A stretch of DNA of 60,043 nucleotides, filler included, from 5 parts of 5 records of this genome joined end to end with filler, not necessarily neighbours in it; one strand, 5' to 3'. Shown: positions 1-60,043, counted from the whole stretch's first letter. Numbers and translations: made by a program. The notes: a model not told the origin generated them from the letters alone.

Positions 1-2
1 TT

Positions 3-95
3 TTTAAAGACATAGAATCAAAACATTTAGATAAGGTCATTGTCTTTAAAAATCGTAGAGAAGTTAAACAATATTTACAACAATTTAAGAAATAA
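3..95 (+). CDS. 3' end of an upstream gene, possibly a FlaR/topology-modulation-type P-loop protein
   Basis: Open frame FKDIESKHLDKVIVFKNRREVKQYLQQFKK* from the window start; the family guess rests on the C-terminal pattern only. Confidence 0.3.
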   Translation, partial: FKDIESKHLDKVIVFKNRREVKQYLQQFKK

Positions 96-126
96 CTATA
101 TAAATATAGATAAATACATATAAACG

Positions 127-155
127 TTGAGAAAAGTGCTATTTTATCGTATAAT
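127..155 (+). promoter_or_regulatory. sigma-70/SigA promoter of gltX
   Basis: TTGAGA-N17-TATAAT. Confidence 0.7.
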
Positions 156-181
156 AAAAATTGCATGTAAGGTGGAATAAT

Positions 182-1525
182 ATGAAAAAAGTAAGAGTAA
201 GATATGCCCCTAGTCCAACAGGACTACTACACATAGGAAATGCTAGAAGTGCATTATTTAATTATTTATATGCACGTCATTTCAATGGTGAATTCATCGT
301 AAGAATTGAAGACACTGATGTTGCTAGAAATGTTGAAGGTGGCGAAGCATCACAATTGAATTATTTAAAATGGTTAGGTCTCGATTGGGATGAATCACCT
401 GATAAAGGTGGCGCATATGGGCCATATAGACAATTAGAAAGACTAGATTTATATACAAAATTTGCAAATGAATTATTAGAAAAGGGTTTAGCGTATAAAG
501 ACTATCGTGAAGGTAGCAAAAACTATGCCATACGCTTTAAAGTCCCAGAAAATAAAACATTTGCATTTAATGATATTGTCCGTGGTAAATTATCATTTGA
601 AGCAAAAGATGTTGAAGATTGGATTATCGTTAAAGATAATGGTATTCCAACATATAATTTTGCTGTTGTCATTGATGATCATTTTATGGAAATATCACAT
701 GTCCTTCGTGGTGAAGAACACATCACAAACACACCTAAACAAATCATGATTTATCAAGCATTTGGATGGGAAGTGCCAACATTTGGACATATGACAATTA
801 TTGTAAATGAAGAAAAGAAAAAATTAAGCAAAAGAGATAAAAATGTGATTCAATTTATTTCTGAATATGAGCAAATGGGATATTTACCTGAAGCGATGTT
901 TAATTTTATCTCTTTATTAGGTTGGTCACCACAAGGTAATAAAGAAATTTTATCTCAAGATAAAATTATTAAGCAATTTGATCCTAAACGATTATCAAAA
1001 GCACCAGCGATGTTTGATAAAGACAAATTAGCATATGTCAATAGTAGATATATTAAGAAATTATCTGATGAAGCATTAGCGCAAAAAATAAAACCATTTC
1101 TTGAAAAAGAAGGTATTGATATTAAATCTGATGCATGGTTAAATTTACTTGCAAGTGTCTTTAAAGATCGATTAAGTTATATTGGACAAATTGTTGATTT
1201 ATATCATGAGTTTTTCCATGATGAATTTAAATTATCTGATGAAGCTTATCAATTCTTAACTGAAAATCAAAGTTTAGCGTTAATCGAAGCGTTTAAACAG
1301 TTACTAGATCAAGGTGATTTCTCAGTAGAATCCATTGATCAAGCAATTAAAGATGTGAGTGCATCTCTTGAGATAAAAGGGAAACCTTTATATATGGGTC
1401 TTAGAATAGCTGCAACTGGCGATATGCATGGGCCAAGCCTTGCACATTGTATGGCTTTACTTGAACAACGTAGAGTTAATCAAAGAATAGATAGCGTTAT
1501 TAAAAAATTACGAGGTGACTTATGA
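182..1525 (+). CDS. gltX: Glutamate--tRNA ligase
   Basis: RYAPSPTGLLHIGN (HIGH motif), KLSKR (KMSKS motif), RGEEH; RBS before ATG at 182. Confidence 0.97.
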   Translation: MKKVRVRYAPSPTGLLHIGNARSALFNYLYARHFNGEFIVRIEDTDVARNVEGGEASQLNYLKWLGLDWDESPDKGGAYGPYRQLERLDLYTKFANELLEKGLAYKDYREGSKNYAIRFKVPENKTFAFNDIVRGKLSFEAKDVEDWIIVKDNGIPTYNFAVVIDDHFMEISHVLRGEEHITNTPKQIMIYQAFGWEVPTFGHMTIIVNEEKKKLSKRDKNVIQFISEYEQMGYLPEAMFNFISLLGWSPQGNKEILSQDKIIKQFDPKRLSKAPAMFDKDKLAYVNSRYIKKLSDEALAQKIKPFLEKEGIDIKSDAWLNLLASVFKDRLSYIGQIVDLYHEFFHDEFKLSDEAYQFLTENQSLALIEAFKQLLDQGDFSVESIDQAIKDVSASLEIKGKPLYMGLRIAATGDMHGPSLAHCMALLEQRRVNQRIDSVIKKLRGDL

Positions 1526-3075
1526 AAAAAATAGCATTATTAAGTGTCATGTTCATTCTATTATTTACTTTAATAGCATGTAATGATACAGGCAACGTGG
1601 TTGCTTCATTTGACAATTACGATATTACAATTAGTTCAGTATCTGTTGATGTTGATGTCGATGATCCTGATAGTGAAATTACAGGATCAACATATGTTAA
1701 ATTATATTTAGATGACGAAGAAGAAGATAGTGAAGTGATCGAATTTATTGATGGTGAAACATCACTATCATCAAATGTTGAATTTACAGGTCTTGATTCT
1801 GATACAACATATGAAATTAAAGTGATTGCTACAATGGGTAAGAAAAATGTAGAAATTATTTCAGAAACTTTCTCAACATATGCTGAAACAGAAGTATATA
1901 TCACAACTGCTGAAGAATTTTTAGCGATGAAAGATAATAAAACAGGGACATACATTTTATCAAATGATATTGATTTTAGTGATGTAGAATATGATATACC
2001 TTTCCCATCAGGTAGAAACTTTTCTGGTTCATTTGATGGTCAAGGATATACATTAAGCAATATTTCAATTGATGATATTGGAACTTATACAGGTGTATTT
2101 GGTTATGTGTCATCTGGAGAAATTAAAAATGTAAATTTAGAAAATATTTCAATTGGATCTGCTGAAGAACCTTTAGAAACATCAACATCTACACGACTAG
2201 GATTTGCAGTAGGTTATTTATCATCTGCATCTGGAGAAATCAGCAATGTTCATGTTTCAAATTCAAATATTTATGTTGAAAGTGAATCAACACTTGTTGT
2301 ATATGTTGGTGGTATCGTTGGAGAGATGAGAGGACAAATGGAAAATGTTTCTGTCTCAGATAGTATGATCAACGTTAAAACAACATCATATGGATCAGTT
2401 AAAATTGGTGGTGTTGTTGGATATTTATACGCTGATGCATCACTTCATGATGCTTTCATGACAGGTTCAATTGCATACAATCTAGAAGGTAATGATTTCG
2501 GAGATGAAGATGATCACAGTGTTAATATTGGTGGTGTCATCGGAAGAAACCTTGCGACTGACCAATTAGATACAGTATCAAATATTTATAGTCTTGCTGA
2601 TATTGATGTTACATTAAGTTATCAAACGTTAGAGTCAACAACAAAAGCAAGCTATATTGCAAATGTTGGTGGACTTATTGGAGAAAGTACAGCATACCTT
2701 GAACAAGGGTTCTATGGTGGCTCAATCACATTAACACATGAAACATCTGAATTTGAAACAAATGTTTCAAAACTCATAAGTGTTGGTGGATTATTAGGTA
2801 CATACGCTGGTACTGTTGGTCTAGATGCACTTGTACGCGTCGGTGATGATCAAGTGATTGTTGTCGATGTATCTGAAGATGCACGATTGAATGTCAACCA
2901 GCTCATTGCTAGAGAGTTAAGAGATGTTAATAATCATATCGCAGTTCTTGGTACTCAACATGCAATCGTTAACGATGTCACTGTGACAGCGTTAGTAACA
3001 AGCATTGATGATATTGATGAATTATTGACTGACCAAAGTATTTTAGATGCATATGCGTTAGTTTATGCAGACTAA
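1522..3075 (+). CDS. Surface lipoprotein with an FN3-like domain and GLUG/beta-helix-type repeats
   Basis: Signal peptide ending in lipobox LIAC; GLDSDTTYEI FN3 motif; FSGSFDGQGY and repeated VGGIVG/IGGVIG motifs. Confidence 0.75.
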   Translation: MKKIALLSVMFILLFTLIACNDTGNVVASFDNYDITISSVSVDVDVDDPDSEITGSTYVKLYLDDEEEDSEVIEFIDGETSLSSNVEFTGLDSDTTYEIKVIATMGKKNVEIISETFSTYAETEVYITTAEEFLAMKDNKTGTYILSNDIDFSDVEYDIPFPSGRNFSGSFDGQGYTLSNISIDDIGTYTGVFGYVSSGEIKNVNLENISIGSAEEPLETSTSTRLGFAVGYLSSASGEISNVHVSNSNIYVESESTLVVYVGGIVGEMRGQMENVSVSDSMINVKTTSYGSVKIGGVVGYLYADASLHDAFMTGSIAYNLEGNDFGDEDDHSVNIGGVIGRNLATDQLDTVSNIYSLADIDVTLSYQTLESTTKASYIANVGGLIGESTAYLEQGFYGGSITLTHETSEFETNVSKLISVGGLLGTYAGTVGLDALVRVGDDQVIVVDVSEDARLNVNQLIARELRDVNNHIAVLGTQHAIVNDVTVTALVTSIDDIDELLTDQSILDAYALVYAD

Positions 3076-3086
3076 TTAAAGTAGTT

Positions 3087-3115
3087 AAAGCGGCACTTGA
3101 TGTGTCGCTTTTTTT
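3087..3115 (+). terminator. Rho-independent terminator
   Basis: GCGGCAC/GTGTCGC stem followed by a T-tract. Confidence 0.75.
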
Positions 3116-3151
3116 GTATATCTATATGATATAATAAAAGCGGGTGATATC

Positions 3152-4978
3152 ATGTATATTTCAAAAACAAAATTTATCAATTATTTAAGATGTAATCGAT
3201 TTGCTGCATTAGAATCTCTATATAAAGAAAAAGAACAAGCGATTGTTGCTTTTTCTGATGATCCTGATATGGATGAACTCATGAGCGAAGAAAATAAACA
3301 AAAAATGCAAATACTTATGAGTGATATGTATGATGAAAATGACGAAGATTTATTAGAAAAAGCAGATGCTCAAATGGAAACCATGCTCCCATACTATAAT
3401 CAGATAGAAATCATTGCAGGTCATGCCATTGATCAAAGATTTAGCGGTCACACAGTCTATAGTTTAGATACGTATAAACAGCAACGCTTTGAATTTTCTC
3501 ATCAAGGCTATCAATTTTATTGTTTTCTAGATGGATATCAAGAAGATGACAAAAATATTCGTATTTTTGAAGTTAAAGCAACCACCTCTAAAAAATTTTT
3601 AGACATGACATTTAAAAATGATGATGGCCATCGCGTAGGCGTTTTTGAATATTCACCTGAAGGAATTTTGATGTTTAGAGAAGATCTACTAGGTGATGTA
3701 AATGAAGATTATTATAAAAAAACGAAACGCTTAAAAGATAGACTTTCTAAAGCTGGTCGCTATATCTATGATATTGCATATCAAAGATATGTTTTTGAAC
3801 ATTCAAATCAAAAAGATAAAAACCAAAAATATTATTTAGCAGTCTTAAATAGTGCATATATCCACGATGGACGCGTCGATGAAATGGGAAAACCTATATA
3901 TCCTGATGATTTGATAGTATTTATTGATGTGACTAAATTTTTAGATCAAATGCTACCTATCGTTGAAAATGATATTCAAGATGTTATTAATCGATTAAAT
4001 CAATTAAATGCAGAAGAAGTAAAACTGGGTGCACATTGCCAAAGAAAAGATTCGAGACAATGCAAGTTTTTTCCGGTATGTTATAAAAAACTACCAACCT
4101 ATAACTCAATATTCACTTATTTAATGGGGCACCATGGATTTAAAGAACCAAATGGTGAAAAACATGAGCGATTTGATTTAATCAATGATGGTTACTTTAA
4201 AGCAACCGATATCCCATATGAATGGTTAAATAGGAAAAATAATCAAATTCAACGTGATGTCATCGAAGGTGATGGACCTTTTATGGATAAAGAAAAAATT
4301 AAAGCGGCTATTTTGTCATTAAAATATCCGATTTATCATCTTGATTTTGAAACATTCCCTTGTCCTTTACCACGTTTCAAAGGTGAAAAACCATATAGTC
4401 AATCATTATTTCAATATTCAATTCATATTGAACATGAGCCTGGTGTTTGTGATAAAGATGAAGATAATTATAGCTTTGTTGCAACAACACATGATGATTT
4501 ACGTTTAGAATTAGTTGAAGCGATGCTAGATGTTATAAAAGATGATGATGGATCAATTATGGCATACAATATATCATTTGAAAAAACACGTTTAAAAGAA
4601 ATGGCAGAAATTTATCCACAGCACAAAGAAAGACTACATCGCATGATGGATCGTCTTGTTGATTTAATGTATTTTTTAAGAGGTAATAAGAAATTATTTG
4701 AAAGCCTTGGATTTAATGATAATGATACATTTAATTACTATCATAATGATTTAAATGGATCGTTTTCGATTAAAAAAGTGCTACCTATATTTTCAAATCT
4801 TACATATAAAGGTATGCCAATTGCAAATGGGACTGAAGCATTAGTGACTTATGCACAATTTCCGTTTATGGATAAAGATACATTTAAAGCGCAATATGAT
4901 GATCTGCTTGCATACTGTAAACAAGATACTTGGGCAATGGTTGAAATATTAGAAGCCTTAAGAAAAGAAACCCTATAA
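3152..4978 (+). CDS. DUF2779 family protein (N-terminal PD-(D/E)XK-like nuclease, C-terminal RNase H/DEDD-like domain)
   Basis: ISKTKF..RC start, LDG..IFEVKATT, LDFET, FQYSIH, YNISFE, GSFSIKKVLP, YCKQDT motifs. Confidence 0.8.
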   Translation: MYISKTKFINYLRCNRFAALESLYKEKEQAIVAFSDDPDMDELMSEENKQKMQILMSDMYDENDEDLLEKADAQMETMLPYYNQIEIIAGHAIDQRFSGHTVYSLDTYKQQRFEFSHQGYQFYCFLDGYQEDDKNIRIFEVKATTSKKFLDMTFKNDDGHRVGVFEYSPEGILMFREDLLGDVNEDYYKKTKRLKDRLSKAGRYIYDIAYQRYVFEHSNQKDKNQKYYLAVLNSAYIHDGRVDEMGKPIYPDDLIVFIDVTKFLDQMLPIVENDIQDVINRLNQLNAEEVKLGAHCQRKDSRQCKFFPVCYKKLPTYNSIFTYLMGHHGFKEPNGEKHERFDLINDGYFKATDIPYEWLNRKNNQIQRDVIEGDGPFMDKEKIKAAILSLKYPIYHLDFETFPCPLPRFKGEKPYSQSLFQYSIHIEHEPGVCDKDEDNYSFVATTHDDLRLELVEAMLDVIKDDDGSIMAYNISFEKTRLKEMAEIYPQHKERLHRMMDRLVDLMYFLRGNKKLFESLGFNDNDTFNYYHNDLNGSFSIKKVLPIFSNLTYKGMPIANGTEALVTYAQFPFMDKDTFKAQYDDLLAYCKQDTWAMVEILEALRKETL

Positions 4979-5094
4979 TATCATGGTTTTCTTCTTAATA
5001 GAGCCATTATACATAAAATTTATAGATACAGACACAATAACTTGTTATTTTCTTTATTATAATTTATAATAAACCAAAAGGGAGGGTTTAATTG

Positions 5095-6408
5095 ATGCTT
5101 AAAATTTATAATACATTAACAAACCAAATTGAGACATTTAAACCTGTGAAGCCTAAGAAAGTGAATATGTATGTTTGTGGACCAACAGTTTATAGTGATA
5201 TACATATTGGAAATGCTAGACCTGTGATTTTTTTTGATGTGGTAAAAAGATATTTATCGCATTTAAATTATCAAGTATATTATGTATCAAACATCACTGA
5301 TGTGGATGATAAAATTATAGATCATGCAAAAACACTAGGCATAACAGAACTAGAATTAACAAATAAATATACAAAACGTTTTTTAGATATGTATCAAATT
5401 GTAGGATCAATCTTACCTGATGATATGCCAAAAGCAACTGACTATGTGACTTCGATGATTGAATATATTGATGAGCTAGAGAAAAAAGGATATGCGTATC
5501 AAACACAACGAGGCGTTTATTTTAGAGTTTCCAAAGTTAAAGACTATGGATTATTATCTAATCAAGATTTATCGCAATTATCTGATGGAGTAAGAGTTGA
5601 TCTTGATCCAGAAAAAGAAAACCCAAGAGACTTTAGCATTTGGAAAAAAACAAATGATGGTCTTCATTTTTCAAGCCCTTGGGGTGATGGTAGACCAGGG
5701 TGGCACACAGAATGTGCTGTGATGAATCATGATATATTTGATGGTGAAATTGATATTCATGGTGGAGGTTCTGATTTAAAATTTCCTCATCATGAAAACG
5801 AAATTGCACAAGCGTGTGCGCATGATGATCATCATCTTGCAAAATATTGGATGCATGTAGGAAGATTAAATATTGATCAAGTAAAAATGAGTAAATCACT
5901 AGGTAATATCACACTTGTCAAAGATATGGTCAATACATATCATCCGCTAGCATTTAGACTCTTTATCATTGCACATCAATATAGACAACCCATTAATTAT
6001 TCAAAAGATGTGATGGATGAATATGCTGGTATTTATGATAAAATGATACGTAACCTTAAAAAAGCATATTTATCACTTGCTTTAACAGGACAAGTGAAAT
6101 CAAATGTTGATAAAAATGCTATGGCTGAATTTGAAGCCATGATGAATGATGATTTTAACACACCTAATGTCATCACACTGATTTATGATATATTAAAGCA
6201 ATTAAACAAAGCTAGAGAAGATGAACACAAACGTGTGATCTACACAACGCTAGAAACTATATTAAATATTTTAGGTTTAATGCCAAAATTTGAACTACAA
6301 GATGAAATTATGATGACTTACAAAGACTGGCAATCAGCAAGAGAACAAAAGAATTTCACATTAGCTGATAAACTAAGAGGTAAATTGACAGAACAAGGTT
6401 GGTTATAA
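5095..6408 (+). CDS. cysS: Cysteine--tRNA ligase
   Basis: YVCGPTVY, HIGNAR, GRPGWHTEC, FPHHENE, KMSKS. Confidence 0.97.
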   Translation: MLKIYNTLTNQIETFKPVKPKKVNMYVCGPTVYSDIHIGNARPVIFFDVVKRYLSHLNYQVYYVSNITDVDDKIIDHAKTLGITELELTNKYTKRFLDMYQIVGSILPDDMPKATDYVTSMIEYIDELEKKGYAYQTQRGVYFRVSKVKDYGLLSNQDLSQLSDGVRVDLDPEKENPRDFSIWKKTNDGLHFSSPWGDGRPGWHTECAVMNHDIFDGEIDIHGGGSDLKFPHHENEIAQACAHDDHHLAKYWMHVGRLNIDQVKMSKSLGNITLVKDMVNTYHPLAFRLFIIAHQYRQPINYSKDVMDEYAGIYDKMIRNLKKAYLSLALTGQVKSNVDKNAMAEFEAMMNDDFNTPNVITLIYDILKQLNKAREDEHKRVIYTTLETILNILGLMPKFELQDEIMMTYKDWQSAREQKNFTLADKLRGKLTEQGWL

Positions 6409-6779
6409 TGAATGGTTTAACACTCGCTTATTTAGGCGATGCATATTTCGAATTAAAAATTAGAAATTACTTAATTGAAAAAGGGTTAACACAAGTTAAT
6501 GAGCTTCATAGAGAAGCCATTAAGTATACATCAGGTGTTGCTCAAGCAAGTCTGATTGACTTCTTAATTGAAAACCATCATTTATCAGAAGAAGAAATTA
6601 AGTTATTTAAACGCGGCAGAAATGCGAGCGGTCAAGGTAGAAAAAATATTGATGCAAAAACATACCAAAGTGCAACTGGATTTGAAGCATTAATTGGTGG
6701 ACTATCTTTAAAAGAAAAAGATAGAGCTAATCAAATTATTAATCTATGTATTGCATATGTGGATGGAGGTGACATGTAA
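6408..6779 (+). CDS. mrnC: Mini-ribonuclease III
   Basis: LAYLGDA, KRGRNA, ATGFEALIG; directly follows cysS with overlapping stop/start. Confidence 0.92.
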   Translation: MNGLTLAYLGDAYFELKIRNYLIEKGLTQVNELHREAIKYTSGVAQASLIDFLIENHHLSEEEIKLFKRGRNASGQGRKNIDAKTYQSATGFEALIGGLSLKEKDRANQIINLCIAYVDGGDM

Positions 6780-6781
6780 CG

Positions 6782-9421
6782 ATGGAAAAAGCTAAAGATA
6801 TGGATAGAAGAAAAGAAATTGAATCTCTATTAAATAGTGATGAAAAAGGTCCTAAAACAATTGTAAAAGAAGATCTTATTCAAATGAAAGGTGATCCATT
6901 AGGTTTACGTGTTTCACTTGATGATGATATTCGATATGAAAAACAATCAAAAAAAGTTAAAAAAATGGATGAAGTGGTTGTTGAAAGATATAATCCAGAT
7001 GCAACAAAAGGATTAACATCTGAAGACGTTGAATCAAGACAATTGGCGGGACTTGTTAATGTTGGAGATAAAGGATCAACAAAAAGTATAGCATCCATCG
7101 TTGTCAGTAACCTCGTTACATTTTTTAATTTTCTTATATTATTAATAACAGTATGGCTTGTATCAGTTGGTGCAAGTTTAACCAATTTCTTTTATGTACT
7201 TATTGTATCTGCAAATATTGGTATTGGTATTATTCAAGAAATTAGAGCGAAGAAGACGATTGATAAATTATCTTTATTATCAGCGCCAACATCAGTAGTC
7301 ATTAGAGATGGTGATGAAATAGAAATAGGTGTTTCAGATGTAGTCATTGATGATATTTTAAAATTATCATCAGGTAAACAAATTACCGCTGATGCAGTTG
7401 TTCGAGAAGGTAGTATAGAAGTTAATGAATCATTACTAACAGGTGAATCAGATCCAATTATTAAAAAACAAGGTGATACACTTTATTCAGGTAGTTTTGT
7501 CATTTCAGGAAACTGTTATGCGCAAGTAACTGCCATCGGTAAAGATATTTATATTCAAAAACTAGCAAATCAAGCGAAAAAATATAAAAAACCAGAGTCT
7601 GAACTTCTTAGTTCACTTAAACATATTATTCGTATTATTGGTGTGATTATTATTCCAATTACATTTTTCCTTATCTATTTTCAATGGGGACAATTTAATT
7701 GGGCAGATCAAATTACATTTAGTGAAATATTAGCAAGTGAAAATTATCAAACCATTGTTGAAAAAACATCAGGTGCAATGTTAGGTATGATTCCATCAGG
7801 ACTTTTCCTATTAACATCAATGGCATTAGCAGTTGGGGTTATTAGACTTGCACAAAATAATACACTTGTTCAAGAATTATATTGTATTGAAACACTTGCA
7901 AGAGTTGACACATTATGTCTTGATAAAACTGGAACAATCACTGATGGTACAATGACTGTGCGATCTATTATTGAGTTTAAAGCAAACACTAAAGTCACAT
8001 TAAAAAATGCAGTATCAGCGATGTTAAATGCACAAAATGATAACAATTTAACATCTCAAGCTTTAAAAGAAAGATTTGGAACTGCAAAAAGATATCGCCA
8101 TAAATCACTTATCCCTTTTTCTAGTTCAAGAAAATATAGTGCAGTTGAATTTGATAGATATCACACTTTTGTGATTGGTGCGCCTGAATATGTATTAAAA
8201 AATGATTTTAATAAAATTGCAGCTGAAGTAGAAAAACAATCCAAAGAAGGATATCGAGTCTTACTTGTAGGATATTCAGAAGGTCATATCGAAAACCATG
8301 ATATCGTAGGTAAGATTGAACCGATGGCACTGATTATGATTGAAGATACCATTAGACCTGATGCGATTGATACGATTAGTTATTTTAATAGTCATCAAGT
8401 TGAAGTTAAAGTGATATCGGGTGATAATCCTGTGACTGTATCAAGAATTGCTGAAAGAGCTGCGATTGAAAATGCAAGTCAATATATCAGTTTAGAAAAT
8501 ATGAGTGATAAAGAAGTCGTTCGTATTGCGAATCGTTATACTGTATTTGGCCGTGTTTCTCCACATCAAAAGAAATTACTGATTGAATCACTTAAAAATA
8601 ATGGACGCACTGTTGCGATGACAGGTGATGGTGTCAATGATATATTAGCCCTTAAAGAAGCCGATACATCAATTGCAATGGCATCTGGTAGTGAAGCTGC
8701 AAGAAATGTTTCACATTTAGTGTTACTTGATTCTAATTTTTCATCGATGCCTAAGGTTGTTTCTGAAGGTAGAAGAGTCATTAATAATGTGCAAAAAGTA
8801 TCAACCATGTTTTTAACAAAAACGATTTTTACGATTATGCTTGCCATTATCGCGATTATTAGAAGTGATGATTTATTCCCTATTAGTCCTGGACAAATGG
8901 TATTAATTGAAGTCTTTTCAATTGGTATTCCATCATTCTTTATGGCTTTAGAACAAAACAATCGTCCGATTAAAGGGAAATTCTTAGCTAATATTTTTAA
9001 AGGTGCATTGCCTGGAGCAATTGTTGTTATTATTAATAGTTTAATTATTTATGGACTATCAGATACGTTAGCAATGACACCTGAAGTTATATCAACATTG
9101 ATTGTTGCCACTGCAACAGTTTCAACACTCATTGTCTTATTTAGAGTGTCTCAACCACTGAATACGTTTAGAACAATCTTGTTCTTAACCATGGTTACAG
9201 TATCTGCTGTCGCATTCTTCTTAATTCCTATATTCGATTTTGTACCTGTATTTGATATTGGTAATAATGTGACAGGTCAAACACTTGATCTTCCACAAAT
9301 ATTATTACTTGTTGTGCTGGCACAAGCATCGTTCCCACTTATGTATGTGATTTCACATTTATATGGATGGATTAAAGCGGGCGTTAATTTCATTATTACT
9401 AAATTAGCAGAGATAGAATAA
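6782..9421 (+). CDS. P-type cation-transporting ATPase
   Basis: TGES, DKTGT, TGDGVND motifs; multiple TM helices. Confidence 0.92.
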   Translation: MEKAKDMDRRKEIESLLNSDEKGPKTIVKEDLIQMKGDPLGLRVSLDDDIRYEKQSKKVKKMDEVVVERYNPDATKGLTSEDVESRQLAGLVNVGDKGSTKSIASIVVSNLVTFFNFLILLITVWLVSVGASLTNFFYVLIVSANIGIGIIQEIRAKKTIDKLSLLSAPTSVVIRDGDEIEIGVSDVVIDDILKLSSGKQITADAVVREGSIEVNESLLTGESDPIIKKQGDTLYSGSFVISGNCYAQVTAIGKDIYIQKLANQAKKYKKPESELLSSLKHIIRIIGVIIIPITFFLIYFQWGQFNWADQITFSEILASENYQTIVEKTSGAMLGMIPSGLFLLTSMALAVGVIRLAQNNTLVQELYCIETLARVDTLCLDKTGTITDGTMTVRSIIEFKANTKVTLKNAVSAMLNAQNDNNLTSQALKERFGTAKRYRHKSLIPFSSSRKYSAVEFDRYHTFVIGAPEYVLKNDFNKIAAEVEKQSKEGYRVLLVGYSEGHIENHDIVGKIEPMALIMIEDTIRPDAIDTISYFNSHQVEVKVISGDNPVTVSRIAERAAIENASQYISLENMSDKEVVRIANRYTVFGRVSPHQKKLLIESLKNNGRTVAMTGDGVNDILALKEADTSIAMASGSEAARNVSHLVLLDSNFSSMPKVVSEGRRVINNVQKVSTMFLTKTIFTIMLAIIAIIRSDDLFPISPGQMVLIEVFSIGIPSFFMALEQNNRPIKGKFLANIFKGALPGAIVVIINSLIIYGLSDTLAMTPEVISTLIVATATVSTLIVLFRVSQPLNTFRTILFLTMVTVSAVAFFLIPIFDFVPVFDIGNNVTGQTLDLPQILLLVVLAQASFPLMYVISHLYGWIKAGVNFIITKLAEIE

Positions 9422-9425
9422 AATT

Positions 9426-9449
9426 AAAAGAGCGAATATTCGCTCTTTT
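9426..9449 (+). terminator. Rho-independent terminator
   Basis: AAAAGAGCGAATATTCGCTCTTTT perfect inverted repeat. Confidence 0.75.
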
Positions 9450-9511
9450 ATAAAGTATTTTTACGGATTAAAATCTTAGAATTCATGTAATTTATAGTTG
9501 GAGGTATGCAT

Positions 9512-10207
9512 ATGATCGTTTATGGAAAAAATGTAATAAGAGAAGCTGTTTTTGCAAACAGAAAAATATTTGATGTGTTTGTGGATGAGAAATTCAATGA
9601 TCAAAAATTATTGAATTTACTAAAAGATAAACATGTCAGTTTTAAAAGTGTGGATAAAGCTAAATTATTCGAATTATCACACACCAAAGGGCATCAAGGC
9701 ATTGTTGCACGTATAGAAGCTTATCAATATCATCCATTAGATATCTTAAAAGATCAAGATACACTTCAACATGTTTGTATTTTAGATGGTATCGAAGATC
9801 CTCATAATTTAGGTGCTATTCTAAGGACTGCAGAAGCAACAAAAATGTCTGCAATTATTATCCCTAAAAAACAACAAGTGCCTCTTAATCAAACAGTTGC
9901 AAAAGTTTCATCTGGTGCGATTGAACATGTGCCAGTTATTGAAGTATCAAACATTAACCAAGCTATGCTCATGTTAAAATCTTGGGGATTTTGGATTGTA
10001 GGTACTGATGGTAGAACAGAACATACTTATAATGATATGCCAAAAGATGTTCATTTAGCTGTTGTTTTAGGAAATGAAGGTAGTGGGATGAGACCTTTGG
10101 TAAGAAAAAATTGTGATATGCTTGTTAAAATACCAATGCATGGGAAAATCAACTCATTAAATGTAAGTGTTGCTGCTGCATTAATGATGTATAAGATGAT
10201 TGAATAA
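9512..10207 (+). CDS. rlmB: 23S rRNA Gm2251 methyltransferase (SpoU/TrmH family)
   Basis: HQGI, DPHNLGAILRTA, GNEGSG, SLNVSVA; conserved gene order. Confidence 0.92.
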   Translation: MIVYGKNVIREAVFANRKIFDVFVDEKFNDQKLLNLLKDKHVSFKSVDKAKLFELSHTKGHQGIVARIEAYQYHPLDILKDQDTLQHVCILDGIEDPHNLGAILRTAEATKMSAIIIPKKQQVPLNQTVAKVSSGAIEHVPVIEVSNINQAMLMLKSWGFWIVGTDGRTEHTYNDMPKDVHLAVVLGNEGSGMRPLVRKNCDMLVKIPMHGKINSLNVSVAAALMMYKMIE

Positions 10208-10209
10208 CG

Positions 10210-10716
10210 ATGAGAAACGATTATGAATTATTATATTTAATCCAGGGTGAAAACGATCAGATAGCCTTAAACTACATGTTTTATAAATATGAAGGATTCA
10301 TATGGAAACAAATTCATTTACTTAATCTCAATCAATTAGAACACGAAGATTTTATGCAAGAAGGACGCATCATGTTTATTAAAGCGGTTCATACATTTGA
10401 TGAACGTTTTAATAAAACATTTACAAGATACTTTGAACTTATCTTAAAAAGACATTACTATAAGATGTATAAAAAAATTCCGAAATATGTTTTTGATGAC
10501 TATGTGATTAATACTTATCAGTATGCATATATCGAAGAAGATTATGATGATTTTTTGACATTGTGTTCATCTTTTGAACAAAGAGTATTTAGGTACTATT
10601 TTTTAGAAAACAAGAGTGTAAAATACATAGAAAATCTTGAAAAATGTGATGTGAAACAAATCTATAATGCGATTTATAGATTGAAAGAAAAATACAAAAA
10701 ATATGATATAATATAA
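10210..10716 (+). CDS. SigH/ComX-like alternative sigma-70 factor
   Basis: Region 2 EDFMQEG..KAV.TFD, region 4 IYNAIYR.K; sits at the rlmB-rpmG position occupied by sigH in Bacillota. Confidence 0.75.
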   Translation: MRNDYELLYLIQGENDQIALNYMFYKYEGFIWKQIHLLNLNQLEHEDFMQEGRIMFIKAVHTFDERFNKTFTRYFELILKRHYYKMYKKIPKYVFDDYVINTYQYAYIEEDYDDFLTLCSSFEQRVFRYYFLENKSVKYIENLEKCDVKQIYNAIYRLKEKYKKYDII

Positions 10717-10787
10717 ATGATAGTTGACTCAGCCTTTTTAAAGTGTTAAAATAACACTTGCAAAAGGCCACAAAGGTGGTTTTTTAT

Positions 10788-10937
10788 ATGCGAGAAAAAG
10801 TAACTTTAGTATGTACGAAATGTTTAAGCAGAAATTATACGACAACAAAGAATAAACAAACACAAACAAAACGTTTAGAGATAAAGAAATTTTGTCCTAA
10901 ATGTAACGAACATACCATACATAAAGAAAGTAAGTAG
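10788..10937 (+). CDS. rpmG: 50S ribosomal protein L33, zinc-binding C+ form (absent from the ORF track)
   Basis: Manual translation [49 protein letters not shown]. Confidence 0.95.
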
Positions 10938-10948
10938 GAGGCCAGGAC

Positions 10949-11380
10949 ATGGCAATTAAACAAAAACAAGAAGAACAAAAAAGTAAATTAGTAGAAGTCT
11001 TAACAACTGAGTACCGTTGGGAAAGTTTATTATTAGGTATACTTGCGACAATCGCAATGGGTATCTCATTAATGATTATCTCTGGTAATACTTTATTAGA
11101 AATCAACCCGGATTTCCCGATATTAGGTGAAGGTAATAATGGTGTCATATTCGCTTGGGTATTGATGATTATTGCTGCATTTGGATTAATTCTAGTATTA
11201 TACCCATTCTTTTTACCGGCATTGCCTGAACTTAAAAAGATATCTTGGGCTAAATGGCCAAAATTCTTAGATAATTCTGGTCGTGTACTTATTTTCTTAT
11301 TCATTATCACAGGATTCTTAGTCTTATATGACTTCTTAATTTTAAAACTTATTAGTGGCCTATTAGGTGGTAACCTATGA
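10949..11380 (+). CDS. secE: Preprotein translocase subunit SecE (three-TM form)
   Basis: ELKKISW motif followed by a TM helix; located between rpmG and nusG. Confidence 0.85.
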   Translation: MAIKQKQEEQKSKLVEVLTTEYRWESLLLGILATIAMGISLMIISGNTLLEINPDFPILGEGNNGVIFAWVLMIIAAFGLILVLYPFFLPALPELKKISWAKWPKFLDNSGRVLIFLFIITGFLVLYDFLILKLISGLLGGNL

Positions 11381-11919
11381 CACAAGGTGTTAGATGGTAT
11401 ATCATTCAGACCTATTCAGGTTATGAAAATGCCGTTAAGAAGGATTTAGAACGTCGTGTTGAATCTATGGGCATGGTTGACTATATTTTTAGAATTATAG
11501 TACCTGAAGAAACAGTGATTGAAAAAAATGCTAAAGGCGAAGAGAAACAAAAAGTTAAACAATTATTCCCAGGTTATGTATTTGTAGAAATGCAAGTAAC
11601 TGATGAATCTTGGTTTGTTGTAAGAAATACACCGCAAGTCACAGGATTTTTAGGATCCTCAGGTGGTGGTACAAAACCAGTACCATTAACACCAGATGAG
11701 ATAAATGCAATCCTTCTTAAGATTGGTGTTATTAGTAAGCCAACATTTGACCATCTTATTGGTAAAGTTGTTGAAGTTACAAATGGCTCATGGGAAGGCT
11801 TAAGTGGTAAAATATCTGCAGTTGATAACGATCATGAAAAAGTGATTGTTGATCTTGATTTATTTGGTCGTTCAACACCAACTGAATTAGATGCAAGTGA
11901 TGTAAAAGAAATTGTATAG
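11377..11919 (+). CDS. nusG: Transcription termination/antitermination factor NusG
   Basis: WYIIQTYSGYE, FPGYVFV, VRNTPQVTGF, LFGRSTP. Confidence 0.97.
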   Translation: MTQGVRWYIIQTYSGYENAVKKDLERRVESMGMVDYIFRIIVPEETVIEKNAKGEEKQKVKQLFPGYVFVEMQVTDESWFVVRNTPQVTGFLGSSGGGTKPVPLTPDEINAILLKIGVISKPTFDHLIGKVVEVTNGSWEGLSGKISAVDNDHEKVIVDLDLFGRSTPTELDASDVKEIV

Positions 11920-11926
11920 CAAAGTT

Positions 11927-11957
11927 AAAGCGGATTGTTAACCAATCCGCTTTTTTT
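11927..11957. terminator. Bidirectional terminator between convergent nusG and the VOC gene
   Basis: AAAGCGGATTG-TTAAC-CAATCCGCTTT. Confidence 0.8.
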
Positions 11958-12798
11958 ATGATATGATATCGAAATATATTTTTTGATTGAGTATATCAAA
12001 TGTATATGATCTATGTTCTGTTGTGATTAGTCTATCAGCTAATCGACGCTTAATATCTTTAAACATATCAAGTGGTACTGTCAATGTGTAATTTTTTAAA
12101 CCAGTGGCATGTATATCTTTTATAGTAGCACCTCTTAGCCATGTGTTTAATCCTATATGATGATGATAGCCTTGATCTGAGATAAACAATGCTTGATTCC
12201 CGTAGTCTAGTATTTTTTGAAAACCAAGTACATCGATATAATAAGCTTTTGCATCATCTAAGTTGTTTACGTGAAAGTGAAGATGACCAATCGTTGTTTG
12301 TTTATCAATTTTTACAATCGCATCATCTTGTGAAAAGTGATACAATACATCCAAATCTAATGCTTGAGTATACATGGATATATTTCCTTGTATAAGTGGC
12401 CATTCTTTTCTAGGTTTGTCCATATAGAGTTCAATGCCGTTTCCTTCAAAATCAGATAAATAAAGCGCATGACTGACGCCATGGTCAGATGCTCCTGATA
12501 TAGGATAATCATAGGAAATGATTCGTCTAAATAATTGTGATAGTGCATGTCTACTTGAAAGCAACAATGCGATATGATATAAACCTAATTGTCTTTGATT
12601 GGTCTTCACGTTAGTTGAAGTTTCCAACGTGATTAAAGGCTCTATTAAATTAGCAGATAAAACAATGTGATTTTGGGATTTTTCAATGATAGTTAAACCA
12701 AGTATATCCTGATAAAAATATTGTTGTTGTTCTAAATTTTTGACAAGTAGTGTTACATGAGAAACATGTAATGTGTTTTGTTGATGATAGGGATGCAT
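11956..12798 (-). CDS. VOC-family protein, CatE-like (catechol 2,3-dioxygenase/glyoxalase)
   Basis: GLYHIALL, GASDHGVS.ALY..D.EGNGIELY, GHLHF, YHHHIGLNTW. Confidence 0.85.
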   Translation of the reverse strand: MHPYHQQNTLHVSHVTLLVKNLEQQQYFYQDILGLTIIEKSQNHIVLSANLIEPLITLETSTNVKTNQRQLGLYHIALLLSSRHALSQLFRRIISYDYPISGASDHGVSHALYLSDFEGNGIELYMDKPRKEWPLIQGNISMYTQALDLDVLYHFSQDDAIVKIDKQTTIGHLHFHVNNLDDAKAYYIDVLGFQKILDYGNQALFISDQGYHHHIGLNTWLRGATIKDIHATGLKNYTLTVPLDMFKDIKRRLADRLITTEHRSYTFDILNQKIYFDIIS

Positions 12799-12833
12799 GT
12801 GATATCCTCCTTCTATAACTTATTTTATCATAT

Positions 12834-12850
12834 TACTTACAAAAAGTAAG
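12834..12850. promoter_or_regulatory. Putative YodB/CatR (HxlR-family) operator
   Basis: TACT-N7-AGTA overlapping the CTTAC-N5-GTAAG palindrome upstream of the catE-like gene. Confidence 0.5.
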
Positions 12851-12962
12851 CGAGTATGCTCAAACATACAATTTAGTTAAAAAAATATAAAAATTTAAGC
12901 AAAATAATCAACATTATACATATTTGGTGTTATAATCTTAATGAAATTGGAGGTATTTAAAT

Positions 12963-13661
12963 ATGAAAATAGAAATTTGGTCAGATTTTGCATGCCCTTT
13001 TTGTTACATTGGGAAAACTAGATTTGAAAAAGCACTTGATAAATTTGAACATAAAGATCAAGTAGAAGTCATTTACAAGGCTTATCAATTGAATCCTTAT
13101 GCACCGAAAGAAATGACAGAAAGTGCAGCAAAAACATTTGCTAAAGGTCATGGTATGACTGAAGCAAAAGCAAAAGAAAGATTTAAAATGTTTGTGACAA
13201 ACGCAAAAAGTGAAGGATTAACATATAACTACGATATCATACAAATGACAAATTCATTTGATGCGCATCGTTTAGCTAAATATGCAAACCAATTTGGTCT
13301 TGAACCAAAAGTTACAAACGCACTCATGAAAGCATATTTCACAGATGGGTTAAATATTGCAGATATTGATACGCTTGTTAAAATTGGAAAAGAAATTGGA
13401 CTTGATGAAGCAAAAACACAAAAAGTATTATCAAGTAATGAATATGCAGATCAAGTAAATGCAGAAATTAACGAAGCAAGACAAGTAGGGGTTCAAGGTG
13501 TGCCATTTTTTGTGATTAATCGTAAATATGGTGTATCAGGCGCACAAGCAACTGATTATTTCTTACAAGCATTAAAACAGATTTATGAAGAAGAAAAACC
13601 TATACAAAAACTAGAAGCTGATGAAACTGCGAGTTGTTCAGACGATGAATGTGGCATCTAA
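12963..13661 (+). CDS. DsbA/FrnE-family thiol oxidoreductase
   Basis: WSDFACPFCYIG, GVPFF, GVSGAQ, C-terminal CSDDEC. Confidence 0.9.
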   Translation: MKIEIWSDFACPFCYIGKTRFEKALDKFEHKDQVEVIYKAYQLNPYAPKEMTESAAKTFAKGHGMTEAKAKERFKMFVTNAKSEGLTYNYDIIQMTNSFDAHRLAKYANQFGLEPKVTNALMKAYFTDGLNIADIDTLVKIGKEIGLDEAKTQKVLSSNEYADQVNAEINEARQVGVQGVPFFVINRKYGVSGAQATDYFLQALKQIYEEEKPIQKLEADETASCSDDECGI

Positions 13662-13741
13662 ATAAGAAAAATACAAAAACGCTTACATTAAGCGTTTTTT
13701 TATTATATAATAGATGTAATGATATGCATAGGGAGAGAAAA

Positions 13742-14098
13742 ATGAAAACAATTGGGAATATTATTTGGCTTATATTTGGAGGATTCATTGCAGCGTTATT
13801 ATGGTTTTTAGTAGGAGCGATACTATACATCACAATTATCGGTATTCCTATTGCTAGACAAGCATTTAAATTTGGTGAACTTATGTTGACGCCATTTGGA
13901 TCAGATGTCGAACTTAAATTTGATCGTTATCCAGTGTTAAATATTGTTTGGTTGATATTATTTGGATGGGAAATGGCTGTTGGCTATGTATTAGTAGGTA
14001 TCGTATATTGTGTGACAATCATTGGGATTCCTTTTGGATTACAATGGTTTAAATTCGCTGTTTTAGCGCTATTACCATTTGGAGCGAAGGTAAATTAA
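13742..14098 (+). CDS. YccF domain membrane protein
   Basis: GNIIWLIFGG, TIIGIP repeated twice, PFG motifs. Confidence 0.88.
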   Translation: MKTIGNIIWLIFGGFIAALLWFLVGAILYITIIGIPIARQAFKFGELMLTPFGSDVELKFDRYPVLNIVWLILFGWEMAVGYVLVGIVYCVTIIGIPFGLQWFKFAVLALLPFGAKVN

Positions 14099-14127
14099 CA
14101 CTTATCGAAAGAAGTTAAAGTTTTTTG

Positions 14128-14156
14128 TTGACTTTGATAGGTCGAAATGATAGAAT
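14128..14156 (+). promoter_or_regulatory. Promoter of the rplK operon
   Basis: TTGACT-N17-TAGAAT with extended TG. Confidence 0.7.
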
Positions 14157-14182
14157 ATATTCGCGTGTGAAAGCACACCATA

Positions 14183-14205
14183 GTGGAAGATTAAAATCGT
14201 ACCAC
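14183..14205 (+). promoter_or_regulatory. Putative L1-binding autoregulatory RNA before rplK
   Basis: GTGG-AAGATT..AATCGTA-CCAC stem with an internal loop, resembling known L1 sites. Confidence 0.5.
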
Positions 14206-14234
14206 ATACTTATGCAAAGAAGGAGGTTGTGTTC

Positions 14235-14660
14235 ATGGCAAAAAAAGTTGTAAAACAAGTTAAATTGCAAATCGCTGCCGGAAAAGCTAACCCTGCGCCA
14301 CCAGTTGGTCCAGCACTTGGTCAAGCACAAGTTAACATTCCAGCATTCTGTTCTCAATTTAATGAAGCAACTAAAGATCAAATGGGGTTCGTAGTACCAG
14401 TTGTTATATCAGTATATGATGACCGTACATTTACATTTGTAACGAAAACTCCACCTGCGAGTGACTTACTTAAAAAAGCAGCAAACATTCAATCAGGTTC
14501 AAGTAACCCATTGAAAACTAAAGTTGCATCAGTAACGAAAGCTCAAATTCAGGAAATTGCAGAAAGAAAGATGCCTGACTTAAATGCGTACACTGTAGAA
14601 GCAGCAATGAAAATTATTGAAGGTACAGCACGCAATATGGGTATCACAGTAGAAGAATAA
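14235..14660 (+). CDS. rplK: 50S ribosomal protein L11
   Basis: [22 protein letters not shown]. Confidence 0.98.
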
Positions 14661-14677
14661 TTTAGATAATCTATCTA

Positions 14678-14710
14678 AATTGTGGGAGGATATCCCGCTA
14701 GACCACATTT
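14678..14710 (+). promoter_or_regulatory. L1-binding autoregulatory RNA before rplA
   Basis: GTGGGAG...AGACCAC stem next to the rplA RBS. Confidence 0.65.
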
Positions 14711-14724
14711 TAGGAGGAAGAAAT

Positions 14725-15420
14725 ATGAGAAGAGGAAAGAAATACCTTGAAGCATCTAAATTAGTTGATAAGCTTAATAAATATGAATTAAGCGAAGCAG
14801 TTAGTTTAGTGAAGAAAACCTCATTTGTTAAGTTTGATGCGACTGTAGAAGCAGCGTTCCGTTTAAATCTTGATCCAAGACAAGCAGAACAAAACTTAAG
14901 AGGCGCATTAGTTTTACCACATGGTACAGGTAAAGTTTCTAGAGTAGTAGTTATCGCTCAAGGCGAACAAGCAAAAGAAGCTGAAGCTGCTGGTGCTGAT
15001 TATGTTGGAGACGCAGATTTAATCCAAAAGATTTCTGGTGGATGGTTTGACTTTGACGTGATCGTTGCAACACCAAACATGATGGGACAACTTGGTAGAC
15101 TTGGTCGTTTATTAGGACCTAAAGGTTTAATGCCAAACCCTAAAACAGGAACTGTTACAATGGATGTAACTAAAGCTGTTCATGATATCAAAAATGGTAA
15201 AGTAGAATATAGAGTTGATAAAGTTGGTAATATCCATGCACCTATCGGTCGCATATCATTTACTGAAGCACAATTAGCTGAAAACTTATTAGCAATATAT
15301 CGTAGACTTGTACAAATTAAACCATCAACGGTTAAAGGTACTTACGTCAAGAACATTACACTTACATCAAGTATGGCACCTGGTGTCAAAGTAAGTGAAG
15401 ACTCTTTAAAAACTGCTTAA
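14725..15420 (+). CDS. rplA: 50S ribosomal protein L1
   Basis: [30 protein letters not shown]. Confidence 0.98.
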
Positions 15421-15450
15421 AGAGTTAGTTAGTAATTAAAAAAATAAATC

Positions 15451-15545
15451 TATACCAAAGACAGTAGGTGCATCTGCTTAATTTCCTACCGAGGTTGTAA
15501 ACAATGAATTGTTTCTCTCTTTTGTCTTGGTATAAAAGAGAGATT
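15451..15545 (+). ncRNA. Ribosomal protein L10 leader
   Basis: CCAAAGACAGTAGG...TTAATTTCCTACCGAGG motif with closing TATACCAA/TTGGTATA pairing, upstream of rplJ. Confidence 0.8.
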
Positions 15546-15566
15546 TTATTTTATAAGGAGGCACTC

Positions 15567-16067
15567 ATGCAAAAAGCAAGTATTGTAAAAAAAGCTGAAC
15601 AAGTTGATCTTCTAACAGAGAAACTTAATAAAGCTGCAACAGTTGTTGCTTTTGATTATCCAGGATTATCAGTGGAAGCATTCACTCAATTACGTGGACA
15701 ATTAAGAGAAGCTAACTGTGAAGTTGCTGTATACAAAAACAATATTTCAAAAAGAGCATCAATTGCTGCTGGATTCGAAGCGCTAGCTGAAGAATTCGTT
15801 GGACCTAAAGCAATTGCAATGAGTTTTGAAGATGTTGTAGCACCTGCTAAAATCATTTATGAATTCGCGAAACAAAACAAGAATGTAGAAATGAAAGCCG
15901 GTGTCGTAGAAGGCAAAATTGCCAGTTTAGATGTATTAAATGAATTAGCGACATTACCATCAAGAGAAACACTATTGACAATGTTAGCAGCTGGATTGTT
16001 ATCACCAGTACGCGATATCGCAGTTGGACTTAACATGATGGTTGAAGAATCAGAAGCACAAGCTTAA
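15567..16067 (+). CDS. rplJ: 50S ribosomal protein L10
   Basis: [21 protein letters not shown]. Confidence 0.96.
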
Positions 16068-16087
16068 AAATTAGGAGGAAATTAAAA

Positions 16088-16459
16088 ATGGCTAAATTAA
16101 CAAAAGCTGATTTCGTAGCAGCATTAAAAGAAATGACTTTATTAGAAATTAAAGAATTAGTAGACGGATTAAAAGAAGAATTCGGTATTGACCCAACTGC
16201 AGTTGCAGTAGCAGGACCTGCAGCAGGTGCTGAAGCAGCTGAAGAACAAACAGAATTTGATGTAATTTTAAAATCTTTTGGTACAAACAAAATTGCAATT
16301 ATCAAACTTGTTCGTTCAGCAACTGGTTTAGGCTTAGCAGATGCTAAGAAAGTAACTGAAACAGCTGATGCAGTATTAAAAGAAAAAGTATCTAAGGAAG
16401 ATGCAGAAGCACTTAAAGCTCAATTAGAAGAAGCTGGCGCAACTGTTGAACTTAAATAG
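16088..16459 (+). CDS. rplL: 50S ribosomal protein L7/L12
   Basis: [23 protein letters not shown]. Confidence 0.97.
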
Positions 16460-16525
16460 TCTTTAAAATTCAATGCGACAAACCTGAGATTACTCTCGGG
16501 TTTTTCGCTGTTATTTGGGGGTTTC

Positions 16526-17125
16526 ATGAGCCACTATTATTTAAACGATAATCAACTCGATCATGAGATAATGCACATACAATTTAAGATAGGTCAACAT
16601 GAGATTTTTTTAGAAACTGATCGAGGTGTTTTTTCTCGTCAAAATCTAGATTTTGGATCACGTGTCTTATTAGAACATATTGATTTTGATCAACCATATA
16701 AACATATTATTGATATGGGATGTGGCTATGGTCCAATCGGTATTTTTTGTGCGAAATCATGTCCGAAATCTTCTGTATTATTAGCGGATGTTAATCAACG
16801 AGCAGTTGGATTAGCAAACCATAATATTGAAAAAAATCATGTTGAAAATGCAAGAGCTATCGAAAGTTTTTTGTTTGAAAATATCAAACAAAAAGCGGAT
16901 TTGATTATTTCAAATCCACCGATAAGAGCAGGTAAAAAAACTGTATTTAATTTATATGAACAAAGCTTTGATCATTTAAACAAAAACGGTGTTTTTTATG
17001 CTGTTATTCAGAAAAAACAAGGCGCACCATCTTCGGTTAAAAAACTTGAAGAACTTTTTGGAAATTGTGATATTGTCGCAAAAGAAAAAGGGTATTGGGT
17101 GCTTTTGTCTAAAAAAATGTTTTAA
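16526..17125 (+). CDS. rsmC: 16S rRNA m2G1207-type class I SAM methyltransferase (RsmC/YbxB)
   Basis: DRGVFS..LDFGS, DMGCGYG, NPPIRAGK, KKQGAPS; located between rplL and rpoB. Confidence 0.88.
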   Translation: MSHYYLNDNQLDHEIMHIQFKIGQHEIFLETDRGVFSRQNLDFGSRVLLEHIDFDQPYKHIIDMGCGYGPIGIFCAKSCPKSSVLLADVNQRAVGLANHNIEKNHVENARAIESFLFENIKQKADLIISNPPIRAGKKTVFNLYEQSFDHLNKNGVFYAVIQKKQGAPSSVKKLEELFGNCDIVAKEKGYWVLLSKKMF

Positions 17126-17238
17126 CTATTGATTATTTACAAAACATGTGTTAATATAGTTAAATGCATAATGATGCTTTTATATATATATATTTATATA
17201 TAAAACAGTGATTCCAGATGCGATAGGAGAGTGAATTA

Positions 17239-20200
17239 ATGGGATATCAAAACGTCAAGTATGGTAAGAAAGCCGAGCGTAGAAATTATTCTAGAATGCG
17301 TTACGACATCGACTTACCAGGCCTTATCGAAATTCAAACTAATTCTTTTAATTGGTTTATTGAGGAAGGTATAAAAGAATTACTCGATGATATTTCACCA
17401 ATCGAAGGACATAATGGTGATTTAAAATTATATTTTGAAGAACACTATTTATCAGAACCTAAATTCAACATTCAACAATCTAAATTACGTGATGTTAATT
17501 ATTCAAAACAATTATCAGCACGTGTTAAATTAGAGAATGCAATTACAGGTGAAGTTAGAGAAAATACAGTGTTAATGTGTGAAATCCCTTTTATGACACC
17601 ATCGGGGACTTTTGTCATTAATGGTGCTGAACGTGTAGTTGTTTCACAAATTATTCGTTCTGCAGGTGCTTATTATACAAGCGAATTAGATAAGAAATTA
17701 AATCGTTTGAAATATTCAGCACAAGTTATTCCTACACGCGGTGCTTGGTTAGAATACGAATTAGGATCTAAAGATATTATGTATGCAAAATTAGATCGTT
17801 CTAAAAAAGTTCCAATGACTACAATGATGCGTGCACTAGGATTCCAAAAGAAAAAAGATATTTATGAAGTTTTTGGTAAATCAAAATTCATGGATGCGAC
17901 TTTTGACAAAGATGACGCTAAAAATTCCGATGATGCTATAATCGATTTATATTCAAAATTAAGACAAGGCGAAAAAGTTCCTGCAGAAGCTGCAAGAGAA
18001 TTTATTCGTATGCGCTTATTTGAAAGACGTCGTTATGATTTAGCGGCAGTAGGTCGTTATAAGTTTAATAAAAAACTAGATGTATTATCTAGAATTAAAG
18101 GCCAATATACAGCAAATGATATCATTGATCCAAATACAGGTGAGGTATTGGTTGCTGCTAAAACTAAAATTACTAAAGAAATTATTGAATTATTAAAAGA
18201 TCATAGAGATGCACTTCGAAAAGAAGTCATTGCAAAAGAAGTTTCACTTCAAAATGAAACACCTGATGAAATCTTAGCAGCGTATCTTCCTGATAGCGAT
18301 GATAAATTATACACAAAAGAAAATATCTTTAATTTACGTACGGGTGAAGTATTAGTACCTAAAAACTCAGAAGTAAATGAAGAAGTATTTGCGATCTTAA
18401 GAAAAAATAGACAAGCACTTGATGAAAAAGTCATTAAATATTTCTTTAGTGCTAAAGACGTTTTTGAAAAAGAAAAAGAACGTATGGGTGTTATCGTTGA
18501 AATGATCGAAGTCACTGTTAAAGACGAAGAAACAGACAAGATTAAAACTGTTAAAGTTTTAGGTAGTGATCAAAGAGAAGACAGAGAACATATCACATTA
18601 TCTGATATTGTTGCATCAATGAGTTATTACTTAAACTTATATGATGGACTAGGATTTACAGATGATATTGACCATTTAGGTAACCGTCGTTTAAGATTAA
18701 TTGGCGAATTACTTAAAAATCAATTTAGAATAGGTATTGCAAGAGCTGAGAAGAACATTAAAGATAAAATGTCAACAACAACATTTGCTGATGCAACACC
18801 TTCAAATATTATTAATATGACACCACTTGCTGGTGCAATTAAAACATTCTTTGGTAGTTCACAGTTATCACAGTTCATGGATCAAATTAATCCACTTGCT
18901 GAGTTAACACAAAAAAGAAGAGTTTCTGCACTTGGTACAGGTGGTTTAGCAAGAGATAGAGCCGGCGTTGAAGTACGTGACGTTCACAACTCTCACTACG
19001 GTAGAATATGTCCAATTGAAACACCTGAAGGTCCTTCAATTGGTTTGATTAGTTCACTTGCAACATATGGTCGTGTTGACCAATATGGATTTATTCAAAC
19101 ACCATACTTAATTGTTGATAAGAGCTCAGGAACACCAGTTGTTACTGATAAATTTAAATACTTAACTGCAGACGAAGAATATGATGAAGTGATTGCATCT
19201 GCTGCGACTACACTTGCAGAAGATGGTCAAATTACAGATGATAAAATCATTGGTCGTCACCGTGGTGAAACATCAATATTCGAACATGATGATGTCACAT
19301 TTATGGACGTTTCACCGAAACAAATTGTATCGGTTGCGACTTCTACAATTCCATTCTTGGAACATGATGATGCGTCTCGTGCATTAATGGGTGCCAACAT
19401 GCAACGTCAAGCGGTGCCATTATTAAAAACTGATTCTCCAATTGTTGGTACAGGTATTGAATATCGTGCAGCAAAAGACTCTGGATCAGTCGTTGTATCT
19501 GATGTGAGTGGTTATGTCACATATGCAGATGGTACAAAAATAACAATTACATCAAAACCTGATGAAAAAATTGTTGTTGGAAATAATGTTTTATATGATC
19601 CATCAAGACCTTTTGATTTTGAAGGTGCGAAAGCGATTGAATCATATGGTATGGGCGAATCTAAAACATTTGAACTGATTAATTTCTTCAGATCAAATCA
19701 AGATACATTAGTTTTACAAAAACCTTTAGTTATTGAAGGTGAATTTGTTGAAGCTGGTGATACAATTGCTGATGGTCCATCAACTGATAAAGGTGAATTA
19801 GCCTTAGGACGTAATGTGACTGTAGCCTTCATGACATGGGAAGGGTATAACTATGAAGATGCCGTGATCATGTGTGAAGATTTAGTTAAAAATGATGTGT
19901 ATACATCAATTCATATTGATGAATATGAAATAGAAACACGTGAATTAAAAACTGGTTCAGGACGTGAAGAAATTACACGTGAAGTGCCAAATGCAGGTTA
20001 TGAAGCACTTAAAAACTTAGATGAACGTGGTATTGTGATACCTGGTTCTGAAGTTAAAGAAGGCGATATCCTTGTTGGTAAAATTACACCTAAAGGTGTG
20101 TTTGAACCAAGTGCATCAGAAAAATTAATTCATGCAGTTATTGGTGAAAAATCAAGAGAATATCGTGATTCATCACTACGCGTACCACATGGTGGTGGCG

Positions 20201-21066
20201 GTGTTGTTCAATCTATTCAATATTTCTCTAAGAAAAACGGTGATGTTCTACCGAGTGGTGTTAACGAATCCATTCGTGTATTCATTGCGAAAAAACGTAA
20301 AATCTCCGAAGGGGATAAAATGGCTGGACGTCATGGTAACAAAGGTGTTATTTCTAAAATCTTACCAAGAGAAGATATGCCATATATGGCAGATGGAACA
20401 CCAGTTGATATCATGTTAAACCCACTTGGGGTACCATCGCGTATGAATATTGGACAAATTCTTGAAATCCATTTAGGTATGGCAGCTAAACGTTTAGGTG
20501 TTAAAGTTGCAACACCAGTCTTTGATGGTGTTGATGATGATGACTTAAAAGCAATTATGGCTGAATCAGGATTAGATCCAGATGGTAAAACTACATTATA
20601 TGATGGACGTACTGGACAACCTTATGAAAATAGAATTTCTGTAGGTGTGATGTACATGATTAAATTATCTCACATGGTTGATGATAAACTTCATGCAAGA
20701 TCTGTGGGTCCATATACACTTGTTACACAACAACCAATGGGTGGTAAAGCTCAAAATGGTGGACAACGTTTTGGTGAGATGGAAGTTTGGGCATTATATG
20801 CATATGGTGCTGCACATACACTCCAAGAAATGTTAACAGTTAAGTCTGATGATATGTTAGGTAGAAATAAAGTATATTCTGCGATTACACATGGTAAACA
20901 AATACCAGAAGCTGGTATTCCAGAATCATTTAGAGTATTAACCAAAGAATTACAAGCATTAGGTTTATATGTCGAATTAATTGATGCTGACACAGGTGAA
21001 AATGAAACTGAAAAATCACTAGTCGATCAGTATGCAAGTAAATATACTAAAGGAGGGTTTCGTTAA
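17239..21066 (+). CDS. rpoB: DNA-directed RNA polymerase subunit beta
   Basis: [37 protein letters not shown]. Confidence 0.99.
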
Positions 21067-24000
21067 TGGCTAAAGAAAAATTAACACTACGTGTTGAATC
21101 TTTAAAACTATCAGAAGATGCACTTAATAATTTGAAACTCTCAGGTATTGATCAATTAGAAGACTTTAATACATTTAATTTAAAAGAATTACAAATGCTA
21201 TTGGCAGAAAGTTTTGATGAAATCGCCAGTGTCCTACGTCGTTATTCACTGCCACGTTCACTTCAAAACTTAAACTTAAGTGATGAAACAGTATCCATTT
21301 TAAATCAAGCGGGTATGCAAAACTTAGTTGAATTCTTAGCATTTGATAGACATGCACTATTTCATATGTTTGAAGATGATGCTTTATTACTTCAAGAAGT
21401 TAATCATGTATTAGAATTTTATGGTTATGACCATTTAGTAGAACATGCTCATGAACACACTGATGAAGTTGTAGAAACAGTTGAAGCAGAAGTTGTTCAA
21501 GGTGAAAGTGCACTTGATATGGATATATCAAATCGTATTCATAAAGATATTGGTTCACAGAAAAAAGGTTATGGTAGTCGTACATTCTCACATTTTAAAA
21601 TAAGATTAGCATCACCAGATGAAATTAGACAATGGTCTTATGGTGAAGTTAAAACACATGAAACTATTAACTATCGTACATCTAAACCAGAAATCGGTGG
21701 ATTATTCTGTGAAAGAATCTTTGGACCTACAAGAGATTATCAATGTGCTTGTGGTAAAAAACAAAGTGGAAATAAAGGCCAAATTTGTCAAAAATGTGGT
21801 ATTGAAATTACTGAATCAAAAGTACGTAGAGAACGTATGGGACATATCGAGTTAGAAGCACCTGTTGTGCATACTTGGTATTTAAAAAACTCACCTTCAC
21901 GCTTAGCGATATTACTTGGTATTAAAGCTAAAGCATTAGAAGAAGTCGTTTATCATGCATCTTACATCGTCACAGATCCTGGTACTGCACCACTTGCTAA
22001 AAAACAAATCTTGTCAGAACAAGATTACTCCATGTTAACTGAAAAATATTGGAAAAAATTTACAGCACTTACAGGCGCTGAAGCTGTGAAGAGATTATTA
22101 CAAGAATTAAATTTAGATAAAGAAGTTAAATCACTAAGACGTAAACTTAAAACATCATCGAAACAAAAACGTGATCGTATTATTAAACGTTTAGAAGTTG
22201 TTGAAGCATTTAACAACTCTGATAATAAACCTGAGTGGATGGTTATGGATGTTATTCCAGTTATTCCACCAGATTTAAGACCGATGGTTGCACTTGATGG
22301 TGGACGATTTGCGACAACTGATTTAAATGACTTATATCGTCGTATTCTAAATCGTAATAACCGTTTGAAAAAACAAAAAGAACAATTTGCACCAAGACTG
22401 ATTACCAAAAATGAAAAACGTATGCTTCAAGAAGCGGTAGATGCATTATTTGATAATGCAAAACGTGGTAAAAAAGCAGCGGTTGAACGTAACCGTCACT
22501 TAAAATCATTATCTGATATGTTACGTGGTAAACAAGGTCGCTTTAGACAAAACCTTCTTGGTAAACGTGTTGATTACTCTGCACGTTCAGTTATTATCGT
22601 TGGTCCAGACTTAGAAATGTATCAATGTGGTATCCCAAGAGAAATGGCGATTACATTATTTAAACCATTTGTACTTAGAGAATTACAACGTATGTCAGGC
22701 CAAGAAAATGCATCTAAGAAAAATGCAAATGCAAAATACGAAAGAATGGATGATGATGTTTGGGCAGCACTTGAAAAAGTGATTAAAGAACATCCAGTGT
22801 TACTTAACCGTGCACCTACACTTCATAGATTAGGTATTCAAGCATTTGAACCTAAACTTATTGATGGTAAAGCGATTAGACTTCATCCTCTTGTTACACC
22901 TGCATTTAATGCTGATTTTGATGGTGACCAAATGGCTGTCCATTTACCATTATCAAACGAAGCACAAGCAGAAGCAAGACTTTTAATGTTAGCATCTAAT
23001 AATATCTTGAACCCTAAAGATGGTAAACCAGTTGTTACACCATCACAGGATATGGTTTTAGGTAATTATTATTTAACGATTGAAGAAAAACTTGGTAAAA
23101 CATTTAATGGATATCGTGCTGAAATTAAAACTGAAGAATATGCACATAAAAATCGTAATGAAGGTCATTTCTTCTTTGATTTTGAAGAAGCGAACCTCGC
23201 TTTTGAACATGGAGAAATTGGCTTACATACTAGAATTATCATTGATCCAAATAGTATTTCACAAGCATTTACTGAGGAACAAAAAAATAAATATTTAGTG
23301 ACAACACTTGGTAAATTGATTTTTAATAGAATTTTACCTGAGTCATTCCCTTACTTAAATGAACCAACAGTGACTAACTTAGAGGTTCAAACACCTGATA
23401 AGTATTTTATGCCTAAAGGGACGAATCCAAAAGATTTCTTAAAAGATCTTGAAGTGCCATCACCATTTAAGAAAAAATTCTTATCACAAATTATTGCACA
23501 AGTCTTTAAACAACTACACATTTCAGAAACATCTAAGATGTTAGATAGATTAAAAGACTTAGGATTTAAATATTCAACTGTTGCAGGGATTACTGTATCA
23601 TTTGCTGATATTAATGTTTATTCAGGTAAACATGATCGTATCGAAAAAGCAAATGAAAAAATCGACCAAATTAATAATTGGTATGATGAAGGTTGGTTAA
23701 CTGCAAAAGAACGTAAAGAACACATTATTAAAGAATGGCAAGTTGCTCGTGATGATATTCAAGTTGGCTTAATGGCTGAATTTGATAAAGACAACAACAT
23801 TTATATGATGAGTGATTCTGGTGCCCGTGGTAATGCCTCAAACTTCTCACAGCTTGCAGGTATGCGTGGTCTGATGAATAACCCTAAAGGTGAAATTATC
23901 GAAGTACCAGTTCAAGCGTCATTTAGAGAAGGTCTTACAGTGTCAGAATTCTTTATCTCTACCCATGGGGCGAGAAAAGGTTCTACAGATACAGCGTTAA

Positions 24001-25247
24001 AAACTGCTGAATCAGGATACTTAACAAGAAGATTAGTTGATGTTTCACAAGATGTGATTGTCGTTGAAGAAGATTGTGGTACTGAACGTGGTGTATTGAT
24101 GACTTCAGTTGTTGAAGATGGAACAAAAGTGATTGTCCCATTATATGATAGAATTGTCGGTCGTCATGCAAGTAAAGATGTGATTGATCCTAAAACTAAA
24201 GAAGTATATGCTAAGCGCAATGATTTAATTACCGAAGAAATGGGTACTAAAATTATTAATGCTGGTATCACTGAAGTAGAAATTAGATCAAACTTAACAT
24301 GTAACTCTGAAAATGGTGTTTGTGCTCATTGCTATGGTAGAAACCTTGCAACAAACAAACCTGTTGAAGTCGGAGAAGCTGTTGGGGTTGTCGCTGCACA
24401 ATCAATTGGTGAACCTGGTACTCAGTTAACCATGCGTACATTCCATACCGGTGGTGTGGCATCTGCATCAGACATCACACAAGGTCTTCCACGTATTCAA
24501 GAGTTATTTGAAGCGAGAAACCCTAAAGGTAAAGCAGTACTTTCAGAAGTTGATGGAAAAGTGAAATCAATTGAACGTCAACGTGGTGGATTATCTATTG
24601 TTACTGTTGTTGATCAAGACAATAAAGATTATAAATACACCATTGATGCAAACGTTGAATCATTAGTAAGAAAAAATGCAAGAGTAAAAGCTGGTCAACG
24701 ATTAACACTTGGTTCTATTAACCCTAAAGAGTTACTTAGAATTGTGTCAGTTGATGCTGCTCAAACTTATATTTTAGAAGAAGTTCAAAAAGTTTATCGT
24801 GCTCAAGGTGTTGAGATTAGTGATAAGCATATCGAATTGATTATCCGTCAAATGTTAAGAAGAATCTCAGTCATTACTGTTGGTGATACAAACTTATTAC
24901 CTGGTACTGAAGTTTCTGTAACAGAATTTAAACGTGAAAACTATAAAGCATTTGCTGCTGGCAAACGTCCTGCTGTTGGTAGACCTATCTTATTAGGTAT
25001 TACAAGAGCATCACTTAGAAGTGATTCATTCTTATCTGCTGCGTCATTCCAAGAAACAACTAGAATCTTGACAGATGCTGCGATTAGAGGTAAAGTTGAT
25101 GAATTACATGGCTTAAAAGAAAATGTTATTATTGGTGGATTAATTCCTGCTGGTACTGGTATTTTACGTGATAAAGTCTTTGAATATGATCGTTCTAACA
25201 CTTATAGTGAAGAAGAAGATGATTCAATGGAAGATTACGGATTTTAA
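21066..25247 (+). CDS. rpoC: DNA-directed RNA polymerase subunit beta' with an N-terminal extension of about 170 aa
   Basis: NADFDGDQM catalytic motif, [10 protein letters not shown], Zn finger, [13 protein letters not shown]. Confidence 0.99.
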
Positions 25248-25278
25248 TTAATTTAAAAGTATTCATAGTTAAATGAAC

Positions 25279-25314
25279 AAAGTAGACACTTATATGTTTA
25301 GTGTCTACTTTTTT
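25279..25314 (+). terminator. Rho-independent terminator after rpoC
   Basis: AAAGTAGACACT/AGTGTCTACTTT stem followed by a T-tract. Confidence 0.85.
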
Positions 25315-25438
25315 ATGTACAAAATCATACATGATAGACGAAATATCTTATCATCATAAATCTATATATTATAAAGGTTATTATAAGTTTTTGATATATA
25401 GTGTTATAATAGATATGATATAAAATAAAGGGGTTTTT

Positions 25439-26320
25439 ATGATGAAAAAAGTTGTTGTAGTTGGTGGTGCTGTACTTGATGTATTTGCATATCCTCATGA
25501 TACATTTATTTTAAATGATTCTAATCCAGGCTATTTAAAAACATCATTAGGTGGTGTGGCTAGAAATATTGCAGAAAACCTTGCAAGACTAGGTGTTGAC
25601 ACAACGCTTGTCACAATGCTTGGTAAAGATGAAGGTAAAAAACTCATTATGCAAAATGCACAAGAAGTGATGTTAAAACTTTCAGCGATACCAGCAATGA
25701 AGACACCGACATATTTAGCTATTTTAAACGAAGATAATGAAATGGTTGCAGCAGTTGCTGATATGGATGAAATTGAACTATTATCAAAAGAACATATTAA
25801 GAAACGTGATGTGATATTTCAAAATGCTGATTATGTCATTCTAGATACTAATTTAAATCCTGATACATTACAATACATATTTAAGACTTATCAAAAAGAG
25901 TTTTATATGGATGTGATTTCTTGTAAAAAAGCTGAAAAGATTAAACCTTTTTATCGTTTCATTCATGGCTTAAAACTAAACATATTAGAAGCAAAACACT
26001 TAAGTGGTATTGATACAGATGATGAAGAAGTACTTGCCAAATACTTTTTATCACAAGGTGTTAAAGAAGTTTATTTAACACTTGGACAAAAAGGTTCGAT
26101 TTACATGTCCAAACAAGAAGTTGTTAGAACACCATCACATGATGTTGAAATTAAAAATACTGCAGGTGCAGGCGATGCCTTTTTAGCAGGTATTATTTAT
26201 GGGAAAATTAATGGACTGGATTTACTTTCGTGTGCACAAAAAGCAGCAGAAGTGACATTACAATCTAAAAAAGCAGTAAGTGAAGACATGTGTGAACATA
26301 AAATTGAGGAAGCGTTATGA
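25439..26320 (+). CDS. psuK: PfkB-family kinase, probably pseudouridine kinase
   Basis: SNPG, GGVARNIAENLARLG, GAGDAF; overlaps psuG. Confidence 0.8.
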   Translation: MMKKVVVVGGAVLDVFAYPHDTFILNDSNPGYLKTSLGGVARNIAENLARLGVDTTLVTMLGKDEGKKLIMQNAQEVMLKLSAIPAMKTPTYLAILNEDNEMVAAVADMDEIELLSKEHIKKRDVIFQNADYVILDTNLNPDTLQYIFKTYQKEFYMDVISCKKAEKIKPFYRFIHGLKLNILEAKHLSGIDTDDEEVLAKYFLSQGVKEVYLTLGQKGSIYMSKQEVVRTPSHDVEIKNTAGAGDAFLAGIIYGKINGLDLLSCAQKAAEVTLQSKKAVSEDMCEHKIEEAL

Positions 26321-27225
26321 TGTATATAGATATTGATCCAAACATAGAACAAGCGATTAAAGAAAATATGCCAGTGGTTGCATTAGAATCAACCATTATT
26401 TCCCATGGTATGCCATATCCACAAAATGTGGAAATGGCAAGAAAAGTAGAATCACTTATTAAAAGTGAAGGTGCTATACCTGCAACAATCGCCATTATCA
26501 AAGGTCGTATTAAAGTAGGTTTATCAGATAATGAATTATTGTATTTATCACAAGCTAAAGATGTTGTTAAAGTTAGTAAAAGAGATTTTGGTTATGTCTT
26601 ATCTCAAGGCTTAACAGGTGCTACAACTGTATCAGCAACGATGCTTGTTTCTAAAATGGCAGGCATTAAAGTGTTTGCAACTGGTGGTATTGGTGGTGTA
26701 CATCGTGGTGCACAACAAACTTTTGATATTTCAAGAGATTTAGAAGAACTTGCAACCCAAGAAGTATGTGTGGTATGCGCGGGTGCTAAATCAATTCTTG
26801 ACCTTGGATTAACCAAAGAATTCTTAGAAACAAAAGGCGTTGAACTGCTTGGTTATCAAACCAAAGAACTTCCTGCTTTTTACACAAGAGAAAGTGGATT
26901 TGAGGTTGATTATCAAATGGATAGTCCTGAAGATATCGCAAAACTCATGAAAGCGAAATGGGGACTTGGTTTATCTGGTGGTATGGTTGTCGCAAACCCT
27001 ATTCCTAAAGCTTTTAGTCAAGATAAAGAAAAGATGGATGAAGTCATCCAAATTGCTTTAGATCAATGCGATGCTTTAGGCATTAAAGGAAAAGATACAA
27101 CACCATTCTTATTAGATTATATTAAAACTTATACAAAAGGCGATAGTTTAAATGCAAATTTAGAACTCGTTTATCATAATGCGAAATTAGCAGCTCAAAT
27201 TGCTATTTTCTATCACAAATCATAA
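26317..27225 (+). CDS. psuG: Pseudouridine-5'-phosphate glycosidase
   Basis: VVALESTIISHGMPYPQN, ATGGIGGVHRG, TPFLL. Confidence 0.95.
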   Translation: MMYIDIDPNIEQAIKENMPVVALESTIISHGMPYPQNVEMARKVESLIKSEGAIPATIAIIKGRIKVGLSDNELLYLSQAKDVVKVSKRDFGYVLSQGLTGATTVSATMLVSKMAGIKVFATGGIGGVHRGAQQTFDISRDLEELATQEVCVVCAGAKSILDLGLTKEFLETKGVELLGYQTKELPAFYTRESGFEVDYQMDSPEDIAKLMKAKWGLGLSGGMVVANPIPKAFSQDKEKMDEVIQIALDQCDALGIKGKDTTPFLLDYIKTYTKGDSLNANLELVYHNAKLAAQIAIFYHKS

Positions 27226-27278
27226 AATCAGCATACGCTGATTTTTTTATACATCATGCGCAATAAGTGGATAAACTA

Positions 27279-27307
27279 TTGACTTACATATATTCCTAAG
27301 ATATCAT
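27279..27307 (+). promoter_or_regulatory. Promoter of the SPT-like/SDR operon
   Basis: TTGACT-N17-TATCAT, just downstream of the psuG terminator. Confidence 0.6.
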
Positions 27308-27352
27308 ATGAGATAGTAACGTATAAAAATCGATTAAAAACAGAGGGACACT

Positions 27353-28540
27353 ATGGATTTATTTAAAAAATGTGATTTGTTTAAAACAGCAAAAATCGCA
27401 AAAGAACAAGGGTTATACCCGTATTTTCATGTCTTAGAATCTAAACAAGATACAGTTGTTGAGATGGAAGGCAAACGTATGATCATGATTGGATCAAATA
27501 ATTATTTAGGACTTGCATCACATCCAGATGTCATTCAAGCAAGTCTCAACGCGACAAGTGAATTTGGTACAGGTGTTTCTGGCTCACGCTTTTTAAATGG
27601 AACACTTGAATTACATAAAACATTTGAAAAAGAAATGGCTGAATTTTTAAATAAAGAAGATGTTTCTATTTTCTCTACAGGATTTCAATCAAATTTAGGT
27701 ATTATTTCAGCAATTGCCGGAAGAAATGATATTATTTTTTCAGATAAAGAAAATCATGCAAGTATTTATGATGCAGTACGTTTAAGTTTTGCAGATGTGG
27801 TAAGATTTAAACATAGCGATATGAAAGATTTAGAGAAAAAAATAGCTGCTGCAAATCCTAAAAAAGGATTTCTAATTGTCACTGATGGTGTTTTTTCTAT
27901 GAGTGGTGATATTGCTAAGTTACCTGATATTGTTCGTATTGCTAAAAAATATGGTGCTAAAGTGATGGTTGATGATGCACATGGATTAGGTGTGTTAGGT
28001 GAACATGGTCGTGGTACAGCTGAACATTTTGGTTTAGAAGATGAAGTTGATTTAATTATGGGGACTTTTTCTAAATCTCTTGGATCACTTGGAGGTTATG
28101 TTGCTGGTGATCATCGTGTTGTTGATTTTATAAGACATACATCAAGACCATATATATTTTCTGCTGCAGTTCCTGCTGGTAATGTAGCATCTGCACTAGC
28201 TGCACTACGTATACTTAAAAAAGAAACACATAGGGTTTCTGATTTAAATGATATAGCAGACTATATGAGAGAAGCACTTGTTAAAAGAGGATTAGAAATA
28301 AAATCATCAAAAACCCCGATTATTCCAATTTATACATATATGCCAGCAAAAACAATGCTTGCATGCAATATGTTATTTGAACGCGGTGTTTATGTCAATC
28401 CAGTTTTACCACCTGCAACACCTATAGGAGAATGTTTAATAAGAACAAGTTATACATCTACACATACAAAAGAACAAATGGATGAGGCCGCTGATAAAAT
28501 TGCAGAGGTTTTGAATCTATTAAAGGATATGAATGAATAA
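27353..28540 (+). CDS. PLP-dependent alpha-oxoamine synthase, serine palmitoyltransferase-like
   Basis: GLYPYF, GSNNYLGL, GSRFLNGT, HASI.D, DDAHG, LIMGTFSKS (PLP lysine). Confidence 0.8.
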   Translation: MDLFKKCDLFKTAKIAKEQGLYPYFHVLESKQDTVVEMEGKRMIMIGSNNYLGLASHPDVIQASLNATSEFGTGVSGSRFLNGTLELHKTFEKEMAEFLNKEDVSIFSTGFQSNLGIISAIAGRNDIIFSDKENHASIYDAVRLSFADVVRFKHSDMKDLEKKIAAANPKKGFLIVTDGVFSMSGDIAKLPDIVRIAKKYGAKVMVDDAHGLGVLGEHGRGTAEHFGLEDEVDLIMGTFSKSLGSLGGYVAGDHRVVDFIRHTSRPYIFSAAVPAGNVASALAALRILKKETHRVSDLNDIADYMREALVKRGLEIKSSKTPIIPIYTYMPAKTMLACNMLFERGVYVNPVLPPATPIGECLIRTSYTSTHTKEQMDEAADKIAEVLNLLKDMNE

Positions 28541-29337
28541 TGCATAAAGTCGTAGTGATAACAGGAGTCTCTAGCGGCATTGGGTTAGAAGTCGCACAGC
28601 TTCTTAGCAAACAATCATATAAGGTTTATGGCTTTTCTCGTCGAAAAGTTGATACTAAAGATTTTTTTAGTATGCAAGTTGATATTACAAAAAATGATCA
28701 AATTGAAAAAGCAATCAAACATCTTATAGAAAAAGAATCAAAAATTGATATTATGATTAATAATGCTGGCATGGGCATTAGTGGTAGTGTTGAATCAACA
28801 AGCGACCATGATATTAGTCATATTTTAGATGTAAATTTTATAGGACTTCATCATATGATTGTTCATAGTCTGCCTTATCTAAGAGAAACAAAAGGGAAAA
28901 TTATTAATGTTGGATCAGTAGCCGGACCACTAGCGATACCTTTTCAAACATTTTATAGTGCATCTAAAGCTGCAGTTCAAACTTATACAGAAGCACTATT
29001 CATTGAATTAAAACCATTAGGTATTCAAGTGTGCACAGTACTTCCAGGAGATATAAAAACTGAGTTTACAAAAAACAGAAAAAAACAAGCCAGAATTAGA
29101 AATTTATGAAAAAAGAGTATTAAAATCTATTGGTGTCATGGAAAAAGATGAGCAAAATGGTATGGATGTATCTTATGCAGCAAAAGTGTTTTTAAAACTA
29201 TGCAACAAAAGAAAATGCCACTTCATAAAACAATAGGTTTTAAATATAAAGTATTTATCTTTCTTAATAAAATACTGCCTAAGCGACTTGTTGTATATAT
29301 TATTTCAAAATTATATGGATTCACGCATGAAAGATAA
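28540..29337 (+). CDS. SDR oxidoreductase (two apparent homopolymer frameshifts near 29085 and 29213)
   Basis: TGVSSGIG, NNAG, YSASK; adding one A at each A-run extends the frame to TAA at 29337, where a terminator hairpin follows. Confidence 0.8.
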
Positions 29338-29409
29338 TCTATAGATATAGATTATTTTTTTATTCTTGTTTATATGATAAAATAATAAATAAAAACTAAG
29401 GAGATAAGT

Positions 29410-31212
29410 ATGAAAAAACAATTACCAAAACGATCAGAAGTCAATCAAGCACATACATGGGATATTAATCATTTATTTGCGACTGAAGCAGATTATAACA
29501 AAGAAGTTGATCAAATACTTCAATTAGTTGATGCATTTGTAGTATCTTATGAAGGGAAACTTAATGATGCAAAAATCATTAATCAAGCACTTGATGAACT
29601 AAGATCACTTCAGATGAGAATGGTTGTGGCATCTGCATATCAACAACTTCAAATGTCTACAGACTCAACAGATGAAGCAAATCAAATGAGAAGTGGCATG
29701 TTTATGCATAAATTTCAAAGCGTAAGCGAAAAAATGGCGTTTTTTGATATTGAACTAAATAAATGTAACGATAAAGTCTTAAAAGAAGTGCAAAACTTAT
29801 CAAAAGAAAACGAAGGATATATTGATGATGTGCTAAGACAAAAACCACATGCACTATCCGATGAAGCAACCAAGACACTAGTTGCACTTTCTCAAACTTT
29901 AAATGCTGCATATCCTAATTATCAAAGATTTAAACTTGCTGATATGAGATTTCCAGATTTTGAAGTTGATGGAAAGAAACATCCCAATTCATTTACACTT
30001 TTTGAAAATGAATGGCAAACAGAAAAAGATACATTCCTTAGAAGAAAAGCTTATCAATCATTTTATGATGTGCTTAGTCAATATCAAAATGGGCTTGCCA
30101 ATAATTACCAATCACATGTATTAAAAGAAAAAGCACTATCTAAATTAAAAGGCTTTGATTCAGTTTTTGATTATTTATTATTTAATCAAAAAGTTGATCG
30201 TGCGATGATGGACCGTCAAATTGATGTCATTATGACAGAACTAGCGCCAGCGATGAGAAAATATGCAAAACTCATCAAAGACATCCACCATTTAGATAAA
30301 ATGACATATGCTGATTTAAAAATCGCGATTGATCCTACTTATGAACCTAAAGTGTCGATTGAAGATGCTAAAGGATACATATTAGATGGTCTTGCAAAAC
30401 TTGGCCCAGAGTATTTAGATATTGCAAGACGTTCATTTGATGAAAGATGGACTGATTTTCCTCAAAATGTTGGTAAATCAACAGGAGGCTTTTGCTCATC
30501 TCCATATGGTAAAAACTCATACATTTTATTAAATTGGAATGGCCAAATGGATGAAACAATGGTATTAGCTCATGAAATTGGACATGCTGGACATTTCCAA
30601 TATGCCAATAGCAATCAAAATATTTTTAATACAAGACCATCCATGTATTTCATTGAAGCACCATCAACAACGAATGAATTGATTATGGCTAAACATTTAA
30701 TTGAAAAAAATAGCGATCCAAGACTAAAACGATGGATTTTATCTGTCATGATTTCAAGAACTTATTATCATAACTTCGTCACACATTTATTAGAAGCTGC
30801 TTTCCAAAGAGAAGTTTATGAAAAAGTAGATAAAGGTGAACCTTTATCAGCAAGTATTTTAAACAACTTAAAACTCGGAGTGATTAAGAAGTTTTGGGGA
30901 GATGATGTTGAAATCCCTGACTATGCAGGTCTAACTTGGATGAGACAACCACATTATTTCATGGGGTTATACCCTTATACATATTCAGCAGGTTTAACTG
31001 TCGGAACAGTTGTTGCTGATCAAATATATAAAGGTGAACTTGATCCAAATGATTGGATAGAAGTATTAAAAGCAGGTGGCACTAAAAAACCGCTTGATCT
31101 AGCAAAAATGGTGGGTGTTGATCTATCAACAGATAAACCATTGAAAGATGCGATTAAATTTATTAGTGATACGATTGATGAAATAGAAGCAATTACAAAA
31201 ACATTAGCATAG
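29410..31212 (+). CDS. pepF: Oligoendopeptidase F (peptidase family M3B)
   Basis: HEIGHAGH zinc motif, EAPST, WMRQPHYF. Confidence 0.92.
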   Translation: MKKQLPKRSEVNQAHTWDINHLFATEADYNKEVDQILQLVDAFVVSYEGKLNDAKIINQALDELRSLQMRMVVASAYQQLQMSTDSTDEANQMRSGMFMHKFQSVSEKMAFFDIELNKCNDKVLKEVQNLSKENEGYIDDVLRQKPHALSDEATKTLVALSQTLNAAYPNYQRFKLADMRFPDFEVDGKKHPNSFTLFENEWQTEKDTFLRRKAYQSFYDVLSQYQNGLANNYQSHVLKEKALSKLKGFDSVFDYLLFNQKVDRAMMDRQIDVIMTELAPAMRKYAKLIKDIHHLDKMTYADLKIAIDPTYEPKVSIEDAKGYILDGLAKLGPEYLDIARRSFDERWTDFPQNVGKSTGGFCSSPYGKNSYILLNWNGQMDETMVLAHEIGHAGHFQYANSNQNIFNTRPSMYFIEAPSTTNELIMAKHLIEKNSDPRLKRWILSVMISRTYYHNFVTHLLEAAFQREVYEKVDKGEPLSASILNNLKLGVIKKFWGDDVEIPDYAGLTWMRQPHYFMGLYPYTYSAGLTVGTVVADQIYKGELDPNDWIEVLKAGGTKKPLDLAKMVGVDLSTDKPLKDAIKFISDTIDEIEAITKTLA

Positions 31213-31218
31213 AAAGTT

Positions 31219-31250
31219 AGAATCACACAATATTTGTGTGATTCTTTTTT
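31219..31250 (+). terminator. Rho-independent terminator after pepF
   Basis: AGAATCACACAA/TTGTGTGATTCT stem followed by a T-tract. Confidence 0.85.
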
Positions 31251-31283
31251 ACATCATTTTGACAAAAAAACAAGCAAAAAACA

Positions 31284-31312
31284 TTGACATTTAAACACCT
31301 TTCATATATAAT
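31284..31312 (+). promoter_or_regulatory. Consensus promoter of the str operon
   Basis: TTGACA-N17-TATAAT. Confidence 0.85.
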
Positions 31313-31433
31313 AATAACGTTGTGTGAATTTCACACGTTACAAACAAAATAAACGGCTTAACAAAGCCAAAAATTTTTTAAGACTTAAAAATGAAACGCA
31401 TGGATATGTGTCTATAGAAAGGAGAACAAATAT

Positions 31434-31583
31434 ATGCCTACAATGCAACAACTCGTTAAAAAGGGAAGAACTAGTAAAAAATACAAGTCAAAATCACCTG
31501 CTTTAGGTTATGGTTACAATAGCTTACACAAAACTGAAAGTAACTACCCATCACCACAAAAACGTGGTGTATGTACACGTGTT
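31434..31583 (+). CDS. rpsL: 30S ribosomal protein S12 (partial, contig end)
   Basis: [22 protein letters not shown]. Confidence 0.95.
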
Positions 31584-31683
31584 NNNNNNNNNNNNNNNNN
31601 NNNNNNNNNNNNNNNNNNNNNNNNNNNTTAATTAATTAANNNNNNNNNNNNNNNNNNNNNNNNNNNNNNNNNNNNNNNNNNNN
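31584..31683. other. Artificial contig spacer
   Basis: N-run + TTAATTAATTAA (stops in all frames) + N-run. Confidence 0.98.
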
Positions 31684-31717
31684 GTTTTTGCATGTTGATT
31701 GTCGTCATGTTATCAGC
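31684..31717 (-). mobile_element. Left half of an attC-like recombination site, truncated by the contig end
   Basis: Right after the stop, the minus strand reads GCTGATAAC ATGACGACAATCAACATGCAAAAAC; the first 9 nt are near-complementary to GTTATCAAC upstream of the same gene. Confidence 0.45.
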
Positions 31718-33012
31718 TTATTGTTGATTTCTCTTTTGTAAATATTTATCTAACCCATCTATACATACAGTTCTAAACATTTCAAGGTTAATACCAAGAG
31801 TTTGTAAAATTCCATTCAAAAGTTGCCATTCTGGTTTTTTAGAGTCAAGTCTTAGCCCAACTTGGGTAGAAAAATTAGGAATATTTACTTCGTCTTTTAA
31901 AATAACAGGAAGACCGTATTTTTCAACAATATCAAAATATTCATTAGTATCAAAAAAAGGACTTTTCTCCACAAATTCGTTAGTTTAATTCTGGCAGTAA
32001 GAGAATCTTCAAAATAATTATTTTCTACTAAAAAATCTTTATAGAATTTTGTAATTCCAAAGAGTATTAAAAAGAATTCATATCCATTTAGTAATTTTAT
32101 AAAATCAATATTATCAACTCCAGAAAAATATTTTGAATCAATATTACTTTTGTCTAATAATGGAATAGGAATTAAGATTTTAATATTGCCATTTTCAAAT
32201 AATTCAACCATCATATCTATTTTTAGAGAATAATAATCTGAGAAATTATTTTTTAGTATATATGAAGACCATGAAGTTTGAATATTTTTAAATCGAAAAC
32301 TAACTCCTTGATTTGAAGAATTATCGAATAAAGCTTGTTTATTTCTTGCCTTTTGAATCAAATTGTCTAAAAATGTATTTGAATGAAAGTTTTCAAACTG
32401 GAAACTTTTATAATTAGTGTATAGATATATTTCAGCAAAGGTTTCGTTTTTATCTTCTTGATTTTCTGACATAATAAATGAATTTTTTGAGAATTCATCT
32501 AAATAATCTAAATATTTCTCACCTTTTTCAAAAAGTTTTTGAATTGAGTATCTGTCAGTTTCAGGAATTGGGTCGCTTCCAGCTTGAACTCTTCTATATA
32601 TTTTTCCATCTCTAGTTAAATAAGGTGGCTCAATTCCCTCTCTTATTTGAACTAGTAAAAATCCTACATCATCACTTTTTTCAATTAGTTTAATATCAAA
32701 ATTTGGGATAGGAGTAATGTTGCTCTTAATAATATCTCTCATTTTTTCAACAGGTTTTTGAATATTTTTTAAATCAAATCCAATTAAATCATTTTCATAC
32801 AAATTCTTTCCAACTCGATTTTCTTTAATTCCAATAATATAGTAACCTCCATTTGTATTAGCAAAAGAAGCAATTGACTTTGCAATTTTAGAGTTGTTTA
32901 AAAATTCTTGTTTGTACTCTATAAACCACCCTTCACTAATTTCTTTGAGAATATCTAAATCTTCAATATGAATTTTCTGGAGTTCTTTTTCAAATGGATT
33001 ATAATTAGTCAT
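31718..33012 (-). CDS. AlbA_2/Schlafen-like DNA-binding domain protein (apparent frameshift near 31965)
   Basis: EGWFIEYKQ, IAKSIASFANTNGGYYIIGI, PY..DGKIYRR; restoring one A joins ORFs 31897-33054 and 31718-31972. Confidence 0.8.
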
Positions 33013-33023
33013 GTTTCCTCCTT

Positions 33024-33077
33024 TAGTTGTTGATAACTTATTTATAGACGTCATAAATTTCCCAAAAGTTGCATCTA
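33024..33077 (-). repeat. Conserved upstream element, copy A (GTTAT core next to the RBS; attI-like)
   Basis: Aligns by eye with 34375-34429, sharing ATAACT, TTTATA, ATAAA and AGTTGCATCTA. Confidence 0.7.
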
Positions 33078-33143
33078 TTAAACCATATAAGCTCGTTATC
33101 CGCCATAACAGTTGACTCTATTAAAACTATATACTTAACTCTA

Positions 33144-33173
33144 ATGATACCACAAATAGTACATTAATCTCAA
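33144..33173 (-). promoter_or_regulatory. Repeated promoter, copy A
   Basis: Minus strand TTGAGA-N18-TATCAT with extended TG. Confidence 0.65.
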
Positions 33174-33274
33174 GAATAAACTACTGATAAAATTCGGATA
33201 TGTCTATTTAAGAAATTAACTTAATTATATTATTTCACTAAACTATACTTTTAAGCCTTTATATGTCAAAAAAT

Positions 33275-33310
33275 AAAAAAAGATGTGCTAAGCCTCAAAC
33301 TTAACACATC
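33275..33310 (-). terminator. Repeated terminator, copy A
   Basis: GATGTGTTAAG-TTTGAGG-CTTAGCACATC followed by T7. Confidence 0.8.
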
Positions 33311-33358
33311 AATATTTCTATTAATTATAGGAAATCCTAATAACTTAAGTCCTCAGTT

Positions 33359-34354
33359 TTATAACCAGAATTCTCTTTTTCGACCTTGGTAAAATTTATC
33401 TAGAATAGCGTCAATTATTCGATAGGTTTCCAAAGCCTCTTCTCCTGAGCAAATATTTGGGCTACTAGTTATTAAATCCTCAACAACACATTTAATCATA
33501 GATTCTTGAATATATAGTGGGTCTTCAATTTTAATCTCTTGGATTACCCTACCATTTTGTCTTATAATAATTGGATTTGAACCATGGATACTAAATTCTA
33601 TTTCCCCTTTTGACCTTCTTAAAATAACTTTATCACTCTTTTTATCAGCAAGCAAATTGAAATTAAGTGTTCCAAGAATATTGTTTTCCATTTCTAATAT
33701 CGCCACAACAATCTCCTCTAATGAATGTGTCTTATTTATATTTCTGCAAAATGATTCAACATTTGCTACTTTTCCAAATAAAAAAACTAAAATATCAATC
33801 ATATGTGGAGCAATGTCAAAAAATTTCCCTCCACCTGATAATTGAGTTTTGAACATCCAGTTATGAACTTTATTATCTTCAAAAATCCGATTTAGATTAC
33901 AGTCAAAAGTATAAATTTCTCCTATAACATTAGAGTCAATTAAATCTTTGATTTTTAGGAATTTTGGATGTGCTCTTCGATAATGAGCAATATATAGAGG
34001 TACATTTTCCTTTTTAAATGCGTCAATGATTTCTAAACATTCTAATTCATTTCTTGCAAAAGGTTTTTCGAGGTAAACTGGTTTCTTATTTTTTGCGCAA
34101 AACAGTGCTTGTTCTTTATGAAGACCTGGAGGCGTTGCAATGTATACAGCATCCACTTCATTATCAAGTACCAAATCTTTATAGTTATCATAATATGTAT
34201 CTGCCAAAAATTTTTCTGCTGACTCTTTTGCTTTCTCTAAATCTCTCCTATAAATAGCTTGAATTTTACTATTTTGAACTCTTTGAAATGCCGGTCCACT
34301 TTTTGTTTGAACTACATTTCCACACCCAAGAATTCCCCACCTGATGGTCTTCAC
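33359..34354 (-). CDS. Gfo/Idh/MocA family oxidoreductase
   Basis: WGILGCG, VYIATPP, EKP, SGGG.FFD...H. Confidence 0.9.
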   Translation of the reverse strand: MKTIRWGILGCGNVVQTKSGPAFQRVQNSKIQAIYRRDLEKAKESAEKFLADTYYDNYKDLVLDNEVDAVYIATPPGLHKEQALFCAKNKKPVYLEKPFARNELECLEIIDAFKKENVPLYIAHYRRAHPKFLKIKDLIDSNVIGEIYTFDCNLNRIFEDNKVHNWMFKTQLSGGGKFFDIAPHMIDILVFLFGKVANVESFCRNINKTHSLEEIVVAILEMENNILGTLNFNLLADKKSDKVILRRSKGEIEFSIHGSNPIIIRQNGRVIQEIKIEDPLYIQESMIKCVVEDLITSSPNICSGEEALETYRIIDAILDKFYQGRKREFWL

Positions 34355-34374
34355 TTTACATCACTCCATTTTTT

Positions 34375-34429
34375 TAGTTTTACATAACTCGTTTATAAGG
34401 CGCAATAAACTACCTCATAGTTGCATCTA
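34375..34429 (-). repeat. Conserved upstream element, copy B (GTTAT core next to the RBS; attI-like)
   Basis: Aligns by eye with 33024-33077. Confidence 0.7.
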
Positions 34430-34479
34430 CCACTCTATAATGGAATGCACGCGATATAGCATTGCAATATTCAATAATA

Positions 34480-34509
34480 ATGATACCATGAACTCTTCAT
34501 AATTCTCAA
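34480..34509 (-). promoter_or_regulatory. Repeated promoter, copy B
   Basis: Minus strand TTGAGA-N18-TATCAT with extended TG. Confidence 0.65.
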
Positions 34510-34612
34510 GTGTAAGCCATTGATTTAATTTGGATTATGTTTAATAGACAATTTACTTTAATATTTTTAGGAGTTAATATGTTTGGAAATCAGTGTAAGC
34601 AGAGTAAAGAAT

Positions 34613-34650
34613 AAAAAAGAGGCATTATGCTTCAAACATAACACCTCTCA
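34613..34650 (-). terminator. Repeated terminator, copy B
   Basis: GAGGTGTTATG-TTTGAAG-CATAATGCCTC followed by T6. Confidence 0.8.
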
Positions 34651-34676
34651 ATAAATTTATTATATTTAATAAGAAA

Positions 34677-35285
34677 CTATTCCAACTCTTCAGTTTTATA
34701 AACTGTATATCCTTCATAAAAATAACTAGCATCTATACCCTTCATATAGATTTCTCTATCATCAATTTTATCAGTCAGCGCTTCTTTTAACAGAAATTTA
34801 ATCTCAATATCTTTTATAGGACTACGTTCCATCGCTAGCAGATAGTCAGCTTTATCTACATTGCTCCAATCAATAACCTGACCTAGTTCCTTCTTCAAAA
34901 TCAAGTCAAGCCAAACCCTTGTGCTTCTCCCATTTCCCTCTCGAAAAGGGTGAGCAATATTCATCTCAACATATTTCTCTATAATCTCGTTATAGTTTAA
35001 TTGTGGCATTTTATTTATATTATCAAGAGCCGCTTCTAGGTACATTACAGGTGCAAATCTGAAATTTCCCTTAGCTATATTTACATTTCTAATCTCACCA
35101 GCAAATTCATAAATATCATCAAATAAAAACCTGTGAATTTCAGAAAGTGCTTTAAATGTTCCAGCTTCTAATGTGTTTAGAAATCCAGTTTCAAAAAGCT
35201 TTTTAGCTTTCTTCTTACTTAATTTTTCTTCAATTCTTGCAAGTTCAACGGAATTTTTAATTCCCAATTTATTTTCTAAAATCAT
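34677..35285 (-). CDS. fic: Fic protein (adenylyltransferase), class III with C-terminal inhibitory motif
   Basis: HPFREGNGRSTR active-site loop; C-terminal SYFYEG matches (S/T)xxxE(G/N). Confidence 0.92.
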   Translation of the reverse strand: MILENKLGIKNSVELARIEEKLSKKKAKKLFETGFLNTLEAGTFKALSEIHRFLFDDIYEFAGEIRNVNIAKGNFRFAPVMYLEAALDNINKMPQLNYNEIIEKYVEMNIAHPFREGNGRSTRVWLDLILKKELGQVIDWSNVDKADYLLAMERSPIKDIEIKFLLKEALTDKIDDREIYMKGIDASYFYEGYTVYKTEELE

Positions 35286-35343
35286 ATTTAACCCTTCCTA
35301 AAACTAAACAATGTTTTCTAAGAACCACTACTATACTATATAT

Positions 35344-35372
35344 ATGATACCATACCTCAATTTCCTACTCAA
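35344..35372 (-). promoter_or_regulatory. Repeated promoter, copy C
   Basis: Minus strand TTGAGT-N17-TATCAT with extended TG. Confidence 0.65.
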
Positions 35373-35390
35373 GAGTAAACTTTATCACAT

Positions 35391-35428
35391 AAAAAGAAGC
35401 ATTATGCTTCAAACATAACACCTCTCAA
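35391..35428 (-). terminator. Repeated terminator, copy C
   Basis: Nearly identical to copy B (one substitution in the stem). Confidence 0.8.
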
Positions 35429-35433
35429 AATTT

Positions 35434-35865
35434 CTAATCTCTTGATATCGTCCCTTTCAAAATCATCGCTTCTTCATTTTCGAATATAGCCATAGCAGTA
35501 TTCATCTTCTTAAATCCTAACTTAGCATAAAAGCCCTCTTTCCCAGGGCTTGCATAAAGTATGATTTTCTTATGCCCATTTGATAACTCTACTAATTTAT
35601 TAACTATATTTTTGCCTATTCTCTGACCTTGATAATCTGGATGAATAGCTATATCACAAATATATGAACAATCCCCACCATCTGCTAAAGCCCTTCCTAC
35701 TCCAACTAACTTATCACCATCATAAGCAAATACATTATACATACTGTTGGAAAATGTAATTTTAAGTTTCTCAACTACCTTCTCTCCAAGTGGTGCAATT
35801 CTATATAGTTCCTCTAGCTCAAGCCAATCAATATTTTTTTCGTTTATAGTGTATTTTATACTCAT
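35434..35865 (-). CDS. GNAT family N-acetyltransferase
   Basis: LVGVGRALADG, IHPDYQGQRIG, FYAKLGF; RBS before ATG at 35865. Confidence 0.9.
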   Translation of the reverse strand: MSIKYTINEKNIDWLELEELYRIAPLGEKVVEKLKITFSNSMYNVFAYDGDKLVGVGRALADGGDCSYICDIAIHPDYQGQRIGKNIVNKLVELSNGHKKIILYASPGKEGFYAKLGFKKMNTAMAIFENEEAMILKGTISRD

Positions 35866-36021
35866 TTTCCAACTCCTTTCATACATTTGTATATTATAAA
35901 AATCTCTTATTTCATTCACAGTAAAAAGCATCTTTGAATAAAAAGAAGAATTAAGAATTAGCCTTAACTCCTTATCATATTCTCATATAAACTACCATGT
36001 ACGAATGTTATTTATAACATC

Positions 36022-36366
36022 CTATACTTTCTTCATATAATTCAAAGGCGCCCACGATTCAATATTTGCATTCCCTTCTTTATATCCCCATATCCATCCA
36101 TTTAACTCTTTTATCTCAACTACAACTTCGCCAATATCTAAATTAAACTCAGCTGCATCATAATCCTCTATCACTCTGCTACCATTCAGTATCTGCTTTG
36201 GAACCCATCCTTCATTTGTAGAACTCTTACAGAACACCCAATTTGGCCAATCTCCATCTGGATTGGACTCCTCTATACGCTTAACACTATCGCCTTTATT
36301 AAGCTTAATTGGATTAGTAAACTCTGTTCTATATTCCTTTGTAACTTCATATTTATTAGTATTCAT
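36022..36366 (-). CDS. Tandem SH3-domain protein
   Basis: WPNWVFC..EGWVP and GWIWG..SWAP SH3-like repeats. Confidence 0.75.
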   Translation of the reverse strand: MNTNKYEVTKEYRTEFTNPIKLNKGDSVKRIEESNPDGDWPNWVFCKSSTNEGWVPKQILNGSRVIEDYDAAEFNLDIGEVVVEIKELNGWIWGYKEGNANIESWAPLNYMKKV

Positions 36367-36453
36367 ATATCTTATCCTTTCTAGTTTATATATACGTATG
36401 TTATTTACATTTCAAAAGCTCCCTGCTTAAGTTAAGAGGGGCTGTGGGAGTTG

Positions 36454-36912
36454 TCATAACTTATATCGAAAAACTTCTGTTTTCTGCCCTATATCATCCA
36501 TTGTAATTAGCAATGATTCCCAACCTAACCGTTTATAATAATCTGATGCAAACTCAGTTCTCAAGTATAGATAGTCATATTCTAGAGAACGAGTCTTATC
36601 AATTATACTATGTACCAGTAGCTTCCCTACGCCTTTACTCCTAAAGGGTTCATCCACATATAAAGAACCAAGCCACGGCGAGAATTTAAGTGTTTTTAAA
36701 TCATTCTCAAGCAAGGATACAGAACCTAGACAAACATTATTCTCAACTGCAATCAATGTCATAGGAATATTATCACCCTTGAATAAAACAAGTATTCCCT
36801 CAATCTGCTTTATACTTAGGTTATCACGTACACCTTTTACAAACTCATAATAGATCCATTTTGCAACTATGGGTATAAACTGTTTATTATTACTTAAGTT
36901 TAATATCTCCAT
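36454..36912 (-). CDS. GNAT family N-acetyltransferase
   Basis: PWLGSLYV..FRSKGVG, YYKRLGW. Confidence 0.9.
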   Translation of the reverse strand: MEILNLSNNKQFIPIVAKWIYYEFVKGVRDNLSIKQIEGILVLFKGDNIPMTLIAVENNVCLGSVSLLENDLKTLKFSPWLGSLYVDEPFRSKGVGKLLVHSIIDKTRSLEYDYLYLRTEFASDYYKRLGWESLLITMDDIGQKTEVFRYKL

Positions 36913-36936
36913 ATTATCTCCCCCATATGAATAGTT

Positions 36937-37803
36937 TTACGCCTCTGCTCCAACTTCCTTTGGTTTAGGTTTAAATATTGTAAATGTTAACGCAAGTATT
37001 ATAACTGCTAATCCTATATAAAAGTTTAACTCTAGTGTCTCATTCAAGATAATAACTGATAGAATCGATGCAATAATTGGCTTTAGATAAAACATAGACG
37101 AACCAGCAGCAGCTGAAACATATCGAAGTCCGTAGAAATATAACAGATACGCAACTCCTGTAGCTACAAGTGATATATATAGCAGTGGAACTATATTTGA
37201 TGATAAGTTATTAATTGTGAAGTTTCGTACAAATATTAACTGAACAAATGCACCAGCTAAGAACATAACTCCTGTTGCGGCAAATGCACCGTATTTGATT
37301 ACATATTTCTTTGAGCCAACTACGTAGTATGCAAAGAATATTGCAGCAATTAGCATAAGTGCAGGGCCTTTTACATCTGTAAATGCAACCTTATCAAAAC
37401 CAAAGTTAAGTATCCATACACCAGAAAATCCTAAAATAATTCCAATTATTTTTCTTATTCCTAATTTTTCTTTGAAGAAAATCACTGCAAACATTGCAGT
37501 AAAAATTGGATTAATACTGAAAATTACAGCTCCTTTTGAAGCCTCTAAATAATCCAAACTAATATGAAATGCCCCAAGAGCTATTGTAACTCCAGCAACA
37601 CCATACCAGCATAACATAGGTAAATCTCTCTTTTCCATTTTTCTTATGCTCTTTATACCAATAACTGATATAACAATACCACTTATGAAAAATCTAAGGA
37701 ACGAAAGAAATATTACATCAATATCTCCATGTAAAAGTTTCGAAGCAACCTCTACAGTACTAAACAGTAAAATTGTTGTAAATATTGCCAAATAGTATTT
37801 CAT
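36937..37803 (-). CDS. EamA/DMT family transporter
   Basis: About 10 TM helices, duplicated EamA pattern (LRF, P.F..FA...KEK). Confidence 0.88.
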   Translation of the reverse strand: MKYYLAIFTTILLFSTVEVASKLLHGDIDVIFLSFLRFFISGIVISVIGIKSIRKMEKRDLPMLCWYGVAGVTIALGAFHISLDYLEASKGAVIFSINPIFTAMFAVIFFKEKLGIRKIIGIILGFSGVWILNFGFDKVAFTDVKGPALMLIAAIFFAYYVVGSKKYVIKYGAFAATGVMFLAGAFVQLIFVRNFTINNLSSNIVPLLYISLVATGVAYLLYFYGLRYVSAAAGSSMFYLKPIIASILSVIILNETLELNFYIGLAVIILALTFTIFKPKPKEVGAEA

Positions 37804-37969
37804 TTTCTTAACTCCTCTTTATTATATTATAGCTCTAATTTTATCATTTAATGTAATATACATCAAGTCAAAGTTAATTTAAGAGCATGAGAATTATGAT
37901 TTTTATCAATTTGATTAAATTGATAAAAAGGTATATAATAAACTAAATAAAATTAGGGAGTGTGATATT

Positions 37970-38851
37970 ATGTTTGAATTAAGACACGTTAAGGGAAATA
38001 CCTACTACATAGAATCCCCTGCAAAGATAGGTCTCTATATCGACGGAACAAATGCTTATCTTATCGATAGCGGAAATGACAAGGACGCAGGTAGAAAAGT
38101 AATGAAACTCCTGAGAGAAAAAGAGTTAAATTTACAAATGATTATAAATACACATTCAAATGCCGACCATATTGGTGGAAATAAATTCCTACAAGATAGA
38201 ACTAACTGTAGAATTGCCGCAACTGAAAAAGAAGCTATGTTTATAAAATATCCAGAGTTGGAAGCGTCTTTTCTATATGGAGGTTATCAATATAATGCTT
38301 TAAAGAATAAATTCCTGCAAGCACAACCGTCAAATGTAACAGACATTATTGTAGCTGGGCGATCAATAGAATGTTTTGATACAATCGAATTGGCAGGTCA
38401 CTTTCATGACATGATAGCTATAGAAACTCCTGACAATGTAATATTTCTTGCAGACTCACTATTTAGCAAATTCATAGTTGATAAATATAGTATTTTCTAC
38501 CTTTTTGATGTAGAAGGTCATCTTGATACACTAGACATGCTTAAAGAATTAGAAGCAGATGTGTTTATTCCAAGTCATGGGGAATCTACAACAGATATTA
38601 GCGAACTAATTGAAATCAATCAAAATAAAATTAACGAAGTAATAGAAGACATAAAAAAGGTATGTATGGAAGGAAAAGTTATAGATGATATAATTGCCGA
38701 AATTAGCAATTTGCATGGTATAACTATAGACGCTAATCAATATGTTTTAATTGGTAGCTGTATAAAATCATATCTTAGCTATATGGAAAACAGTTCAATG
38801 CTGGAAATCGTATTTAATAATAATAAAATGTTCTGGAAAACCAAACAATAA
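37970..38851 (+). CDS. Metallo-beta-lactamase-fold hydrolase
   Basis: LIDSG, THSNADHIGG, GH, D, PSHG motifs. Confidence 0.88.
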   Translation: MFELRHVKGNTYYIESPAKIGLYIDGTNAYLIDSGNDKDAGRKVMKLLREKELNLQMIINTHSNADHIGGNKFLQDRTNCRIAATEKEAMFIKYPELEASFLYGGYQYNALKNKFLQAQPSNVTDIIVAGRSIECFDTIELAGHFHDMIAIETPDNVIFLADSLFSKFIVDKYSIFYLFDVEGHLDTLDMLKELEADVFIPSHGESTTDISELIEINQNKINEVIEDIKKVCMEGKVIDDIIAEISNLHGITIDANQYVLIGSCIKSYLSYMENSSMLEIVFNNNKMFWKTKQ

Positions 38852-38868
38852 ATACAAAAAATGTGGCA

Positions 38869-38911
38869 GCACGTTATAGGTAAACACAGTTCCTGTTTAC
38901 ACATAACGTGC
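38869..38911. repeat. Hairpin between convergent genes (probable terminator)
   Basis: GCACGTTAT..GTAAACA-loop-TGTTTAC..ATAACGTGC. Confidence 0.6.
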
Positions 38912-39032
38912 CTTATTATATCTTATATCTAAATTTTACTTTTTCTTTCATAATTATTAGTATTCCAAAACCACAGGTTAATAGTATCTCATTCGTTATT
39001 AAGGAGGTAACTAAATGATTATGAAAAAAGTC

Positions 39033-39767
39033 CTACTCTCCATAATACTCAGGTGCAGTTTTTAAAGTTTTGAAAAACTCATAATCGTGAGCAAATACAA
39101 GCTTCGCATCATACTTATCTTTTAACTTTCTTACCTTTTCTATAGATTTGAAATAACTCAAACTATCATATAATAAACCTGAAGCTTTTGCAGGAGGGCC
39201 AAAAATAGCTTCAGTGTATATACAATCTTGTGGAAGAATAAACGTTCCATCTTTCTTAGTATGAACAACCATTCCCAATAGTCCAGGTGTATGTCCAGGT
39301 AAATTAATTATCTCAACACCAGGTGCTAATTCAAAATCTTCCTCAACTAAATGATATTGATTCACTTCAACATCTAAATCAGCTTTTGGGACATAGATAT
39401 CAGCATGTTTGAATAGGTGTAAATTACCCGCATGGTCTAGATGCATATGTGAAATTACTACCTTAGTAATATCTTCTGGTTTTACACCGCATAGAGCTAA
39501 TTGATTCTCAATTCTCTCATCATCAGTTTGATATAACGGATATACTTCCTGTAGATGCTCAGGCCAATAACCATTCATTGCATCTGGATGACTTCCAACA
39601 TCGTATAAGATATACTCACCTTCATTTTCTATCAAAAAGCACATAACTGGTAATTTAATCCATTCATTTTCAACCTTTGGATTACTTTTAGTACCTATAG
39701 TTGCACCAGCTTGCACATTATTTTTATCAGTCTCCAAGTACCCGGTATTAAGTACATAAATCTTCAT
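39033..39767 (-). CDS. N-acyl homoserine lactonase family protein (AiiA/AhlS-like MBL fold)
   Basis: SHMHLDHAG, LPGHTPG, D..Y, FAHD. Confidence 0.85.
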   Translation of the reverse strand: MKIYVLNTGYLETDKNNVQAGATIGTKSNPKVENEWIKLPVMCFLIENEGEYILYDVGSHPDAMNGYWPEHLQEVYPLYQTDDERIENQLALCGVKPEDITKVVISHMHLDHAGNLHLFKHADIYVPKADLDVEVNQYHLVEEDFELAPGVEIINLPGHTPGLLGMVVHTKKDGTFILPQDCIYTEAIFGPPAKASGLLYDSLSYFKSIEKVRKLKDKYDAKLVFAHDYEFFKTLKTAPEYYGE

Positions 39768-39787
39768 CTTTCACAACTCCTTCTAAA

Positions 39788-39935
39788 TTATTTTCTAAGT
39801 CGAAATGCTTTAATTCGACTTCGTTTAGAAAATCATTCTATGTTATTTTCTAAGTCAAAATGTTTTAATTTGACTTTGTTAAGAAAATCATTACTAAATT
39901 ATTTTCTAAATCCCACATTAAATTTTAATTGGATA
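39788..39935. repeat. Tandem palindromic repeats with a 55-56 bp period (two full copies plus one degenerate)
   Basis: TTATTTTCTAA starts at 39788, 39843 and 39899; each full copy is an internal inverted repeat. Confidence 0.8.
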
Positions 39936-40103
39936 AATTCTAACATTTGCCAATTACTAAAACAAATATATGTTTTGTATGTCATTATTCATAAGAAATA
40001 TAATTGAGTGAATATTTAATGTTGCTTTTATGTACATTACACGTTATAATTAGTTAATAAATAAGTATTAGATTTGATAAAATATCGATTATTGGGAGGA
40101 AAG

Positions 40104-40835
40104 ATGAATCTTAAATACACTGAGTATGAAGGTTGGGTTTATCCGCTAGAAGGTTATAGTTATAATGGTAAATCAGGGGATAAATTGTTTCTTTTTGAGA
40201 AGGAAGGGGCAAAAAGTAGCTATATACTTGAAAAAGGTAAAAAAAGAGTCACTGCACACAAAAATGGTTTTAAAATCTCAATGGCAAAATTAAAGAAGAA
40301 GCTTGAAGATAAAAAAAGATACATGTTTTATATAGAGGCAAAGGAAAAGAATCAAAGTAATAAAACACTTAGCTTCTTTAATGCTTGGTCATATGAAAAG
40401 GAAAACTCTCTAAAGATGATAGAGGTACAAGTTGAGAGAGAGGAACGAAGTCGTAGAAGACAGCGTAGAAGAGATGAACTCCTTGATTCGTATCATGAAA
40501 AGGCAGAAGAACTAATAAAAGCAATACATGATATGAATAAGGTAAATGATTATGAGAAGATTCTAAGTGATGAATTTCCTAAACTTTTACAAATAGAAAA
40601 GATTATAGAGAATGGATATTTTGCACTTAATACACATGAGAAGATGAAACGTAAATCTCTAAAGACAAGAAAAGCTATGGCAAAAGAGAGACATGACGAA
40701 ATTAGAGTTCGGATAAAAGAGGAGTTGGATAAAAATCCAAAAGTTAGTGTTAAACAATTAGCAACAATTTTAGGTGTAAGTAGAGAGTATCTATATAAAC
40801 ATAAATTACATGAATTTATAAAAGAAATGAGATAA
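40104..40835 (+). CDS. Hypothetical protein with coiled-coil and C-terminal HTH
   Basis: RBS GGAGG; C-terminal SVKQLATILGVSREYLYK helix-turn-helix. Confidence 0.65.
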   Translation: MNLKYTEYEGWVYPLEGYSYNGKSGDKLFLFEKEGAKSSYILEKGKKRVTAHKNGFKISMAKLKKKLEDKKRYMFYIEAKEKNQSNKTLSFFNAWSYEKENSLKMIEVQVEREERSRRRQRRRDELLDSYHEKAEELIKAIHDMNKVNDYEKILSDEFPKLLQIEKIIENGYFALNTHEKMKRKSLKTRKAMAKERHDEIRVRIKEELDKNPKVSVKQLATILGVSREYLYKHKLHEFIKEMR

Positions 40836-40981
40836 TAAAGTAATCTGACTTAGAGAATTTAAAGTTTTAGTTACTTTTTTATGCCAAGCAACTCGCAATG
40901 TTTACTCTTAAAAGTTCAATATTATTCTAAATATTAATGTCTTCAATAAGAGGTCTTGCAGTAAATGTTTAAAAAAATTTA

Positions 40982-41010
40982 TTGACAATTTTTTCTCAAT
41001 CTTATATACT
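40982..41010 (+). promoter_or_regulatory. sigma-70 promoter
   Basis: TTGACA-N17-TATACT. Confidence 0.75.
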
Positions 41011-41040
41011 CTTATTAAGATATAAATAAAAACTAAATAA

Positions 41041-41056
41041 AAAACTTCAGGGCAGG
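41041..41056 (+). ncRNA. Probable 5' start of an FMN riboswitch (truncated by the contig end)
   Basis: CTTCAGGGCAGG matches the conserved RFN start (cuuc.gggcagggugaaauuccc) about 30 nt after a strong promoter; only 12 informative nt are visible. Confidence 0.5.
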
Positions 41057-41156
41057 NNNNNNNNNNNNNNNNNNNNNNNNNNNNNNNNNNNNNNNNNNNN
41101 TTAATTAATTAANNNNNNNNNNNNNNNNNNNNNNNNNNNNNNNNNNNNNNNNNNNN
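41057..41156. other. Artificial contig spacer
   Basis: N-run + TTAATTAATTAA + N-run. Confidence 0.98.
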
Positions 41157-41891
41157 CTTGAAGGAGACAGGAATAAATGCCTCATTAACGAAACCGCCCT
41201 TAAACAGTTTGGATGGAAAACATGGCAAGGAAAATATTTTAATAAATCAGAAAGATTTGAGGGTTATGAAATAATAGGTCTTTTAGAGGACTTTCATTTT
41301 GGCTCATTGCACGAAAAAATAGATCCGATTGTTATCTCATCTAACGATTCCCAGAAAAGTTTTATGTCGCTCAGGATTTCAGGCAACAATATAGAAGAGA
41401 CAATAAGCTCTATTGAAAATACATGGAACGAAATAGAACCCAATGTCCCTCTCAATTATACTTTCTATGATACCTGGTTTGATTCCATGTATAAAAAAGA
41501 AGAACAACTTGGCAAGATGGTTTCAACATTTGCCATTTTGGCTATTATCATCTCTTGTTTGGGAATTTTCGGACAAGCAATACTAACTACCACAAACCGA
41601 ATAAAAGAAATTGGAGTTCGAAAAGTAATAGGTGCAAAATCGAAAGAGATTGTTGGTTTAATTAACAGTCAATTTATCCTTTGGGTTTTACTATCCATGC
41701 TGTGTTCCGCACCACTCGGTTTTACAATAATGAAAAGATGGTTGGGGAATTTTGCTTACAAAACCAATATGAGCTGGTGGGTTTTTGCCCTGGCCGGAGG
41801 AATTGCCCTGATAATCGCTTTGGTTACTGTTAGCTGGCAGAGTTGGAGGGCAGCTAATAGAAATCCTGTTGAAGCTTTGAGGTATGAATAA
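41157..41891 (+). CDS. ABC transporter permease, MacB/FtsX family (5'-partial)
   Basis: DFHFGSLH, KEIGVRKVIGA, NPVEALRYE. Confidence 0.9.
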   Translation, partial: LEGDRNKCLINETALKQFGWKTWQGKYFNKSERFEGYEIIGLLEDFHFGSLHEKIDPIVISSNDSQKSFMSLRISGNNIEETISSIENTWNEIEPNVPLNYTFYDTWFDSMYKKEEQLGKMVSTFAILAIIISCLGIFGQAILTTTNRIKEIGVRKVIGAKSKEIVGLINSQFILWVLLSMLCSAPLGFTIMKRWLGNFAYKTNMSWWVFALAGGIALIIALVTVSWQSWRAANRNPVEALRYE

Positions 41892-41902
41892 AAAAACACA
41901 CA

Positions 41903-44275
41903 ATGGAATTATTTAAGAATATCAAATTTATTTTTCGAAGCTTTAATAAAAATAAGGTTATTACAACTTTTAATATAGTAGGTTTAACAATTGGTCTAAC
42001 TGTTAGCATCCTAATATTTTCTTTTGTAATGAAAGAAAAATCAATCGATAAGTTTATCCCCGATTTAGAAAACATTTATTGTCTTACCAACAAAGGAGAC
42101 ACTTATCTCTCGCAAAAAATGGTAAACCTGGTAAAAGAAGAAATTCCAGAAGTTGAAAAAATCACATACTGTTCTGAAGATTGGTCGCCGCAAGTATTTC
42201 TCCTTAATGGACAAAAAAGATTCAAGTTAAATGAATTAATTACTGCTGATTCTTGTTTCTTTCGGGTTTTCCAGTTTAAACCCTTATGGGGAGATCCTAA
42301 ATCAGCCTTAAATTCTGCAAACAAGCTTGTGATTACTCATTCACTATCTAAAAAAATATTTGGCGATCAAAACCCTGTTGGAAAAATAGTAACTTACAAT
42401 TCAACTTTCTTACAAGATGAAAATCTAGAAATAGCTGCTGTTATCGAAGATCTGCCAGAGGAATCATCCTGGCATTTTGAAGCAATCCTTTCTTTTGAGA
42501 CCAATTATAAAATCGATTGGTATGTTAAAAATATTTCTTATTGGGGAACTCAAAATTATAAAGGGTTTGTGCGTCTTAACGACAAGGTTTCTGAAGAACA
42601 GGTAATCTCCAAATTATCAAACATATCCCTCGATAAAGTTCCAAGCCAAATGAAGCCTGAAATTAAATTTGGTTTATTTCGCTTTTCAGATGTCTATTTT
42701 GATCTTCCTGAACTAACTTTTCTAAAGCATGGCAACCATTTGTCAGTTTCAATAATTGGAATAACAGGTATATTAATTTTCCTGCTTGCGTGCGTTAATT
42801 ATATCAATATGGTTACAGCCCAACGCGAAAAAAGGATTAAAAATGTGGGGGTTTTTAAAATGCTCGGGAGCAACCGAAAAAATGTAATCCAATTGATAAC
42901 GACAGAGTCGGCTGCGAGTATTTTTATTTCTATAATAATTTCGTTGCTATTAACAATCATAATTATTCCTGTTTACAATAACCTCTCTTCATCAGATTAC
43001 ACATTGCGTGAGTTTATGTCCACAAACTACATTCTTTTGTTAATCGCTGTTTGTGTTATAATGATTTTAATAACCGGATTAATTCCCGGCTTTATTTATA
43101 GTAAGAACACTCCTATTTTATTGTTGAACAAACAGCGTGGAAACAGAGGCATAAACCTATCACGAAATGGTCTACTGGTTTTTCAATTTTTTGTAACTAT
43201 TGCATTAATTGCTTCGGTAATTACCATAAATAAACAAAGTAGTTATTTGAATGATCAGGACTTAGGTTTTAAACAAAATAATATTGTTTATGCCAACACA
43301 AACGATGATATTTCCAGACAAATTGATGCGTTTAAAAATGGATTAGAGCAACTTTCAGGAATTGCAGATTTTACATTTTCAGAGAGTTTATTGATTGATA
43401 ACGGACAAAATTGGGGGCAAGCCATATTAAATGGAGAGGATAGGTACGATGTAAAATTCTCAAAAATTTCTGTTAGCCAAAATTTCTTTAATTTCTTTGA
43501 TATTCCTTTACAGGAAGGACAAGGATTCAATGAGAACTCAAATACAAATAAGGATTATATATTTAACCAAACAGCAAAAAACAAATTCAACATAAATAAC
43601 ATTGAGCAAGCAAAAATAGCGACCTCTGATTCAAAAAAAGGACATATAGTAGGCATTGTTAAAGATTATAATTTCGAGTCTCTTCATGTACCCATCAGAG
43701 CAGCCGGATTTACATGTTCTGCTGATTGCGATCAAGTTATTTACCTTAAGTTAAACAGCAAGAACTCAGAAAACATCGCCCACACAATTAAACAAGTCGA
43801 AAATCTTTGGGATAACCATTCCCCGGATTTCCCAATGGAATTAAAATTTCTCGACCAAAAATGGGAAGCAAAATATTATAAGGATAAACAATTTCAAAAA
43901 ATTCTGCTATATACCACCATTATTTCATTGTTGCTTTCTTGTATCGGTTTAATCGGGCTAACATTTTTTGTGATAGAGAAAAGAACAAAAGAAATCGGCA
44001 TACGAAAGGTGAATGGCGCAAAAATCTCTGAGATTCTTTCCATCGTTAATTTAGATTTTATAAAATGGGTATTTCTAGCATTTATCTTAGCAACTCCGGT
44101 AGCTTGGTATTCCATGCACCAATGGCTTCAGGGCTTCGCTTATAAAACTGGTTTGAGTTGGTGGATTTTTCTCCTGGCCGGATTTTTAGCCTTAGGAATT
44201 GCCCTATTAACTGTTAGTTGGCAGAGTTGGCGAGCTGCAAGGATGAATCCGGTAGAAGCTTTAAGAAACGAATAA
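41903..44275 (+). CDS. ABC transporter permease, MacB/FtsX family (Bacteroidota duplicated type)
   Basis: ACVNYIN, DLGF, KEIGIRKVNGA, NPVEALRNE. Confidence 0.92.
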   Translation: MELFKNIKFIFRSFNKNKVITTFNIVGLTIGLTVSILIFSFVMKEKSIDKFIPDLENIYCLTNKGDTYLSQKMVNLVKEEIPEVEKITYCSEDWSPQVFLLNGQKRFKLNELITADSCFFRVFQFKPLWGDPKSALNSANKLVITHSLSKKIFGDQNPVGKIVTYNSTFLQDENLEIAAVIEDLPEESSWHFEAILSFETNYKIDWYVKNISYWGTQNYKGFVRLNDKVSEEQVISKLSNISLDKVPSQMKPEIKFGLFRFSDVYFDLPELTFLKHGNHLSVSIIGITGILIFLLACVNYINMVTAQREKRIKNVGVFKMLGSNRKNVIQLITTESAASIFISIIISLLLTIIIIPVYNNLSSSDYTLREFMSTNYILLLIAVCVIMILITGLIPGFIYSKNTPILLLNKQRGNRGINLSRNGLLVFQFFVTIALIASVITINKQSSYLNDQDLGFKQNNIVYANTNDDISRQIDAFKNGLEQLSGIADFTFSESLLIDNGQNWGQAILNGEDRYDVKFSKISVSQNFFNFFDIPLQEGQGFNENSNTNKDYIFNQTAKNKFNINNIEQAKIATSDSKKGHIVGIVKDYNFESLHVPIRAAGFTCSADCDQVIYLKLNSKNSENIAHTIKQVENLWDNHSPDFPMELKFLDQKWEAKYYKDKQFQKILLYTTIISLLLSCIGLIGLTFFVIEKRTKEIGIRKVNGAKISEILSIVNLDFIKWVFLAFILATPVAWYSMHQWLQGFAYKTGLSWWIFLLAGFLALGIALLTVSWQSWRAARMNPVEALRNE

Positions 44276-44326
44276 TACATCTTATTAATAATGCACTATA
44301 CTATATTTTTTTAACGAGTAAGCCCT

Positions 44327-45901
44327 ATGAGAATACTAATTCTATGTTTCCTATTTCTATCAATACATTATACAAGTTTTAGTCAATATAATGATTCTTT
44401 AGGGCCGCCGCCAATTATACCTTATTGGGCTTTTGGCCACTGGGTTTGGGAAGATGAATTCAACACAGATTCAGCAGTATACAAATTAGTTGATGGATAC
44501 CTTAATCACGATATACCTGTAAATGCTATAATTATTGATAGTCCATGGATGAGACAGTACAATGATTTTACCTGGGATAAATCCCGCTACCATAATCCAC
44601 AATTACTAATTGACAGCTTAAATGCTTCTGGGATAAGAACTCTTGCATTTTATACGGGATGCCTTAATAGTTCATCCTATTCAGGTTCTAAAGAAAAATG
44701 TGTTACGTACGATTATGCTGTTTCAAACAATTTTTGTGTAAACGGGAACAATGAATCGAAATGGTTTAAAGGACCGGGAGTACATATCGATATGACCAAA
44801 CGTGCAGCGCGAGATTGGTGGCATAATCAAATTGGTGAACTGCATAAGATGAAATTTAATGGTGCTAAAATTGATTTTGGCTTTGCATGGTTCGGGGACA
44901 CAATAGAAACATCAGTAGGGAATGTATCGAAGCGTGAATTTGCATATCATTATTACGGTGATGCATTTGATTACCATACATCCCAGGATCCTGAATTTAT
45001 TTCAATGACCTATGCATGGTCTGGTTTAGGGTTGATGGGTTTTCCTTCTAAAAGCCATGTTAACTGGGTAGGTGATTTCACCGGAGACTGGAACGGAATT
45101 AACAAACAATTAAAGAACATTTATCTTTCTGCTAATTATGGTTTCTCAGGAATAGGGTGTGAGATTGGCGGGTATTGGAAAACGCCATCCAATAAAACAG
45201 AATTTATCAGGTATGCACAAATGGCCAGCCTATGCCCAATAATGATTAACGGTGGTTCTTTGGGGGCATTTGAACATCATATACCCTGGTACCACGACAG
45301 CGAGACCGTTGATATTTACAGAGAATTTGTTAACCTACACCAATCGTTGGCTCCATACTTATTTAGCGCTAGTGTTGACGCGAATCTAAACCACTCAACT
45401 ATAATTACAAATGCAAACTATGCAGAAAAAAGCCATTTTCTGGGCGATCAGCTTTTCGTTAAGGTTATTACGGACTCATTAGAAACAACTACCGTTAACC
45501 TTCCTGGCACAAGTAATTGGATTGATTGGTTTGATCTTCACCAATATAATGCAAAAGAAACTGTAGAGAAACATTACAATTTAGCATCATACCCGCTATT
45601 TGTACGAGAAGGAACTATTTTGCCTATACTGGAAGATACCATTGTTACATTTTATATTTTTCCTGGTAACGATTTTGGTTACACATTTCATCAACCAATA
45701 AATAATGGCATTGACTATGCTGATATTCAGTTCTCATATAGCCAGGAAAAACATATGTTAGAAGTGAAATCGGAACAACAAATCGAATTTCATTTCAAAA
45801 TTTTTCAACCTAAAACAACGGAACATCGCCACAAAGATGGAGACATCAGTAATTGGCATTACATAAACAAAAAAGGAAACAATTTTTCAATTAAAATATA
45901 A
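44327..45901 (+). CDS. Secreted glycoside hydrolase family 31
   Basis: Signal peptide; P.WAFG.W, IIDSPW, KIDFG (nucleophile), WVGD (acid/base), PLFVREG. Confidence 0.82.
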   Translation: MRILILCFLFLSIHYTSFSQYNDSLGPPPIIPYWAFGHWVWEDEFNTDSAVYKLVDGYLNHDIPVNAIIIDSPWMRQYNDFTWDKSRYHNPQLLIDSLNASGIRTLAFYTGCLNSSSYSGSKEKCVTYDYAVSNNFCVNGNNESKWFKGPGVHIDMTKRAARDWWHNQIGELHKMKFNGAKIDFGFAWFGDTIETSVGNVSKREFAYHYYGDAFDYHTSQDPEFISMTYAWSGLGLMGFPSKSHVNWVGDFTGDWNGINKQLKNIYLSANYGFSGIGCEIGGYWKTPSNKTEFIRYAQMASLCPIMINGGSLGAFEHHIPWYHDSETVDIYREFVNLHQSLAPYLFSASVDANLNHSTIITNANYAEKSHFLGDQLFVKVITDSLETTTVNLPGTSNWIDWFDLHQYNAKETVEKHYNLASYPLFVREGTILPILEDTIVTFYIFPGNDFGYTFHQPINNGIDYADIQFSYSQEKHMLEVKSEQQIEFHFKIFQPKTTEHRHKDGDISNWHYINKKGNNFSIKI

Positions 45902-45913
45902 AAGTTACGATTC

Positions 45914-47486
45914 ATGAACTTTCTGCTCATATTCTTTAGAGATTTAAAACGAAATAAGACCATTACATTTATAAATACCGGTGGTTTGATTATTGGCATA
46001 TTAAGTACATTGTTAATACTGGAATATGTTTATTACCACCGTAGTTTTGATAGTTATCATGAAAATGCAGACAACGTTTACCGAATTGTCTACAATCGAT
46101 ATGGAAATGAGGGCTTAATGTGGAAAACCACTAATTTCTACACACCGGCTGCTCCTTATCTCAAAACTAACTTTGCGGAAGTAGAAGACTACGCATTATT
46201 GTTTAGAAAATTCAACATCATAGTTAACCAGTTAGATGCACAAGGTAATCCTTTAAATTTCAGGGAAAATAAAAGTTATTATGCAAATAGTTCTCTTTTC
46301 AGCATATTTGATTTCCCGCTAATTATTGGAGACAAGAATTGTCTTGACAATCCCAATACTGTAGCCATATCGGACAAACTAAGCAAAAAATATTTCGATT
46401 CTGATAACCCAATTGGCAAAACACTTAAAATTAATGGTAAGGAAACGTATGTTGTTACAGCAGTTTTTAAAACAATACCAAGCAATTCTCATTTACAATC
46501 AGATTTATTTTTTTCTGTTGAGACATTATTAAAAAGAAGGCCGCAAATGATAAACGACTGGATTGGTGACGGTGCACTTCCCTACCTAAAACTAAAGAAT
46601 GGAACAGATTATAAGGCATTCGAAAAAAAAGCCTTCCCACAAATGATCCAAGAAAATTATGCAGACTATCTGACACGCTCTCAACAAAAAGATTCAGTTT
46701 ATTTACAACCCATAAAATCGATTCATCTGCAATCTAACCTTGAATACGAACTTGAACCTCCTGGTAACGGCAAAGCCATTTCCATATTATTTATCTTTTC
46801 TATATTTTTTATTATTGTTGCCTGGATAAATTATGCCAACCTGGCCAGTGTAAAGTATTTTGAGCGGGCAAAAGAAATAAGCATAAAAAAAGTAAATGGC
46901 CTTTCCAGATCGAAAATTATTACCCAACTACTTTCCGAAGCAGTTATATTCAACCTCTTCTGTTATTTATTTGCTATTGTAATATTTATATTGATCAACC
47001 CACGTTTTCTTGAATTAACCCAAATACAAACCAACAGTAAAATTTTACCCATATCATTTTGGATATTTTTTAGCATTTCAATTTGTTTAGGGGTAATTAT
47101 CTCAAACATTCACCCGGCCTTTGTTTTAACCACATATAATCCGGCTAAAGTATTAAAAGGAAAATTTAGCTCTTCAAAAAGTGGGATTCTATTCAGAAAG
47201 ACGTTGGTAACCACTCAATTCATAATATCTATATTACTACTTGTTGGTTCTATTATAGCCTATAAACAAATTAATTTTCTTATTGATAAGGATATGGGCA
47301 TCAATTGTAAAAACAAGGTGGCAATAAAAATACCCAGGGCCAATGGAGAAAGGCAATTACATGATAAAAAAGTATTAAGTTTTAAAGACGAACTAAGTAA
47401 ATACCCCGGGATTGGAAAGCTCACTTATTGTTCTGATTTGCCGGGTAATGAGATCAATGGTTTTTTTGGAGGTTACAAAAAGGGGG
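45914..47486 (+). CDS. ABC transporter permease, MacB/FtsX family (3'-partial)
   Basis: SFDSYH, LQPIKSIHL.S, AWINY.NL, RAKEI. Confidence 0.9.
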
Positions 47487-47586
47487 NNNNNNNNNNNNNN
47501 NNNNNNNNNNNNNNNNNNNNNNNNNNNNNNTTAATTAATTAANNNNNNNNNNNNNNNNNNNNNNNNNNNNNNNNNNNNNNNNNNNN
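47487..47586. other. Artificial contig spacer
   Basis: N-run + TTAATTAATTAA + N-run. Confidence 0.98.
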
Positions 47587-47701
47587 AAAAATCTTTTCAA
47601 ATATTGAAGGGAAAGAGATGAATTTAAATAGGACTAATAATCATAATATAATGGTAAAATAGAATAGAATTTTTGAGACAGTAGTGATTTGAACAGAAAA
47701 T

Positions 47702-47730
47702 AAAAAAGGCGGGACATATATCCCGCCTTT
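47702..47730 (-). terminator. Terminator of hcp
   Basis: AAAGGCGGGA/TCCCGCCTTT stem; T-tract on the minus strand. Confidence 0.8.
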
Positions 47731-47736
47731 GCTAAT

Positions 47737-49401
47737 TTATGCCGCAACATCCTGCACATCATCACCAAGAATAGCCTGCAAATCCTCATCCGCTGTTGTG
47801 ATCGGTTTGAGATCAAAATTCTCTACGAGAAAGTTGAGGATATTGGGACTGATAAAGGCTGGCAGTGTGGGTCCAAGCCGAATCCCTTTAATACCCAGAG
47901 ACAGGAGGGAGAGCAATATCACAACCGCTTTTTGTTCGTACCAGGACAAAATCAGGGATAAAGGCAGATCATTCACACCGCATTCAAAGACATCTGCCAA
48001 AGCCTGTGCGATTTTTATGGCTGAAAAGGCATCGTTGCATTGACCTACATCCAAAAGTCGTGGTATGCCGCCAATCTCGCCGAGATCCAGGTGATTAAAC
48101 CGGAATTTACCACAGGCAAGGGTTAAAATAATTGTGTCCTTTGGCGTTTTTTCTACCAGTTCGGTATAGTAATTACGTCCCGGTTTGGCACCATCACAAC
48201 CACCAACCAGAAAAACGTGCTTGATGGCGCCGCCTTTAATGGCACCCACAACTTTGTCAGCTACACTCATGACGGCATTGTGGGCAAAACCGGTCATCAG
48301 CGTGCCACCTTCTTTTTCTTCAAAGCCACCTAATTCCAGAGCTTTATTTATAACCGGGGTGAAATCATAGTCATCTATATGGTTAACACCAGGCCAGGCA
48401 ACCAGTTCACTGGTGAAAACGCGATCTATATAGGAATCCCGCGGTTTTTGAATACAATTGGTGTTGAACAGAATCGCAGCCGGGATGCCATCAAACTCTT
48501 TTTGTTGATTCTGCCAGGCTGTACCATAATGTCCGACAAGATGTTTATATTTTTTCAAACCAGGGTAGCCATGTGCCGGCAACATCTCGCCGTGGGTGTA
48601 AATGTTGATACCTTTACCTTCTGTCTGCTGTAACAGTTTTTCCAGTGAGACCATGTCATGACCGGTAAGAATGATAGCCGGCCCTTTTTTCAGAGCAGTT
48701 GATACGGTGGTGGGTTCCGGATGACCATATGTGGTTGTATGACCTGTATCCAGAAGCTCCATTGTACGGATATTCACCTGGCCGCAGCGCATATTTAAAT
48801 CCACAAGTTTTTCTACGCTTATGGACGAATCATTGAGAGCAGCCAAAGCCTCATGAAAAAAGCCGAATACTGTGTCATCGGTTTGGCCTAATATGGAGGC
48901 GTGATCTGCATAGGCTGCCATGCCTTTCAAGCCATATACAAGTAATTCCTGCAAAGAACGAATATCCTCATTAGCCTGATTGGTTAAAATACCGATACCC
49001 GCAATAACCGGGACATCCTCCAGTGTTGCCTCGATTGTATCTTTCGGTTCATACCGGGTTGAATGGGGCCACTCCTGTTCGGCATTGTCTGTTTCACTTG
49101 CCGATTTAAGCAATTCTACCGCTTTGTCCCGAATGTTTTTTGCTTCATCTATCCATTGTTTCATTCGCTCAGGATCAAAATCGACATTGGTAATTGTAGT
49201 AAATAATGCTTCCACAGTAAATCGATCTATGGTGGCATCAACAATATTTTGTTTTCGTAATTTATCAGCCAGGTAACCGATTCCCTTGAGCTGGTATATT
49301 AAAATGTCCTGTAGATCTGCTACTTCCGGTTGTTTACCACATACGCCGATGCTGTCGCATCCTTTTCCGCCTTTGGCCTGTTCGCATTGAAAACAAAACA
49401 T
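47737..49401 (-). CDS. hcp: Hydroxylamine reductase (hybrid cluster protein)
   Basis: MFCFQCEQ..GC..GVCGK, TGHD, HGEMLPAHGYP, GGCDG, GQCNDA, SWYEQKA. Confidence 0.97.
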   Translation of the reverse strand: MFCFQCEQAKGGKGCDSIGVCGKQPEVADLQDILIYQLKGIGYLADKLRKQNIVDATIDRFTVEALFTTITNVDFDPERMKQWIDEAKNIRDKAVELLKSASETDNAEQEWPHSTRYEPKDTIEATLEDVPVIAGIGILTNQANEDIRSLQELLVYGLKGMAAYADHASILGQTDDTVFGFFHEALAALNDSSISVEKLVDLNMRCGQVNIRTMELLDTGHTTTYGHPEPTTVSTALKKGPAIILTGHDMVSLEKLLQQTEGKGINIYTHGEMLPAHGYPGLKKYKHLVGHYGTAWQNQQKEFDGIPAAILFNTNCIQKPRDSYIDRVFTSELVAWPGVNHIDDYDFTPVINKALELGGFEEKEGGTLMTGFAHNAVMSVADKVVGAIKGGAIKHVFLVGGCDGAKPGRNYYTELVEKTPKDTIILTLACGKFRFNHLDLGEIGGIPRLLDVGQCNDAFSAIKIAQALADVFECGVNDLPLSLILSWYEQKAVVILLSLLSLGIKGIRLGPTLPAFISPNILNFLVENFDLKPITTADEDLQAILGDDVQDVAA

Positions 49402-49564
49402 ACGAATTCCTTCCTTTATTTGTAAAAAAGTTATAAATTATGATTTAGATCTGATAGCTTAAAGTTGTGAGGCAATTCCCCTAAAGTGACCGCCTGTAAC
49501 CTGAATCAGAATAGAATATCTTTGTCTTATCTGGTTCAAATATAGCAGAATTCCTATGCTTTTC

Positions 49565-49580
49565 CTTGATCCACATCAAG
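49565..49580 (-). promoter_or_regulatory. FNR/Crp-family (HcpR/Dnr-type) binding site at a class II position
   Basis: CTTGAT-CCAC-ATCAAG palindrome; extended -10 TGcTATATT on the minus strand at 49539-49547 places its centre near -41. Confidence 0.75.
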
Positions 49581-49767
49581 GATTTTTGAAAAGATCATTA
49601 TTTTCTACTTTTTATTCGTTTTAATCCGGTGAAAAAAGAGTAATGATCAATTGTTTTATTATAATTTTATCTTAAATTAATATTATCCTTGATGAAATTT
49701 TTTATCTTGTCATATTTCATGTCGACATGAAATATTATATTTATTAAAATAATACAGGAGGTTGGAA

Positions 49768-51134
49768 ATGTCTGAATTGTCGCGCAGAACATTTTTAAAA
49801 AACACAACAGCAACTATTGGCACAACCGCTGCCCTGAGTTTATGGGGATCGAAATCAGGCTGGGCTGGTGCCAATGATCGTATTCGCGTTGGTGTTATTG
49901 GCATTCGGGGAATGGGACAAAATCATATTAAAAATTACAATGAATTACCGAATGTAGAGGTCGCTGCCATTTGCGATGTGGATGAAAATCTGTTCCCGGA
50001 GAGAGTACAAAAACATTTCACAGATAAGGGGCTTAAAAATCCACAGCTCTACACGGATTTGCGAAAACTATTGGAAAACAAAGACATTGATGCTGTATCT
50101 ATCGTAACACCAAACCACTGGCATACTCTGGCTGCCATTTGGGCCATGCAGGCGGGAAAACACGTCTCTGTGGAAAAACCGTGTTGTCACGATATTTATG
50201 AAGGCAAAAAACTGGTTGAAGCTGCAAAAAAATATGGTCTGGTTGTACAGGATGGTGCCGAACAGCGCAGTAATCCCTGCTCTCAAACAGCCATGGAATT
50301 TTTACACAGTGGTGGGTTAGGCGAAGTCTATATGGCCAAAGGTATCTGCTACAAGTGGCGGAAAACTATTGGCAAAACACCTGATGAACCTGTACCCGCT
50401 GGTGTACATTATGATCTCTGGTTAGGACCGGCAGAAAAACGCCCGTTTTCAAAAACAGGTTTCATTACAATTGGCACTGGAATTGGGATTATGGTAATGG
50501 TGATATGGGCAACCAGGGTATTCACGAAATGGATATTGCCCGCTGGGGATTAAATGTGACTCTTCCTGAAAAAGTCTTTGCCATGGGTGGGCATTATATG
50601 TTTGATGATGATCAGAATACACCAAACACCCTTATGGCCGTTTTTGAGTTTCCAAATGAAAATGGTGGTGGTGATAAACGAAAGATGTTACAGTTTGAAA
50701 CCCGGCACTGGATCACCAACAGGGAAGGTGTTATTGATAAAGATCCTGCTTCGACCCTGGATTATATGGTAAGCTCAGCTAATACAGTCGGAAATATTTT
50801 TTACGGTTCTGAAGGATTCATGGTCAAAACAGTGAATGAATGGAAAACGTTTATGGGTAAAGAGCGTGAACCAGGCCCCTCTGGTGGCGGCCTTGGTAAC
50901 CATTACGCCAACTATATCGACGCTATTCGCGCCAATGATCCGAAAGCATTGAATGGCAGCATCGTTGATGGCCATCATACCTGTTCTCTGGTTCACCTTG
51001 CAAACACTTCTTATAGACTGGGTCGTTCCCTGGAATATGATCCTGAAAAGGAGGTTTTCATCGGTGATGATGAAGCGAACGCCACAATGAAACGCAAATA
51101 CAGAAAGCCATTTGTGGTGCCGGAAAAAGTGTGA
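49768..51134 (+). CDS. Tat-exported Gfo/Idh/MocA oxidoreductase (apparent frameshift near 50452)
   Basis: SRRTFLK twin-arginine signal, TPNHWH, EKP, YDLWLGPA; restoring one A gives FSKNRFHYNWHW and joins the two ORFs. Confidence 0.85.
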
Positions 51135-51191
51135 TCTTTGCAGGGATATTCACTATTTCTGAAATGTAATTGATAAAAGTTACTGCTGTTT

Positions 51192-51220
51192 ATCCCCCCT
51201 TGGTTCTCAAGGGGGGATTA
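51192..51220 (+). terminator. Hairpin after the oxidoreductase gene
   Basis: ATCCCCCCTTG/CAAGGGGGGAT stem. Confidence 0.55.
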
Positions 51221-51506
51221 GTTATGTGATTTATGCCTTTTTTTTAACGTAAAATCCTGCCTGATATACATAGTAAACAGGTTTTCGTCTAAAATGATCT
51301 ATAAAATAGTATCCAGATTACCCGGAATATGGTTATGTATCAATCTGTGTTACCGACGTTCATTTTGTCCATATTGACATGTTATGATTAAAGCAGAATA
51401 TCTATATTGGCAAGCCAGTCGCTTTGAGTAAAATATTTACATGATAAAGAAACGTGGTTCAACGCTGTCGTAAATAATGATTCATTCTCTTGCGGAGCAA
51501 ACATAC

Positions 51507-52724
51507 ATGAAATTAAAACAGATGTTGCACAGAATGGGCCCCGGATGGATTATTGCGGCTGCTTGTCTTGGTCCTGGCAGTATTACCACATCTTCAAAAA
51601 TTGGCTCGGATTACGGCTATGCCTTTTTATGGATCGTTATTCTCTCCGCTGTTGGAATGGGTACCTATATGTCCATGGCAGCGCGATACGGTATATCCCA
51701 ATCAAAATCCATATTGGCAACAATCTCAACGGAATATGGACGATGGTTTGCTGCTCTGATAGGCGTGTCTGCTTTTATGACGTCTTTGAGTTTTCAGTTC
51801 GGCAATAATTTGGGTGGAGCGACTGCTTTGGAAGCCATCACCGGCATTAGGGACTCCGTATGGCCCCTCGTTATAACCCCGCTTGGACTTTTGCTGATCT
51901 TTTATGCAAAAAATATCTATAAAACCGTTGAAAAGCTCATGATCCTGCTAGCCCTGCTCATGATTTTTGCTTTTTTAACAAATCTCGCTTTTACAAAACC
52001 GGATCTGACTGCGATACCTCAAGGATTTTTACCTCTTTCTTTTCCAAAGAGAGCTCTTAATGATATGATTGCCATGGTTGGCACCACGTTTGTTTTGCAC
52101 GCCTGCTTGTATCAGGCCTATCTTGTACAGGATAAAGGCTGGAAACGTGATGATCTGAGAAAAGGCCTGCGGGATACCTTGAATGGCATTGTGATCCTTG
52201 GTGGTGTCAGTATGTTGATTATTATGACATCGGCTGCAGCACTCTATCCAAAAGGCATTGTCGTTACAAACGCTGCTGATATGGCGATTCAACTGGAAGC
52301 ACTTTTTGGACCCCTGGCGAAATACATTTTCAGTGTTGGACTGTTTGCCGCTGCTTTTTCATCTTTACTTGTGAATGCCATCATTGGTGGAACACTGATT
52401 TCAGACGGTTTCGGGTTGGGACGTTCTTTGCAGCGCCAGGCTCCAAAGATTTTTGCCACCATTATCATGTTGGCTGGTATGCTCGTGGCTGTCTTTTTCA
52501 GAGGTAATGTGGTCTATGCTCTGATTTTGGCCCAGGCATCTTCATTGCTTGCTGTACCTGCAGTGGCTATCGGCTTGTTTTTAATTCTCAATAACAAAAG
52601 AGTGATGGGACCTTTCGCCAATAAAACAGGACAAAATATTCTGGCTGTATTCGGATTTTTATTGATTCTGGTAATGGTATACAGCTTGTACTCTAAAATT
52701 ATTTTATTTATAGGAAAGATTTAA
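51507..52724 (+). CDS. NRAMP-family (YcsG-like) transporter
   Basis: GPGWIIAA..LGPGSITT, FQFGN, GLFAAAFSS; about 11 TM helices. Confidence 0.8.
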   Translation: MKLKQMLHRMGPGWIIAAACLGPGSITTSSKIGSDYGYAFLWIVILSAVGMGTYMSMAARYGISQSKSILATISTEYGRWFAALIGVSAFMTSLSFQFGNNLGGATALEAITGIRDSVWPLVITPLGLLLIFYAKNIYKTVEKLMILLALLMIFAFLTNLAFTKPDLTAIPQGFLPLSFPKRALNDMIAMVGTTFVLHACLYQAYLVQDKGWKRDDLRKGLRDTLNGIVILGGVSMLIIMTSAAALYPKGIVVTNAADMAIQLEALFGPLAKYIFSVGLFAAAFSSLLVNAIIGGTLISDGFGLGRSLQRQAPKIFATIIMLAGMLVAVFFRGNVVYALILAQASSLLAVPAVAIGLFLILNNKRVMGPFANKTGQNILAVFGFLLILVMVYSLYSKIILFIGKI

Positions 52725-53254
52725 ATGGATTTTTCTCCTTCTGTTTACGAACATGCTGCCAATTTAATCAAAAGAACACCTTATGAGGTGTCAAGATCGG
52801 AAGACCTGCTGTTTCAGGCTCATGCGTGTGCTTTTGAGACCTATAACCATTCTCCGGTTGTCGTTGGTATCGATATATATAACCTGGAAGCCGAGGCGTA
52901 TGGAGCTGTTATTCACGATCCCAAAGATGATAGTATTCCTGCAATAAATGAATATCCTGTTACATCTATCGAATCTATATTGGACTTGAATCCTTTGGAT
53001 ATTCTTCAGAATGGTCGGTTTCTCATTGTCCTGCAGGCAGGCAAACGATTACAAAAGGAATTCCCCAAGGCAGATATTCGTATCCCGGTCAGTGGTCCCT
53101 TTTCCATTGCAAGTAATTTAATTGCATTTGAATCGGTATTAGCCAATGTTATCGAAGATCCTGACATGGTTATCAAGGTATTACAATCGCTGGCAAACGA
53201 ACAAATCAGGTTGTGTGATGAAATCACAAACCAGGGCCTGGGTATTTCTTTTTT
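52725..53254 (+). CDS. Uroporphyrinogen decarboxylase / MtaA-CmuA superfamily protein (partial)
   Basis: PSVYEHAA, DIYNLEAEAYGA, SGPFSIA. Confidence 0.7.
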
Positions 53255-53354
53255 NNNNNNNNNNNNNNNNNNNNNNNNNNNNNNNNNNNNNNNNNNNNTT
53301 AATTAATTAANNNNNNNNNNNNNNNNNNNNNNNNNNNNNNNNNNNNNNNNNNNN
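53255..53354. other. Artificial contig spacer
   Basis: N-run + TTAATTAATTAA + N-run. Confidence 0.98.
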
Positions 53355-54909
53355 CTGCCTCAATCGCTGCATTTAGAGCTAATAGGTTTGTCTGCTCTGC
53401 TATACTATTAATAGCTGTAAGGATATCACCAATGTTATTTGATAACTCTTTTAGAGTTTCAATCTCTTCATTAGTATTTCCAACACTTACTGTAATATCT
53501 CCCATACTATCTGACATTTTATTTATATCATTTCCACTACTCATTGCTATTTTACGAGTTTCATCAAAGGTTTTTCCTGTAGCTTCCATGTTTTCATTCA
53601 TATGATGACTTGTTGCACTGATTTCTTCTAATGCAGCCAAACTCTCTTCTGTAGAAGCCGTCTGATCTCTTACATTGTCTAATACTATGTCAGCTTGCTG
53701 TACAAGTTGCACTATACCTTTATCAACTTTACTGTCACTTGTTAGTTCCGAATAAAAACCACTATTTTTTCCTTTTATTAGGTTATCCATAGATTTTCTT
53801 AGAGTTGTATTTGATTCTTCTACTCTAGACGCCATAGCCTTAATATCAAGCATTGTACTCTTTAACTTAGCAACGAATGCATTAAACTCTATTGATAATT
53901 TTGCAATTTCATCTTTTCCTTTTACATTTATCTCAGTGTTTAGGTTCCCTGCTGAAATTTCAACAACACTTTTTTCTAGCTTCTTAATTGGCGATACTAT
54001 AGAAGCTGAGATTCTCTCTATTAGAATAATTAGAACTATAAATGATATTAAACCAATTAAAGTAATTTTATTTCTAAATATTTTAGCTTCTTTAAGTACT
54101 TCCTTCTCAGAAAGAACCATTACTAAATTCCACTTTAATTCAGGAAGATAAACATGTACTGCATTTTTCTTATCTCCACCGACTTTATAAGTTAATGTCC
54201 CATCCTCTGTTTTAGTAAATTCTTTTGATAATTCCCCAAGGCTTGGATCAATTTCCATAAGCGTTTTACCAATCAAATCCTTATTAGAATGCGCCATTAT
54301 CTTTTCATCTGTAGTATTAAAAATGTAAGCATATCCCGTTTCTCCATATTTTATTTTCGAAACCTGCTCTGAAATTGAGTTTAATAAAACATCTCCTGAA
54401 ATTACTCCTCTTAATTCTCCTGAAGGTTTCATTAGCTTAACCGAAGCAGAAACTGCTACCTGACCTGTAACCATATCCACATATGGAGAACCATAAACAG
54501 GTTCACTATTTTTTAAACCTTCCGGATACCACGGTCTCTTTCTTGGATCATAATCTGCTGGAGGTATCCAACCAGAACCATCAATCATCTCTCCTTCAGT
54601 AGTACCAATATAAATATCTGAAATCGCAGGAGATTGCTTAACATTATTCATTAGATAATTAAGTTCTAATTCAGGTGCAACAAATCCTTTTTCTAAAGTT
54701 CGATGAACCGATCCAATAATATTTAAATTTGTACTTAACCACCCTTCAACTATATTCTTTTCAGCTGAAATAAAATTGAACAACTCGGCTTCTTTTCTCT
54801 CTTTGATAATCTTGTTAGCACTAAAATACGAAATCGTAGACATAACTGTGAAGATTGCTAAAAGTATTGGAATAAACAATACCAGTAGTTTCATTTTTAA
54901 ACTTTTCAT
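53355..54909 (-). CDS. Methyl-accepting chemotaxis protein (dCache-HAMP-MA; 3'-partial)
   Basis: YDPRKRPWY, PYVD, HAMP (P...DEI..L), IAEQTNLLALNAAIEA. Confidence 0.95.
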
Positions 54910-55327
54910 AAAACAACTCCCTCTTTTCCTGAATTTTGTTAAAGTTATTTAGTAACCCTTTTATATTTTTTTAAATATATAACCCCAAATCCACATGATA
55001 TGATTATACTTTATTGAAAGAATTTTTTCTAGTTTCTTTACTGTTTTTTTAATTTAATTTTCTATTTTGAAATTATACTCGTAAAAAGATTACTAAACTA
55101 AAAAAGCTATAATTCAACATTTTATCAAACTATAGCCAAAAATTATTATTAAATTAAAAAAACTAAATACAATATATAGCGATAATATAATATAATTTTA
55201 GTATGTATACGTATTATAACTTATTCTTAGAATAATTGGAACCATTCAACCATTTTTTTCACTATTCAAATTTTGTATAATACCTATTCATTCTATTAAA
55301 GTAAACTACTTTATCACAAAGAACTTC

Positions 55328-56829
55328 TTAAAACGTAACAACTCCTGGAATCGTAATAAATTCATCGTCTGATGCTTTAATTGTTGAGAACCCTTTATAC
55401 TGTAACCAATATCCATCAATTGCTTTAAAATAATTCATTGAATTTCTAAGCTCTTCAGTAGTTGCTTTTGCTCCTAATTTATATCCATCAACAATTATGT
55501 CATTTCCAATTGATCTAAAGTACCAATCTGATGCATAATTATGTCTAGATGGAAAATCAAGAATTGGTATTTTCGCTAACCAAACTCTAACAAGTGAAGT
55601 GTACTTTCTCATTTCACTGTTATTATCGCCACTCAAAGTATTTCCAGCTTCACTACTTTTTACCTCTTCAACTACTACTCCTTTTGTAGTTATCAAACTT
55701 TCCACAATTTGGCACTTTTCCCCTGTCCACATTCCATCTAAATAAGATTTTGGGAAGTTACTCCAAAACGGATCTAATAGCGTAAGTCTCTTAGGTAGTA
55801 ATTTCTCATTAACCGTTCCTTTATCAATCTCTTGTTCTAATTTACCTGCAAGTGCAGTGATAACTTGATTACCTAATGAGTGACCAGTAAATCTAATCTC
55901 ATTACCCTCATAATCTTTCAGCGCTTTTAAATAGTCATCATATAGTAACTCATGTATGCTTTTCTTAGTGTCATAATCCTTATATTTTCGATTAGCTAGT
56001 TTATATCGCATTTTCTTTCTACCGTTAGCTGACCAAATTTTTCTTCGGCATCATAGACAGTGAGCTCATCAGCAAACTGTCCCCATATCCACGCTCCTAG
56101 ATTATATCCTTCATCTAACCAGTCATTAACTACAATATTTTCATAGAATCTATTTTTTACATAGTATGGTTGGTCAATGAAATAGTCATGAGTTGTCTTT
56201 TCTATCTGCCATCCATGTGAGTGAAGAACAACGTCATTTTCAGGATTAAAATATCTATTCTCTACTCCCTCAACATATTTTTGACAATATCCGTCTCTCC
56301 CAAACCAGTATATTCCGTAGTTTAATTCTTCTGATTCAAAGTTAATCTCAGAATATAGCTCATTTAGTTTAAGCTTGTTTTCTGAAAGAATTTTATCAGT
56401 ATCAATCACTAACTTATATTTTGTTGCAGGTTTAATCCCTTTAAAAAGAACTTTATTTTTATCAATTTCAAATTTTTCAAGAAGGTGTATCGTTAAAACT
56501 TTATCTCTGTACTGCAGTTCTATCTCTATCTCTTCTCCATTATCTACTCTCAATAATTTAATATTCTCAGTTCTAAAGGAATATCCATCCATTACAGAAT
56601 CAAAAACTAGTTTAATCTCTGTTCCTATTATATATTTATTTTTTACTATTTCATCGCGATTTACAATATTTATTCTATTCTCTTTTGGTTCTATTGATTT
56701 ATAATTTAATTTCGTTTTTGCCGTGTTCGTACAGTTAGTTAGAACTAAAACTGTTATTGTTAACACAATTATTTCAAAATATTTTTTCATAATTTGATTT
56801 CCTTTCAAGTCGTATGGTATATTATACAA
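55328..56829 (-). CDS. Lipoprotein with an Ig-like domain and an alpha/beta-hydrolase domain (apparent frameshift near 56040)
   Basis: Lipobox-like LTNC; HGW, GHSLG nucleophile elbow, LTLLDP; restoring one A joins the two ORFs (AEEKIWSANG). Confidence 0.65.
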
Positions 56830-56958
56830 AAATTTTAGCTACTTTACACTTTATATCTACGTTTTCTTTACGATATATGATATAATATTCTATATTATTT
56901 ATATAAAATTAATCTTAGATTATAATATTTTTTATTTAATCAAAAGGAAAGGATAATT

Positions 56959-57528
56959 ATGAGGCTTTTATTTTCACTTTTTTTCACTTTTTTTAAAATT
57001 GGTGCCTTCTTGTTTGGCGGAGGTTATGCTATGCTTCCACTCATCGAAAGAGAAGTAATTGAAAAGAACAAGTGGATAACACCTGAGGAACTATTAGATA
57101 TAACCTCTATTGCACAAATGACTCCTGGTCCAATAGCTACTAATACAGCAACATATATTGGTACAAAACTAAAAGGTCCTGTTGGGGCAATAGTTGCGAC
57201 AATTGGAGTTATTGCACCGTCATATATAACAATTTCACTTATATACTATTTTTTATCAGATAAATTTCACTTACCAGTTATTGTTGCTGCATTTACAGGT
57301 ATAAAGGCATGTATTCTTGGTCTGGTTTTATCATCTGTACATAAACTTTTTAAATCAGGTATAAGGGATAGTATAGGTTTTGCAATTTTTCTGATCTCAA
57401 TTGTGTTGTTAATATTTTTCAATATACATCCTATTTTGGTAATAATTTCTGTTGGCTTAAGCTCTTTGGGCTTCTCAATATTTTTCCCGAACTTCCTTAA
57501 AGAAAGGTTGGGTGAGATAAGCAAATGA
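56959..57528 (+). CDS. chrA: Short-chain chromate transporter subunit 1
   Basis: FGGGYAM, AQMTPGP, HPI. Confidence 0.9.
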   Translation: MRLLFSLFFTFFKIGAFLFGGGYAMLPLIEREVIEKNKWITPEELLDITSIAQMTPGPIATNTATYIGTKLKGPVGAIVATIGVIAPSYITISLIYYFLSDKFHLPVIVAAFTGIKACILGLVLSSVHKLFKSGIRDSIGFAIFLISIVLLIFFNIHPILVIISVGLSSLGFSIFFPNFLKERLGEISK

Positions 57529-58058
57529 TATATTTTCTTTTATTTATTACTTTTTTGAAAATATCGGTCTTTAGTTTCGGTGGTGGATTAGCTATGCTTC
57601 CACTTATAAAGGAAGAATTACTCCTAAACCATTGGATGACTGAACCGGAGTTTTTAGATATCGTTGTTCTATCACAGATGACTCCTGGTTCAATAGTTAT
57701 AAATTGTGCCACATTCGTAGGTAATAAAATTGCGGGACTTGGTGGAGCACTTAGCGCAACTCTTGGTGTTGCCACTCCATCTATTATAATTATTTATTCC
57801 CTTTTTAGCATACTATCCAAATTAAAGAATAACTTTTATAAAAAAGTATTTTTTTATGCAATTAAACCTGTTACTGTTTCGTTAATATTATACGCTGGTT
57901 ATATTATAGCTAAGTCAACTCTAGTCACAGAGACATTACAAATTAAATATACTCCACTAGCTATAATGTTAACTGTATTTTTTATTAAAGAAAAATTTAA
58001 TATACATCCTATTATTTTAGTATTTTCTTCTGGGCTACTTGGAATTTTTCTCTTTTAA
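57525..58058 (+). CDS. chrA: Short-chain chromate transporter subunit 2
   Basis: SFGGGLAM, SQMTPG, IKPV; overlaps subunit 1. Confidence 0.9.
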   Translation: MIYFLLFITFLKISVFSFGGGLAMLPLIKEELLLNHWMTEPEFLDIVVLSQMTPGSIVINCATFVGNKIAGLGGALSATLGVATPSIIIIYSLFSILSKLKNNFYKKVFFYAIKPVTVSLILYAGYIIAKSTLVTETLQIKYTPLAIMLTVFFIKEKFNIHPIILVFSSGLLGIFLF

Positions 58059-58148
58059 ATCCAATAAAAGGTTCAAACATTCTTCCTTGACAAGTGTCCA
58101 GTTATACTTTACAATGTATTATTAAAATTATATAATTAGGAGGTCATT

Positions 58149-58520
58149 ATGCTAGAAGTTGGCTTAAAACATTCTATTAAAACAACTGTTGTGGAAAAAG
58201 ATACTGCTAAAGAGATTGGTTCAGGTGGATTAAATGTATTTGCTACACCAGCACTTATTGCTCTAATGGAAAATGCAGCATTTAACTGTGTTGAAAAAGA
58301 AATGGAAGAGGGATATTCTACAGTGGGAATATCTGTTAATATGAAACATCTGAAGGCAAGTGCAGTTGGTGATGAGGTAGAATGCATCGCTACATTAACA
58401 GCTATTGATGATAAAAAACTAACATTTGAAATTATAGCTTCTACTGATGATAAGTTAATGGGAAAATGTACTCATGAGAGATTCATTATTAACTCTGAAA
58501 GATTCATGTCAAAATTATAA
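58149..58520 (+). CDS. Hotdog-fold thioesterase (FlK-like)
   Basis: GSG..VFATP.LIALME.A, TVG..H, HERFII. Confidence 0.88.
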   Translation: MLEVGLKHSIKTTVVEKDTAKEIGSGGLNVFATPALIALMENAAFNCVEKEMEEGYSTVGISVNMKHLKASAVGDEVECIATLTAIDDKKLTFEIIASTDDKLMGKCTHERFIINSERFMSKL

Positions 58521-58530
58521 TTAATCACAA

Positions 58531-58572
58531 AACTATAAAACCCAAAATCATTTGATTTTGGGTTTTATAGTT
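58531..58572. terminator. Bidirectional terminator
   Basis: Perfect 20-bp inverted repeat between convergent genes. Confidence 0.85.
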
Positions 58573-60043
58573 ATTGTGATTTTTTAATCTCTTTTAATTG
58601 ATTAACATATTTTTTACTTCTTAAATTACTTATTAACTCTTCAAACGAAACAGGTTTATCAAAGAAATAACCTTGAAGCTTATTACAACCTAGCTTTGTA
58701 ATTATCTCTAACTGTTCCAATGTTTCAACTCCTTCTGCTAAGATATTCAAACCTAAATCACGTGATATAGATATTATTGCCTTAACAATAGCCATATCAT
58801 CCGTATCAGTTTCAATATTTTTAACAAAAGATCTATCAATTTTAATTTTATCAATTGGGAACTTCTTTAGATATGCTAACGATGAGTAACCAGTTCCAAA
58901 ATCATCAATTGCAAGACTTACTCCCAATTCCTTTAGCTTACTCATACTGCTAAGTGTAGTTGCAGTATTTTCCATTGCAACATTTTCTGTGATCTCTACC
59001 TCTAATTTATCATAATTTATTATAGTTGAAGGGTTCTTTAACATCGTTAAAAACTTCTCACTTTTAAACTGCTTTGGTGATATATTAACAGCTAGATTCA
59101 GATCAAACTCCTTATTTAGTTCATTTAAATCTCTATATGCCTGCATTAATGTTAATTCTCCAATATCAACAATTAAACCAGTTTTTTCAGCAATTGGGAT
59201 AAAAGCTATAGGTGATATTAAACCTTTTTCCGGATGTTTCCACCTAATAAGTGCTTCTATTCCAAACACACATGCTTTTTCATAATCGATTAACGGTTGA
59301 TAATAAACAAGAAAATCATTATTCAAAATTGCCTCTCGAAGTTCATACTCAATTTCATATTCCTTTAGAAACATTTTATCCATTCTATTTTCATAAAAGC
59401 AGAATGTATTTTTTCCAAATTTTTTAGCATTATGAAGTGCAATACTTGCTGTTTTTAAAAGTTCTGAAGCAGATTTAATATCCTGATTCATATTTGAAAT
59501 TCCAATACTCACACTCACTTTGTAAGTTCTATTTAAAAGTCTAATTGGTTGATTCATTTTATTCAAAATTCTATCAACGATATATTTTATACTCTCTACA
59601 GATTTAAAATTTCTAAGTATAATGATAAACTCATCACCGTTTAGTCTTCCAAGTAAATCATAATCTCTAATTAAGGAACTTAGTCTATTAAATACCTGTT
59701 TAAGAACGAAATCCCCCATTTTATATCCAAAAATATTATTTACGACTTTGAAATCATTTATATTAACTACTAAAACAGAAAAATGATCATGTTTTACAGT
59801 TTTAAAATTACTCACCAAATTCTCGAGAATACCCAATAACTTATCTCTCGAAATCAGGCTCCCTGCTCCATCTGCCTTAACCTTCTCTTCCAGTTTTTTT
59901 ACTGGTTTAAAGGTATAAACAGCATTGTTAGTTGCTCCATCAACACTGAATTTTTCATATACAAACTCAACATCCCGTCCATCTTTTAGATTTAAGATAT
60001 CAATAAATTTTTTATATTTAAAAAAGTTATTCTTTAACAAAAA
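58571..60043 (-). CDS. GGDEF-EAL protein (5'-partial; GGDEF degenerate, EAL intact)
   Basis: GRLNGDEF; YQP, EALIRW, EITE, DDFGTGYSSL, KIDRSF, AEGVE, QGY. Confidence 0.92.
   Translation of the reverse strand, partial: FLLKNNFFKYKKFIDILNLKDGRDVEFVYEKFSVDGATNNAVYTFKPVKKLEEKVKADGAGSLISRDKLLGILENLVSNFKTVKHDHFSVLVVNINDFKVVNNIFGYKMGDFVLKQVFNRLSSLIRDYDLLGRLNGDEFIIILRNFKSVESIKYIVDRILNKMNQPIRLLNRTYKVSVSIGISNMNQDIKSASELLKTASIALHNAKKFGKNTFCFYENRMDKMFLKEYEIEYELREAILNNDFLVYYQPLIDYEKACVFGIEALIRWKHPEKGLISPIAFIPIAEKTGLIVDIGELTLMQAYRDLNELNKEFDLNLAVNISPKQFKSEKFLTMLKNPSTIINYDKLEVEITENVAMENTATTLSSMSKLKELGVSLAIDDFGTGYSSLAYLKKFPIDKIKIDRSFVKNIETDTDDMAIVKAIISISRDLGLNILAEGVETLEQLEIITKLGCNKLQGYFFDKPVSFEELISNLRSKKYVNQLKEIKKSQ

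Follow-up and report, generated by a model that had tools for sequence, protein, structure and literature searches.

Related terminator-promoter spacers between unrelated co-oriented genes: a possible small variable island on a bacterial contig

Genes of the array and their relatives

The window, i.e. the whole stretch of DNA analysed (60 kb), consists of five contigs with N linkers between them, and the array sits on the second, at 31684-41056. The minus strand of this 9.4-kb contig contains six co-oriented genes of six unrelated families, AlbA_2/Schlafen, Gfo/Idh/MocA, Fic, GNAT, SH3 and GNAT; the Pfam assignments agree in this with a preliminary description of the locus. At the upstream flank, the gene of an EamA-family transporter (36937..37803, minus; Pfam PF00892, E 2e-42) is followed after 24 nt by GNAT acetyltransferase gene 2 (GNAT2; 36454..36912, minus; Pfam PF00583 and ORF table), with which it is probably co-transcribed. 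The next gene is small and contains an SH3_2 domain (36022..36366, minus; Pfam PF07653, E 2e-9), and GNAT acetyltransferase gene 1 (GNAT1; 35434..35865, minus; Pfam PF13673 and PF00583) has AAGGAG ahead of its start at 35865. Fic (34677..35285, minus) is an NmFic-type (class III) protein adenylyltransferase, which scores 311.9 bits against NCBIfam NF046029 (cut-off 230) and presents the motif HPFREGNGRSTR. It is followed by a Gfo/Idh/MocA oxidoreductase (33359..34354, minus; Pfam PF01408, PF22725 and PF02894) and by the last unit, an AlbA_2/Schlafen-domain gene (31718..33012, minus; Pfam PF04326 at 33012..31897, E 4e-19). The window copy of the latter is frameshifted within an A7 run (31945-31951); the source-run contig has one extra A after 31951, and one added base restores an open frame of 431 aa. 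The contig terminates 34 nt past this gene.

The Fic DNA is ~70% identical to Fic genes of Enterococcus plasmids, over the ORF only, and the protein is 72-80% identical across the 80 loci kept, which belong to several phyla (Lachnospiraceae, Erysipelotrichaceae, Paenibacillus, a Spirochaetes MAG, Gastranaerophilales, Synergistaceae and others), a distribution that points to a single gene transferred widely. The best Gfo relatives, found in species genomes spread over many phyla, reach at most 41% identity, and a search for a close EamA relative returned none. Other array genes are absent beside the homologues in the 80 Fic and 80 Gfo loci, the sole exception among the 160 being a 34%-identical GNAT in one locus (L064), and the spacer module described below is absent from all 80 Fic loci kept. 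According to these loci, the spacer frame would belong to the host and would not have travelled with its cargo. The array genes are of unrelated origin and differ in their affinities, and their GC3 spans 0.167 to 0.304.

The host is probably an uncultured low-GC bacterium of the Bacillota, an assignment made uncertain by the presence in the window of contigs from several organisms. No phage structural or replication families were found in the array contig, and the matches of the array in a phage collection are confined to the Fic ORF. A close relative or second strain of the host was searched for and not found. In the source run, the bins across 32936-35752 correspond to one contig only, at a depth of 30.3-31.3, which shows one arrangement only, without a joint within the array; because contigs drop rare variants, this single arrangement is weak evidence either way.

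Terminators, promoters and leaders in the spacers

The genes are separated by five spacers (IG1-IG5), each of which contains a predicted terminator hairpin. IG1 is a full module (33013..33371, minus), built of a terminator (33310-33282), a gap of ~95 nt, a promoter (33174-33144) and a ~130-nt leader, which ends TAAGTTAT..AACTAAA ahead of the RBS. IG2 is also a full module (34355..34708, minus), with its terminator at 34649-34617, its promoter at 34510-34480 and a leader containing AGTTATGTAAAACT (34389-34376); its initial ~20 nt are the native 3' end of Fic. In the short module of IG3 (35286..35433, minus), the promoter (35373-35344) comes straight after the terminator (35426-35394), ahead of a short leader. 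In IG4 (35866..36021, minus), a terminator-like hairpin with a T-run (35972-35946; fold z -2.25) is found together with one copy of an 18-nt direct repeat (36014-35997) and a promoter-like stretch related to IG3. Finally, IG5 (36367..36464, minus) has ATAAGTTATGACAACT over the GNAT2 stop codon (36464-36449), a hairpin with a T-run (36443-36417) and the other copy of the 18-nt repeat (36407-36390), located inside a promoter-like site.

Related terminators had been placed near 33275, 34613 and 35391, and hairpins followed by T-runs were located at all three (IG1-IG3). Their fold z-scores are -4.35, -4.14 and -2.81, respectively, all 39 pair cells of the aligned terminators are paired, and compensatory double changes are found in two pairs. 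The terminators of IG3 and IG2 are identical in 43 of 45 columns, with a 28-nt exact match within. The repeated promoter, CTTGAG-N17/18-TGGTATCAT, is of the extended -10 type and is found three times in the 60-kb window, in IG1-IG3, against 0.00 expected from 100 shuffles. The ~55-bp leader element, previously estimated as three-quarters identical, matches in 41 of 55 columns (33077-33024 versus 34429-34375). In view of the paired cells and compensatory changes, the fold z-scores and the promoter excess, the spacers appear to be maintained as regulatory DNA, and we infer that their promoters and terminators are active. The array genes would be separate self-expressing units, each with a predicted promoter and intrinsic terminator; to this extent, the preliminary description of unrelated genes parted by related terminator-promoter (and leader) spacers stands at the sequence level.

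The homology reported among the spacers of the first four genes is also present. The alignment of IG1 (33013-33358) with IG2 (34355-34676) spans 362 columns, 64% of them identical (E 1e-21), which corresponds to a homology length of ~350 nt; IG2 and IG3, which share the near-identical terminator, are 86% identical over 59 columns. At 64% identity, the divergence of IG1 and IG2 is by now too great for homologous recombination to be efficient; an exchange at this site would therefore be old or would have drawn on a diverged donor. The alignments identify the spacers as paralogous copies of one terminator-promoter(-leader) module, only ~2.5 copies being clear and two more, IG4 and IG5, weak. No further copy was found outside the array spacers in any sequence searched, including the other 50 kb of the window, and no second source-run contig matched the spacers at a likeness of at least 85%.

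This distribution bears on whether the ~310-nt module is a MITE-like, non-autonomous mobile element with an outward promoter and a terminator, inserted between resident genes. On either side of the IG1 module lies the same 8-mer, TAAGTTAT (33347 and 33040), an exact direct repeat that resembles a target-site duplication, but IG2 has no flanking duplication, the module ends lack terminal inverted repeats, and no transposase was seen in the contig or the window. A MITE is expected to have terminal inverted repeats and target-site duplications, and to be dispersed in many copies. With the duplication-like 8-mer flanking IG1 only, and no copy in the other 50 kb or, at the same likeness, in other source-run contigs, we consider this origin very unlikely.

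Repeats around the genes and their possible origin

The similarity between spacers forms a chain, strongest between neighbours, which is a new observation here. The local-alignment z of neighbouring pairs is 20.9 (IG1-IG2), 14.0 (IG2-IG3), 4.6 (IG3-IG4) and 4.5 (IG4-IG5), with 0 of 200 shuffles as high for each of them; five of the six non-adjacent pairs lie between -0.7 and 0.9, and IG1-IG3 is at 2.9. As neighbouring spacers are the most alike, all four internal genes are bracketed by a direct repeat, of 18 nt for SH3, ~90 nt for GNAT1, ~45 nt for Fic and ~350 nt for Gfo. The two SH3 copies are identical at 16 of 18 positions; the evidence for this repeat is the z of 4.5, obtained with simple shuffles and as one of 10 spacer pairs tested. 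Variation in repeat length is expected of recombination through homology, and homologous or illegitimate recombination fits it better than a fixed core site. In IG1, the 12-mer at which homology to IG2 starts, TTATAAAACTGA (33364-33353), overlaps the stop codon of Gfo; in IG2, it is native Fic coding sequence. This suggests that IG1 was copied from a spacer downstream of some Fic gene.

With moderate confidence, we interpret the locus as a small variable island of single-gene transcription units, which gains and loses genes by recombination between regulatory spacers, the latter acting as presumed crossover points. A circle or fragment with a gene and a partial spacer would recombine with one of the spacers of the island, and the incoming gene would end up bracketed by a direct repeat and already provided with promoter and terminator. 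Such entry and exit would need no dedicated integrase, like that proposed for the PeSL cassettes discussed below. Since no related strain was found, we infer this shuffling at the spacers rather than observe it.

A chain of neighbour similarity could also result if spacer DNA was duplicated locally or underwent gene conversion, without any part in the gain of genes. According to this alternative, only regulatory DNA was copied, and the genes were already present or arrived otherwise; a good terminator-promoter unit would have been copied or homogenised in neighbouring gaps, for insulated and perhaps co-regulated expression. The greater similarity of neighbouring spacers is what local copying or conversion would give, and the module was found only in the array in the sequences searched. 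The shared promoter and the conserved leader could also serve common regulation, and promoter reuse ahead of unrelated genes is reported for prokaryotes in PMC3575422. However, local copying leaves unexplained why the copied segments start and end so near gene ends, the apparent Fic 3'-end remnant in IG1 at the Gfo stop, and the 18-nt repeat tightly bracketing SH3 plus its RBS; moreover, setting a 350-nt block between unrelated genes while leaving them undisturbed is itself recombination at a spacer. We regard it as possible, but on the unlikely side. As far as the data reach, the element occurs in these copies only, which goes against the gene-capture system of the preliminary description.

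The same description proposed integron-like, site-specific capture with junctions at G/TTAT. In that scheme, a multiplied promoter platform would have a short core (TAAGTTAT / AGTTAT-N-AACT) at its 3' end, where an unseen recombinase inserts promoterless ORFs. The minus strand of the 60-kb window contains six copies of TAAGTTAT, of which three are at array boundaries, at 36463 (GNAT2 stop), 33347 (just past the stop of Gfo) and 33040 (ahead of the AlbA RBS). AGTTAT-N3-4-AACT, a short AGTT/AACT inverted repeat, is found three times in the window, always in the array, against 0.62 expected; the motif was, however, defined after the fact, 4 of 100 shuffles reach three, and as two of the copies lie in homologous spacers, only one is an independent match. 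This third copy (36461-36449, on the GNAT2 stop) corresponds to the similar sequence noticed over the GNAT stop near 36450. GNAT and Fic/Doc genes are frequent integron cargo, and as only 34 nt of the contig remain downstream of AlbA, its sequence could stop short of a recombinase gene.

On the other side, the homology of IG1 and IG2 runs 11-14 nt beyond AGTTAT, up to AACTAAA, and no GTTAT marks the left end of homology in IG2 or IG3, contrary to the proposed junction. The core site is missing at the left end of IG2 and before the RBS in IG3, IG4 and IG5, and the bracketing repeats are of unequal length. The 9.4-kb contig had been said to show no integrase, and profile families agree: neither Phage_integrase nor other recombinase or transposase families were found in its 11 proteins, or in the 30 further proteins of the 60-kb window. 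The attC site is an imperfect palindrome of 55-141 nt with R''/L'' and L'/R' boxes (R' being GTTRRRY), and integron cassettes are mostly promoterless and read from a common Pc. A crude scan for the attC-like R/L-box pattern yielded six R-box pairs in the window, none with matching L boxes and none in the array. No attC-like long imperfect palindrome was found in the spacers (whole-module fold z -1.55 to -0.4 on either strand, not better than for shuffled sequence), where the only strong hairpins are terminator stems of 13-15 bp followed by T-runs. Instead of promoterless cassettes read from a common Pc, there are predicted terminators in IG1-IG5 and the promoter motif in IG1-IG3. The survey of Cury et al. 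2016 (PMC4889954) had no complete integron in any of the Firmicutes and Tenericutes genomes that it covered. With no recombinase or attC in the window, and with homology passing the core, integron-like capture is very unlikely. A new capture platform of a Gram-positive-type bacterium is very unlikely as well; an "expression socket" of terminator, promoter and leader would multiply and take up foreign ORFs singly at a short AGTT/AACT-type core, TAAGTTAT, by an unseen recombinase just beyond the contig end or by host recombination. If true, it would function as an integron does, with a promoter and a terminator supplied to each cassette.

Comparison with known systems

Phage morons are promoter-gene-terminator units inserted between genes, and they resemble the array in being stand-alone accessory transcription units with their own promoter and terminator. 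Homologous flanks among units are not described for morons, and the array has no prophage context. Reused and putatively mobile prokaryotic promoters, as described in PMC3575422, share with the array the presence of highly similar promoter-bearing intergenic DNA before unrelated genes of one genome; the array unit adds a preceding terminator and a long leader, and its copies are tandem, not scattered. The array differs from integron arrays in that no IntI, attI or attC-type folded palindrome lies within 60 kb, each of its genes has a predicted promoter and terminator in place of the Pc that serves integron cassettes, and its repeats are regulatory modules of varying extent. Co-oriented unrelated small accessory genes (GNAT, Fic-type) and related repeats between genes, overlapping stop codons, are found both here and in the sedentary chromosomal integron arrays and CALINs, with their attC-bounded cassettes, described by Cury et al. 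2016 (PMC4889954), a survey in which the likely host phylum has no complete integrons.

The PeSLs (promoter-early stem-loops) of T4-type phage hyperplastic regions are described by Arbiol et al. 2010 (PMC2839356) and Comeau et al. 2014 (PMC4122927) as composite promoter and stem-loop repeats, which flank variable ORFs and form mini-circles, an integrase not being involved. As in these accounts, the gaps of the array contain repeated stem-loop terminators and sigma-70-type promoters, flanking variable, non-essential, co-oriented small genes of unrelated origin, as judged from their families, the Fic transfer, GC3 and the 160 loci; genes are bracketed by repeat copies, no integrase lies within the 60 kb, and the proposed recombination between repeats would excise or insert a gene together with a repeat. 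The array lies on a bacterial contig without phage hallmark genes, not in a T4-type phage genome, and would thus work like a PeSL outside that phage-specific family. The full array module, of ~330 nt with a 130-nt leader, is longer than PeSLs are known to be. Its copies are few and much more diverged (64%), and its shuffling is putative. With copies few and diverged, this locus alone cannot show PeSL-type shuffling on a chromosome. If true, the spacer-shuffling reading would provide a general, integrase-free way to add foreign genes, expressed and insulated from the start, and would help to explain small accessory or defence-type islands in integron-less lineages (Bacillota, Mollicutes). If bacterial chromosomes use terminator-promoter spacers as crossovers, PeSL-type shuffling would not be peculiar to T4-type phages.

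Genes and spacers of the array

The array lies in contig 2 (31684-41056) and comprises seven genes, all on the minus strand: EamA (37803..36937), the acetyltransferase-family gene GNAT2 (36912..36454), SH3_2 (36366..36022), a second such gene, GNAT1 (35865..35434), Fic (35285..34677), Gfo/Idh/MocA (34354..33359), and AlbA_2/Schlafen (33012..31718). Everything that the preliminary description said of the sequence itself stands, including the co-orientation of its six unrelated genes. The five intergenic spacers are called IG1 (AlbA/Gfo), IG2 (Gfo/Fic), IG3 (Fic/GNAT1), IG4 (GNAT1/SH3), and IG5 (SH3/GNAT2). The AlbA_2 frame is interrupted by a frameshift in an A7 run (31945-31951), at which a contig of a public run has one A more, together with another extra A after 40970; adding one base restores an open frame of 431 aa. 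The probable cause of the break is an assembly or homopolymer error and not decay into a pseudogene.

A predicted terminator hairpin with a T-run is found in each of the first three spacers, at 33310-33282 in IG1, 34649-34617 in IG2, and 35426-35394 in IG3 (all minus strand; fold z -4.35, -4.14, and -2.81, respectively), and all three are far more stably folded than their shuffles. Across the three copies all pair cells are paired (39/39); two pairs differ in both partners and four in a single partner; this covariation is not significant with three sequences (59/500 in the shuffle control), and sliding the partner lowers pairing to 38-64%. The terminators of IG3 and IG2 are identical in 43 of 45 columns, including 28 exact bases. 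Terminator-like hairpins, also on the minus strand, are present in IG4 (35972-35946) and IG5 (36443-36417). Three instances of the predicted extended -10 promoter, CTTGAG-N17/18-TGGTATCAT, are present in the window, all of them within the array (expected 0.00), and the one in IG3 directly follows the terminator. The related terminators and promoters were thus rightly recognized in the preliminary description, as was an element of about 55 bp, identical in 41/55 columns.

Other contents of the spacers were considered. An Rfam search at E up to 1 gave no match. A riboswitch-like leader was rejected because the leaders show no excess of structure relative to shuffles (z 0.76 and -1.31), and so was a hidden small gene, no ORF being conserved between IG1 and IG2 in any frame. 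The IG2 terminator is followed, some 30 nt downstream, by a degenerate duplicate of its 3' arm (34585-34559 vs 34659-34633; 27 nt, with 70% complementarity to the 5' arm), which may be the scar of an earlier terminator duplication.

Neighbouring spacers and direct repeats

All five spacers were aligned pairwise, with 200 shuffles per pair. Every neighbouring pair exceeds all of its shuffles (IG1-IG2, z 20.9; IG2-IG3, z 14.0; IG3-IG4, z 4.6; IG4-IG5, z 4.5), whereas among the six pairs that are not adjacent, five do not rise above chance (z -0.7 to 0.9) and the sixth, IG1-IG3, is marginal (z 2.9, 5/200). Adjacent spacers are the most alike, so that a direct repeat brackets every internal gene. 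What was observed is real and exceeds chance, and this likeness of neighbours, with the gene-bracketing repeats, is what is new here. Around SH3 the repeat is 18 nt long (36407-36390 and 36014-35997, minus strand; 16/18 identical) and encloses just the ribosome-binding site, the ORF, and 7 nt; around GNAT1 it consists of about 90 nt of terminator tail and promoter, around Fic of the 45-nt terminator, and around Gfo of a 350-nt module.

Homology between IG1 (33013-33358) and IG2 (34355-34676) spans the full length of both (64% identity in 362 columns, E 1e-21), starting at TTATAAAACTGA. In IG2 this sequence is the native coding end of Fic, as judged by alignment with the Fic of an Enterococcus plasmid and that of a phage scaffold, and its counterpart in IG1 overlaps the stop codon of Gfo. 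IG1 thus seems to have been copied from a spacer formerly located downstream of a Fic gene. Regulatory duplication or conversion only, with no role in gene gain, would be another account of such copies, and we regard it as rather unlikely. The best account, which we hold to be about as likely as not, is that the array is a small, variable island made up of transcription units with one gene each, with recombining paralogous terminator-promoter(-leader) spacers. A circle that carries a gene along with a portion of a spacer would insert into a resident spacer in the Campbell manner; direct repeats of variable length would then enclose each gene, likeness would be highest between neighbouring spacers, and the newcomer would arrive insulated and expressed. 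We infer that genes may have been shuffled at the array spacers.

Proposed capture at a GTTAT core and searches for further copies

The preliminary description had proposed integron-like capture at a GTTAT core. Cury et al. 2016 (PMC4889954) detected complete integrons in none of the Firmicutes or Tenericutes genomes. No recombinase family was detected among the 11 proteins of the contig or the 30 other proteins of the window. On neither strand does the folding of entire modules surpass that of shuffled sequences (z -1.55 to -0.4), giving no attC-like structure, and a simple scan of the array found no R''/R' boxes with matching L boxes. A junction at G/TTAT has evidence against it as well: the IG1/IG2 homology extends 11-14 nt beyond AGTTAT, to AACTAAA, and the variable length of the bracketing repeats, 18 to 350 nt, also counts against it. 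AGTTAT-N3-4-AACT is found in three copies, two of them homologous to each other, all in the array (expected 0.62; 4/100 shuffles also reach three). TAAGTTAT, a motif chosen after looking, has six minus-strand copies, and the three at array boundaries are suggestive; such a site is missing from its expected place at the left end of IG2 and in IG3-IG5. The integron interpretation is not supported, and we consider capture of this kind very improbable.

Within the reach of the data, the element is confined to these copies, an outcome that the preliminary description had itself named as contrary to its proposal. A BLAST search of the window with every spacer returned no copy beyond the array, and the module was absent from 80 Fic loci. 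IG2 gave only short AT-rich matches in 3 + 172 Acholeplasmataceae genomes (175), probably the wrong clade. The exact 24-nt terminator core had no match in genome_contigs, and its degenerate form had none in viral_contigs and a sole one in metagenome_contigs (L181), rejected as a palindrome that occurs by chance in a contig of high GC. A MITE-like nature of the spacers is, in our judgement, also highly doubtful.

The one public run containing the contig, which may be the run it came from, has a single arrangement, with no joint within the array, and at a likeness of at least 85% no other contig of the run covers the spacers. Two joints link 36024 and 31739 with about 39850 (short sides of 35 and 22 nt, 85% likeness); they were rejected as rearrangements and taken as matches to a dispersed repeat at 39.8 kb. 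That repeat (39785-39897), in the gap that separates the lactonase-like MBL gene from the following gene, consists of about 2.5 tandem copies of a unit of about 56 nt with an internal palindrome, TTTTCTAAGTCGAAATG...ATTCGACTT..TTTAGAAAA. Many further contigs of the run, with comparable depths (27.8-39.5), match it; its bin depth is 147.6 vs 30.3 elsewhere in the contig, and it is not found in the other contigs of the window. It resembles a REP-like element dispersed through the array's own genome.

Gene histories, host and known systems

The Fic protein is an NmFic-type (class III) adenylyltransferase by NCBIfam (311.9 bits vs a cut-off of 230). In the plasmid collection it matched 862 records, mostly Enterococcus (785 Enterococcus plasmid records), at about 70% DNA identity, and the match spans exactly the ORF and nothing beyond. 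At the 80 species-genome loci kept (L186-L265) the protein is 72-80% identical, across several phyla (Lachnospiraceae, Erysipelotrichaceae, Paenibacillus, a Spirochaetes MAG, Gastranaerophilales, Synergistaceae, a Thiotrichaceae MAG, and Eggerthellaceae). By these matches, Fic is a single, widely transferred, and strikingly promiscuous gene. It is the only part of the array matched in the plasmid and phage collections. A defence system was rejected, since PADLOC, the defence library, matched Fic only, as candidate PDC-S04. No Gfo relative in species genomes exceeds 41% identity; EamA has no close relative, with two distant matches and 0/172 in Acholeplasmataceae genomes. The product of the MBL gene reaches at best 50% identity (401 sampled genomes, then 11 genomes of the best match's family), and synteny with the array contig was not found at its relatives' loci. 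None of 10 contig proteins had an exact match in a collection of 15 billion proteins. No other array gene lies alongside at 80 Fic and 80 Gfo loci, except for a 34%-identical GNAT in L064. With no shared neighbours at these loci and no module at the Fic loci, the module frame belongs to the array's genome and the array genes have separate histories.

The five contigs of the 60,043-base window (1-31583, 31684-41056, 41157-47486, 47587-53254, and 53355-60043; linkers N44-TTAATTAATTAA-N44) do not look like one genome. The rpoB of contig 1 is 86% identical to that of an uncultured Mariniplasma (Acholeplasmataceae) MAG. Tetranucleotide usage correlates at 0.86 between the two halves of contig 1, just 0.32-0.35 between contigs 2 and 1, 0.77 between contigs 2 and 5, and 0.75 between contigs 3 and 4; contig 4 has a GC of 41.6%, and genes for a chemotaxis receptor and a GGDEF-EAL protein lie on contig 5. 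GC3 is 0.17-0.30 in contig-2 genes vs 0.169 +/- 0.016 in those of contig 1. Given these differences in tetranucleotides and GC3, the host of the array is uncertain, and a taxon label borrowed from contig 1 is unsafe. The host is a low-GC bacterium, probably of the Bacillota, because the best MBL relatives carry that label (50% identity, sampled phylum).

Some other features were noted in the window. Overlapping ORFs in contig 4 (49762-50553 and 50505-51134) encode N-terminal and C-terminal Gfo/Idh/MocA domains, and this split (49762-51134) may be another frameshift or assembly error. The last gene of contig 2 (40104-40835) encodes a 243-aa protein rich in lysine, arginine, and glutamate with a C-terminal HTH, its weak DUF6262/HTH match falling short of the cut-off of Pfam (E 2.6e-4). 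A predicted near-consensus promoter, TTGACA-17-TATACT (40982-41010), reads off the contig end.

The array is a modest finding, of moderate-to-low interest unless exchange at the spacers is seen. The closest described system is the PeSL (promoter-early stem-loop) cassette of T4-type phages. As described in two reports (PMC2839356; PMC4122927), PeSLs are composite promoter and stem-loop repeats around variable ORFs, which recombine with one another and form mini-circles, with no integrase known. The array would work alike, yet it lies outside that phage family, and here it is from the arrangement of genes and spacers that we infer shuffling.
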